Source: Candidatus Acetothermia bacterium (GTDB lineage: Bacteria > Bipolaricaulota > Bipolaricaulia > RBG-16-55-9 > DRXL01). Taken from it: a stretch of 37,683 bases of DNA. The notes beneath the pieces are model-generated. The model was not told the DNA's origin. It searched no databases and worked only from the letters and a program-made list of their open reading frames with translations. Shown piece by piece: positions 1 to 37,683 of the stretch. Location of the stretch: NCBI GenBank assembly GCA_028275205.1, contig JAPWVB010000002.1, forward strand, positions 1 through 37,683, in the 5' to 3' direction. The position numbers and the translations under genes were made by a program. The stretch's first letter is position 1, and the number at the start of each line of letters is the position of its first letter.

Positions 1-1
1 A

Positions 2-1411
2 GAGCCCACGGAGATTCGCGCAATTCAGCTCACCGGAGCGACAGTCTACCCTCTGAAACGTCTGCAAGCTCTCATCGGGAAGCTCCCTCAGGGGCCGGTC
101 AATAACTTTGCGCTCTTGACGGCCCTCAAGCGCGTCTACGACCTCTATCGCGTCGAGGGCTATATATTAGTCAACTTCATCAAAGAGTCTCTTGCAGACG
201 GCGTGCTCACCGTGCGCATCACCGAGGGGAAGATCACCAAAGTCACGATCTCCAACGCGTGCAAGCCCGGCGCCAAGTCTGTGATCATCCCCAAGGTGTT
301 GGAATTCCCGCGACAGTGCACCTCGGAGATGGTCATCCGCAAGGCGCTGCGCCTGAAGGAAGGGGATCTCGTCAACGAGAACCCCTTGCGCGACAGCTTC
401 AGAAATCTCTTGCAGTTGGGATATTTTAAGCAAGATGGCGTGAACATCCAACCCAAGGTGCTCGACGAGTCCACCGGGGAAGTAGAACTGTTGGTCAGCG
501 TCGTCGAAGAAGATCAGCTTGGCAATCTCAAGGGAGGCTTGAGCTACAACCCTCAGGTGGGGCTGGTGGGGCAATTCAGCTTGGGATGGAAGAATATCTT
601 GGGGACAGCCCAAGATCTCGATCTGTCAGTTGATCGCGGGCTGGTCGGCAAAGCCGTCCTCAATTACTCCGTGAATTATAAGACGACCGCGTACTTCAGA
701 GAGTACAACTCCGTCGAGGTCTCGCTCTTCAACAACACATCGCAGCAGACCGATCCCAAACCCCACGAGATGACCAAGGCAGGCGCGACTTTCGCCGTGA
801 GCTACCCCGTGCTGTCCAATCTCACGCTGACGCTGCGCTTCCGCTACGAGAACGTCTGGAAGGCTGAGCCCATCAACGAGAAGAGTTTAATTATGTCCCT
901 GGGGCTGGATGTGGTCCACGACACGAGAAATAACCCACTCTTCCCAACCTCCGGGGGCGAAGTGATCTTCATGGGGGAGCAAGCGGGCAAGTTCGCCGTG
1001 GGCACAGAGTTCACCAAGCTCCAAGGGATCTGGACCCATCATTGGATGACTCTTGAGCGCCAGACGATCTCCGTCAGGCTCTATGGGGCTCTGGGCTTGA
1101 CCCTGCCCTCGCAAGAGCGCTTTGGGTTTGGCGGGGTGATGACCGTGCGCGGCTGGGAGATGCGCTTCACTGAGCGATTTGCTTTGGCCAATCTCGAATA
1201 TCGCATGGAGCTCGCCGAAAACATTTGGGGCGTCTTCTACTATGACGCCGGGTGGGCGGAGGAGGTGGGATGGCGACAGTCGCTCGGCTTTGAGATGCGC
1301 TTGGTGACAGGCTTCGTGGGAAACGTGCGATTCATCTTGGCCTGGCCGTTCTACGAGACGGGCCTGCAGATCGCACCGGTCTTTCAGTTTGGCTTTGGCA
1401 CGATGTTCTAA
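2..1411 (+). CDS. bamA: BamA/Omp85-family outer-membrane protein assembly factor, 5'-truncated by the window edge (last POTRA plus surface-antigen beta-barrel)
   Basis: The reading frame is open from nt 2, with no stop upstream of the TTG at 116, so the gene enters from the left edge. The N-terminal part is POTRA-like (LTVRITEGKITKVTI). The C-terminal part has alternating Gly/aromatic beta-strands and ends ...FQFGFGTMF, a C-terminal Phe OMP beta-signal. It ends in a double stop (TAATAA). A skp-like gene and fabZ follow, as in classical bamA clusters. Confidence 0.8.
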   Translation, partial: EPTEIRAIQLTGATVYPLKRLQALIGKLPQGPVNNFALLTALKRVYDLYRVEGYILVNFIKESLADGVLTVRITEGKITKVTISNACKPGAKSVIIPKVLEFPRQCTSEMVIRKALRLKEGDLVNENPLRDSFRNLLQLGYFKQDGVNIQPKVLDESTGEVELLVSVVEEDQLGNLKGGLSYNPQVGLVGQFSLGWKNILGTAQDLDLSVDRGLVGKAVLNYSVNYKTTAYFREYNSVEVSLFNNTSQQTDPKPHEMTKAGATFAVSYPVLSNLTLTLRFRYENVWKAEPINEKSLIMSLGLDVVHDTRNNPLFPTSGGEVIFMGEQAGKFAVGTEFTKLQGIWTHHWMTLERQTISVRLYGALGLTLPSQERFGFGGVMTVRGWEMRFTERFALANLEYRMELAENIWGVFYYDAGWAEEVGWRQSLGFEMRLVTGFVGNVRFILAWPFYETGLQIAPVFQFGFGTMF

Positions 1412-1436
1412 TAACTCTTACGAAGGAGGAAACGCT

Positions 1437-1988
1437 ATGCAAATCAGAATTCTGCTTGGGATCGGCCTTGTGGCGGCGGCGCTGGTGTTGGGAGGATGTC
1501 AGTCCCAAGGGGGTGCGCAAAATCTCGATGACTTGCGCGCCAAGATCGCTCAGCTCGAAAAGGAAGTCCAGGACTTAAAAGCTCAGCTCGCCCAAAGCGG
1601 GAAGGGCCTGCGGATCGCTTACATCAACGCAGAAAAAGTCTTCCAAGACTACAAGAAGACTGGCGAGGCCGTGGAGAAATTCCGCGCCGAAGCCGAGAAG
1701 AAGCAAAGCGAGCTCAAGGCCCTCCAAGATAAATTTAAGAAGGGGCTGATGAGCGAGGAGGAGTTCAATCGAGAGGCAGCCCGCATCCAACAAGAGCTCC
1801 AGCGCCTGGACTTGGAGCTGACCGCGCAGATCCAAGGGGAGATGATCAAAGCCGTGGAGCAAGTTGCTAAGGAGCGTGGGTATCACTGGGTGACCCAGCG
1901 CAAGGACGTCGTCCTCTACGCCGATCCCCAAGTGCTCGAAGATATTACATACGATGTGCTGAAGATTCTCAATGCTCAAGGGCAGTGA
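1437..1988 (+). CDS. skp: OmpH/Skp-family periplasmic chaperone, lipoprotein form
   Basis: The ATG at 1437 is preceded by GGAGGA (1424-1429); the ORF-track start at 1389 is an upstream extension. There is a signal peptide with a lipobox (LVLGGC). The body is a coiled coil rich in K/E/Q (YINAEKVFQDYKKTGEAVEKFRAEAEKKQSELKALQDKF), typical of OmpH. It lies directly after bamA. Confidence 0.78.
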   Translation: MQIRILLGIGLVAAALVLGGCQSQGGAQNLDDLRAKIAQLEKEVQDLKAQLAQSGKGLRIAYINAEKVFQDYKKTGEAVEKFRAEAEKKQSELKALQDKFKKGLMSEEEFNREAARIQQELQRLDLELTAQIQGEMIKAVEQVAKERGYHWVTQRKDVVLYADPQVLEDITYDVLKILNAQGQ

Positions 1989-1989
1989 G

Positions 1990-2415
1990 ATGGGCACCGA
2001 GGAGATTCTGCGGATCTTGCCCCATCGCTACCCGTTCTTGCTCGTTGACCGGGTGTTGGGATGGAGCAGCACGCGGGTGCGAGCGCTCAAGAACGTCACC
2101 CACAACGAGCCGTTCTTTATGGGGCACTTTCCTGAGCGTCCCATCATGCCTGGGGTCTTGATCCTAGAGGGCCTGGCCCAGACGGTGGGGCTGCTGGTCA
2201 GCCAAGAGCACCCTGGCAAGAGGGGCTACTTAGTCGGGATCGATCGGGCGCGGTTCCGCCGTCCCGTTCACCCCGGCGATACACTCATCTATGAAGTTGA
2301 ACTGAAGCGGAGCAAGGCGGGAGTATATCGCGCCCAAGCCCAGGCCACCGTCGAGGGTACCGTCGTCGCCGAAGCGCTCCTCTCTGTGGCTGTCACTGAA
2401 GAGATCGAGGAGTAG
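1990..2415 (+). CDS. fabZ: 3-hydroxyacyl-ACP dehydratase FabZ
   Basis: Hot-dog fold hallmarks are present: ILPHRYPFLLVDRV and HFPERPIMPGVLILEGLAQ. The in-frame ATG at 1990 lies just after the skp stop (TGA 1986-1988). Confidence 0.93.
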   Translation: MGTEEILRILPHRYPFLLVDRVLGWSSTRVRALKNVTHNEPFFMGHFPERPIMPGVLILEGLAQTVGLLVSQEHPGKRGYLVGIDRARFRRPVHPGDTLIYEVELKRSKAGVYRAQAQATVEGTVVAEALLSVAVTEEIEE

Positions 2416-2418
2416 GCT

Positions 2419-3330
2419 ATGAAACCGTTAGTCGAGTCTGTGCCTAATATCAGCGAGGGTCGAGATCACTCGAAGATCGAAGCGATAGTCACGGCGGTGC
2501 GCGAGACTCCAGGGGCCATCGTGCTTGATGTCGACCCCGACACCGATCACAACCGCACGGTCATCACTTTTGTCGGGGAGCCGAAAGCTGTGGAGACGGC
2601 GGTCTTAAACTTAGTCGCAAAAGCCGTGGAACTGATCGATCTGACGAAGCACAAAGGGGAGCATCCGCGCATGGGGGCCGTAGATGTCATCCCCTTTGTG
2701 CCCTTGCGTAAGGTGACGAAGAAGGAGTGCATTGAGCTAGCGCGGCGCGTCGGCCAAGCGATCTGGGAGCGCTTCAAGGTTCCCGTCTATCTCTATGAGG
2801 ACGCGGCGACCCGCCCAGAACGCAAAGATCTCGCCAACATCCGCAAGGGGGAGTTTGAGAACTTCTTCAAGAAGATCCAAGAGCCCGACTGGGCCCCCGA
2901 TTTTGGCGAACGCCTCGTTCATCCCACGGCGGGGGTCACTGCGGTGGGTGTCCGACCCCCTCTGATCGCGTTCAACGTCAACCTGGGGACAAATAATTTA
3001 GAGATTGCTAAGAGCATTGCCAAGGCGATCCGGGGTTCTGATGGCGGCCTGCGCTATGTCAAAGCGTTAGGATTTGCTCTGGAGGGCCGGGGCATCGTCC
3101 AAGTCTCTATGAATCTGACGAACTTCGAGAAGACCCCGCTCTATCAAGTCTTTGAGCTGATCAAGTGCGAGGCCGACCGCTGGGGGGTGCCCATCGTGGG
3201 GAGCGAGATCGTGGGGCTTGTCCCCCAGGCGGCGCTCCTCCAAGTCGCGGAGCACTTCCTCCGGCTTGAGAACTTCAGCTATGACCAAGTGTTAGAGAAC
3301 CGTCTGGCCCAGTGTCTCGAAGAGTCCTGA
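2419..3330 (+). CDS. ftcD: Glutamate formimidoyltransferase (stand-alone FtcD N-terminal transferase domain, no cyclodeaminase part)
   Basis: The N-terminal VPNISEGRD motif and the ~300 aa length are typical of formiminotransferase. A GAGGAG RBS lies 6 nt upstream of the ATG. Confidence 0.85.
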   Translation: MKPLVESVPNISEGRDHSKIEAIVTAVRETPGAIVLDVDPDTDHNRTVITFVGEPKAVETAVLNLVAKAVELIDLTKHKGEHPRMGAVDVIPFVPLRKVTKKECIELARRVGQAIWERFKVPVYLYEDAATRPERKDLANIRKGEFENFFKKIQEPDWAPDFGERLVHPTAGVTAVGVRPPLIAFNVNLGTNNLEIAKSIAKAIRGSDGGLRYVKALGFALEGRGIVQVSMNLTNFEKTPLYQVFELIKCEADRWGVPIVGSEIVGLVPQAALLQVAEHFLRLENFSYDQVLENRLAQCLEES

Positions 3331-3374
3331 CCCTCTTCCTTCCCTAGGAAAGTGGGCACAGCTAGGATCGAGCT

Positions 3375-4739
3375 GTGTATCGCTCTGTTACGGTCTTAGG
3401 GGCTGGGCGCAGCGGCCTCGCCGCCGCTCGTGCCCTGCGCCACTTAGGAGCTGACGTCTTCGTCAGTGAGCAAGGGGCTCTCGATCAACAAATTAAAGCC
3501 GAGCTTACCCAGCTGGGCATCGCTTTTGAGGAACACGGCCACACCGAGCGCGCTCTCGCTTCTGCCCAGCTGATCGTCCTCTCCCCTGGAGTCTCTATAA
3601 AAACTCCTATCGTCCAACACGCTCGCAAGCGGGGTATTCCCGTCTGGGGCGAGTTGGAGCTCGCGTATCGTCTCTGTCCCAGCGAGAAAATTATTGCTGT
3701 GACGGGCACCAACGGCAAGAGCACCACGACAAAACTCATCGAAGAGTTGCTCGCCCAAAGCGGGCGGAGAGCCCTCAGCGCAGGCAACATCGGGACACCG
3801 CTCATCGCCCATCTTAACGAGATTACTCCAGAGACCATCGTCGTCTTGGAAGTGAGCAGCTTTCAGCTTGAGTCCATCGAGAGCTTTCGGCCCGCTGTTG
3901 CAGTCTTTTTAAATATCGCGCCGAACCATCTCGATCGTCACGAGAACTTCTCTGAGTATCTTTCTACGAAGTGTCGGATCTTCGAGAACCAAACCGAACG
4001 TGATCTCTTAGTGCTTCCGAGGGATCTCTCCCTCCCCAAGCGCCCCCGCTCCCGGATCGTCTATTATGATGAGCTGCTCCCAGAGCTGAGCTCTCTGAAG
4101 GCGCCCGCTCATCTCAAAAGAGATATTGCAGCAGCGTGGGCGGCAGCGCGCGCCTTCGTCCCCGATATGCCTCTTCCATCCCCAGAGATCTGCTCCCGCG
4201 TGCGCCTCCCCCATCGCCAGGAGTTCATAGCAGAGATCAACAGGGTGAAGTTCTATGACGATTCCAAGGCGACGACCGTCCACGCCACGCTCGCGGCGCT
4301 CGACGCTTTTGAAGAGCCATTAGTGTTGATCTTAGGCGGGCGCAATAAGAATCTCGACTTTGCGCCGCTGGCTGCGGCGCTGCGCTCCAAGCCGATCTGC
4401 GAGATTCTCTTAATGGGCGAAGCCGCACCTCAGATCGCCCAGGCCCTGCAAGCAGCCCAGATCACGCAATTTTCGTTTGTCAAAGATTTCTCCGAGGCGG
4501 TCGCGCGGGCGTTGCGTTACCCTGGGGCGACGTGCCTGCTCTCCCCGGCCTGCGCGAGCTTCGATCAGTTCCGAAATTATGAAGAACGCGGGCAGGCCTT
4601 CCGCGAGGCCGTGCTACGCGCGCGTGATCCAAACTTCACGCTGGCGCGGCCCGTCAAACTCGCAGAAGAAGATCCCTTGCCACGTCCCCAAGAGCAGCTT
4701 CCCGTCAGCAATGGGCACCGTGACCGAGTGCCCCACTAA
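3375..4739 (+). CDS. murD: UDP-N-acetylmuramoyl-L-alanine--D-glutamate ligase MurD
   Basis: N-terminal Rossmann motif (LGAGRSGLAAARAL), Mur ligase P-loop (VTGTNGKSTT), and the usual family C-terminal region (SFDQFRNYEERGQAFREAV). About 40 non-conserved residues follow that region, and they overlap yjbQ on the opposite strand. Confidence 0.9.
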   Translation: MYRSVTVLGAGRSGLAAARALRHLGADVFVSEQGALDQQIKAELTQLGIAFEEHGHTERALASAQLIVLSPGVSIKTPIVQHARKRGIPVWGELELAYRLCPSEKIIAVTGTNGKSTTTKLIEELLAQSGRRALSAGNIGTPLIAHLNEITPETIVVLEVSSFQLESIESFRPAVAVFLNIAPNHLDRHENFSEYLSTKCRIFENQTERDLLVLPRDLSLPKRPRSRIVYYDELLPELSSLKAPAHLKRDIAAAWAAARAFVPDMPLPSPEICSRVRLPHRQEFIAEINRVKFYDDSKATTVHATLAALDAFEEPLVLILGGRNKNLDFAPLAAALRSKPICEILLMGEAAPQIAQALQAAQITQFSFVKDFSEAVARALRYPGATCLLSPACASFDQFRNYEERGQAFREAVLRARDPNFTLARPVKLAEEDPLPRPQEQLPVSNGHRDRVPH

Positions 4740-5006
4740 GCTCGCGCGAATATGGGCGTGGGCGTTCCCCTCGGCGTGTTGGTAGAACGGCCCTGCGGGC
4801 ACTAACTTACCCAAAGCCGTGAGAATATCTTCTTTGACGGAAGGGTCTGCGTGCTCATTGATGGTGATCGCGGCGGTGGTGTGCGGCACAAAGAGCACAC
4901 ACGCGCCCTCGCTTATCCCCAGCTCGCGCACCGCCCGCTGCACTCGCTCGGTAATGTCAATCAGCTCTTGCTTGGCTTGAGTCTTAATAGTCAGCTTTAT
5001 CATCAC
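4614..5006 (-). CDS. yjbQ: YjbQ/UPF0047 family protein (secondary thiamine-phosphate synthase-like)
   Basis: Family motifs are present: VPHTTAAITINEHADPSVKEDI, GNAHAHIRASLVGHS and LGTWQGIFFCEFDGPRQR. Its start overlaps the stop of the upstream EF-G-like gene by 4 nt. Confidence 0.85.
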   Translation of the reverse strand: MMIKLTIKTQAKQELIDITERVQRAVRELGISEGACVLFVPHTTAAITINEHADPSVKEDILTALGKLVPAGPFYQHAEGNAHAHIRASLVGHSVTVPIADGKLLLGTWQGIFFCEFDGPRQREVWITRA

Positions 5007-7003
5007 TTCGCTTCAGCTGCGGGCTTGCCTAAGGTCTTCCCTTCGCGCTTGAGTAACTCTTCCGTGAGCTTCTCGCTGGTCACGACTTGATAGCGGACAA
5101 ACTCCATCTGGAACGTGGCTCGTCCTTGGGTGAGCGATTTGAGCTCCAACGCATAGTCGAGCATCTCCGCGAGGGGGACTTCGGCCTCGATCTTGTCAAT
5201 CTTTATATGGCTATCGGTTGACTCCTCGGCCATCCCCATCCCCAAGATCCGTCCGCGCTTCCCGTTGAGATTGCTAATAATATCCCCGGTGAAGTCCGAG
5301 GGCGTCCAGATCGTCACTTTATAGATGGGTTCGAGCAGGGCCGGCTGCGCCGCTTGAGCTGCCAGCCGAAACGCATGCGCCCCAGCGATCTTAAAAGATA
5401 TTTCGTTCGAGTCCACCTCGTGATAGCTCCCGTAATAGACCGCTACGCGGATGTCAGTCATAGGGTATCCAGCTAAGATCCCTTGCTGCATCGCCTCAAG
5501 AACGCCCTTCTCGACAGCGGGGATGAACTCCCTAGGGATGACACCACCTTTGACTTCGTCCACGAACTCATAGGTCTTCCCAGGGATGGGCTCGACCCGA
5601 AGATGGGCTTCGCCGTATTGGCCGCGCCCGCCGCTCTGCTTTTTGTGTTTGTATTGCCCCTGAGCCACTTTGAGGATCGTCTCTTTATACGGAACATGCG
5701 GACGATGCATCTTCACCGAGACCCCGTAGCGATTCTTCAAGCGCTCCACAAAGACATTGAGATGGGTGTCGCCCAGCCCCGCCAGGATCGCTTCGTGGGT
5801 CACGCTATCGCGATAGAAATCCAAAGTGGCTTTGAGGCTGGCGATCTCTTTGAGGGCGCTACTCATCTTCTCGTCGTCAGCTTGGGTTTCAGGGGTGACG
5901 GCGCGGGCGAAGACCGGCTTGGGGAACTCTATCCATGGGAGGGGCTGGACCGTGGCCTCAGCGGCAAACGTCTCGCCCAGCTTACAATCGCTCAGCTTCG
6001 CTAACGCGATGATCTCCCCGGCGCGGGCCTGGGGGATCTTCTCCGTCTTATCCCCATGGAACCGTAAGATCTCCTTGACGCGCTCCTGCGCCCCAGTATT
6101 GATATTGACGATCGTGTCCCCTTCGGAGAGCTGCCCCCGCGAGATCTTCAAGAAAGCGAGCCTCCCCAGATACTGATCGGAGAAGAGATTGAACGCTTGA
6201 GCAAGGAAGCTCCCATTGGGCGCGGCAGCAAACGCTGGGGTGGCCGTCTGGAGGAACCCCAGCAGGGCATCTATGCCTACGCCAGTAGCTACTGAAGTGC
6301 AGAGAATTGGGCTGAAGAGCTGCGCTTTCAAGGCCTCCTGGAGCGCAGCTTTGATCTCTTCCGTGGGGATCTCCTGCCCTTCTAAAAAGTGCACCATCAG
6401 CTCGTCGTTGGCCTCGGCGAGCACTTCTAAGAGCTTCTCGCGCTCGGCTGCGATAGTCCCTTGGAGAGTGCTTGGGATCTCGCCCTTGCGCTTGTCCCCA
6501 TAGATCGCTTTGTTCTCAATGAGATCGACATAGCCCACCAAGTTCGACCCTTCATAGATGGGGAACTGCAAGAAGGCGAAACGTCCAGGGAGCATTGTCC
6601 GCACGGACTCGACGGCTTGAGAGAAGTTCGCGTTGGGCAGGTCGAGCTTGTTGATCAGGACGAGAGCGGGCTTTTTGAACTTGCGGATGAGCTCCCACGC
6701 CTTTTCGGTGTGGACCTCGACGCCCTTCTCCGCGTTGATCACGAGCACGGCCGCCTCTGAGGCCCAGAGGGCTTTATAGACCTCCTCGATGAACTCGCTG
6801 AAGCCAGGGGTATCGAGAATCTGGAGGAGCTTCTCCCCCTGGACGAGGCTGCCCACCCCAAGATCTACCGAGTGTCCGCGGCTTTTGGCCTCGGGAGTGA
6901 AATCGAACTTGGCCTCATGGCCCGCCCGCTTGAGGAGCGCCTCTGCGAGCGCTGTCTTGCCTGAGCTGGCGTGTCCCACAAAACAAATGGTCCGTACTTC
7001 CAT
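5003..7003 (-). CDS. Elongation factor G paralog (EF-G2-like translational GTPase)
   Basis: G1 is GHASSGKT, G3 is DTPG and G4 is NKLD. EF-G domain II-V-like sequence follows through to the C-terminus. The 666 aa length and the non-canonical G1 (not AHIDAGKTT) suggest a paralog rather than the primary fusA. Confidence 0.87.
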   Translation of the reverse strand: MEVRTICFVGHASSGKTALAEALLKRAGHEAKFDFTPEAKSRGHSVDLGVGSLVQGEKLLQILDTPGFSEFIEEVYKALWASEAAVLVINAEKGVEVHTEKAWELIRKFKKPALVLINKLDLPNANFSQAVESVRTMLPGRFAFLQFPIYEGSNLVGYVDLIENKAIYGDKRKGEIPSTLQGTIAAEREKLLEVLAEANDELMVHFLEGQEIPTEEIKAALQEALKAQLFSPILCTSVATGVGIDALLGFLQTATPAFAAAPNGSFLAQAFNLFSDQYLGRLAFLKISRGQLSEGDTIVNINTGAQERVKEILRFHGDKTEKIPQARAGEIIALAKLSDCKLGETFAAEATVQPLPWIEFPKPVFARAVTPETQADDEKMSSALKEIASLKATLDFYRDSVTHEAILAGLGDTHLNVFVERLKNRYGVSVKMHRPHVPYKETILKVAQGQYKHKKQSGGRGQYGEAHLRVEPIPGKTYEFVDEVKGGVIPREFIPAVEKGVLEAMQQGILAGYPMTDIRVAVYYGSYHEVDSNEISFKIAGAHAFRLAAQAAQPALLEPIYKVTIWTPSDFTGDIISNLNGKRGRILGMGMAEESTDSHIKIDKIEAEVPLAEMLDYALELKSLTQGRATFQMEFVRYQVVTSEKLTEELLKREGKTLGKPAAEAK

Positions 7004-7053
7004 AGGCGAGTGATCACCCCACTGAGTATACTCAAAAAGCGCGGCGCGTGCAG

Positions 7054-10000
7054 CTAGGGCGAGCCGAACGACAATCGGCTATCGGTGGGCGAGTACCGCA
7101 CCCGCGCCGTGGGGAAAGCGTTGATCTGGGCCTGGACCCAGATCCGTTGGCTATCGCTGTAGAGCCCAAGCTGCCAGCACCCGCGACAGAACTGCTTGAC
7201 TATCCCCAATTGCAGCGCCGTCCACCGCTGCGCCCCAAGATCGTACTCGCCCCCAAACGTCAGCTCCCACTCGTTCCAAAGCCATTGTGTCTCCAGATTG
7301 AATCGCCTGAGCGCGAAACGATTGAGATCGAAGTTCGCTCCGAGACGATGCGCGCCCCAGCTTATCTTCAGAATCGTATCTTCAAACTGGCGCTCCGCAA
7401 ACTTATACCCCGTAGAGAGCTGAAGATTCAGCAAGCTCGCGCTCACTGTCAGCCCCACCCTCTGCAAAAGATATGCGTTCAGATCGTACTCAACATCGAA
7501 GCGCGTCTCAAGCCCAAGGAGCGTCTCTTTGAGGGAGATCTGCAGCGGCTCGAAAGCCCTCTTTATAAAGTCGTAACGGACGGAGAGGGCGGGCCTGAAG
7601 GGCACAGTGGCCCAGGTCGCCCGCGCTGCCAACGTGTGCACAAGGGTGAGCGTATCGAAGCTCAAAGGGCTCTGCCCGAAGACTCTTCTATATGAGTACG
7701 TCGCTTCTGCGCTCACCCCAGGGAGCGGGCGCAGGCTCATCCCTACAGTCAGCTCATAGGCGTCTCGGCGGTGCTGAGCTGGCTCATAGAATGAGAGCCG
7801 ATAGCTCGCGCTCCCCTGCACCGTGATGAGCTCGTTCCCCAGTGCTAACGATTGCACTCCTATGAGGGCGTCCCAGCGGGCACTCTCATCGAGGCTCTCT
7901 TGATCGAGCTTCTTCTCGCGATACCGTCCCCAACTGAACGTCCCCAGTACCGAGAGGGGCAGCGACCCGATGCGCAGCGGCACCAGCGAGAGCGAAAACT
8001 CTGGGGCTTTCTCTAAAAAGCGATAGAGCACCGTCTCTTCGCGCTCTTCCGGCAGAACTAAATACTGATCGCGGCTCCACAGCACATTCCAACGCACAAG
8101 ATGAGCGCCTCCCGAGAGGGCGATCCGCGAGGAGAGCCGTTGAATCTCCTGCTGGAGCACCCCAGTCCGCCAGGAGATCGTCCCCGACAGCGTCATAGAG
8201 AAGGGCAGCGTCGCTCGATGGGTCCAATCTGTGGCCCACGACTCCCCGCGCCCCACCAGGCGATAGACCGAGATCTGCCCCTGCGAAGAGAAGAATCTAT
8301 AGCGATATTCGATCCCCATGCCCACCTCAGGGAGCTTCGTATAGTAATCTATGAGCACGGTGCCGGTGTTGTCTTTATCTATCACGAAGGGCCAGCGCCA
8401 GCGCAGATACCAGCCCCGCTCAGGGATCTGCCCAAAATCGGGCAGAAGGGGGTTCTTCGTCTCTTCTTTGAGCGAGGCAAAGTAGACCGGGGCCCAGAAG
8501 ACCGGGACTCCGTACGTCTTCAGGGTGATATTTGTGGCCCAGATGGACTCGTTGGGCTCCAGGCGCACCGTCCCGGCAGCGAGCGAATAATCTGAGCACG
8601 AGATGGGGCCGCACGAGCACGTCGTCACCTCGCCGCGAGTGATCTCCAAGAGCTTCAGATGCCCTTCTGGGGAGAAGGTCGCGCGCGCTGCGCTCCCCGC
8701 AAATCGCAAGATCTCTTGCTTTTTCGCGGCGCTCTCAAAGCGTGTCTCCCCAAGGAAGTCTCGAACGTGCGCGACCCAGGAGGGCTTCATCTGGATCTCG
8801 GCTGCCGTCAAGGTCCCCTGCTCATACGTGATCTGAGCCCTCTCAAGGAGCGCTTCGTCGGTTTGCCACGAGGCGCCATCCCGGCGAATACGAAGCTCCA
8901 GGCGCTCCGCCTGGGCCTTCAGGCCCTCTTCTTCGAAGACGACCTCTCCCTCGGCAACGATCTGCCACTGCTCTGAGGAGCGTCGTGCTTGCACTCTGTG
9001 CGCCGTCAGATGGCTCTTCTCATAGCTTAGTTCGACATGGCCCTCGGCGGAGATCTCGCTCCAATCATGCGTAACAGTCAAGCGATCGGCGTGGAGATCG
9101 AGCGCGAGGGGCGGGAGCTCTTGCGCCCATCCGTTTGCGCTTCCCAGCGCTATAATGAGCGCGAACGGCACGAGCCGCCGCAGCCGTGCAAACAGATCGA
9201 GCCGGCTGAGCCGATCGAGCCAGATCAACAGCACCACCCCGATCACCAAGAAGAGCAGATTGGGCGCCCACGGGGCGAGCACAGGGTCCAGCACCCCGCG
9301 CTTGCCCAACGTCGAGAGCCATAGTAATAATCCCTGATAGCATCCGACCAAAAGCACGCTGATGATCACGCCGGCTGCGCGCCCCCGCGGCGCTCCCCCT
9401 TGGGCAAAGATCAAGCTGAGCGGTGCCCCAAAGAGCGCGAAGATCAGCGCGGAGAAGGGCACCGCGATCTTCGAGTGCACCTCCACGATCAAGCTCTCTG
9501 CTCCCAAGCCACTGCGGCGAAGCACTTCGATCTGCCGGAAAAGCTCCGCAATGCTCATCTCATGCGGGGTCCGCTGCTCCACGAAGAGCCGCTGCAAGAA
9601 CGGCCCCGCCCGCAAAGAGAGCTTCTCAAACGTCACCGTGTACTCGAAGCGACCATCAGGAGTGAGCTTGTGGAGCTTGCCGTCGGTTAAGCGCCAATAG
9701 TCGCCGTCCCAGACCCCCTCAGCAGCGACGATGATCTTGGGGAAGCGCCCCTCAAGCTCCGCGAGGTACTCCCCGCCCCCCTTGTCGAAGATCATCACGT
9801 TCACAAGCTTTTTCGTCGCGGGGTCGTAGCGCTCAATGTACGCATAAGCCGTCTCGCTGAGCTTTATGAACGTGGACTCGCGGATCTGGGGGACCGAGCG
9901 CATGAAGAAGATCTCCCGCAAGAGATCATAATAGCGATGGTTGGCCCAGGGCATCCACAGCTCCCCCACGGCAAACGCGGCCATAGTCGTGATCAGGCCC

Positions 10001-10314
10001 ATCAAGACCACGGGGAGCATCAATCTGCGCAAGGAGAATCCTGCCGCCTGCAGGGCGATCAATTCCCGATCGTGGCTCAATCTTCCCAATGCCCAGAAGA
10101 TCGCAAACAGCACTCCCACCGGCAGCCCGTAGACTAAGAGCTCTGGCAACCGATACCCTAGCATCTGAAAGATCGTCGCGATAGAGATATTGCGGTCGAG
10201 CATGAAGTCCGAGAGCTGCGGAATCAGATTGAGCACGATGAAGAGCACAAAGCCCACGACAGCCAGCACGAACGGGAAGAGCATCTCTCGAATGAGATAC
10301 CGATCGACCAACAT
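7054..10314 (-). CDS. In-frame fusion of an LptF/LptG-family LPS-export permease (aa 1-~365, nt 9220-10314) with an LptD/OstA-type outer-membrane LPS-assembly protein (aa ~398-1086, nt 7054-9123)
   Basis: The N-terminus (MLVDRYLIREMLFPFVLAVVGFVLFIVLN) and the layout of 3 TM + ~150-aa periplasmic insert + 3 TM fit YjgP/YjgQ (LptF/G). Next comes RLRRLVPFALIIALGSANGWA|QE, which looks like a signal peptide. After that are OstA-like beta repeats (LTVTHDWSEISAEGHVELSYEKSHLTAHRVQA...). LptD barrel-type motifs follow (KTYGVPVFWAPVYFASL, NPLLPDFGQIPERGWYLRWRWPF) within a ~600-aa beta-rich region. There is no stop codon anywhere in the 3261 nt. Confidence 0.78.
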   Translation of the reverse strand: MLVDRYLIREMLFPFVLAVVGFVLFIVLNLIPQLSDFMLDRNISIATIFQMLGYRLPELLVYGLPVGVLFAIFWALGRLSHDRELIALQAAGFSLRRLMLPVVLMGLITTMAAFAVGELWMPWANHRYYDLLREIFFMRSVPQIRESTFIKLSETAYAYIERYDPATKKLVNVMIFDKGGGEYLAELEGRFPKIIVAAEGVWDGDYWRLTDGKLHKLTPDGRFEYTVTFEKLSLRAGPFLQRLFVEQRTPHEMSIAELFRQIEVLRRSGLGAESLIVEVHSKIAVPFSALIFALFGAPLSLIFAQGGAPRGRAAGVIISVLLVGCYQGLLLWLSTLGKRGVLDPVLAPWAPNLLFLVIGVVLLIWLDRLSRLDLFARLRRLVPFALIIALGSANGWAQELPPLALDLHADRLTVTHDWSEISAEGHVELSYEKSHLTAHRVQARRSSEQWQIVAEGEVVFEEEGLKAQAERLELRIRRDGASWQTDEALLERAQITYEQGTLTAAEIQMKPSWVAHVRDFLGETRFESAAKKQEILRFAGSAARATFSPEGHLKLLEITRGEVTTCSCGPISCSDYSLAAGTVRLEPNESIWATNITLKTYGVPVFWAPVYFASLKEETKNPLLPDFGQIPERGWYLRWRWPFVIDKDNTGTVLIDYYTKLPEVGMGIEYRYRFFSSQGQISVYRLVGRGESWATDWTHRATLPFSMTLSGTISWRTGVLQQEIQRLSSRIALSGGAHLVRWNVLWSRDQYLVLPEEREETVLYRFLEKAPEFSLSLVPLRIGSLPLSVLGTFSWGRYREKKLDQESLDESARWDALIGVQSLALGNELITVQGSASYRLSFYEPAQHRRDAYELTVGMSLRPLPGVSAEATYSYRRVFGQSPLSFDTLTLVHTLAARATWATVPFRPALSVRYDFIKRAFEPLQISLKETLLGLETRFDVEYDLNAYLLQRVGLTVSASLLNLQLSTGYKFAERQFEDTILKISWGAHRLGANFDLNRFALRRFNLETQWLWNEWELTFGGEYDLGAQRWTALQLGIVKQFCRGCWQLGLYSDSQRIWVQAQINAFPTARVRYSPTDSRLSFGSP

Positions 10315-10343
10315 GACAGCTTAGTTTAGCATATTCGGAGCTT

Positions 10344-10372
10344 TTGACAAGCCCCTGGGCAGTGGGTATGAT
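10344..10372 (+). promoter_or_regulatory. Sigma-70-type promoter candidate for phoH: TTGACA-17 nt-TATGAT
   Basis: TTGACA lies at 10344-10349, followed by a 17-nt spacer and TATGAT at 10367-10372. GGAGGAG (10381-10387) and GTG 10392 follow downstream. Confidence 0.45.
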
Positions 10373-10391
10373 ACTTTATGGAGGAGAATCG

Positions 10392-11354
10392 GTGGTAGAG
10401 CGAAGTACTCACCAAGAGATCCCGCTGGGGGAAGAAGCCACAGCTGTCTTGGGGCAATTCGATCGCAATCTTGCAGTCATCCGAGAGCTTTTTACTGAGG
10501 TGCGCCTCGCCCACCGTGGGGGCACGGTGCGGATCGAAGGCCCCCAGGAGGAAGTTGAGCGCGTCTCTAGCCTCTTCCAAAAGCTCTTGGAAGTCGTGCA
10601 CAGCGGCCACGTCCCCACCCCTGACGAAGTGCGGTATCTCTCGGAGCAGATCAAAGAATCAGAGAGCATAGAGGGGGTGCTCTCTGAGCCCATTCAGACG
10701 ACCCACTGGGGGGAGCAGATCCGCCCCAAGACCATCGGGCAGGCCAAGTACGTCCAAGCGATCCGCGAGAACGATATCGTCTTTGGGATCGGGCCGTCAG
10801 GGACGGGCAAGACGTACCTGGCCGTCGCCGTAGCGATAGACTATCTGAAGCGCGGGTTATGCCATCGCTTGATCTTGACGCGCCCAGCCGTCGAAGCTGG
10901 GGAGGAGCTGGGCTTTCTGCCCGGAGATATCGAAGCCAAAGTCAGCCCCTATCTGCGGCCGCTCTATGACGCGATCTTCGATATGATCCCCTACGAAGAA
11001 GTCAAGCGCTTGATGGAGAACGGGCGGATCGAGATCGCGCCGCTGGCCTTCATGCGCGGGCGCACCCTCAACAATTCGTTCATCATTCTCGATGAAGCTC
11101 AAAACACGACAGCCACCCAGATGAAGATGTTCCTCACGCGCTTGGGGTTCAAATCCAAAGCCGTGATCACCGGGGATATTACCCAGATTGACCTACAGAA
11201 GGGCAAGTCTGGGCTAAAGGACGTGCAGAATATCTTGAAGAATATCGAGGGCATCGCGTTTGTCTATCTGGACAAGCGCGACGTCGTTCGGCATCCGTTG
11301 GTGAAGAAGATTATTGAAGCGTATGAGAAGAGCGAAGGCAAGACCAAGACGTAG
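10392..11354 (+). CDS. phoH: PhoH-family ATPase (PhoH/YbeZ)
   Basis: Walker A is GPSGTGKTYLAVAVA, Walker B is FIILDEAQN, and ITGDITQIDL is present. I chose the start at GTG 10392, 5 nt after GGAGGAG. The ORF-track start at 10344 is the TTG of the putative -35 box. Confidence 0.9.
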   Translation: MVERSTHQEIPLGEEATAVLGQFDRNLAVIRELFTEVRLAHRGGTVRIEGPQEEVERVSSLFQKLLEVVHSGHVPTPDEVRYLSEQIKESESIEGVLSEPIQTTHWGEQIRPKTIGQAKYVQAIRENDIVFGIGPSGTGKTYLAVAVAIDYLKRGLCHRLILTRPAVEAGEELGFLPGDIEAKVSPYLRPLYDAIFDMIPYEEVKRLMENGRIEIAPLAFMRGRTLNNSFIILDEAQNTTATQMKMFLTRLGFKSKAVITGDITQIDLQKGKSGLKDVQNILKNIEGIAFVYLDKRDVVRHPLVKKIIEAYEKSEGKTKT

Positions 11355-12732
11355 TGCGGAGCTCGCCGTTCTCAGTGCAGATTTTGGAGCCGTTGATCTG
11401 AAGACTGTTCAATTTATCTCTGTCCTTGCTCTCTTGTGGGCAGCGTTGACGGCCTTGGGGGCGTTCCGGCTGGCGCCCACGCTAGAGATTCACGTTCTGC
11501 CCTGGACGCAGATCCTCGCGCAAGGGGTGCTCTTGGGGCTGGCGCAAGGGGCTTTTGGGGTTGTAGCTCAGCGCCTGGGGGTGTCCCTGCGGCTGATGGC
11601 GTTCACGGCGGGCTTGATCTTCTCTGTCGCGCTCATGGCTCAGCTTGTCCATCCGTGGGTGCCCTATCTTGCTCCGGCTCCCTTGGCCGCGGCGCTGGTG
11701 GCGCTCTTTGTGGGGCGGGCTATGGGGGTGGCGACGAATCTGCTTGTGGCTTTTGTGGTGGAGCTTTTGGGGCCGCCGCTGGCGGGGCTGATCGCCTTTG
11801 CCGGGGGTTTGGTGGCGATCTTCTGTGTGGCTCGGTTCAGCAAGCTCTCGGATTTAGCGATAGGCGGCCTGGAGATCGCGCTGGCCAATGTGCTCGTCTA
11901 CGGGAGCGGCACGCTGATGTGGGGGGGCTTCCGCCCCGATGCGCTCGTGTGGGCAGCGGCCAGCGGCCCGCTGACGACTCTCTTAATGATGGGCTTGCTG
12001 CCGCTCGCCGAGCAGATCACCCAGAAGACAAGCCCCCTGGGGCTGATGGAGCTGCTCAACCCGTTGCATCCGTTATTAGATTTGCTCCGCGAGAAAGCCC
12101 CCGGCACGTACCATCATAGCTTCACGGTAGCTGACCTCAGCGAAGCGGCCGCTGAAGCTATCGGGGCTGATCCGCTCCTTGCGAAAGTCGGTGGGTACTA
12201 TCACGACATCGGCAAGATCGTCCGCCCAGAGTTCTTCTTAGAGAACCAACAGAACGGGCTCAACCCCCATGATAAGCTCGCTCCAAGCCTCAGCAAGACG
12301 ATCATTACGGCGCACATTCGTGACGGGATCGAGCTGGGGCGCCGCTACGGGCTGAAAGAAGACGTTTTACAATTCATCCCGCAGCACCACGGGACTTCAG
12401 TGATTCGCTATTTTTATCTAAAAGCTCTGCGGGAGGGCCAGAGCGAGTGCTCCATAGATGACTTTCGCTATGATGCGGAGCTGCCCAAGACGAAAGAGAC
12501 AGCGATCGTGATGCTTGCTGACGGGATCGAAGCGGCGTCGCGGTCTATCGAGAACGGGTCGCGGATCGAGACGCTCGTCGAGGAGGCGATCCGCGAGCGC
12601 ATCGAAGACGGGCAGCTTCGTGAGGCGCCGCTGACGTTAGCAGAGCTTGAGAAGATCAAGAAGGCGTTCATCGCGACGCTCTATGCGATGAAACACGGCC
12701 GGCCCGTGCACATCCCTAAGATCGTAAAGTAG
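11323..12732 (+). CDS. 7TM-HD membrane phosphohydrolase (PgpH/YqfF-like), compact form
   Basis: About 7-8 hydrophobic helices are followed by an HD domain (YHHSFTVADLSEAAA ... GGYYHDIGK ... HHGTS). It sits right after phoH, which is the conserved phoH-yqfF synteny. The start is uncertain (TTG 11314 or ATG 11323); both overlap the phoH 3' end. Confidence 0.8.
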   Translation: MRRAKARPRRSAELAVLSADFGAVDLKTVQFISVLALLWAALTALGAFRLAPTLEIHVLPWTQILAQGVLLGLAQGAFGVVAQRLGVSLRLMAFTAGLIFSVALMAQLVHPWVPYLAPAPLAAALVALFVGRAMGVATNLLVAFVVELLGPPLAGLIAFAGGLVAIFCVARFSKLSDLAIGGLEIALANVLVYGSGTLMWGGFRPDALVWAAASGPLTTLLMMGLLPLAEQITQKTSPLGLMELLNPLHPLLDLLREKAPGTYHHSFTVADLSEAAAEAIGADPLLAKVGGYYHDIGKIVRPEFFLENQQNGLNPHDKLAPSLSKTIITAHIRDGIELGRRYGLKEDVLQFIPQHHGTSVIRYFYLKALREGQSECSIDDFRYDAELPKTKETAIVMLADGIEAASRSIENGSRIETLVEEAIRERIEDGQLREAPLTLAELEKIKKAFIATLYAMKHGRPVHIPKIVK

Positions 12733-12741
12733 GAGCCAGAT

Positions 12742-14259
12742 TTAGGGCAAGCAGACCTGCCCATCGGGCACAGCTGGGCTATTCCAAGGGTGACTCCCCG
12801 GATTGCCCATGCCCTTCTGGTTCCCCCAGCGATTGTTGCCCTCAATGATATTCGTGCCCTCGAAAGTCACCGTCCCCGTGAAAGCGTCGGATGGGAAGCC
12901 GCATTGCGTGAGTGCAGCGGCGATCCCCCAATCCCAGTTCTCTCTTATGACTGAGTCAGTCAGCTTCAATTGGGCTTGGCCGGAGAGCGCAATCCCGTTG
13001 CAAATCACCCATCCCATCGAGCACTCTGGGAAAGTGCCATTGCCAATGATAGAGCTGCTTTGCACCTCGAAGACAGCAGGACCAAATATCGCAAGCCCGT
13101 CGAAGCCATTATCGAAAATCTTGACATTGCTGAGCTGCCCCTGGCCAGCGATGAGCAGAGCGCTTCCTCGCCCTTCGGTCGTGATCGCTAGATTCTCTAG
13201 CTGTATCCCAGAGATTCCAGCGATCATAGAGCCTACAAGCCCGCGCCCAGTCAGAGCTTTCAAGAGCGTCTGCTCCGGCCCGGCCCCACGGAGCGTCACA
13301 GGCTTCCACAGCGTCAATCCCACTTCATAGATGCCCGGAGCTATCGTGATCATGCCCCCAGGGGCAATCGCATCTATAGCTTCTTGAAGATTCGCATAGT
13401 CACCAGGAACAGTGAGTTCAGTCTTCTCAGTCTGCGGGGCCAAAGGCTTCCGCAGCGAGGCAGGAGCAAAGCCGCACAGATCAGCCCCGTTACTTTGGAA
13501 CTCTTGAGGAGGCCCGAGCACCTGGGCCTCCGCCGTCGCCACTGTTAAGCCGCACCAACTGTTGTTCACAAAGCGACTCTCAGAGATGGTCACGCGGGCG
13601 GAGCCGGCTACAGTTAGCCCCCGACCGTTATCGCTCACCGTAGTAGCCACAAGCGTCATGCGAGCAGAATGCCCCACGAAGATCCCGTCAGCGTACCCAG
13701 TCTCCCTAATCAAGGAATTTCTGATCGTCACCTCAGCGGAGTTCAACACCAACAGCCCTCTCCACGTGTTCCAGTGAATGTCCACGTTGTCAAGCTGGAG
13801 CTGGGCCATATCCGTGACGACGATGCCATGACTGTTGCGGCGGATTTCCATGTTGCGGATTGCGACCTTGGCTTGGCCCTGAACGTAGACCCCAGAAAGC
13901 TCAGGCAGAAATTCGCTCCCGGGCATCCACGACTCCGTGAAATCCTCAAGGACGACTTCGATTGGTTTATCGCCCTTGATATGGATAATTGGCTTATCGC
14001 CGATTTCCTTGCCTGTCAGGAACGTCTTGTCTCTTCCGGCACCACGCAGCGTCAGGCTCTTTGTGATCGTCAGATGCTCCGTATACGGGAAGTTGTTCGC
14101 GCTCATGCAGATGACTGCGCCTTCAGGGGCACTGTCAATAGCTGCCTGAATGGACTGCTCCGGCTGTACTGTGAGGGTGCACGTGGGTTGCTCTTGTTCG
14201 CTGGCCTGGGTGAGTGCCACCAAAGCCGAAAGTATAGCGACACAAAACCACTTTGACAT
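12742..14259 (-). CDS. Secreted right-handed parallel beta-helix (NosD/CASH/pectate-lyase-fold) repeat protein with an internal two-module duplication
   Basis: Signal peptide MSKWFCVAILSALVALTQA, with a GAGGAGG RBS. The module header occurs twice: IQAAIDSAPEGAVI...LTITKSLTLRGAGRDKTFL and LQEAIDAIAPGGMITIAPGIYEVGLTLWKPVTLRGAGPEQTLL. Each is followed by short I/V-x-N/G-rich repeats typical of beta-helix coils. Confidence 0.7.
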   Translation of the reverse strand: MSKWFCVAILSALVALTQASEQEQPTCTLTVQPEQSIQAAIDSAPEGAVICMSANNFPYTEHLTITKSLTLRGAGRDKTFLTGKEIGDKPIIHIKGDKPIEVVLEDFTESWMPGSEFLPELSGVYVQGQAKVAIRNMEIRRNSHGIVVTDMAQLQLDNVDIHWNTWRGLLVLNSAEVTIRNSLIRETGYADGIFVGHSARMTLVATTVSDNGRGLTVAGSARVTISESRFVNNSWCGLTVATAEAQVLGPPQEFQSNGADLCGFAPASLRKPLAPQTEKTELTVPGDYANLQEAIDAIAPGGMITIAPGIYEVGLTLWKPVTLRGAGPEQTLLKALTGRGLVGSMIAGISGIQLENLAITTEGRGSALLIAGQGQLSNVKIFDNGFDGLAIFGPAVFEVQSSSIIGNGTFPECSMGWVICNGIALSGQAQLKLTDSVIRENWDWGIAAALTQCGFPSDAFTGTVTFEGTNIIEGNNRWGNQKGMGNPGSHPWNSPAVPDGQVCLP

Positions 14260-14313
14260 AGGCTGCCTCCTCTTTTCACATTATAAACCCATCCAGCAGA
14301 GTTTGTAGAGAGT

Positions 14314-14343
14314 TTGACTTCCCTTCCCCCGATCTGTCATAAT
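14314..14343 (+). promoter_or_regulatory. Sigma-70-type promoter candidate: TTGACT-18 nt-CATAAT, upstream of the small ORF and ligA
   Basis: TTGACT lies at 14314-14319 and CATAAT at 14338-14343. The predicted TSS (~14350-14351) coincides with the second in-frame ATG (14351) of the small ORF. Confidence 0.35.
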
Positions 14344-14494
14344 GCCAAGCATGACGCTGACAGATCTGGTCACCAGCTTCGCCTGGGTCGTGCTGGCGGT
14401 CTCGGCGCTGCTCGTCGCCGTCGGGGCGCTGATTGTCTTTACAAAGCTCGCTAGGCTCATTGACCGACTGGAAGACCGCCTCAAGAAGCGCTAG
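14342..14494 (+). CDS. Small single-pass membrane protein (50 aa, or 47 aa from ATG 14351); not in the supplied ORF track because it is under 60 aa
   Basis: My own translation is MPSMTLTDLVTSFAWVVLAVSALLVAVGALIVFTKLARLIDRLEDRLKKR*. It has one clear TM helix followed by an amphipathic basic tail. The TAG stop (14492-14494) lies 3-9 nt before the ligA start, on the same strand. Confidence 0.4.
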   Translation: MPSMTLTDLVTSFAWVVLAVSALLVAVGALIVFTKLARLIDRLEDRLKKR

Positions 14495-16528
<2,034 letters not shown>

Positions 16529-16536
16529 CCCCCCGA

Positions 16537-16561
16537 CCCCCTTCCCTACAAGGGAAGGGGG
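16537..16561. terminator. Perfect 11-bp GC-rich hairpin (cccccttccct-aca-agggaaggggg) in the ligA/protease convergent gap
   Basis: Read directly: arms at 16537-16547 and 16551-16561, with a 3-nt loop. It begins 9 nt after the ligA stop. No clean U-tract follows, so its function as a terminator is uncertain. Confidence 0.4.
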
Positions 16562-16571
16562 AGCTCCTCTT

Positions 16572-16617
16572 ACCTCTCCCTGACCCCCTCCGTTTACGGA
16601 GAGGGAAGGGGAGAGGT
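16572..16617. repeat. Nested palindromic (REP-like) element, copy A
   Basis: The sequence is acctctccc-tga-cccctccg-ttta-cggagaggg-aag-gggagaggt. It has an outer 9-bp stem, a 3x3 internal loop, an inner ~8-9-bp stem (one bulge) and a 4-nt loop. Copy B at 30869-30912 has the same architecture. Confidence 0.5.
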
Positions 16618-16622
16618 CAGTC

Positions 16623-19600
16623 TTACCCTGGCCAGCAGCTTGCCGTCTCGAAGCCGCTCGCTTGCGCGGGCACACAGAGCCGCGTGAACTCCTCAAACGG
16701 CAAGAGCGACTGATTCGCCGCGTTCTTGATGATGAACGGGTTGCTGAACGGCAGGTAGAACCCAGGGACGCGCCCAAGACCCGTAATGAAGATGAAGATC
16801 GTATTGGTCTGGGTGCGCTCTGGGGTACCGTCTCCGTTGACGTCGAGCAGGAGCTCGATGCGAGCAGCCGAGACGGTGTCGCTCAAGGGTATGGAGTAGA
16901 TAACCCGTCCGTTGCTGCGCACGGAGCCAGCGAGAGTGAGCTGGGTCTGCTGGCCGGTGACCTGCGGGACGGGCTGAGCTGTCGCCGCGCCCTCGGTCTG
17001 CACACTGACGCCCTCGATGAGGCCGTTGACGGCGAGCGAGATCTGATAGGGCCGATCGCTGTTCCAGCCCGTAGCCCCCTGGACGATGAGGTAGAGCTTA
17101 TCGGTGCCCATGATGAAGAGCCCGCCGGCCCCAAGAGGGATATATGGTCGCGGTGTCGGCGTGGGCGGTGCGCTCGTCGTCTGCACAGTGATGCTCTTCG
17201 ATTGCGTGTTGGAGAGCCCTTGGTCGTCGGTGACGCGCAGCGTCACTGTATAAGTTCGGGCTTGCGAGAAGGCAAAAGCGACGCGCACGCCTTGGGCGTC
17301 GAAGCGCCCATCACTGTCGAAGTCCCAGTCGTAACGGACAATGCGCCCATCGGGATCAGTCGAGCACGACGCGTCGAACGTGACGGGCTGATTGACGATG
17401 GGAGTGGTCGGGCTGAACGTGAAGCACGCCGTTGGGGCGCGGTTTTGCGGAGGCGCAGTAGTTCCGACTTGGAAGCTTGTGAACGCGCTCGTCCACGTCG
17501 CCGACGGCGCGACGCTCTGGATGCGGCGAGCAAGCTCCGCGCGGAATGTTTCGGGGTTGAGCCAGCTTGTGCTCTGCAGGCCGTTGAGCCCCAAATCTAC
17601 AGGTTGCGCGATCGCGACGGCGTGGAGATACTCCGTGCCCTCCGGCCCGGTGATCGCGAGAGTATATGGCCCATCGGGCAGGGTGTACGTCCCCGCGCTC
17701 AAGAGATTCTGGCGCGAGAACGAGTTCGGGAAGACTTGGGAGACTCGACCCGCGGGGTCAACGTCGAAGACGTAGACATACGCTTGGGCGCCCAGACGCA
17801 AGAAGATCTGCAATCTCTCGCCGATGCGGTAGCTCGTCTTATCGGTGCTGATCGAGATCGAGAGCTGGCTGGGCGTCGAGGCCCGAACGGTGATCTGGCG
17901 AGAGTTATTGGTCTCGTCAGATTCGGAGATCTGTCTGAGGGCGTCGGCAGTGACGGTGAACGTCTCTGAGGAGCTGTTGAGCCGTCGTGCGAAGTCCACT
18001 CGCACCGAGGCTCCGGCGCGCAGCCCAGTGACGCTCTGGCGAGCCGTTCCCGCGCTATCTTGCACCTCGACGACGAACGGCCCGGCGTCGGCGTTCCCGA
18101 TGTTGCGCACGATCGCAGTCAGCGTGAGCGAGCTGCCCACGGCGGGATCGCGCGGGGAGTAGTCAAGAGAGTCTACCGTCAGATCGGGCAGGCGCGTCTC
18201 GGCTAACGCCTCAATGCGCACTTGTGTCGAGTTATTCGTCTCGTTCGATTCGTCAACTTGGTTGGTGACGTCGGCAGTGATCGTGAAGATCTCTGTAGCG
18301 TTATTCTGGCGCCGAGCGAACGCTATCGAGACGGAGCTTGCGGCTCCCAGCCCCGAGAGCGTCCGACGATCTATGCCGGCGCTGTCGCGGATCTCGACAA
18401 TGAACGGCCCAGCGGCGCTCTCGCCCTGATTGCGCACGACGACGGTGAAATTGATGGTCTCGCCGAGCCGCGGCGTCCGCGGCGTCCAGTCAACCCCAGC
18501 AATAGTAAGATCGGGCTTTCTCTGAACTTGAGGCTGAGCGTCTACCCGGATCTGCGCAGAATTATTCGTCTCGTCGAGCTCGTCTATCTGATTAGTTGCG
18601 TCCACGACGATCGTGAAGAACTCTGTAGTGTTATTGACTCGGCGGGTGAAGCTGACGGTCGCTGTGCTCCCGACTGCGAGCCCCGAAAGCGTCTGGCGGT
18701 CTGTTCCGGCGCTGTCGCGCACCTCAACGATGAATGGGCCGGCGTTCGCTTGGCCTTGGTTGCGCACGACTACAGAGAGCGTGACGTTCTGGCCGACGGT
18801 GAGCGTGCGCGGGGACCAATCGGTGCTTGCGATCGCTAGGTCGGGTTTCAGAGAGGGCTGCGTCGCGGTGACGCGCAGCTCCGCTGAGTTATTGGTCTCG
18901 TTGGATTCGTTCACTTGGTTGGTCGCGTCAGCGACGACCGTGAAGGTCTCCGTCGCTTGGTTGACGCGGCGAGTGAACGAAAAGCTCGTCGAACCCCCGG
19001 CGTTCAGGCCCGAAACCGTGCGACGATCGGTGCCGCCGCTGTCGCGGATCTCGATGACGAACGGGCCGGCGTCGGCGTTTCCAATATTGCGCACGATCCC
19101 GCTCACCGTGACGAAATCCCCGACGCGGGGGTTGGACGGACTAGAAGTGAGCCCGCTCACAGTGAGATCAGGCTGGCCGGGCGGTGGGCTGGACTGAGCA
19201 AGATTGAGCCGGCCAGAGCCAAACTGCAGCGGCGAGCCCATAGGGACGGCATCGCCCTTGAGGCGAGCTTCGAGCTGCCCTGCCGTCAGGGATGGGTTTT
19301 CTGAAAGCAAGAGCGCCGCAGCCCCAGCGACGTGCGGCGCGGCCGCTGATGTGCCAAAAAACTCTGAGTACGTAAACGTCGAGACGCGATCGGGCCCGAC
19401 GATATCAGGCTTGGAGAGCCCGGCGTTGGTCGGCCCTTGGGAGCTGTAGGGCGCGATGGGGCCGGTCGTCCAATTCTGGCGGTTGACCGCGCCGACGGTC
19501 AGGGCATTGGGCGAATCCCCCGGCGCGATGATGCTATTGGAAGGCACAGGGTACTCGACGTCATGATTGAGGCTGAAGAGCGAGAACGTCCGCGGCGCGG

Positions 19601-20798
19601 GGTTCCCGTCGGCTTTAATCTGAATGTGATATGTCCCAGGGACGAACGACTGATAGAAGAGACTTTCGATCGGAGGCTCGGTGCCAGATTGAATGCGTTG
19701 CGACGCTGCGACTTGAGTGCCGTTGCTGTTGAACAGATAGAGATCGTAATCGTTGGCTGAGCCGGGCCAGTCGTTCCACGTGAGAAAGACCCCGATCTGA
19801 TCCCCCGCGTTCACGGTGATCGTCAAAGATTCATCGCCGGAGGCGAACTCGTGCCATTTGTTGCCGTTCGTGTCACGGAACGTCCCCTGCCAGTGGCGCC
19901 GCGCGTAATTGCCCGCAGCGTTGACCCACAGCACTCCACGGCTTCGGGCATCAGCGACGATATTGTTAATCACCCCTGTGCCGTCATAGAAGTTCGTATT
20001 GAACCAGCCCACTGAGTGATTGATGATCTTTGCGCCCTGGCGGATCGCTTCTTCCTTGGCGTTCTCTAGGTCAACTTCGTCGCCAACTTTCATTAAGATG
20101 AGTTGGGCTTGTGGAGCCATGTCATAAACGATCTCGGCGACGGCCGTGCCGTGATTCGTCCCGGATTCGATCCCCGTGCCAGTGTAGTCAAACGTTTGGA
20201 TGCCGCCAGGGAGTTCCCCGCGGCTCTGGGCTGCTGTAAGCCCAGCAAACCCCAGATCAATCACGGCGATTTTGACGCCCTGGCCACGAAAACCCAAAGA
20301 ATGATAGTTCGATGCGCCGGTGAGCGCGACCCCTTCGCTGACCACGAGCGTCTGAGGAACGAGCGGAGGCCGCACGAACTGAACGACGCCTCCCGCTTGG
20401 AGGAGCGCAGCCCGCAAGAGCCCAAGATTCATGGGCATCTGGACCTTCCACGCAAACTTGGAGGTTGCCACGACCTGCCCACGCATGAACGCGATCTGCC
20501 TCTTCAGTAGGTCTTGAGCAGCGGGGTCTTGGCTGATGCTCTCAGGCACTTGCCAGATCACCGTCACCATGTTCCCCCAAACGGGGACGCGGAACTGCGC
20601 GGCGGCTTGGGCCGCGGCTTGCGCTTGGCCCTGCTCCCCAAGCTTCAGAATCTGCTCGAGCACGCTGTCTATCCGAGGGTCGTGTTCCAACCGAGCGATG
20701 CTCTTAGGATCAGAGGGCTCTTGGGTCAGCCCCATCGTGCCGAGCACCACTAAGACGAATCCACACAGAATCCAAAAGAGATAGTGATGTCTGCGCAT
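16623..20798 (-). CDS. Large secreted multidomain S8 subtilisin-family serine protease: signal anchor, prodomain, S8 with an inserted beta-sandwich, 4x CARDB, DUF4384-like, PKD, and an unassigned C-terminal domain
   Basis: Catalytic triad contexts are KIAVIDLGF (Asp), GTNHGTAVAEIV (His) and FFGTSAAAPHVAGAAALL (Ser), with oxyanion VNAAGN. Four ~110-aa repeats (PDLT/AI...VRN[IQ]G...AGPF[VI][VI]E[IV]...SG[LT]...NETNNS) are CARDB-like. YVYVFDVDPAGRVSQVFPN is DUF4384-like. FTFSPTTPIVNQPVTFDASCSTDPDGRIVRYDWDFDSDG is PKD. An AAGGAG RBS lies upstream of ATG 20798. Confidence 0.9.
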   Translation of the reverse strand: MRRHHYLFWILCGFVLVVLGTMGLTQEPSDPKSIARLEHDPRIDSVLEQILKLGEQGQAQAAAQAAAQFRVPVWGNMVTVIWQVPESISQDPAAQDLLKRQIAFMRGQVVATSKFAWKVQMPMNLGLLRAALLQAGGVVQFVRPPLVPQTLVVSEGVALTGASNYHSLGFRGQGVKIAVIDLGFAGLTAAQSRGELPGGIQTFDYTGTGIESGTNHGTAVAEIVYDMAPQAQLILMKVGDEVDLENAKEEAIRQGAKIINHSVGWFNTNFYDGTGVINNIVADARSRGVLWVNAAGNYARRHWQGTFRDTNGNKWHEFASGDESLTITVNAGDQIGVFLTWNDWPGSANDYDLYLFNSNGTQVAASQRIQSGTEPPIESLFYQSFVPGTYHIQIKADGNPAPRTFSLFSLNHDVEYPVPSNSIIAPGDSPNALTVGAVNRQNWTTGPIAPYSSQGPTNAGLSKPDIVGPDRVSTFTYSEFFGTSAAAPHVAGAAALLLSENPSLTAGQLEARLKGDAVPMGSPLQFGSGRLNLAQSSPPPGQPDLTVSGLTSSPSNPRVGDFVTVSGIVRNIGNADAGPFVIEIRDSGGTDRRTVSGLNAGGSTSFSFTRRVNQATETFTVVADATNQVNESNETNNSAELRVTATQPSLKPDLAIASTDWSPRTLTVGQNVTLSVVVRNQGQANAGPFIVEVRDSAGTDRQTLSGLAVGSTATVSFTRRVNNTTEFFTIVVDATNQIDELDETNNSAQIRVDAQPQVQRKPDLTIAGVDWTPRTPRLGETINFTVVVRNQGESAAGPFIVEIRDSAGIDRRTLSGLGAASSVSIAFARRQNNATEIFTITADVTNQVDESNETNNSTQVRIEALAETRLPDLTVDSLDYSPRDPAVGSSLTLTAIVRNIGNADAGPFVVEVQDSAGTARQSVTGLRAGASVRVDFARRLNSSSETFTVTADALRQISESDETNNSRQITVRASTPSQLSISISTDKTSYRIGERLQIFLRLGAQAYVYVFDVDPAGRVSQVFPNSFSRQNLLSAGTYTLPDGPYTLAITGPEGTEYLHAVAIAQPVDLGLNGLQSTSWLNPETFRAELARRIQSVAPSATWTSAFTSFQVGTTAPPQNRAPTACFTFSPTTPIVNQPVTFDASCSTDPDGRIVRYDWDFDSDGRFDAQGVRVAFAFSQARTYTVTLRVTDDQGLSNTQSKSITVQTTSAPPTPTPRPYIPLGAGGLFIMGTDKLYLIVQGATGWNSDRPYQISLAVNGLIEGVSVQTEGAATAQPVPQVTGQQTQLTLAGSVRSNGRVIYSIPLSDTVSAARIELLLDVNGDGTPERTQTNTIFIFITGLGRVPGFYLPFSNPFIIKNAANQSLLPFEEFTRLCVPAQASGFETASCWPG
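17880..19180 (-). repeat. Four diverged tandem coding repeats of ~330 nt (the CARDB modules of the protease)
   Basis: The plus-strand landmark ga[ga]ttatt[cg]gtctcgt... recurs at ~17901, 18229, 18559 and 18887, a period of ~328-330 nt. The repeats are in frame. Array boundaries are approximate. Confidence 0.8.
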
Positions 20799-20813
20799 AG
20801 CTTCTCAGCTCCT

Positions 20814-21632
20814 TTACAGCCCTGGCTGGGCCGGTGGGCGAACGAACTTCACCGCCGGATCACGGGCTAACGCAACTAACTGATGGATCGGAACGAGCAC
20901 GCGCATCAACCCCGAGGGCGAGCGCGCTTCAACAATGAGATTATGGGTCGGAGCTAGTTGGGCCTCCGGGGAGACTAGCTCGACGATTACTCGCACTCGC
21001 AAGCCCCAGAGCTCTAATTTCTGTTGGGGCGCAAATTCGTACCAATCGGGCATGAGCATGAGCGCGTAGAGCACCGAATCTAAGCGAACGCCTTCAGGGG
21101 GCTTGGGGGGCTTGACCCCCGGCACGACCGTCAGCTCTTCGACCGCCAGGGGCAGCGTTGGGTCGGACACGACGGAGAGTTGAACTAGCCTCTGCCCGAT
21201 CTCGTCGAGGATCGCCGACGCGCTTACGGTAGTTATGGGGGCCACAATCAGCTCATAGCCCTCGCTCTGGGCTGGTCGAAGATTATATTTCGAGAGCAGC
21301 CCGTCGGCGCGGAGCCATAAGAGCTCTCCATCCACGAAGAGATGAGGGAACTTGAGGCGCTCTCGCTCGTTCTCCGGAGTACAGTCCAGACACGGCTGCG
21401 TCCCAAGAAAGTACTTCACAGTAGAGTCCCGGGCGATCCGCACCGAAAAACCCGCTTGCTTTGCAGATTCGATGATCTTGGCCATGTCAGCCTCGATGCG
21501 CGGGAGCAAGACGCGATAATACTTACCCGCAAAGAGAATGGGGTCGGCCATGAGGGGGATCGTTGGCTCGTTGTGGAATATACTCAGCGAGAGAGCTGTC
21601 AAGAGCACGCCGAGTATGAAGATCTTCAGCAT
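20814..21632 (-). CDS. Exported or membrane-anchored protein of unknown function whose C-terminal domain resembles the subtilase prodomain
   Basis: N-terminal hydrophobic anchor (MLKIFILGVLLTALSLSIF), with an AAGGAG RBS. The C-terminus (...NLIVEARSPSGLMRVLVPIHQLVALARDPAVKFVRPPAQPGL) aligns by eye with the protease N-terminal region (GQVVATSKFAWKVQMPMNLGLLRAALLQAGGVVQFVRPPLVP). It lies 15 nt upstream of the protease start. Confidence 0.6.
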   Translation of the reverse strand: MLKIFILGVLLTALSLSIFHNEPTIPLMADPILFAGKYYRVLLPRIEADMAKIIESAKQAGFSVRIARDSTVKYFLGTQPCLDCTPENERERLKFPHLFVDGELLWLRADGLLSKYNLRPAQSEGYELIVAPITTVSASAILDEIGQRLVQLSVVSDPTLPLAVEELTVVPGVKPPKPPEGVRLDSVLYALMLMPDWYEFAPQQKLELWGLRVRVIVELVSPEAQLAPTHNLIVEARSPSGLMRVLVPIHQLVALARDPAVKFVRPPAQPGL

Positions 21633-21654
21633 TGAGGGCTCCTTTCGTAAGTCT

Positions 21655-22350
21655 TCAGGACTTCTTCAAGCGCGTGGCGATGTTCTGGGCGATCTGGGCC
21701 CATTCCGCTGCGCTGACGACTTGCTCGATGTACGCAGTCAGCGTCTGGGGAATCAGGGGATTGCGCGCCAGACGCAGTTGCACGGCGGACTTGATCGCGT
21801 TGGCGTCGTCGAGCTTGCCCCCACCTCGCACATGGTCTTCTAAAGCTCCCGCAGCTTCAGTAATCGCCGTGTCTACGGCTTCGAGGGTGAGCACGAGCGT
21901 CGCCGTCCCGAATCGAATGGTGAGATTGATTGTGATGCCTTTGCTTGCCAGAAGCGTCTTCACTTCCGAGAGCGTCATCTTGCGCTCCAAGAGGTCGTCA
22001 TTGATGACATCGAGGGGGACGCCCTTAGTGAGTCCCTCGAATGTCTTATCTATAAGCATAGTGACGGGCAGCTCTTCTAAGAGCGCCCGCGCGATGATCT
22101 GCAAGACCCCCTCGCGCAGCGAGATCGGAGCTGAAGATTGCTTCAGTCTCTGGCAGAGCCGCAGCGCGGTGTCGGGGGTGATGCGCTTATCTGAAAAGCC
22201 CTTGTCAAAGCCTGCTTTCAACGTCTGCAGGTCCGAGACCCCAAGCTCAGCAAAACACTTATAGACGTCTTGAGGGGTTGGCTGGGCGAAAGCATCGCCC
22301 AAGCCTCCCAAAAGCCCAAGCGTGAGAAGAATCCCCATCAGCCATCTCAT
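21655..22350 (-). CDS. Exported protein of unknown function, predicted mostly helical
   Basis: Signal peptide MRWLMGILLTLGLLGGLGDAFA|QP, with a GAGGTGA RBS. Its start overlaps the anti-sigma stop by 4 nt (ATGA). I recognise no family motif. Confidence 0.6.
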   Translation of the reverse strand: MRWLMGILLTLGLLGGLGDAFAQPTPQDVYKCFAELGVSDLQTLKAGFDKGFSDKRITPDTALRLCQRLKQSSAPISLREGVLQIIARALLEELPVTMLIDKTFEGLTKGVPLDVINDDLLERKMTLSEVKTLLASKGITINLTIRFGTATLVLTLEAVDTAITEAAGALEDHVRGGGKLDDANAIKSAVQLRLARNPLIPQTLTAYIEQVVSAAEWAQIAQNIATRLKKS

Positions 22351-22856
22351 GGCTGCTCACCTCGCGGTGCTATGTATAAGACCGAATTGATCTTGTCGTC
22401 AAACGTATGGACGAATTCCGAAGCGCGCGGGTCGTAGACCCACCGCTCGCCGTCTACTATAAATCCGTACTCATACCGACCAGGCTTGATATCATCGGGG
22501 AGCCGAATCCACCAGACGCCGCTGCGATCGGGGCCGTTCATGGGGATGGGCTCCCACAGCGTAAACTGACTCGCCAAGCTCACGCTCTTGGCGTTGGGGT
22601 AGACCAAGCAGAGCACCTGAGGGTCATGACAAGGAGCCCCTGAGAGATTCCCCCCTACCCATAGGCCAATCACGAAGACTGCGGCGACAGCGACCGCGCC
22701 CGCCCCGACAAGCCCCCAGCGCCATCGCGGCGCCGGCCGACTTTCGGGAAGCTCCTCGATGATCTCATACTCAAGATCAGCAATCCGATCGCGATGGGCC
22801 TCAGCGTACTGAGTCAACGTCTCTTTGAGCAGGGCTTCTAGCTCATGGTCGTGCAT
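22347..22856 (-). CDS. Single-pass membrane anti-sigma factor candidate with an extracytoplasmic CBM48/AMPK-beta glycogen-binding-like (E-set) domain
   Basis: It overlaps the ECF sigma gene stop by 14 nt, with an AGGAG RBS. It has a short cytoplasmic helix (MHDHELEALLKETLTQYAEAHRDRI), one TM helix (WGLVGAGAVAVAAVFVIGLWVGG), and then VYPNAKSVSLASQFTLWEPIPMNG...GVWWIRLPDDIKPGRYEYGFIVDGERWVYDP. No HxxxCxxC zinc motif is present. Confidence 0.6.
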   Translation of the reverse strand: MHDHELEALLKETLTQYAEAHRDRIADLEYEIIEELPESRPAPRWRWGLVGAGAVAVAAVFVIGLWVGGNLSGAPCHDPQVLCLVYPNAKSVSLASQFTLWEPIPMNGPDRSGVWWIRLPDDIKPGRYEYGFIVDGERWVYDPRASEFVHTFDDKINSVLYIAPRGEQP

Positions 22857-23399
22857 GGTGTGCCACTCCTTTCTGCTCGAGAATGCGTTTCAATTCGGCC
22901 TTGGCGCGATGGAGCCGCGTCTTGACCGTCCCTTCGGGCAGCCCCAAGGCCTCCGCAATCTCTTTGTAATCTAAATCCGCATAATAGCGCAGCACCAAGG
23001 GCATTCTATAAGCGGGCTTCAGCTGCTCGATGGCCTCGCGGATCGTGCGCGTGCGCTCCTCTTGCGCGAGCCGCTGCGCAGGATCGCTCCCTTTTGTTAA
23101 TTTCGAGATATATTTGAGCGGGGCGAAGAGCCGCTCGCGGCGCAGCTTGTTCTTGCATACGTTCGCGGTCACCGCGAAGATCCACGTCGAGAATCGCTTT
23201 TCAAGGTGGAACGTATGCAGCCCTTCGTAAGCCCGAATGAACGCGTCATGGGCGGCATCTTCGGCATCGGCGGGATTGCCCAAGATCCCCAAGGCAATCC
23301 CAAAGACCGCATCTTTGTAGCGTCTCACGATCTCACCCCAGGCGTCCACATCCCCGTGGAGCGCCCGCTGAATTAACTCCAACTCCCCCGCGCCCATGC
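22843..23399 (-). CDS. ECF-type (sigma-24/group 4) RNA polymerase sigma factor
   Basis: Region 2 is DAEDAAHDAFIRAYEGLHTF...FSTWIFAVTANVCKN. Region 4 HTH is DYKEIAEALGLPEGTVKTRLHRAKAELK. The start is ATG 23399, preceded by AGGAGGA. The ORF-track start at 23448 would run through the putative promoter. Confidence 0.9.
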
Positions 23400-23419
23400 T
23401 TCCTCCTGTGTGCAGAGTA

Positions 23420-23448
23420 TATACAGACTGCTCATGGCAAAGTTTCAA
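23420..23448 (-). promoter_or_regulatory. Promoter candidate for the ECF operon: TTGAAA-17 nt-TGTATA
   Basis: On the minus strand, TTGAAA corresponds to plus-strand 23443-23448 and TGTATA to plus-strand 20-25 of 234xx (23420-23425). A ~14-nt leader containing AGGAGGA follows. I saw no ECF-type GGAAC...CGTC motif. Confidence 0.3.
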
Positions 23449-23588
23449 ACTCTATTTTACCCCAAGAGGGATCAGCTGACCCAATGAAGACTCGACAAAC
23501 GTCCGCTCATCGCCCCGCGCCAGTCCTTCCCTCCCGTGGAAGAGATACTCTAAAGTGAGCTAGTCAGCTGAATTGAGGAGGAAAGACC

Positions 23589-24815
23589 ATGCGGCGTTCG
23601 TTTGAGATCGGGATTCTCTTGATAATCTTGGCATTGTCAGGGTGTACCCTTGCGCAAGCTCCCTTTGCGTTCTTCGTGGCCTCTCCGACGGTTGGGGAGG
23701 CCCCGCTGAAAGTCAGCTTCAACGCGTCGGGCTCCAGCGACCCCGACGGCACCATCGCCCAATACGAGTGGGATTTTGACAACAACGGCTCCATAGACGC
23801 CACCGGGGTCACCGCGACCCATACGTATTCATCGTCGGGCCTCTACACCGCGGTGCTGACCGTGACGGACAATACAAATCTCAAGAGCAAGTTTACGCTC
23901 CTCATCACCGTGCTGGAACCGACGATCTTCTTCTCTCGATGGGACGGTGGGAGCAATTTCGGGATCTTTCGCATGAACACAAACGGCACTGCGCTCACGC
24001 AGCTGACGATGGGCATAGACGCCTGGCCGGCTGTGGCTCCTAACGGCCGCCAGCTCGTGGCGTTCGCCCGCGACATGGACCCTGATCCTGCGGGTTTTCA
24101 GTTCGATATCTTCACGATGCTCCCCAACGGTACCCTGCAGACAGATCTTACCCCGCAAAGCCCAAGCCAAGAGATCCAACCGACTTGGTCGCCTGACGCA
24201 ACAAAGATCGCGTTTGCGACCAATCGCGATGGACACTTTGAAATCTATAAGATGAACGCCGACGGGACGAGTCCCTCTCGCGTCACGACCGTCACGCCCA
24301 AAGACGCCTTCGCCCCACGCTGGTCGCCGACCAATCCCAATCTCTTGATCTTCGTGACGAACAACGACACCGCCCCAAACGCCCTCGACATCTGGAAGAT
24401 CAACGCCGACGGCACGGGGCTGACCAATCTCACCAACCGCCCCAGCTATAACGATGGGGCCATCTCGCCGCTCTCCGGGTTTCCTTCTCCGCCCAGCTGG
24501 TCGCCCGACGGCACCAAGATCGCCTTCACTTCAGATCAGACGGGGAATTTAGACATCTTCGTGATGAACGCCGACGGCACGAATATCGTTAGCCTCAATA
24601 CGTTCGCCTCGTCTAGCACAGCGAATCTGTCAACGTCGAATGAGTTCGACCCCTTCTGGCTCCCCAACGGACAGGAGATCGCGTTCGTCTCCGATCGCGA
24701 TGGGACGTATCAGATCTATAAAGTCAATCTCTCGACTGGGGCTGTGACCCAGCTGACCCCCGGCGGGATGAACCTCATGCCCGCCAGAACGAGCAGCACC
24801 ACGAACGAAAGATAG
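23589..24815 (+). CDS. Lipoprotein with an N-terminal PKD domain and a TolB-like (PD40/WD40-like) beta-propeller
   Basis: GAGGAGG RBS and lipobox (LALSGC). The PKD region is PLKVSFNASGSSDPDGTIAQYEWDFDNNG...YTAVLTVTDN. PD40-type repeats recur: P.WSPDGTKIAF.S.R.G...I[YF].MNADGT, appearing as WSPDATKIAFATNRDGHFEIYKMNADGT and WSPDGTKIAFTSDQTGNLDIFVMNADGT. Confidence 0.85.
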   Translation: MRRSFEIGILLIILALSGCTLAQAPFAFFVASPTVGEAPLKVSFNASGSSDPDGTIAQYEWDFDNNGSIDATGVTATHTYSSSGLYTAVLTVTDNTNLKSKFTLLITVLEPTIFFSRWDGGSNFGIFRMNTNGTALTQLTMGIDAWPAVAPNGRQLVAFARDMDPDPAGFQFDIFTMLPNGTLQTDLTPQSPSQEIQPTWSPDATKIAFATNRDGHFEIYKMNADGTSPSRVTTVTPKDAFAPRWSPTNPNLLIFVTNNDTAPNALDIWKINADGTGLTNLTNRPSYNDGAISPLSGFPSPPSWSPDGTKIAFTSDQTGNLDIFVMNADGTNIVSLNTFASSSTANLSTSNEFDPFWLPNGQEIAFVSDRDGTYQIYKVNLSTGAVTQLTPGGMNLMPARTSSTTNER

Positions 24816-26233
24816 ACAACCCAATCTCCAAGCTGCACGTAGAGCGTCGCGCGGTCCTGCAGGAGGATCGTCTCCTGCAGGATCTGCTCTTTTTCAGAGC
24901 GCGTGGCTATGAGAATCTTTCCGTGCGGGTCAATCACCCCAGAGACGCCCCCGTTGGCAGCTTGCAGAGTAAAACGCCCCGTTTCTACGGCGCGAAAGAT
25001 CGCCTTGGCGAAGTGCTGATCAAGGGCTTTGGAACGCTTGAACCACGCGTCGTTCGTGATAATGAGAATCGCTTGGGCGCCGTTGCTGACGAATGCCCGG
25101 CTGATCCGCGAGAAGATGGACTCAAAGCAAATCGGGGTTGCTAGCTTCACTCCTTGAGGGAGGAGAAGCGGGCGAAATCCATCTCCCGGCGTGAGCGCCC
25201 CCAGCGGCAACGGCCCGATCAGATTCTCTAAGCCTAAGCGACGCAAGAGCCCGATCATTGGGAAATATTCGGTGCTGAACGGCACCAGCTGGACTTTGTC
25301 ATAGAGATCTGAGACTCTTCCCTCGGGCGCGATCAGCGCAGCTGTGTTCAAGAGTTTTCCATCGCGGTAGTCAATCGTCCCTACGATGAGCGAGGCGCGG
25401 AGGCGTCGCGCTTGCTCCTGATAGGGCCGAAGAAGCTCTTCTTGGCGGAGCAGATACGCCGGCACGATGGATTCCGGAAGGAGCACAAGGTCAACGCTCT
25501 CTGGAGAGAGCTGATCTAACTGAGAGAGATAGAGCGTCTGCAGGGCTTGGAGCTGCCCCGGATCGCTGCGAGCTCGCTGCGGGACGTTCGAGTGCACGAT
25601 CGCTACCCGCAGTGGCTGTCCTTCGGGGAGAGCGCGAGCAAGCTGATACGCCCCCCAGCCCCAGTCGAGCGCAATGAGCCCCATCGCGAATACACTGTAG
25701 AGCAGACGGCGCTCGCGCACCGCGCGATAGAGCAGAAGATTCACGAGCACAATGAGCATCGAGATTCCCCACGTCCCTGTCAGGGAAGCGACCTGAATGA
25801 GCGCAGGGTACTGAGCGAGCGCATCGCTCACAAATCCCCACGTGAACCCAAAGCGCGTCAGCGAACGCAGATATTCTAAGAGAACCCACAGCGCCGGCAC
25901 AGCTATCCACAGATATTTTCTATAGCCTTGCATAGCGACATACGCCGTGCCAAAGAGCCCCCACCACAGCGCCAACAGCCCCGCCAACCCCAGATGCCCA
26001 AAGATAATCAAAGCCCCGGCCCACTCGAAGAGCGTATACACCCAATACAAAAGCAGCGCGAAGAAGGCGAACCCGCACAGATACCCCAGGCCAAAGCCCT
26101 GACGCGGCGTGCTCCCCTCCAGAGCGAAAAAGAGCGGCACGACCGCCACGAAGATCAGCCCGCCCCACAGATACCCCGGCATACTGAACAGTATCAAGAG
26201 GGCTGAGAAAATCGCCAAGATCGCTCGAAACAT
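24716..26233 (-). CDS. lnt: Apolipoprotein N-acyltransferase Lnt
   Basis: A multi-TM N-terminal region is followed by a CN-hydrolase domain: VDLVLLPES (Glu), a conserved Lys region, and ATPICFESIF (catalytic Cys). A C-terminal TM helix is present. Confidence 0.9.
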   Translation of the reverse strand: MFRAILAIFSALLILFSMPGYLWGGLIFVAVVPLFFALEGSTPRQGFGLGYLCGFAFFALLLYWVYTLFEWAGALIIFGHLGLAGLLALWWGLFGTAYVAMQGYRKYLWIAVPALWVLLEYLRSLTRFGFTWGFVSDALAQYPALIQVASLTGTWGISMLIVLVNLLLYRAVRERRLLYSVFAMGLIALDWGWGAYQLARALPEGQPLRVAIVHSNVPQRARSDPGQLQALQTLYLSQLDQLSPESVDLVLLPESIVPAYLLRQEELLRPYQEQARRLRASLIVGTIDYRDGKLLNTAALIAPEGRVSDLYDKVQLVPFSTEYFPMIGLLRRLGLENLIGPLPLGALTPGDGFRPLLLPQGVKLATPICFESIFSRISRAFVSNGAQAILIITNDAWFKRSKALDQHFAKAIFRAVETGRFTLQAANGGVSGVIDPHGKILIATRSEKEQILQETILLQDRATLYVQLGDWVVYLSFVVLLVLAGMRFIPPGVSWVTAPVERLTL

Positions 26234-26237
26234 TTCG

Positions 26238-27104
26238 CTATCGCAAGACCCCGTATTCGAATATTTGATAGTAAATCAAATAGCCTCCTGCGGCTATCAG
26301 CAGCAGCCCGTTGAGCCATTGGGTGGCTCGCTCCCAGTGGCGTATCTGGAAGAAGAGCAGCGCGGGCAGCGCCAGGGCAAAGAGGCTCAAAAAGATGCGG
26401 TTGGTCCCAGAAAATGCCGCGCCCCAGCTTGTGGAAAGCTGCGGCTGTGACCACATGAGCACCAAGACGATCACTACAGGGATGCTTGCCCCAATCACGG
26501 CTTGTCTGAGGGGCAAGCTTCGGTCAAGACTGCCCTTCGAGTACGCGATGCTCACCGAAAGCAAGAGCATCATCAGCGTCATGCCCAAGGCATACGCGAT
26601 AAAGTTTAGCAAGCCGTTCAATGGGCCCACCGTGAATATTGGCCTGACGACGTAGATCATAAAGATCGGCAGGGTGCAGCCGCACGACGCGATCGCGTAG
26701 CTGATGCCGTATAGATAATAGAAGAGGAGGCCTTGGGAGCTCGAGCGCACCTGGAAAGAGAGGGGAAGCGCAAGCTCACGCCCTCCTAGCGTAAAGATCC
26801 CCAAGGCCATCAATCCCAGCCCCAACAGCATCGCTGCCCAAGGGAAATAAGCACCAAGCGCTGTGCCCACGAGAGAGACCGCGATCCCCAGCAGAAGAAA
26901 GACCGTGAAGAACCCTGCGCTCACCGCGCCCCCAAGCGCCAGGCCCTGCAGAGCACGCTCCCACCAGCGCTCGCGGCGAAGATGAGCTCGTCCCCCTAAG
27001 TAGTGAGATATATACGAAGGTAAGAGCGCAAATCCACAGGGGTTCAGAAACGCGACCATCCCCGCGCTCAAGGCTGACCCCATCAAGCTCCAATCGCCCT
27101 GCAT
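26238..27104 (-). CDS. ccdA: CcdA/DsbD-family thiol:disulfide-transfer membrane protein (cytochrome c biogenesis transmembrane-region family)
   Basis: It is polytopic, with the two family Cys motifs: AFLNPCGFALLPSY near the N-terminus and a second cysteine pair in a TM helix (IASCGCTLPIF). Confidence 0.75.
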   Translation of the reverse strand: MQGDWSLMGSALSAGMVAFLNPCGFALLPSYISHYLGGRAHLRRERWWERALQGLALGGAVSAGFFTVFLLLGIAVSLVGTALGAYFPWAAMLLGLGLMALGIFTLGGRELALPLSFQVRSSSQGLLFYYLYGISYAIASCGCTLPIFMIYVVRPIFTVGPLNGLLNFIAYALGMTLMMLLLSVSIAYSKGSLDRSLPLRQAVIGASIPVVIVLVLMWSQPQLSTSWGAAFSGTNRIFLSLFALALPALLFFQIRHWERATQWLNGLLLIAAGGYLIYYQIFEYGVLR

Positions 27105-27124
27105 AGCGCTTGTATCTTACCATC

Positions 27125-27153
27125 TTGCGCGGACCCCGTCCATCCCGTACAAT
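27125..27153 (+). promoter_or_regulatory. Promoter candidate for lgt: TTGCGC-17 nt-TACAAT
   Basis: TTGCGC lies at 27125-27130 and TACAAT at 27148-27153. It is ~30 nt upstream of ATG 27185, with GAGGGTGA in between. Confidence 0.35.
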
Positions 27154-27184
27154 CGCTCTACTTGAAGATGAGGGTGATTGACGG

Positions 27185-28039
27185 ATGAATCCGATTCTTA
27201 TCGAGATCCCTATGCCCTTTGGCTGGCCAAGCTTGCAGATACGCTATTACGGCTTAATGTACGTGATCGCGATTCTCGTGGGGATATATCTGACGCGCCG
27301 CGAGTGCGCCCGCAAGGGGCTGCCCCTCACGCTCGACGACATCTTAGATTTTGTGCTGATCACCGTGCCTGTGGCGATCATCGGGGCGCGACTCTACTAT
27401 GTTGCCTTCCAATGGGCGAACTTCTACGTGCCCGGCGATCTGGGAAAGACGCTGCTCAATATTATCGCGATCTGGGAGGGCGGCTTAGCTATTCACGGGG
27501 GCATTCTCGCGGGGCTGCTCATGCTCTGGGTCTACTCTCGATGGAAGAGAGTCTCGTTGTGGCAGTTTGCCGACGCCGTGGCTCCCAGCATGATCTTGGG
27601 CCAAGCCCTCGGACGATTTGGAAACTTTATGAACGGCGATGCGTACGGGGTGCCGCTGGGGCCAGAATGGCCCCCGTGGCTCGATTGGGTCGGAGTCGTC
27701 TACAAAGAGGGTACGCCCGGATTCCAACAGTTTGGGTACATCCCCACCCACCCCACCATGCTCTATGAGATGTTCGGCGATCTCGTAATATTTGGGGTGC
27801 TGATGTGGCTGCGGAAGAAGGACTTCCAAGACGGATTTATCGCGTCGCTGTATATGGTGCTGTACTCGTTCTTGCGCTTCTGGATGGAGTTTTTGCGCGC
27901 AGACGCCCTCTGGCTCATCCCCGATGTGCTGCGAGCTGCCCAAGTGATCAGCGTCATTCTCTTTCTTGTCTTTGGGGCGTTCATTCTCGTGAAGAAGCTC
28001 TACGTGCGCAAGGCGATCGCCGCGCCGTCGGGCTCATAG
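27185..28039 (+). CDS. lgt: Prolipoprotein diacylglyceryl transferase Lgt
   Basis: Family motifs are present: YGLMYVIAILVG, GARLYYV, IWEGGLAIHGGI and GRFGNFMNGDAYG. Confidence 0.93.
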   Translation: MNPILIEIPMPFGWPSLQIRYYGLMYVIAILVGIYLTRRECARKGLPLTLDDILDFVLITVPVAIIGARLYYVAFQWANFYVPGDLGKTLLNIIAIWEGGLAIHGGILAGLLMLWVYSRWKRVSLWQFADAVAPSMILGQALGRFGNFMNGDAYGVPLGPEWPPWLDWVGVVYKEGTPGFQQFGYIPTHPTMLYEMFGDLVIFGVLMWLRKKDFQDGFIASLYMVLYSFLRFWMEFLRADALWLIPDVLRAAQVISVILFLVFGAFILVKKLYVRKAIAAPSGS

Positions 28040-28753
28040 CTGAAAGTCTTCCCCAAGATAGTACTTTCGCGCCAGAGGGTGAGAGGCGATCTCCTCAGGG
28101 CGACCGCTGAGCAGGAGCTTCCCCTCGTTGAGCAGATACGCGTAGTCCGTGACGCGCAGCGTCTCCCGCACGTTGTGATCAGTCACGACAACGCCGATCC
28201 CATCAGACGCTAACGCGCGCATGATCTTTTGGATCTCGGCGACGCTCAAGGGGTCTATCCCGGAGAACGGCTCGTCCAGCAAGAGGAACTTCGGGGAAGT
28301 CGCTAAAGCGCGCGCAATCTCCACACGGCGGCGCTCCCCGGCCGACAGCGTGTCTACCCGCTGATGCGCCAGATGGGCAATGCCGAGCTTCTCTAAAAGC
28401 TGCAGGGCTCTCATCTGACGCGCCCGCGGCTCCCGCTCCCACCGCTCCAAGACGAGCAACAGATTCTCGAGCGCGCTGAGCTTGCGGAAGACCGAGGGCT
28501 CTTGAGGCAGATAGTGAATGCCCGCTCGCGCGCGCGCATAGAAGGGCCACCGCCCAATGGGCCGCTCGTTTAAAAAGACCTCCCCGGACTCGTGAGCGAT
28601 CAGCCCCGTGATAATATAGAACGTCGTGGTCTTGCCCGCGCCATTGGCTCCCAGCAACCCCACGACCTTGCCGCTCTCGATCTGCAGCGAGACGCCATCA
28701 ACGACGCAGCGCCCGCTGTAGCTCTTGATCAAGCCTTCCGTACGTAGAATCAT
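28034..28753 (-). CDS. lptB: LPS export ABC transporter ATP-binding protein LptB
   Basis: Walker A is GLLGANGAGKTTTFY, the LptB-typical Q-loop context is IHYLPQEPSVFRKLS, the signature is LSAGERRRVEIARAL, and Walker B is LLLDEPFSGIDP. The length is 239 aa. Confidence 0.92.
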   Translation of the reverse strand: MILRTEGLIKSYSGRCVVDGVSLQIESGKVVGLLGANGAGKTTTFYIITGLIAHESGEVFLNERPIGRWPFYARARAGIHYLPQEPSVFRKLSALENLLLVLERWEREPRARQMRALQLLEKLGIAHLAHQRVDTLSAGERRRVEIARALATSPKFLLLDEPFSGIDPLSVAEIQKIMRALASDGIGVVVTDHNVRETLRVTDYAYLLNEGKLLLSGRPEEIASHPLARKYYLGEDFQL

Positions 28754-29289
28754 TTCTTCCGCAAGATGAGTCGCGCATCGTGGAGGATCGTGGCTCGCCC
28801 CGTCTCTGAAGAGTATTCAAAGCCCCGTCCCGTCAGGATGAACTCCTCGCTCTCGATGCGCACCGCTGATGATGTCGTCAAGATCTTCTTCTCGTTGCTC
28901 CACAAGAGATTCTCCGTGCTCAGCGAGAAGTCGCGCCCACTGACAACAATCTCCCCTGGCAGCTCGATATCCCCAGTGCGATTGTGCAGCTTCGCCAGAG
29001 GAGCGCGGACCGTGAGCGCTTCCTGCCCTTCGCTGTCGAAGAAGTGCAGCGTGATCTCCTCAGCAATGCTCATATCTTCCCCGATGGACAGCGCGGACGC
29101 GGCAAGCTCCCAAAGCTTCTTCCCGTGCTCATCGTAGCGCACGATATGGGCGCGATCAGCTGAAAGTATAGAAGCGCGAGAGTCTCTCATCTCCGGCCAC
29201 AGATGAGAGACCGACGACCAGAGCCAATAGAGCCCCCCGATGCTCCCAACGATCAGCCCCAGACCAAGGACTTGCGCCGCGCGAGACAT
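28750..29289 (-). CDS. lptC: LptC-like membrane-anchored periplasmic LPS-transport protein (OstA-fold)
   Basis: N-terminal TM anchor ([18 protein letters not shown]) followed by a ~150-aa beta-rich domain. It overlaps the lptB start by 4 nt. Size and position match lptC. Confidence 0.65.
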
Positions 29290-30878
29290 GCTTGCACCAG
29301 GCCGAGAAAGAGCGGGCGCGGCTGCGTCGGCCGCGATTTGAACTCCGGGTGGAACTGCGACGCGATAAAGAACGGATGCCCCGGAAGTTCTAGGATCTCC
29401 ATGCGCCGCCCATCGAGCGATTTCCCTGAGAATTTCAGCCCCGCTGCTTCTAGGTCTCTGATATAGCGCGGGTTGACCTCGTAGCGATGGCGATGGCGCT
29501 CGGAGATCTCCTCGGTGCCATAGAGCTTATACGCCAGCGTGCCGCGCTCGATGCGGACGGGCTGAGCCCCCAGGCGCATCGTCGCGCCCTTTTCTGTTAA
29601 GGACTTCTGCTCCGGCATCAGATCGATGACGGGGTGCTCGGTGGGGCCGAACTCCGCACTATTAGCCGTCTCCAAGCCGAGCACCGCGCGCGCAAACTCG
29701 ATCACCGCTAACTGAAACCCATAGCAGATCCCCAGGAACGGGACGCCCTGGGTGCGCGCATAGCGGATCGCTCGGATCTTGCCCTCCGCCCCACGATGGC
29801 CAAACCCCACCGGCACGATGAGCCCATCCACGCCCTCCATCTGGGATTCGGAGAACTCTTCCGCTTCGATCCAGACGATCTCCACCCCAGCCCCCAGAGC
29901 CGCCCCCGCGTGCGTGAGCGCCTCGACGTAGCTGACGTAGCTGTCCCGCAACATCGTGTACTTGCCGACGATCGCGATCTTTATCCGCTCGTGAGGATGG
30001 AGCACGGCCTCGACAAAGCGCTGCCATTCGCTTAAGTCTTTGCGGGAGGCTTCCAGCTTGAGCCGCCGCAAGAGCAGATCGGAGAGGCCCTGCTCCTCAA
30101 AGAGCAGAGGCACCTGATAGATCGAGGGCACATCAGGGGCGCTGATGACAGCTTCAGGGGGCACATCGCAGAAGAGCGCGATCTTCTTGCGAATCCCTTC
30201 TGCCAGAGGAGCCGTGCTGCGCCCGATGATCACATCGGGTTGAATCCCAATGGCGCGCAATTCCTTCACCGAGTGCTGCGTGGGCTTAGTCTTCTGCTCC
30301 CCTACGACAGAGACCACGGGCACCAACGTCGTGTGCACGAAGACACAATGATCGTCGCCGAGCTCTTGGTGCATCTGGCGCAGGGCTTCCAAAAACGGCA
30401 TGGATTCGATATCACCCACCGTACCCCCAACTTCCACGATGACCACGTCGGCCTTGGTGCGCTCGGCCACGCGCTTGATGGACGATTTGATCTCATCAGT
30501 AATATGGGGGATGATCTGCACGGTCGCCCCCAGATAGTCCCCGCGCCGCTCCTTCTCGATCACGCTCTTATAGATCTTGCCCGTGGTGATGTTGTGGTCT
30601 TTCGTTAAGTCAATATCTAAGAAGCGCTCGTAGCTGCCCAAGTCCATGTCCACTTCCGTGCCGTCGTCGAGCACGAAGACCTCTCCGTGCTGATAGGGGT
30701 TCATCGTGCCCGCGTCGCAATTGAGATAGGGATCGATCTTGATCGCCGTGACGGTCAGGCCGCGCGACTTGAGCAAGAGCCCTATGGATGAAGCCGTAAT
30801 CCCCTTGCCCAATCCAGAGAGGACGCCCCCGGTCACAAAGATATACTTGCTCACACGCACCTCGCGCACCTCACCCAT
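29253..30878 (-). CDS. pyrG: CTP synthase PyrG
   Basis: [16 protein letters not shown] is at the N-terminus. The glutamine amidotransferase triad context is GICYGFQ ... HRHRYEVN. The alternative start GTG 30854 ([10 protein letters not shown], with GAGGT 4 nt upstream) would leave the palindrome at 30869-30912 non-coding. Confidence 0.95.
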
Positions 30879-30912
30879 CCCCTCTCCGCAAGCGGAGAGG
30901 GCTAGGGTGAGG
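30869..30912. repeat. Nested palindromic (REP-like) element, copy B
   Basis: The sequence is cctcaccc-atc-ccctctccg-caag-cggagaggg-cta-gggtgagg. It has an outer 8-bp stem, a 3x3 internal loop, an inner 9-bp stem and a 4-nt loop. It lies in the pyrG/mobA divergent region. Confidence 0.5.
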
Positions 30913-30970
30913 TCGCTTGATTATACTCAGCTTGGAGGGGGGCAAGCAAACCTGCGCGAGCCAGCGCTTT

Positions 30971-30979
30971 TGCTACAAT
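30971..30979 (+). promoter_or_regulatory. Extended -10 promoter candidate (TGCTACAAT) for mobA
   Basis: TGCTACAAT lies at 30971-30979. The A of ATG 30986 is the 7th nt after the -10 hexamer. No SD sequence lies in between. Confidence 0.3.
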
Positions 30980-30985
30980 AAAGCT

Positions 30986-31594
30986 ATGACTGAGCGAGCC
31001 CTCTCAACGATTGTGCTTGCGGGTGGGCACTCCCATCGCCTGGGGCAGGACAAGGCTCTCCTGCCCTGGCGTGGCCGCACCCTCATCGAATATATCGTGT
31101 CGCAGCTCAAAGCGATCAGCGACGACGTGCTCGTCATCACAGGGCCACAAGTCCGCTATCGGGAGCTTGTGGACGTCCCCATCTTCGCTGATGCGATCAA
31201 GGGCGCTGGCCCTATGGGCGGACTGTACACGGGGCTCACCCACGCTCGCTATGACTATAGCTTCGTGGCCGCGTGCGACATGCCCCTGCTCAGCCGCGCC
31301 GTTATAGATTTACTCAGAGAAGAGCTGGACGGCTCAGCGTGGGCGATCGTGCCCAAGATAGCTGATTATCGCGTGCCCACACTCGCGATCTATCACAAAA
31401 AATCTCTCTCAGTTATCGAGCGGCTCCTTGCGCACGGGCGCACCTCGCTGCAGGAGCTGCTCGATGCCATCCCCACAAAGATTATTTCAGAGCAGAAGCT
31501 GCGCCAGGTCGATCCCGCGCTCCGATCGTTTTTCAATCTCAACACTCCCGAAGATTGGGAAGAGCTTATCCGCTTGGAGTTGTCCGCTCCATAG
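30986..31594 (+). CDS. mobA: Molybdenum cofactor guanylyltransferase MobA
   Basis: The family N-terminal motif is VLAGGHSHRLGQDKALLPWRG, with CDMP further downstream. The start is taken at ATG 30986. The ORF-track start at 30917 adds 23 non-family residues. Confidence 0.85.
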   Translation: MTERALSTIVLAGGHSHRLGQDKALLPWRGRTLIEYIVSQLKAISDDVLVITGPQVRYRELVDVPIFADAIKGAGPMGGLYTGLTHARYDYSFVAACDMPLLSRAVIDLLREELDGSAWAIVPKIADYRVPTLAIYHKKSLSVIERLLAHGRTSLQELLDAIPTKIISEQKLRQVDPALRSFFNLNTPEDWEELIRLELSAP

Positions 31595-31619
31595 CCCTGT
31601 GCTATCATCAGGTGGCGCT

Positions 31620-34172
31620 ATGGCGAAAGCGAAGCTCACCCCGATGATGCAACAATATCTGCGCATTAAGGCGCAGTATCAAGACGTTATTCTCTTTTTT
31701 CAGCTTGGGGATTTCTACGAGACGTTCTTCGAGGACGCTGAGCTGGTGGCGCGCGAGCTCGATATTGCGCTCACCAAGCGCGACGAGGCCCCTATGGCCG
31801 GCGTCCCCGTCAAGCGCGTCGCCTTCTACGTCAATCAATTATTAAAGAAGGGCTATAAAGTCGCGCTCTGCGAGCAACTCCAAGACCCCGAAGAAGCCAA
31901 AGGCCTTGTGGAACGCGATGTCGTGCGCATCATCACGCCGGGGACGATCCTCGAGGAAGAGCTTCTAGAGCGCGGAGTCAATAATTATCTTGTCGCCCTC
32001 TACCCCCAGGGCGATCGCTGCGGCCTGGCCTACGCGGATATCTCCACGGGGGAGTTCAGGGCTACCGAGCTAGAGCTCTCTGAAGTCACTCACGAATTGA
32101 ACAGATTGCGCCCAGCAGAGCTCATCCTCCCCCAGGGCACAACGCTTGCTGAGGGCTATCACGCAGCGCGCAGCACCCTGGAGCCTTCGAGCTTCCAAAC
32201 CGAAAAGCTTCTCGAGCACTTTGGGATCGTCTCGCTCGACGGTCTTGGGCTGCCAGAGTTAGCCGGGCGCAGCGCCGCAGGGCTCCTCAGCTATGTGAAG
32301 GAGACCCAGAAGGGAGCCCTGCAGCATCTTGGTCCTCCAAAGTTCTATCAGCTTTCTGCGCAGATGGGACTCGATCCGTTCACCGTGCGCAATCTGGAGC
32401 TTGTCGAAGAGCTGCGCAGCTCCGGTACCCAAGCGACGCTCTTCTCTGTGATCAATCAGACGGTCACGGGGATGGGCGAGAGACTGTTGCGACGATGGCT
32501 CCTCGCGCCGTTGCTCGATCGGGCGGAGATCGAGCGGCGCTTAGACGCCGTCAAATTCTTCGTAGAACACCCTCACGAGCGCAGCGAGCTTCGCAAGCTT
32601 CTGGGGCGCATTTCGGATCTGGAGCGCCTTGCAGGGCGCTTGGGAGCGGGGCGCGCCACCCCACGGGATCTGCTCTCCCTGCGGCAATCGCTGGAGCACA
32701 TAACCACGCTGACGGAGCTGATGCAGCGCTGGGAGGGCGCTCCCCCCAAGCTCACGGAGTTCTTGCAGTGTATAAAGTCTTTAGCGCTCGACGAGCTGCG
32801 CGAGCTACTCCGCCGCGCCATCCGCGAAGATGCCCCACTTGAGCTCAAAGAGGGCAATATCATCCAAGAGGGCTTTTCGCCGGAGCTCGACGAACTGAAA
32901 GCGCAGGAGCGCATCTTCAAGAGAAAGATCCTCGAGCTGGAGGCGCGCGAGCGCGAGCGCACCGGCATCCAGACCCTCAAAGTCGGGTTCAATACCGTCT
33001 TTGGGTACTATATCGAGGTGAGCAAGGCCGCGGCCAAGCGTGTCCCCCCAGACTATCACCGCAAGCAGACGCTGGCCAACGCCGAGCGCTTCTTCACCCC
33101 GGAGCTCAAAGAGTACGAAGAGAAGATTCTCTCTGCAGAGGAGCGCGCCAAGCGTCTAGAGTACGAGCTCTTCTGCGAGATCCGCGAGAGGGCTTCGCAG
33201 AAGATCTCAGAGATTCAAGGGCTTGGGCGTATCGCCGCGGAGTTGGATGTGTTCGCAGGGCTTGCGGAGACGGCGCATCGCTTTCACTACACGCGCCCGC
33301 GCTTCACCGATCGCGCGGAGATCGTCATTCGCGATGGACGTCACCCTATCGTCGAGCGCCTCTTGCCCGCGGGAGAGTTCGTCCCCAACGACCTCCAGAT
33401 GAGCCCAGAAGACTTTCTCATCGTGCTGACCGGCCCCAATATGAGCGGCAAGAGCGTCTATATCAGACAGATCGCGCTGATCAGTCTTCTCGCTCAGATG
33501 GGCTCGTTCGTGCCGGCAAAGTCTGCCACGCTCCCCATCATTGATAAGATCTTCGCGCGCGTGGGAGCGAGCGATATGCTCGCCTCCGGCTATAGCACGT
33601 TCATGGTGGAGATGCTCGAGACGGCTCATATTCTCAATAACGCCACGGAGCGCAGCTTAATTATCTTAGACGAGATGGGCCGGGGCACGAGCACCTTCGA
33701 CGGGGTAAGCATCGCCTGGGCGGTCGCGGAGCACTTAGCTACAAAAGTCAGAGCCAAGACGCTCTTTGCCACGCACTATCATGAGCTGACGAAGTTGGCC
33801 GAGCGCGTCCGGGGCGTCAAAAACTATCACGTCCAGGTGAAAGAATACGCAAACCAAGTGATCTTTCTCCACAAGGTAGCTCCTGGGGCGACCGAGGGCA
33901 GCTACGGGGTCCATGTGGCGCGCATGGCCGGGCTCCCCGAAGAAGTGACGCGCAAGGCCGATGAGATCCTGCAGAAGATCTTGCAGAACAACCCCCTCGA
34001 TGCTATGGGGGAGCTGCGCACGAGAGATCCCAAGTTCATCAAACAGCTTGCGATCTTCCGCGCCGAGGAGCACCCGGTCATCCACGAGCTTAAAAAGCTC
34101 GATGTCAATACGCTGACGCCCCTTCAAGCTTTAGAGATCTTAGCGCAGCTCAAGCGGCGCGTTGACTCGTGA
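31620..34172 (+). CDS. mutS: DNA mismatch repair protein MutS
   Basis: The true start is ATG 31620, giving MAKAKLTPMMQQYLRIKAQYQD (the MutS N-terminus). Walker A is GPNMSGKS, and DEMGRGTSTFDG is present. The 64-codon upstream extension in the ORF track overlaps mobA and is Arg/Ser/Cys-rich junk. Confidence 0.95.
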   Translation: MAKAKLTPMMQQYLRIKAQYQDVILFFQLGDFYETFFEDAELVARELDIALTKRDEAPMAGVPVKRVAFYVNQLLKKGYKVALCEQLQDPEEAKGLVERDVVRIITPGTILEEELLERGVNNYLVALYPQGDRCGLAYADISTGEFRATELELSEVTHELNRLRPAELILPQGTTLAEGYHAARSTLEPSSFQTEKLLEHFGIVSLDGLGLPELAGRSAAGLLSYVKETQKGALQHLGPPKFYQLSAQMGLDPFTVRNLELVEELRSSGTQATLFSVINQTVTGMGERLLRRWLLAPLLDRAEIERRLDAVKFFVEHPHERSELRKLLGRISDLERLAGRLGAGRATPRDLLSLRQSLEHITTLTELMQRWEGAPPKLTEFLQCIKSLALDELRELLRRAIREDAPLELKEGNIIQEGFSPELDELKAQERIFKRKILELEARERERTGIQTLKVGFNTVFGYYIEVSKAAAKRVPPDYHRKQTLANAERFFTPELKEYEEKILSAEERAKRLEYELFCEIRERASQKISEIQGLGRIAAELDVFAGLAETAHRFHYTRPRFTDRAEIVIRDGRHPIVERLLPAGEFVPNDLQMSPEDFLIVLTGPNMSGKSVYIRQIALISLLAQMGSFVPAKSATLPIIDKIFARVGASDMLASGYSTFMVEMLETAHILNNATERSLIILDEMGRGTSTFDGVSIAWAVAEHLATKVRAKTLFATHYHELTKLAERVRGVKNYHVQVKEYANQVIFLHKVAPGATEGSYGVHVARMAGLPEEVTRKADEILQKILQNNPLDAMGELRTRDPKFIKQLAIFRAEEHPVIHELKKLDVNTLTPLQALEILAQLKRRVDS

Positions 34173-34830
34173 GCAGGCACTGGGCAAGCTGAAGATCGAA
34201 TGGAGTTGTGACTTTGATATTGCTCGCTTCGCCAGGGACGATCGCTGGGCGCACCCCGCTCATTGCGAAGACGCAGCCGGCTTCGTCGGTGAAATAGCGG
34301 CCGAGGGCGCATGCGCGCTCCAGAGCTTCTAATAAGAGCGTGCGTCGGAAGCCCTGAGGCGTCTGGGCGCAGAAGAGCTGAGAGCGGTCTTCATCAGAGA
34401 TAATTTGATTGTCTCGAATGCGCTTGACGCTGTCGGTGATGGGGATGACGGGCACGGCCGCGCCGTGCTCTCTCATAGCGCTGATGACGCGCTCGACGAG
34501 CGAACGCGACGCGCACGGGCGCGAGGCATCGTGCACCAAGACGTACTCACCAGAAGCCGCTCTTACTCCCGCGAGCACCGAATCTTGGCGGTGCGGCCCA
34601 CCGTGCACCCGCCGCACGGGTCTCTCTATCAGCGACTGAAAGAGCTGTTCGTCGTCGGGATGGATCACGACGATGCTCTCGGAGCAGAGCCTCTCGAAGA
34701 GCTCTAAAGAGTATACTATCAAGGGCTTGCCGTGGACGGACACATATGCTTTGGGCAGGGCTGCGCCCAGGCGGCTCCCTCGCCCCGCCGCCACGATGAT
34801 CGCGCTGATCGTCGCTACTGCTGCTCCCAT
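34150..34830 (-). CDS. ispD: 2-C-methyl-D-erythritol 4-phosphate cytidylyltransferase IspD
   Basis: AIIVAAGRGSRLG...PKAYV is at the N-terminus, with VLVHDASRPC and QTPQGF downstream. Confidence 0.9.
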   Translation of the reverse strand: MGAAVATISAIIVAAGRGSRLGAALPKAYVSVHGKPLIVYSLELFERLCSESIVVIHPDDEQLFQSLIERPVRRVHGGPHRQDSVLAGVRAASGEYVLVHDASRPCASRSLVERVISAMREHGAAVPVIPITDSVKRIRDNQIISDEDRSQLFCAQTPQGFRRTLLLEALERACALGRYFTDEAGCVFAMSGVRPAIVPGEASNIKVTTPFDLQLAQCLLTSQRAA

Positions 34831-35849
34831 TTGATGGGCTCGACCTTGGGGCGCACAAAGAGCATCTTGCCGGCCTCGGTCTGCAGGCTCGAATTGACAA
34901 TAGCTTTGATCTTCTTGCCGATGAACCGCCGCCCGTTTTCCACGACGACCATCGTGCCGTCGTCGAGGTACCCCACACCTTGGTTGATCTCCTCGCCTCG
35001 GTCGATCACTTCGACTTCGATCTCTTCGCCGGGGATAAATCTAGGCTTGACGGCGTTGGCTAACTCATTGATATTGAGCACAGGCACGCCCTCGACCTTA
35101 GCGACTTTATTGAGATTGTAGTCGGTGGTGATGATCTTGGCGTTGAGCTCCTTGGCGAGCTGGATGAGCTTGCGATCGACGTCCGTTATGTTGGGGTAAT
35201 CTTTGTTGAGCACCTCGACCTGGACTTCAGAGCTGCGCCGTAGCTCGCCCAAGATATCTAAGCCCCGACGCCCCTTGCGCCGCCGCAGGTTGTCTTGGGA
35301 GTCAGCAATAGTCTGCAACTCGCTGAGCACAAACTCTGCGATAATGATCTTGCCTTCGATGAACCCCGTCTTGGCGAGATCCCCGATGCGCCCGTCAATG
35401 ATCGCGCTGGTGTCCACGAGCTTCACGAGGGTGGGAGGAGGGCTGGATTCAGGAGTCTTCTCTCTCCATGAGAGCGTCACGCGTTGTCCCACAGCAAATC
35501 CCCCGATCGTAAAAGCCAGCACGATCATCCCTTGGAAGGCGCGCACCAAGGGGTTCTGAGGGAAGAGCAGAGCCAAGCCCCACGCGATGGCAAAGCTCAA
35601 GAGGGCTCCCACAAGCCCGATGAGCGCCCCTTGCACGAGGCGGCGTGGTCCGTCCTCCTGAGATAACTCCCTCTGAAGTAATCCCATGAGACTCGTGATA
35701 AAGAGGGCTGCGGCGAGCCCGCTCAGCGCTCCCACTAACACTTGGGCTTCCCAGGCGTGCAGCCCGCCCAGCGGCGGCACCCACCCCTCAAGAACGCTGA
35801 TGAGAACCCCTAAGATTATGAGTATGGCGTAGAGAAAGACCTTGAACAT
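34815..35849 (-). CDS. PIN/TRAM domain membrane protein (YacL-like)
   Basis: Start is ATG 35849 (MFKVFLYAILIILGVL), with GAGGGAAG upstream. Four TM helices are followed by a PIN domain (LVDTSAIIDGRIGDL...EFVLSELQ) and a C-terminal TRAM-like domain (EEIEVEVIDRGEEINQGVGYLDDGTMVVVENG). It lies directly upstream of ispD, matching the yacL-ispD synteny of Bacillus. Confidence 0.85.
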   Translation of the reverse strand: MFKVFLYAILIILGVLISVLEGWVPPLGGLHAWEAQVLVGALSGLAAALFITSLMGLLQRELSQEDGPRRLVQGALIGLVGALLSFAIAWGLALLFPQNPLVRAFQGMIVLAFTIGGFAVGQRVTLSWREKTPESSPPPTLVKLVDTSAIIDGRIGDLAKTGFIEGKIIIAEFVLSELQTIADSQDNLRRRKGRRGLDILGELRRSSEVQVEVLNKDYPNITDVDRKLIQLAKELNAKIITTDYNLNKVAKVEGVPVLNINELANAVKPRFIPGEEIEVEVIDRGEEINQGVGYLDDGTMVVVENGRRFIGKKIKAIVNSSLQTEAGKMLFVRPKVEPIKWEQQ

Positions 35850-35870
35850 TCTTCCCTCGACGCGCTCTCT

Positions 35871-35879
35871 ATTGTAGCA
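35871..35879 (-). promoter_or_regulatory. Extended -10 promoter candidate (TGCTACAAT on the minus strand) for the PIN/TRAM-ispD operon
   Basis: The reverse complement of 35871-35879 (attgtagca) is TGCTACAAT, the same 9-mer as upstream of mobA. A ~15-nt leader containing GAGGGAAG runs to ATG 35849. Confidence 0.3.
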
Positions 35880-35886
35880 CAAGCGC

Positions 35887-35916
35887 TTGACTTCTGCACG
35901 ATCTTTCGGATATTTT
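35887..35916 (+). promoter_or_regulatory. Promoter candidate for prmC: TTGACT-17/18 nt-(A)TATTT
   Basis: TTGACT lies at 35887-35892 and ATATTT/TATTTT at 35910-35916. ATG 35925 lies only ~2-3 nt beyond the expected TSS, and no usable SD is present. Confidence 0.3.
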
Positions 35917-35924
35917 TTAGGACG

Positions 35925-36833
35925 ATGAAACCCACAATGACTGTCAGTGAGGCCCTGCGCTGGGCGACAGGGCAGCTTGCCCAAAGCTCCAGAGAATCAG
36001 CGCGCCTGGAAGCGGAGCTCATCATCGCCCACGTCTTACAGAAGGCGCGCCATGAGCTCTATCTGCAGCCATCCCATACGCTCTCGCACGACGAGCAGAC
36101 CCAACTGTATGAGCTTATCGAGCGGCGCGGCCACGGCGAGCCCTTGCAATATCTCTTAGAGTATACGGAATTTTACGGGTGTCTCTTGCGGGTCACCCCA
36201 GCGGTGCTCATCCCGCGCCCAGAGACCGAAGAGTTAGTCGAATTTGTGCTTCAGAGCACGCTCCATCCCCCCAAGGATGTGCTCGACTTGGGCACGGGCT
36301 CAGGAGCGATTGCGATCGCGTTAGCGCGCGCCTGGCCCGAAAGCTCTCTCGTCGCCACTGACATCTCGCAAGAAGCTTTGGCGCTGGCGCGCGAGAATGC
36401 CCTGCGCAATGGGGTAGCCGAGCGCATTCGATTCGTTCAATCAGATTGGTTCTCTCAGATCTCTGGGAGATTCGATCTGATCGTGTCTAATCCCCCTTAC
36501 GTGCGGACAGGGTACTTCGCCCATGCCCCGCGCGAGCTGCTCTATGAGCCTCGTGTTGCTCTCGACGGCGGCCCCCAGGGTCTAGACGCGCTGCGCCGAA
36601 TCATCCAAGAGAGCCCAAGGTATCTGCGCTCTGGCGGCTCTCTGTATCTGGAGATCGGCTCCGATCAGGGGCAGGCGGTGCGAGAGCTCTCCGCTCAGAC
36701 GGGGGCGTTTGTGAACGTTGAGATTCGCAAAGATCTCTCTGGCCAGGAGCGATTCGCCAGACTCCGTCTGGACTGTACGCCTTCGCCGGCCAATGGCCGG
36801 CGAAGATGTACGGTCCAGGCGAAGCCTGGTTGA
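35925..36833 (+). CDS. prmC: Peptide chain release factor N5-glutamine methyltransferase PrmC (HemK)
   Basis: The SAM motif is VLDLGTGSGAIAIALA and the catalytic motif is VSNPPY. The family-typical end is around ...GQERFARLRL (~36765). The last ~22 codons read through a long palindrome. Confidence 0.9.
   Translation: MKPTMTVSEALRWATGQLAQSSRESARLEAELIIAHVLQKARHELYLQPSHTLSHDEQTQLYELIERRGHGEPLQYLLEYTEFYGCLLRVTPAVLIPRPETEELVEFVLQSTLHPPKDVLDLGTGSGAIAIALARAWPESSLVATDISQEALALARENALRNGVAERIRFVQSDWFSQISGRFDLIVSNPPYVRTGYFAHAPRELLYEPRVALDGGPQGLDALRRIIQESPRYLRSGGSLYLEIGSDQGQAVRELSAQTGAFVNVEIRKDLSGQERFARLRLDCTPSPANGRRRCTVQAKPG
36770..36829. repeat. Long hairpin (11-bp perfect core cttcgccggcc-aat-ggccggcgaag, extended to ~21 paired positions) plus an adjacent 6-bp hairpin (ccaggc-gaa-gcctgg)
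   Basis: Read directly: core arms at 36781-36791 and 36795-36805. Outer pairing between 36770-36779 and 36807-36816 includes two G-U pairs. The second hairpin spans 36815-36829. Both lie inside the 3' tail of the prmC ORF, immediately before ftsE. Confidence 0.45.
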
Positions 36834-36839
36834 TGAGAT

Positions 36840-37526
36840 ATGTCTCTCTTGGTGCAAGTATCTGAGTTGCAGTTTGTGACCCCTGAAGGGAAGAGAATCT
36901 TGGAGGACGTGACCCTGCGGGTGGACCACGGAGAATTAGTCTTTCTTGTGGGGCCGCCGTCGTCGGGCAAGAGCCTCATCTTGAAGTTGCTTTCCCATGA
37001 GCTGCGCCCGCAGCGCGGCCAGATCCTCGTTGATGATCGTAACGTGACTCGGCTCCACGAGAACAAACTGCCAGCGTTCCGAAGGCGCCTGGGGATCGTC
37101 CCCCAAGAGCTGACTTTGCCGCGGCGCACCGTGAGGGATGCGCTCGCATTTAAGTTGGGGAGTTTGGGCTTCTCTTCTGAAGACAGCACGGCTCTCATTG
37201 ACGAAATCTTGGAGACGGTGAAGCTGCGCGCTGTCGCCGATACGCTCGTCACGGAGCTCGATCCCGCGCAGCAGAAGCTCTTCGCCATAGCTCTTGCGGC
37301 GTGTCATAATCCCGTGTTATTGCTTGTGGATGAGCCGTTTGGGGGACTAGAATACAAAGATGCTCAACGAGTGCTGGAGGGGATTGCGGCGGTGCATGAA
37401 CGCAAGCGCGTGGCCATGCTCATCGCCACGAGAGAGAGGGGACTAGCGGTGCGCAGCGGTGCGCGGGTTGTGTATCTATGGGCAGGGCGGACGATAGACG
37501 GCGCCCCGCCGGAGAAGGAGCTATGA
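36840..37526 (+). CDS. ftsE: FtsE-like ABC ATPase with degenerate signature and H-loop motifs
   Basis: Walker A (GPPSSGKS), Q-loop (GIVPQE) and Walker B (VLLLVDEP) are intact. Where LSGGEQQRVAIARA is expected, the protein reads LDPAQQKLFAIALA. The H-loop position reads IATRE (Arg instead of His). A membrane protein gene follows, with an ATGA overlap. Confidence 0.72.
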   Translation: MSLLVQVSELQFVTPEGKRILEDVTLRVDHGELVFLVGPPSSGKSLILKLLSHELRPQRGQILVDDRNVTRLHENKLPAFRRRLGIVPQELTLPRRTVRDALAFKLGSLGFSSEDSTALIDEILETVKLRAVADTLVTELDPAQQKLFAIALAACHNPVLLLVDEPFGGLEYKDAQRVLEGIAAVHERKRVAMLIATRERGLAVRSGARVVYLWAGRTIDGAPPEKEL

Positions 37527-37683
37527 AGTTTCTCTTGTCCGAACTGCTGCGAACGATCGTGAGGAGCTGGCGGCTTGTGGGATGGGTCTTGGGAGGGGCA
37601 GTGATCGCGGCGCTCGCGTTTGTGATCTTTCTCATACTCTGGGTTGCGCGTGGGGAGTGGGGGGAGAACCGCCTGATCGTGCT
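37523..37683 (+). CDS. FtsX-like permease, 3'-truncated by the window edge (N-terminal 53 codons only)
   Basis: ATG 37523 overlaps the ftsE-like stop (ATGA). My translation is MKFLLSELLRTIVRSWRLVGWVLGGAVIAALAFVIFLILWVARGEWGENRLIV: a basic N-terminus followed by one TM helix, as at the start of FtsX. The call rests mainly on position. Confidence 0.4.
   Translation, partial: MKFLLSELLRTIVRSWRLVGWVLGGAVIAALAFVIFLILWVARGEWGENRLIV

Follow-up and report, generated by a model that had tools for sequence, protein, structure and literature searches.

An LptF/G-LptD fusion gene in Bipolaricaulota joined through a signal-peptide-like segment

The closest described systems to the locus analysed here are a protein of Thermotoga maritima and the Lpt machinery of E. 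coli and other Proteobacteria. Sexton et al. 2023 (PNAS, PMC10160955) reported the T. maritima "pABC permease" G4FGC1 with LptF/G, LptA-like and LptD-like domains. The protein was significantly enriched in the toga fraction and was listed among the beta-barrel proteins with Sec signal sequences; it is a conserved protein of the Thermotogae, and the authors suggested that it carries lipids from the inner membrane to the toga, which lipidomics found to be enriched in glycolipids and diabolic-acid lipids. Thus, the fusion architecture itself is already known, although a first-pass annotation of our locus had considered it uncharacterised, and the Bipolaricaulota gene is a further instance. Likened by description, G4FGC1 and our protein are each one protein with the same order of LptF/G, jellyroll (called LptA-like in Thermotoga) and LptD-like barrel, and each is conserved phylum-wide; the host of G4FGC1 belongs to a different, sister phylum, which is LPS-less and toga-bearing. 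The published account of G4FGC1 does not cover the junction, cleavage, conserved Cys positions or split relatives.

With the E. coli/Proteobacterial Lpt, our locus shares the LptF/G fold, LptB and LptC equivalogs and the jellyroll and barrel fold of LptD, including first barrel strands rich in Pro and the Cys positions that in E. coli tie the end of the jellyroll to that of the barrel. In E. coli, however, LptF/G and LptD are products of separate genes, LptF and LptG are two different permeases, and LptA and the plug lipoprotein LptE complete the system, whereas here we found one fused gene with one generic LptF/G and neither LptA nor LptE in the window. Unlike its Proteobacterial counterparts, the barrel is unrecognised by Pfam LptD (PF04453), and the phylum is reportedly without LPS synthesis genes.

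In the window, by which we mean the whole stretch of 37,683 nucleotides analysed, a single ORF with an ATG start spans 7054..10314 on the minus strand (the strand had been left out at first pass); it begins with MLVDRYLIRE and its stop codon lies at 7054-7056. The ORF listing bore out the uninterrupted frame of 1086 codons, and the two motifs that had been quoted from it, YGVPVFWAPVYF and LLPDFGQIPERGWY, were located at about aa 601-634. The same unbroken fusion ORF was seen at 65 loci, nearly all labelled Bipolaricaulota, Acetothermia or Fraserbacteria, and about 59 full-length fusion homologs were collected, from 99% down to 29% identity and one of them on a 1.7 Mb contig, with the junction features kept. 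Two neighbouring Lpt genes have genuinely been fused throughout this lineage; the first-pass annotation had called for a search for such relatives.

Residues 1-366 (9217..10314, minus strand) clearly form an LptF/LptG-type ABC permease domain with six TM helices and a periplasmic beta-jellyroll (aa ~148-235). Pfam LptF_LptG (PF03739) matches aa 5-364 with E=1.3e-82 and 278 bits (cutoff 27.9), covering profile positions 1-352 of 353, and LptF chains in the PDB align with aa 1-365 (E=1.5e-15). The AF2 model places helices at 2-41, 45-81, 95-137, 273-305, 311-338 and 347-369 and strands at 148-235, between TM3 and TM4, so that Pfam and model agree with the layout of three TM helices, an insert and three more TM helices originally proposed. 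Foldseek matches of this half to LptF/LptG were found at 4e-15 to 1e-9, with TM-scores of 0.6-0.7 normalised by target. Both NCBIfam equivalogs were missed, with 187.7 bits for LptF (TIGR04407, cutoff 230) and 170 for LptG (TIGR04408, cutoff 240), and the domain is therefore filed as generic LptF/G.

The structural model shows residues ~398-1086 to be a divergent LptD, in which an OstA-type jellyroll precedes a large barrel. The N-terminal beta-jellyroll (OstA/LptD_N-like, aa 398-568, 8611..9123, minus strand) was delimited by AF2, Pfam and profile alignment, and the LptD-type outer-membrane beta-barrel (aa 569-1086, 7057..8610, minus strand) by Foldseek, AF2 and motif alignment. AF2 pLDDT is ~90 across aa 405-1086; the jellyroll is predicted with 11 long antiparallel strands (aa 405-564, pLDDT ~88-93) and the barrel with ~30 strand segments (pLDDT ~90). 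All of the best 14 Foldseek matches in the PDB are LptD (8.9e-25 to 6e-17, probability 1.0, 770-850 aligned columns), including 8h1s_A (8.9e-25), 5iv9_A, 4q35_A and 9kn3_A, with modest TM-scores of 0.35-0.50 by target. Structure prediction of the chain thus returned both folds as claimed at first pass, the jellyroll and then the barrel, while the profile searches suggested there gave a mixed outcome: LptF_LptG matched, LptD_N stayed below threshold for the window protein and PF04453 failed. In numbers, LptD_N aligned to aa 408-479 with E=0.003-0.006 and 17-18 bits, just under the gathering score of 20.4, and matched six of eight family members (best 2.1e-8); PF04453 left the window protein unmatched and hit only one of the eight, at a non-significant E=0.077. 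A weak sequence signal to P. aeruginosa LptD was also obtained (8h1r_A, E=6.7e-4).

Within the family, the jellyroll segment is 126 to 246 aa long (160 in the window protein); it ends in an invariant TTCxC (C566, C568), which profile alignment puts on the N-domain-end Cys of P. aeruginosa LptD. The barrel carries W607, P609, P622 and P625 in its first strands and C1043 and C1046 near the C-terminus; PVFWxPxY...PLLPxFG aligns to PVFYTPY...GFLPPSF of 8h1r_A, and CxxCW to its CCW. C566, C568 and C1046 are present in 59/59 sequences and C1043 in 52/59, at positions aligning with the corresponding Cys of P. aeruginosa LptD. Judging from these alignments, the Cys sit where E. coli LptD links its jellyroll and barrel domains, and they may form putative disulfides.

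Other envelope genes were detected in the window. LptC, with an N-terminal TM anchor and a jellyroll, is encoded at 28750..29289 on the minus strand (Pfam PF06835, 7.1e-15; TIGR04409, 68.5 bits, cutoff 38), and the ABC ATPase LptB at 28034..28753 on the same strand (TIGR04406 LPS_export_lptB, 315 bits, cutoff 240; Pfam ABC_tran, 1.3e-35). lptB overlaps the end of lptC in one operon, 18 kb from the fusion gene, and LptC is the probable partner of the permease. No lptA lies between lptC and lptB, and LptA was not found in the window. On the plus strand, a BamA-like Omp85 frame remains open as far as position 1 and stops at 1411 (Pfam Omp85, 1.2e-24, plus POTRA; TIGR03303 BamA on the C-terminal part), followed by Skp/OmpH at 1389-1988 (Pfam OmpH, 1.6e-16) and directly by FabZ, without lpxD or lpxA. 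Neither Pfam nor NCBIfam gave an LptE candidate for any ORF of the window; the literature suggests that Terrabacterial Lpt works without lipoprotein components. Lgt and Lnt are encoded in the window.

The two halves of the fusion are joined by aa 367-397 (9124..9216, minus strand), delimited from AF2, homolog columns and split-locus alignment. The internal signal-peptide-like segment mentioned in the first-pass annotation does exist there. It consists of a net-positive n-region (DRLSRLDLFARLRR), a short hydrophobic core (LVPFALIIALG) and a c-region (SANGWA), with a predicted signal peptidase I site between A397 and Q398, and it is the sole low-confidence stretch of the AF2 model (pLDDT <50 at 372-374 and 383-403). 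Among 59 homologs, Ala occupies position -1 in 46 (with Ser in 5 and Gly in 1) and G/A/S/T/V position -3 in 54; 36 have Gln at +1 and 37 have Glu at +2. The junction is closed, after basic residues and the short core, by a conserved [G/A/S]-x-A/Q-E-P motif (the last slash marking the predicted cut). The small residues at -3 and -1 are conserved though the remaining linker varies, the net charge of the n-region lies between +1 and +5, and all fused sequences look like a signal peptide at the junction. Real signal peptides of the same window are similar, e.g. GDAFA/QPTP and ALTQA/SEQ. Taken over 19 residues, the hydropathy of the junction peaks at a median of 1.71, compared with 1.97-2.68 in TM1-6; some family members have longer uncharged junction stretches, of up to ~35 residues. 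A search near the junction revealed no internal RBS or usable start, which leaves no other route to a separate LptD.

In four related loci (L064, L065, L069 and L072), two adjacent genes encode the halves separately. In these loci, lptF/G ends right past TM6 (...DxLR/K and the stop), and after 12-20 nt with an RBS comes an ATG and a classical signal peptide, which lines up with the fused junction (...SLGWA/QADRVRIAADRL in L065 and ...ANGWA/QELPPLALDLHADRL in the window). The fused proteins P0168, P0169 and P0228 have unrelated linkers ending in AVA/E, AAA/G and AAA/E, respectively, and the P0228 linker retains a vestigial MNK start. Alignment thus shows the 30-residue junction to be, at the sequence level, the retained N-terminal signal peptide of a once-separate downstream lptD. 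As ~9-12 aa separate the cleavage motif and the first strand of the jellyroll whether the genes are split or fused, no tether has been added. The advice that relatives with two genes would point to an assembly error was misleading, since the split loci belong to other lineages; they explain the source of the junction and do not refute the fusion.

Two readings of the fused product had been offered, a polyprotein and a covalent conduit. With a preference somewhat above an even balance, we favour the first, i.e. that the fusion is a polyprotein precursor predicted from its sequence to be cut by signal peptidase I; the covalent conduit is possible but doubtful. In the polyprotein, the LptF/G half would form an inner-membrane ABC extractor with LptB and LptC. 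TM6 would leave the chain in the cytoplasm, and the signal-peptide-like segment would re-engage Sec, so that the LptD part is threaded into the periplasm. Signal peptidase I could then cut past the conserved small-x-Ala, between A397 and Q398, and the released LptD of ~690 aa might be assembled into the outer membrane by Skp and BamA, where its jellyroll would stack non-covalently on LptC and the LptF/G jellyroll as a bridge. If so, the role of the fusion would be co-expression and 1:1 synthesis, with no covalent tether. The toga enrichment of G4FGC1 also makes more sense with the barrel half detached from the six-TM inner-membrane domain. The cytochrome b-c1 precursor FbcH of Bradyrhizobium japonicum joins a polytopic inner-membrane protein to an exported one, and its internal signal peptide is cleaved after translocation. 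FbcH is of an unrelated family and both its products remain at the inner membrane; thus, it is a mechanistic precedent only.

A hydrophobic segment is topologically needed at the junction, cut or uncut, and therefore only the conservation of the c-region speaks specifically for cleavage. The junction may instead act as a signal anchor, i.e. a seventh TM helix that stays uncut, so that one polypeptide would reside in both membranes, with its helices in the inner and its BAM-assembled barrel in the outer one and with the LptD jellyroll stacked in cis on that of LptF/G as a hard-wired conduit for lipids. So old and conserved a fusion, retained phylum-wide to 29% identity and with similar fusions recurring in other lineages, might be expected to confer more than co-expression; Sexton et al. 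depicted G4FGC1 as a single envelope-spanning chain, and the uncharged stretches of some junctions could serve as a stable TM7. The jellyroll length of 126-246 aa, as if a tuned spacer, and the lptC-lptB operon without lptA fit such a chain as well. However, the junction core is shorter and weaker than TM1-6 in the hydropathy values above, its AF2 helix (pLDDT <50) is unpacked against the permease, and a small-x-Ala motif followed by Gln-Glu-Pro has no obvious purpose in a permanent anchor. The spacing to the jellyroll, as in stand-alone LptD, would moreover pin the jellyroll N-terminal edge at the inner membrane, which seems hard to square with head-to-tail stacking through the genome-encoded LptC, and the coexistence of split and fused forms among relatives indicates that the covalent link is dispensable. 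That an uncut chain acts as a covalent lipid bridge of fixed length, also stapling a toga-type outer membrane to the cell body, is unlikely. The conserved signal peptidase site and the positional homology to the stand-alone LptD signal peptide make the choice between a polyprotein and a two-membrane chain testable, and with it the published envelope-spanning model of Thermotoga.

As to the cargo, the LPS conduit of the first-pass annotation is doubtful: no LPS genes were reported in a closed Acetothermia genome (PMC6092417), and 0/30 window ORFs matched Lpx families. With LPS genes reported absent from the phylum, the cargo is probably another lipid; by analogy with Thermotoga, it probably belongs to the outer leaflet of a toga-type outer membrane and may be a glycolipid. 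In a phylum reported without LPS, a complete Lpt-type machine raises the question of which lipid is moved and bears on how LPS-free outer membranes are built. It is rather improbable that the machine, with its architecture unchanged, exports something besides bulk outer-leaflet lipid, mainly surface lipoproteins. For Borrelia, an LPS-free spirochete, a preprint describes an LptD homolog that facilitates surface-lipoprotein flipping (bioRxiv 10.1101/2022.12.21.521298), lipoprotein sorting via LptDE was reported (PMC12065857), Terrabacteria are said to lack Lol (10.1101/2021.05.31.446380), and the window encodes Lgt and Lnt. Yet the complete LptB/LptC/LptF-G extractor with its jellyrolls is a lipid-extraction module, the glycolipids and diabolic-acid lipids enriched in the Thermotoga toga were tied by the authors to G4FGC1, and no operon links the fusion gene to lipoprotein genes in the window.

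The chance is negligible that an error of assembly or sequencing created the long ORF, with a lost stop or 1-nt indel joining two genes: separate adjacent lptF/G and lptD-like genes are known in some genomes and the frame is broken in the low-coverage MAG L060 (~2.9x, labelled "Thermotoga sp.", 27% identity), but it is unbroken at 65 independent loci, which come from a range of studies and assemblers and include contigs of 0.5-1.7 Mb, and the junction is kept at the protein-sequence level and hides no stop, RBS or start. An assembly-error origin is effectively refuted by the number of loci and this protein-level conservation. No named Thermotogota protein was among the homolog matches, L060 being the only MAG so labelled.

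LptD is thus present in "atypical" Terrabacterial diderms. The gene is fused in Bipolaricaulota, Acetothermia and Fraserbacteria; among Bacillota-labelled MAGs both split and fused forms occur, and Limnochordia and Atribacterota have relatives. Two comparative studies (PMC5007114, PMC8871954) did not find LptD in such lineages and built on this in arguments on the origin of the outer membrane; the divergent barrel, missed by the standard LptD HMM, is probably why it escaped published surveys. The split pairs (the four loci above and the L081 cluster, from diderm "Bacillota"-labelled MAGs) encode both proteins with order and orientation unchanged, and the L064 protein has an LptD-like C-terminal profile match (E=3e-36). 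They differ from the window in having a stop codon, an RBS and an ATG between the genes and an LptD with an ordinary N-terminal signal peptide. Their outer-membrane-biogenesis clusters hold LptC, LptB, BamA and Skp together. At least L081, unlike the window, also carries LpxB, and thus the "Bacillota"-labelled organisms may make LPS.

The fusion ORF lies on the minus strand at 7054..10314 in the ORF listing of the window, starts with ATG and encodes 1086 aa beginning with MLVDRYLIRE, which confirms the single LptF/G-LptD frame noticed in the first-pass annotation; base composition over the ORF was unremarkable for the window (GC ~0.59–0.61). The homolog search returned approximately 59 full-length proteins of 980–1190 aa, with identities from 99% down to 29%, and the named ones were all from Ca. 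Bipolaricaulota or Acetothermia, and Ca. Bipolaricaulis sibiricus encodes one of these on a contig of 1.7 Mb. Scanning species-representative genomes identified 79 loci, the best of which (L001, 94% identity) was from a Ca. Bipolaricaulota MAG, making an origin of the window in this phylum almost certain. Both halves were found in a single stop-free frame in 58 translated loci by single-sequence phmmer, a count that includes the low-coverage MAG locus L060, at which a frameshift inside the permease half cuts the frame; a profile search added 7 further long ORFs with the C-terminal domain. These 65 loci, with the frameshifted L060 among them, are the same-fusion orthologs that the first-pass annotation had proposed to look for in related genomes, and the recurrence of the uninterrupted frame in them rules out an assembly artefact.

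The N-terminal part was matched by Pfam LptF_LptG over the whole profile (aa 5–364, E = 1.3e-82) and PDB LptF chains aligned with aa 1–365 (E = 1.5e-15), bearing out its reading as an LptF/LptG permease; NCBIfam LptF and LptG also matched end to end, each under its equivalog cutoff. Profile-HMM matches had been anticipated for both halves, and only that of the permease was clear, as LptD_N matched the window protein alone at E = 0.006, under the Pfam gathering score. We aligned eight diverse C-terminal halves for profile/HMM comparison; of these, 6 were matched by LptD_N, with a best E of 2.1e-8, and none significantly by Pfam LptD (PF04453). In the PDB search, a 145-residue stretch of the window protein matched Pseudomonas aeruginosa LptD (8h1r_A) at E = 6.7e-4, and the C-terminal profile matched the same chain at E = 0.0034. 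This profile alignment placed the invariant TTCxC on the Cys closing the N-terminal domain of LptD, FGvPVFWlPlY...PLlPeFG on FPVFYTPY...GFLPPSF, and the C-terminal CxxCW on the CCW of LptD. Three cysteines (C566, C568 and C1046) were invariant among the 59 homologs, and C1043 was present in 52 of them. As a proof of LptD identity from sequence only, this would be weak, given the failure of Pfam LptD and an E value of only 0.0034 in the PDB profile search.

The AlphaFold2 model, built on the alignment of 59 homologs, had a mean pLDDT of 83, and of ~90 over aa 405–1086, in which 11 long strands extend as far as aa 564 and ~30 strand segments occupy the rest of the chain. Foldseek against PDB returned LptD for the top 14 matches (8.9e-25 to 6e-17, probability 1.0), with LptF/LptG chains next. 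From the fold search together with the motif alignment, we conclude that the C-terminal part is a divergent LptD, with jellyroll and barrel; with Pfam for the permease, the earlier interpretation of the domains as LptF/G then LptD was correct.

Confidence in the model was low at the junction alone (aa 372–403). In all fused sequences, the junction follows one order, at which a conserved D-R-L after TM6 is followed by a net-positive stretch, a hydrophobic core of 10–15 residues, and small residues leading to acidic residues or Pro. Among the 59 aligned homologs, position -1 was Ala in 46, Ser in 5 and Gly in 1, position -3 was G/A/S/T/V in 54, position -2 was bulky, and Gln at +1 and Glu at +2 were found in 36 and 37, respectively. 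These putative cleavage columns fit the (-3,-1) rule amid a variable surrounding linker. The core is short, since the 19-residue hydropathy maximum of the junction (median 1.71) was below that of every one of TM1–6 (1.97–2.68), whereas its 11-residue maximum was comparable to theirs. The genuine signal peptides of exported proteins encoded in the window end alike (GDAFA/QPTP and ALTQA/SEQ; the slash marks the cleavage position here and below).

Split relatives account for the junction. The halves are adjacent genes at L064, L065, L069 and L072, four loci that carry the label Bacillota, Firmicutes or Natronincola. Their lptF/G, of 358–370 aa, terminates just past TM6 (...DRLK or ...DSLR before the stop), and an intergenic gap of 12–20 nt, with a GGAG-type RBS inside, is followed by ATG and a classical signal peptide on an LptD-like protein of 714–731 aa. 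The cleavage motif of L065 (...FVPSLGWA/QADRVRIAADRL) compares with that of the window protein (...GSANGWA/QELPPLALDLHADRL), and the first jellyroll strand lies equally far from this motif in the split and fused forms. By these comparisons, the junction matches the position of the LptD signal peptide and retains a signal peptidase I-type motif.

We lean modestly towards a polyprotein, in which the junction is cleaved and LptD released. The junction segment would start Sec translocation of the LptD part, signal peptidase would cleave after A397, and the LptD part would then be assembled by BAM and rejoined non-covalently via LptC. FbcH is a precedent for an internal signal peptide. It is less likely, though not remote, that the junction stays uncleaved and a single chain spans both membranes, since a hydrophobic segment would be required at this point with or without cleavage. 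A separate LptD from an internal translation start was ruled out, as the junction holds no SD-like motif or suitable start codon, its sole in-frame start-type codon (GTG at aa 382) being misplaced downstream of the basic n-region, with the caveat that the start of the fusion gene itself likewise lacks an obvious SD.

Searched exhaustively, the profile of the C-terminal half returned 2,483 representatives at E ≤ 0.001, with fused forms ranking first, then stand-alone proteins of 770–808 aa (matching from ~residue 30) and then hundreds of 700–780 aa. Fused forms were also found in three Bacillota-labelled clusters (P0168, P0169 and P0228), the linkers of which are unrelated to the Bipolaricaulota linker and end in signal peptides of their own (AVA/E, AAA/G and AAA/E); that of P0228 keeps a vestigial MNK start. 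Since these linkers are unrelated and each again ends in a signal peptide, adjacent lptF/G and lptD appear to have been fused more than once, with the signal peptide kept every time. In the Atribacterota and Limnochordia clusters P0206 and P0241, hypothetical proteins of ~900–964 aa matched the LptD-like profile (E ~1e-27 to 1e-29) from ~residue 420–500 onwards, after an unassigned N-terminal part; they add to the HMM-invisible relatives of LptD among Terrabacterial diderms. Another kind of Lpt gene fusion was seen in P0063–P0104, where many proteins of 760–860 aa, from Acidobacteria, Chloracidobacterium and other sources, combine the two permeases in a single polypeptide as LptG+LptF tandem fusions.

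The LptF/G-LptD architecture, of which the first-pass annotation knew no characterisation, has already been published for Thermotoga (Sexton et al. 2023, PMC10160955). In that study, MS of the T. maritima toga detected the putative ABC permease G4FGC1, which was significantly enriched there; the authors placed it in their list of barrel proteins carrying a Sec signal sequence, modelled it, and described it as a fusion permease that moves lipids from the inner membrane out to the toga. The protein is conserved throughout the Thermotogae and has homologs in other phyla; T. maritima has no lpx genes. Our profile-search candidates and cluster names included no named Thermotogota homolog. What is new here is the Bipolaricaulota/Fraserbacteria distribution of the fusion, the derivation of its junction from a signal peptide together with the cleavage motif conserved there, its split and fused relatives, and an LptD that is present yet HMM-invisible in Terrabacterial diderms. 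Antunes et al. 2016 (PMC5007114) did not find LptD/E in diderm Firmicutes and reported a single LptF/G there. A second comparative study (Léonard et al., PMC8871954) likewise reported no LptD in lineages of this sort, and both drew on its absence when arguing about how outer membranes originated.

No Lpx family matched among the 30 window ORFs scanned. The first closed Acetothermia genome had no LPS genes found, and a simple Thermotoga-like diderm envelope was inferred (Hao et al. 2018, PMC6092417); the first Bipolaricaulota isolate has a toga-like outer membrane (2025 preprint). This literature, and a window devoid of lpx genes, make it probable that a lipid other than LPS is the cargo. A minority alternative, by analogy, would be the export of lipoproteins, a role put forward for the LptD of Borrelia in a preprint (bioRxiv 10.1101/2022.12.21.521298).

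The loci of the fused lineages showed only one LptF/G domain each, which suggests that the permease is homodimeric and hence that two LptD moieties are made per transporter. Searching with the N-domain for stand-alone LptF/G paralogs returned mostly fragments and split-type genes. At L080:416-4797 (a contig of JGI metagenome 3300035199), a free LptF/G (380 aa; 41% identity with the window N-domain) ends in the basic region of the junction (...DRLSRMELGRWFSRKK before the stop), and 30 nt past it begins another LptF/G that continues into an LptD-like part; this fusion has at least 1070 aa and is truncated where the contig ends. Either some relatives may have a heterodimeric permease and a single LptD for each transporter, or the tandem copies may have arisen by duplication, with one LptD part lost since.

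The window encodes LptB, LptC, BamA and Skp along with the conserved fusion. LptC (28750-29289) and LptB (28034-28753), both on the minus strand and passing their curated equivalog cutoffs, form an operon (28034-29289) in which the two genes overlap; lptA does not lie between them, in contrast to lptC-lptA-lptB of E. coli. The LptD jellyroll, which varies from 126 to 246 aa in the family, may substitute for LptA. At 1-2415, a BamA-like Omp85, truncated at the start of the window, is succeeded by Skp and FabZ, and then by formiminotransferase and MurD; unlike the classical bamA-skp-lpxD-fabZ-lpxA neighbourhood, this row has no lpxD or lpxA, and it has the look of a remnant of an ancestral LPS/outer-membrane cluster that lost its lpx genes. 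The genomic setting of the split genes, as seen in L064 and L081, is an outer-membrane-biogenesis cluster with the order TamB, BamA, Skp, LptF/G, LptD-like, LptC, a small LptA-like ORF, a 715-aa unknown, LptB and FabZ, and the cluster of L081 additionally encodes LpxB.

In these diderm Bacillota-labelled MAGs, the conserved 715–717 aa protein between the small LptA-like ORF and LptB (L064:10417-12564 and L081:11920-14073) starts with MLQFFRDGF..., ends with ...LLNLLNR.KQRF and had no match in Pfam; it may be an uncharacterised component of their Lpt system. The ORF after lptF/G in L081 (9173-10669) has only 498 aa, matches the barrel part of the C-terminal profile alone (positions 177–608), and lacks both a jellyroll and, at its called start, any obvious signal peptide; the genes could be split at another point here, or the start could be miscalled.

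Lnt (apolipoprotein N-acyltransferase; 24716-26233, minus strand) and Lgt (27185-28039, plus strand) adjoin the lptC-lptB operon of the window; Terrabacteria have been reported to be without Lol and ancestral outer-membrane lipoproteins (10.1101/2021.05.31.446380). A secreted S8 subtilase of 1391 aa at 16623-20798 (minus strand) carries four CARDB repeats with DUF11, DUF4384 and PKD domains, and listed downstream of it, at 20814-23448 on the same strand, are two ORFs without a family match, a CBM48-domain ORF and an ECF sigma factor.

Follow-up and report, generated by a model that had tools for sequence, protein, structure and literature searches.

In the sigmaE and AlgU systems, RseB or MucB is encoded immediately after the anti-sigma factor, and the last two genes of the AlgU-MucA-MucB-MucC-MucD operon encode a small membrane protein and a serine protease that is exported. 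The locus analysed here shares with sigmaE-RseA-RseB and AlgU-MucABCD the order of sigma factor, single-pass (candidate) anti-sigma factor and secreted protein, and with the latter also a membrane protein and an exported protease at its end, but the likeness is functional and positional only. Its putative sensor domain is a CBM48 domain, unlike in the sigmaE/AlgU systems; its protease is of family S8, whereas that of AlgU-MucABCD is of the HtrA/S1C type; and its secreted 231-aa protein (p231) is unrelated to RseB/MucB by sequence or fold, the position of the gene alone being analogous. For the sigma factor, B. subtilis SigW is the best match in both NCBIfam and the PDB, and TGAAAC-N16-(T/C)GTA upstream of the sigma factor's own gene agrees with this. 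The SigW partner RsiW is a zinc anti-sigma factor, whereas the partner here has no zf-HC2 match and carries a CBM48 ectodomain, and the host, unlike B. subtilis, is probably a diderm member of a candidate phylum.

Membrane-tethered helpers are encoded beside large exported hydrolases, e.g., Lactococcus PrtM for the S8 protease PrtP and Pseudomonas or Burkholderia Lif for lipases. PrtM, a PrsA-like lipoprotein, and Lif, an all-helical steric chaperone, are both needed for the folding or activation of the hydrolase. The membrane-anchored 272-aa protein of this locus (p272) is likewise encoded beside a hydrolase, but neither PrtM nor Lif is known to have a propeptide fold. Separate gene products with this fold, as in the C-terminal domain of p272, are the stand-alone I9-like inhibitors, e.g., yeast PBI2, Pleurotus POIA1, Arabidopsis SPI-1, Toxoplasma MIC5 and Plasmodium SUB1-ProM (PMC6993865). 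The stand-alone propeptide-like inhibitors in that work are all eukaryotic and soluble, and the gene of SUB1-ProM adjoins subtilase genes (PMC6993865). Unlike them, p272 is bacterial and membrane-anchored, has an additional N-terminal domain of ~130 aa, carries R-P-P in place of the helix-capping E-x-D and is a true paralogue of the cognate prodomain, not a convergent mimic. The operon extends known themes of ECF regulation and subtilase maturation and is not a new kind of system, where an earlier reading made from the sequence alone (hereafter the sequence-only reading) had seen a candidate for an undescribed one.

The window is the whole stretch of DNA that was analysed (37,683 nt). Within it, the block is a composite of a sensing triad (sigma factor, anti-sigma candidate and p231) and a protease pair (p272 and the S8 protease), with the following features in and around it.

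16537-16617, minus strand: pair of strong GC-rich stem-loops, flanked by the stop codons of S8 and the convergent ligA
16623-20798, minus strand: 1391-aa S8 protease (Pfam domains, catalytic motifs)
20814-21632, minus strand: membrane-anchored 272-aa protein, p272 (ORF call, AF2 model, Foldseek, hhalign)
21655-22350, minus strand: secreted all-helical 231-aa protein, p231, third member of the triad, with a signal peptide (AFA/QPTP)
22347-22856, minus strand: single-pass anti-sigma candidate, 169 aa, overlapping the sigma gene by 14 nt
22843-23397, minus strand: ECF sigma factor, SigW-like, 184 aa (Pfam, NCBIfam and PDB matches)
23418-23447, minus strand: ECF-type (SigW-like) promoter, TGAAAC-N16-TGTATATA, ~50 nt upstream of the sigma ATG
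23454-23459, minus strand: TAnAAT box (here TAAAAT), just upstream of the ECF -35 element
23589-24815, plus strand: TolB-like lipoprotein (lipobox LSGC; PKD and PD40 propeller; Pfam, NCBIfam)
24716-26233, minus strand: apolipoprotein N-acyltransferase, Lnt (Pfam LNT_N and CN_hydrolase)

The five genes of the block are co-directional on the minus strand (ORF calling). Recomputing their junctions returned the values given in the sequence-only reading, i.e., -14, -4, +22 and +15 nt from the sigma factor to S8, and the SD sequences it had reported were located for 5/5 genes (AGGAGGA for the sigma factor, GAGGTGA for p231, and AAGGAG for each of the anti-sigma candidate, p272 and S8). The sigma gene itself stands, but not its start: the span from 22843 to 23399 is not a multiple of three, and the start was therefore corrected to the ATG at 23397, which is preceded by AGGAGGA and gives a protein of 184 aa. 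The TTG at 23448 returned by the mechanical ORF call was rejected: it would engulf the promoter, and homologues do not use it. GC-rich hairpins indeed lie only past the last gene, where there are two stem-loops 3' of S8 (16572-16617 and 16537-16561) and none elsewhere in the operon. The S8/ligA intergenic region folds with an MFE of -75.2 kcal/mol (z = -3.55), the 11-bp arm pair at 16537-16561 is the sole perfect short-loop inverted repeat within 16400-23650, and the two stem-loops are a probable bidirectional terminator. A scan for sigma-70 promoters gave no match inside the operon, and neither Rfam families nor tRNAs were found in the window; promoters of other types may lie inside the operon. 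The single ECF-type promoter and gaps of at most 22 nt fit one sigma-driven transcription unit, and we infer that the five genes are co-transcribed.

The sigma factor has sigma2 and sigma4 regions only (Pfam Sigma70_r2, Sigma70_r4_2 and Sigma70_ECF; TIGR02937 at 109.7 vs a cut-off of 42.9), which places it in the ECF (group IV) sigma-70 family. With the overlapping gene for a transmembrane protein next to it, the ECF sigma factor with an adjoining single-pass membrane protein is as originally described. Among solved structures, the sigma factor comes closest to B. subtilis SigW (5wuq, solved with RsiW; E = 2e-28). The best NCBIfam match, SigW, stays below the equivalog cut-offs (NF007223, 140.5 vs 209; TIGR02948, 126.4 vs 243.1), so that the protein is SigW-like but, by these models, not a SigW orthologue. 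The main text of the ECF classification of Casas-Pastor 2021 contains no CBM48, AMPK or S8 context.

The site TGAAAC-N16-TGTA (23422-23447, minus strand) is the sole match to TGAAAC-N15-18-KGTA in the window, where 0.13 would be expected. It agrees with the SigW-type consensus (TGAAAC at -35, CGTA-like at -10 and a spacer of ~16 nt). Nearly all related loci have the motif as well, 47-62 nt ahead of the sigma gene, and in an alignment of the promoters of 18 loci the columns of TGAAACTT and GTAnAT are invariant or nearly so, while the spacer varies freely. The proposed prediction of a cognate promoter thus yielded a conserved site upstream of the sigma gene, and the sigma factor is expected to recognise it, i.e., to be autoregulated. 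In the same alignment the T, A, A and T columns of the TAnAAT box are invariant; the box is a possible sigma-70-type -10 element for basal expression. Three loci carry the ECF motif also in the gap before the output genes, i.e., before a DUF4384 gene (L003), before a run of unk87-PEGA/PKD-p272-S8 (L037) and before a PKD protein (L033).

The 169-aa protein has a cytoplasmic helical N-terminus of ~44 aa, a transmembrane segment (~45-69, preceded by RWRW) and an extracytoplasmic CBM48/AMPK-beta-like domain (82-165; CBM_48 at 29.9 vs a cut-off of 22.4). The transmembrane segment and the CBM48 domain are conserved across the family, and 10/10 members match both the CBM48 and the AMPK1_CBM models. 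The gene directly follows the sigma gene in every related locus, with an overlap that measures 14 nt in this window and 8-14 nt elsewhere. A single-pass, N-in protein encoded downstream of and overlapping a sigma gene has the layout by which anti-sigma factors are operationally defined, and on this basis the protein is a candidate anti-sigma factor. It does not fall in class I (ASD/ZAS), having neither a domain match nor a zinc motif: none of 10 family members matched the Pfam anti-sigma families at E <= 5, and zf-HC2 matches and a CxxC in the N-terminus are absent. A match to NCBIfam CU044_5270 was weak (22 bits, cut-off 100). Literature searches returned nothing relevant on CBM48/AMPK-type anti-sigma factors or their ECF group context.

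The CBM48 domain aligns with the AMPK beta1 CBM structure (1z0n), placing W101 (invariant in the family) and W139 (nearly invariant) at the positions of W100 and W133, the glucan-stacking tryptophans of AMPK beta1. Like the AMPK-beta/isoamylase type, the domain thus matches the profile above cut-off and keeps both tryptophans, but K126 of AMPK beta1 is a Gly here, and the domain lies on the periplasmic or exterior side of the membrane, fused to an anti-sigma-like N-terminus with a transmembrane segment. The ectodomain is probably glycan-binding, and the candidate would thereby sense glycans. Independently of this locus, a positionally equivalent triad with a single-pass CBM48 protein is abundant in soil metagenomes, and the single-pass CBM48 anti-sigma-like architecture recurs outside Bipolaricaulota.

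The gene of p231 overlaps that of the anti-sigma candidate by 4 nt (ATGA), here and in most of the distant loci checked, and its family follows the CBM48 gene in 27/27 Bipolaricaulota-type loci that have one. The family is small (39 clusters among 1.84 billion representatives), and searches of all its members against Pfam and NCBIfam gave no match, even at E <= 5. The DUF1400 label of the UniRef homologue H5SJT9 was discarded, PF07176 being unmatched in 21 members at E <= 5. Homology to a soil-metagenome 245-aa family, encoded behind a CBM48 single-pass protein, was tested twice and not established (probability 14-19%, E ~1e-3). The AF2 model of p231 (pLDDT 90.7; like that of p272, a monomer) is helical with one beta-hairpin, and a PDB fold search with it gave no convincing match, the best being designed helical repeats at TM ~0.26. 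Pfam, NCBIfam and the fold search found no similarity to RseB/MucB either. Because p231 resembles neither a solved structure nor RseB/MucB, its role has to be read from its invariant coupling, which by analogy makes it probably the extracytoplasmic partner of the anti-sigma candidate.

The protease belongs to peptidase family S8 (PF00082, 89.6 vs 21.8), with subtilisins BPN' and E as the closest solved structures of its catalytic domain and an intact triad: D181 (VIDLG), H216 (NHGT) and S484 (GTSAAAPHVAG). From the N-terminus it consists of a signal or anchor segment (1-25), an I9-like prodomain (~40-150), the catalytic domain (172-529, with an insertion of ~110 aa), four CARDB domains (542-975), DUF4384 (989-1063), PKD (1119-1205) and a C-terminal domain without assignment (1206-1391).

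Its neighbour p272 has a transmembrane helix (3-18), an N-domain (~35-165) and a propeptide-like C-domain (~180-272; window 20817-21095). The sequence-only reading had counted both p231 and p272 as lacking a recognisable family, and proposed structure prediction with a fold search. For p231 this holds, in family and in fold; for p272 it does not, since the C-domain has the fold of subtilisin prosegments. In the AF2 model of p272 (pLDDT 90.8), Foldseek matched the C-domain to 1spb_P (probability 0.99, TMt 0.66), 3vhq (0.98, rmsd 1.8 A), 2zwo_B (0.93) and 4i0w_A (0.89), although the E-values for the whole chain were poor (0.16 and above). No Pfam or NCBIfam family matched p272 even at E <= 5, and Inhibitor_I9 matched none of 27 family members at that threshold. 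Profile-profile comparison was needed because direct BLASTP of the C-domain against the S8 N-terminus gave only a 10-residue VxFVRPP match. By hhalign, the C-domain aligned with the prodomain of the S8 protease itself over 89 columns (probability 95.7%, E = 9.7e-9, 33% identity), and the tail PPAQPGL fell on PPLVPQT of the protease, just ahead of its mature N-terminus; the p272 HMM also matches S8 ORFs at ~1e-6. The C-domain is thus a paralogue of the N-terminal propeptide of the protease, with an I9-like fold. A p272 homologue lies directly upstream of the S8 gene in every locus with identifiable downstream sequence, including loci without a sigma gene. The paralogy with the prodomain suggests that p272 is probably a tethered trans-propeptide, acting as an inhibitor, a foldase or a dock. 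That its C-terminal tail differs in length among homologues weakens the argument that it ends at P1.

We favour, at a probability of roughly 60%, the reading of this block as an autoregulated, lineage-conserved ECF operon in which the triad senses and the S8 output is held by p272 as a trans-propeptide. The SigW-like sigma factor would be held at the inner membrane by the single-pass anti-sigma factor, with the CBM48 beta-sandwich outside and p231, made in fixed proportion via translational coupling, in an RseB/MucB-like position. A cue would inactivate the anti-sigma factor, and the sigma factor would then transcribe from TGAAAC-N16-TGTA ahead of its own gene, amplifying itself before reading through into p272 and S8, so that the operon would be signal-inducible. 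S8 would be exported with its own I9-like propeptide, and p272, its free C-terminus at about P1 of the predicted autoprocessing site, would most likely dock on the catalytic domain and, until release, either inhibit the protease or maintain its fold and its location at the membrane; p272 would thus inhibit or chaperone S8. This would give Bipolaricaulota/OP1, a phylum not known to have cultured representatives, a concrete regulatory circuit: a sigma factor with its predicted promoter, a sensor domain for which a class of ligand is plausible, and a defined output. Literature searches found nothing relevant on sigma factors or subtilases of Bipolaricaulota. The two tightly coupled gene sets, which annotation pipelines call "hypothetical", are now separated, and the 272-aa family would be assigned to a mechanism, the trans-acting propeptide paralogue, that appears in eukaryotes only in the literature searched.

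A wider reading is tentative: the triad, with a secreted protein of ~230-245 aa, would be a widespread, undescribed ECF device, and the S8 protease would be checked by a membrane-tethered paralogue of an I9 propeptide, the first such stand-alone protein in prokaryotes. If so, the ectodomain would read glucan or an envelope polysaccharide with the helical partner as an obligate co-sensor, and p272 would be, in Bipolaricaulota, a trans-propeptide "safety catch" on the protease.

The gene order recurs, beyond what chance would give, in ~17 distinct loci related to this one, the proteins being as little as ~30-35% identical. These loci with the full block are Bipolaricaulota (OP1/Acetothermia), and their flanks beyond it differ; the outlying loci L007, L009, L011, L032 and L038 are without taxonomic placement. 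A search of neighbourhood conservation, proposed in the sequence-only reading, linked p231 and p272 to an ECF pair and an S8-CARDB protease in all sufficiently long Bipolaricaulota loci with a p272 homologue. Two other claims of that reading did not survive. The block is not accessory: its native GC content and its syntenic position across the phylum (Lnt and the TolB-like gene upstream, often ligA downstream) rule out an accessory or mobile island. Nor is it one self-contained module. The triad occurs without adjacent S8 or p272 (L032/33, L035 and L036), and the p272-S8 pair occurs without the triad (L009); the pair is found also in L011, on a contig without informative upstream sequence. The most consistent companion of the triad is a DUF4384/PKD protein and not the catalytic domain, and residues 977-1389 of S8 are homologous to stand-alone DUF4384-PKD proteins behind the triad in other lineages.

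This modularity argues against placing S8 inside the signalling pathway, where it would cleave the CBM48 domain or p231, as a site-1-type trigger or in MucD-like feedback, with p272 gating the cleavage. S8 is co-located and probably co-transcribed with the triad in ~17 loci and is exported to the compartment of the sensor domain, and algU-mucABCD, whose serine protease modulates signalling, has a parallel five-gene layout. Yet the triad is kept where S8 is not adjacent, and the reverse, which makes this role unlikely. We also find it improbable that p231, instead of being a signalling partner, is a structural or effector protein exported under the regulon (e.g., an envelope-associated helical protein) and that p272 acts mainly through its N-domain, the propeptide-like domain being a relic. 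It is true that p231 is unlike any known anti-sigma modulator and that the N-domain, which resembles neither the prodomain nor the C-domain and has no confident PDB match, is conserved and unexplained (G77, D101 and R119 invariant, CxxC in most members). However, the 4-nt overlap of the p231 gene with the anti-sigma gene persists whatever output lies downstream, and the most conserved part of p272 is its C-domain, including the VRPP motif common to the protease. The weakest alternative, that the genes are neighbours by vertical inheritance only, with the sigma pair regulating other genes and the protease pair expressed independently, could draw on the restriction of all full examples to one phylum, by which part of the synteny could reflect inheritance rather than selection, and on the occurrence of each module alone, but is very unlikely given the tight junctions (-4, +22 and +15 nt), the absence of ECF- or sigma-70-type promoter matches inside the operon, the hairpins solely behind the last gene, an order kept down to ~35% p272 identity while the outer flanks change, and the ECF motif in the gaps opened between modules (L003 and L037).

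Genes for BamA, Skp, LptC/F/G, Lgt and Lnt in the window make the host probably diderm, and the exported proteins of the block may be periplasmic rather than surface or extracellular, as the sequence-only reading had them. Nearly all of the full related loci have Lnt next to the TolB-like gene (none was found in L030 by tblastn). A window scan found no ECF motif upstream of the TolB-like gene that would place it in the regulon. In every full S8-type locus this gene is present and runs divergently from the sigma gene; its PKD domain is ~47% identical to that of S8.

The five co-directional minus-strand genes have junctions of -14, -4, +22 and +15 nt, in agreement with the ORF listing, and an SD-like motif lies in front of each of them. 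The layout drawn in the sequence-only reading needs a single correction: the start of the sigma gene, placed at 23399, is an ATG at 23397 preceded by AGGAGGA.

Genes of the operon (ORF listing)
22843-23397, minus strand: ECF sigma factor
22347-22856, minus strand: 169-aa single-pass protein
21655-22350, minus strand: 231-aa protein
20814-21632, minus strand: 272-aa protein
16623-20798, minus strand: 1391-aa S8 protein

GC-rich hairpins are indeed restricted to the region 3' of the last gene. The interval separating the stop codons of the S8 gene and the convergent ligA gene holds two stem-loops (16572-16617 and 16537-16561), and no other strong short-loop hairpin occurs in 16400-23650. The GC content of the operon is that of the remaining window.

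The genetic organisation of this block is conserved. We tabulated 39 fetched loci (tblastn and HMM searches), and every locus with a homologue of the 272-aa protein and sufficient upstream sequence, save L007 and L009, has the same order: an Lnt gene convergent with that of a TolB-like PKD/PD40 lipoprotein, followed, in the direction of Lnt, by the genes of the sigma factor, the CBM48 single-pass protein (the 169-aa anti-sigma candidate), the 231-aa protein, the 272-aa protein and the S8 protease. Deeper clades have one more gene, for a DUF4384-PKD protein, between the 231-aa and 272-aa genes. Once duplicates are removed, about 17 distinct loci keep this order and thus the linkage of the 231-aa and 272-aa proteins with the ECF pair and the S8-CARDB gene; identities fall as low as 55% (sigma), about 30% (anti-sigma), about 29% (231-aa) and 35% (272-aa). 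The refuting condition named in the sequence-only reading, a lack of conserved linkage, is thus contradicted, and we regard the association of the five genes as real. Outside the block the sequence varies by locus (ligA, a CoA-transferase, or PhoH/7TM-HD). All homologues of the 231-aa and 272-aa proteins from named organisms belong to Candidatus Bipolaricaulota/Acetothermia (OP1); their sources include MAGs that carry the label "Fraserbacteria" and, in a few other cases, "Thermotogae". The block had been described as accessory and is instead a syntenic, phylum-level feature.

The five genes had also been regarded as one self-contained module, and here the linkage stands but two modules can be separated in other loci. 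An exhaustive profile search retrieved distant relatives of the 231-aa protein in only 39 clusters among 1.84 billion representatives. Each of their genes lies directly 3' of an ECF sigma gene and one for a single-pass CBM48 protein, and the latter gene usually overlaps the 231-aa gene by the four nucleotides ATGA. What follows this triad is variable: nothing related (L032/33), a DUF4384-PKD protein homologous to residues ~977-1351 of the window protease, with neither S8 domain nor 272-aa gene (L035, L036), or the full set (L037). Conversely, the most distant 272-aa homologues (L009, L011) abut or overlap an S8-CARDB gene, and in L009 no sigma, anti-sigma or 231-aa gene was found within 10 kb upstream of the pair; the upstream part of the L011 contig is too short to judge the presence of the triad. 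Because the triad occurs without the protease and the pair without the triad (L009), selection acts on two units, [sigma / CBM48 anti-sigma / 231-aa] and [272-aa / S8], which are fused in the five-gene operon of the window.

The sigma factor consists of sigma2 and sigma4 regions only, with a score over the ECF superfamily threshold. Bacillus subtilis SigW is its best match in both NCBIfam and the PDB, but it falls below the SigW equivalog cut-off and is by score not an orthologue. The 190-nt gap that separates its gene from the divergent TolB-like gene contains a candidate promoter.

23418-23447, minus strand: promoter motif TGAAAC-N16-TGTATATA in the sigma/TolB-like gap

With both strands counted, the pattern TGAAAC-N15-18-KGTA has a single match in the window (37.7 kb), against an expectation of 0.13, and nearly all related loci have the motif 47-62 nt upstream of the sigma start; a few carry AGTA in place of KGTA, and in one soil-like locus no clear copy is present. 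In an alignment of 18 loci the columns TGAAACTT and GTAnAT are invariant or nearly so and the spacer is variable. The motif resembles the SigW-type promoter, which agrees with the closest relatives of the sigma factor. It also occurs in opened intergenic gaps 5' of output genes, namely the DUF4384 gene of L003, the PKD protein gene of L033 and the unk87-PEGA/PKD-p272-S8 run of L037. At a background of ~2e-6 matches per position, chance is a very unlikely source of three placements of this kind; they link the DUF4384, PKD and S8 genes to the sigma factor as its regulon. An autoregulated ECF promoter is predicted with good confidence. Since the operon interior has no second site in the window, the simplest model would be a single autoregulated transcript. 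Such regulation would resemble that of autoregulated ECF systems of the sigmaW/sigmaE type that include a secreted accessory protein. A conserved TAnAAT box lies just upstream of the motif, and further upstream of the sigma promoter region there is a conserved element, TTTGTCT-N10-14-GACAG-TGTCG (window 23470-23500, minus strand), found at equivalent positions in L001, L003, L005, L014-L030 and L037; the L001 copy is a perfect 7-bp inverted repeat, CTTTGTC...GACAAAG. The box and the inverted-repeat-like element suggest additional control, and the latter may serve another regulator as operator or form part of the control region of the divergent TolB-like gene.

Two components had been described as lacking a recognisable family. 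Neither the 231-aa nor the 272-aa family has a Pfam or NCBIfam match, with every alignment member scanned at E <= 5, but the predicted structure of the 272-aa protein is informative. The AlphaFold2 model, for which 27 sequences were aligned, is confident (pLDDT 90.8) and has an N-terminal TM helix, an alpha/beta N-domain (~35-165) and a C-terminal domain (~180-267) that matches subtilisin prosegments.

Foldseek matches of the 272-aa model in the PDB
1spb_P, subtilisin BPN' prosegment: probability 0.99, TMt 0.66
3vhq, pro-Tk-subtilisin: probability 0.98, rmsd 1.8 A
2zwo_B, pro-Tk-subtilisin: probability 0.93
4i0w_A, CspB prodomain: probability 0.89
4yn3_B, cucumisin propeptide: probability 0.30, TMt 0.63

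Among the matches listed, none beyond these five and 3whi_B and 8c4z_A (subtilase precursor/proteinase) exceeds 0.3. The C-domain profile aligns by hhalign with one built from the N-terminal portions of the proteases encoded next to the 272-aa family (probability 95.7%, E = 9.7e-9, 89 columns), the two have the motif V-x-F-V-R-P-P in common, and the 272-aa HMM matches S8 ORFs directly. We consider the C-domain of the 272-aa protein to be a paralogue of the protease prodomain, with a probability of about 0.9. The C-terminus of the protein, PPAQPGL-COOH, aligns with PPLVPQT of the protease and would end within about one residue of the autoprocessing site placed by alignment with subtilisin BPN'; the length of this tail varies among homologues, and the family has no match to Pfam Inhibitor_I9. 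In subtilisins the propeptide stays on the enzyme after cleavage, its C-terminus occupying the active site, and works both as a chaperone and as a tight inhibitor (PMC6993865). On the simplest interpretation, the 272-aa protein would be a membrane-tethered trans-propeptide, serving the adjacent protease as inhibitor, foldase or dock, and we lean towards an inhibitor or chaperone function. The output would resemble pairs of a protease and a dedicated helper, and also the stand-alone I9 inhibitors of eukaryotes. The stand-alone propeptide-like inhibitors described in PMC6993865 are from fungi, plants and apicomplexans only; unlike these eukaryotic I9 inhibitors, the 272-aa form is bacterial, membrane-anchored and paralogous, and a true paralogue of this kind would be a new form. 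The extracytoplasmic N-domain, which has no confident match in the PDB, carries a CxxC (residues 81-84, PCLDCTP) that is kept in most Bipolaricaulota members and missing from the most distant homologues without the sigma triad; these cysteines may form a disulfide or bind a metal.

The 1391-aa protein belongs to the S8 subtilases and keeps all three catalytic residues (D181/H216/S484), and it also comprises an N-terminal prodomain, four CARDB repeats, DUF4384, PKD and a C-terminal domain of ~186 residues. This last domain (residues 1206-1391, window 16626-17183) follows a Pro/Thr linker, ends with two cysteines, matches no family and is common to the stand-alone DUF4384-PKD proteins of other clades; it could serve in sorting or anchoring. 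Between its His and Ser motifs, the catalytic domain has an insertion of ~110 residues (~300-415, window 19500-19900), whose weak matches of beta-sandwich type (ChitinaseA_N, T9SS tail, galactose-binding-like) all stay under threshold. The triad is followed in deeper clades by genes for stand-alone DUF4384-PKD(-PEGA) proteins, homologous to residues ~977-1389 of the protease, its C-terminal third.

Stand-alone DUF4384-PKD(-PEGA) genes
L003 8612-9940, with its own ECF-type promoter
L005 8527-9909
L035 3494-5326
L036 5228-6913

As deeper clades have this gene and the clade of the window does not, the ancestral output may have been the DUF4384/PKD/C-terminal module.

In the 169-aa protein of the triad, a helical N-terminus of ~44 residues is followed by a single hydrophobic segment (residues 45-69) and, at the C-terminus, by a module of the CBM48/AMPK-beta type that scores above the Pfam cut-off. 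The invariant W101 and nearly invariant W139 of this protein align with W100 and W133 of AMPK beta1 (1z0n), the glucan-stacking residues. The N-terminus matches none of the known anti-sigma domain families, which places the protein outside known sequence classes of anti-sigma factors, and we infer the anti-sigma role from position, overlap and topology. Full-length relatives are Bipolaricaulota-type sequences only. The 231-aa protein has a signal peptide ending AFA|QPTP and a confidently predicted AF2 fold of ~ten helices and one beta-hairpin (pLDDT 90.7), with no meaningful match in the PDB (the best are designed helical repeats, TM ~0.26). Its gene is always coupled to that of the anti-sigma, regardless of downstream content, and this constancy makes a role as extracytoplasmic partner of the CBM48 ectodomain the best supported; from gene coupling, we give the anti-sigma partnership an even chance. 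The protein has the operon position of RseB/MucB but no homology to them. These comparisons put two unannotated protein families in context, one of them with a specific, testable mechanism, and offer a solid lead for ECF signalling, subtilase maturation and OP1 biology, while overturning nothing.

The exported components had been assigned to surface or extracellular proteolysis, which is not established because the S8 protein has nothing resembling a known outer-membrane translocation signal. The host probably has an outer membrane, since the window carries genes for BamA/Omp85, Skp/OmpH, a fused LptF/G, LptC, an LptB-like ATPase, Lgt and Lnt, implying a diderm, LPS-type envelope, and the exported components may be periplasmic.

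116-1988, 7054-10314 and 27185-29289: outer-membrane biogenesis genes
23589-24815, plus strand: TolB-like PKD + PD40 protein, lipobox LSGC
24716-26233, minus strand: Lnt (apolipoprotein N-acyltransferase), convergent with the TolB-like gene

The LptF/LptG domain occupies the first third of a 1086-aa protein. The TolB-like and Lnt genes overlap at their 3' ends by 100 nt (24-56 nt in L001, L003 and L005), and the TolB-like PKD is ~47% identical to that of the S8 protease. Upstream of ligA and on the opposite strand, a 505-aa exported protein (12742-14259, minus strand) has a signal peptide and a NosD-like right-handed beta-helix. In the related Bipolaricaulota contig L003, a SpoVR-family gene (17119-19950) is split by an intein that includes a LAGLIDADG endonuclease domain.

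The sigma/CBM48/secreted-protein architecture recurs beyond the phylum. Single-pass proteins of ~200 aa that have this CBM48 module at the C-terminus are found outside Bipolaricaulota, e.g., in a Gemmatimonadales MAG. In L038 such a gene overlaps the ECF sigma gene on its 5' side by 8 nt and precedes that of a secreted 245-aa protein without Pfam family, whose relatives are abundant in soil metagenomes. Profile-profile comparison of the 231-aa and 245-aa families gives a probability of only 14-19% over one 62-column stretch, so that homology is not shown. A CBM48 single-pass gene lies directly 5' of the 245-aa gene in 39 of the 46 loci with enough upstream sequence. The ECF sigma, single-pass CBM48 protein and secreted 245-aa protein recur across L038-L119 (soil and other metagenome contigs), and in L038/L039 the 245-aa protein is followed by a 392-aa protein that also has a CBM48-like stretch at its C-terminus.
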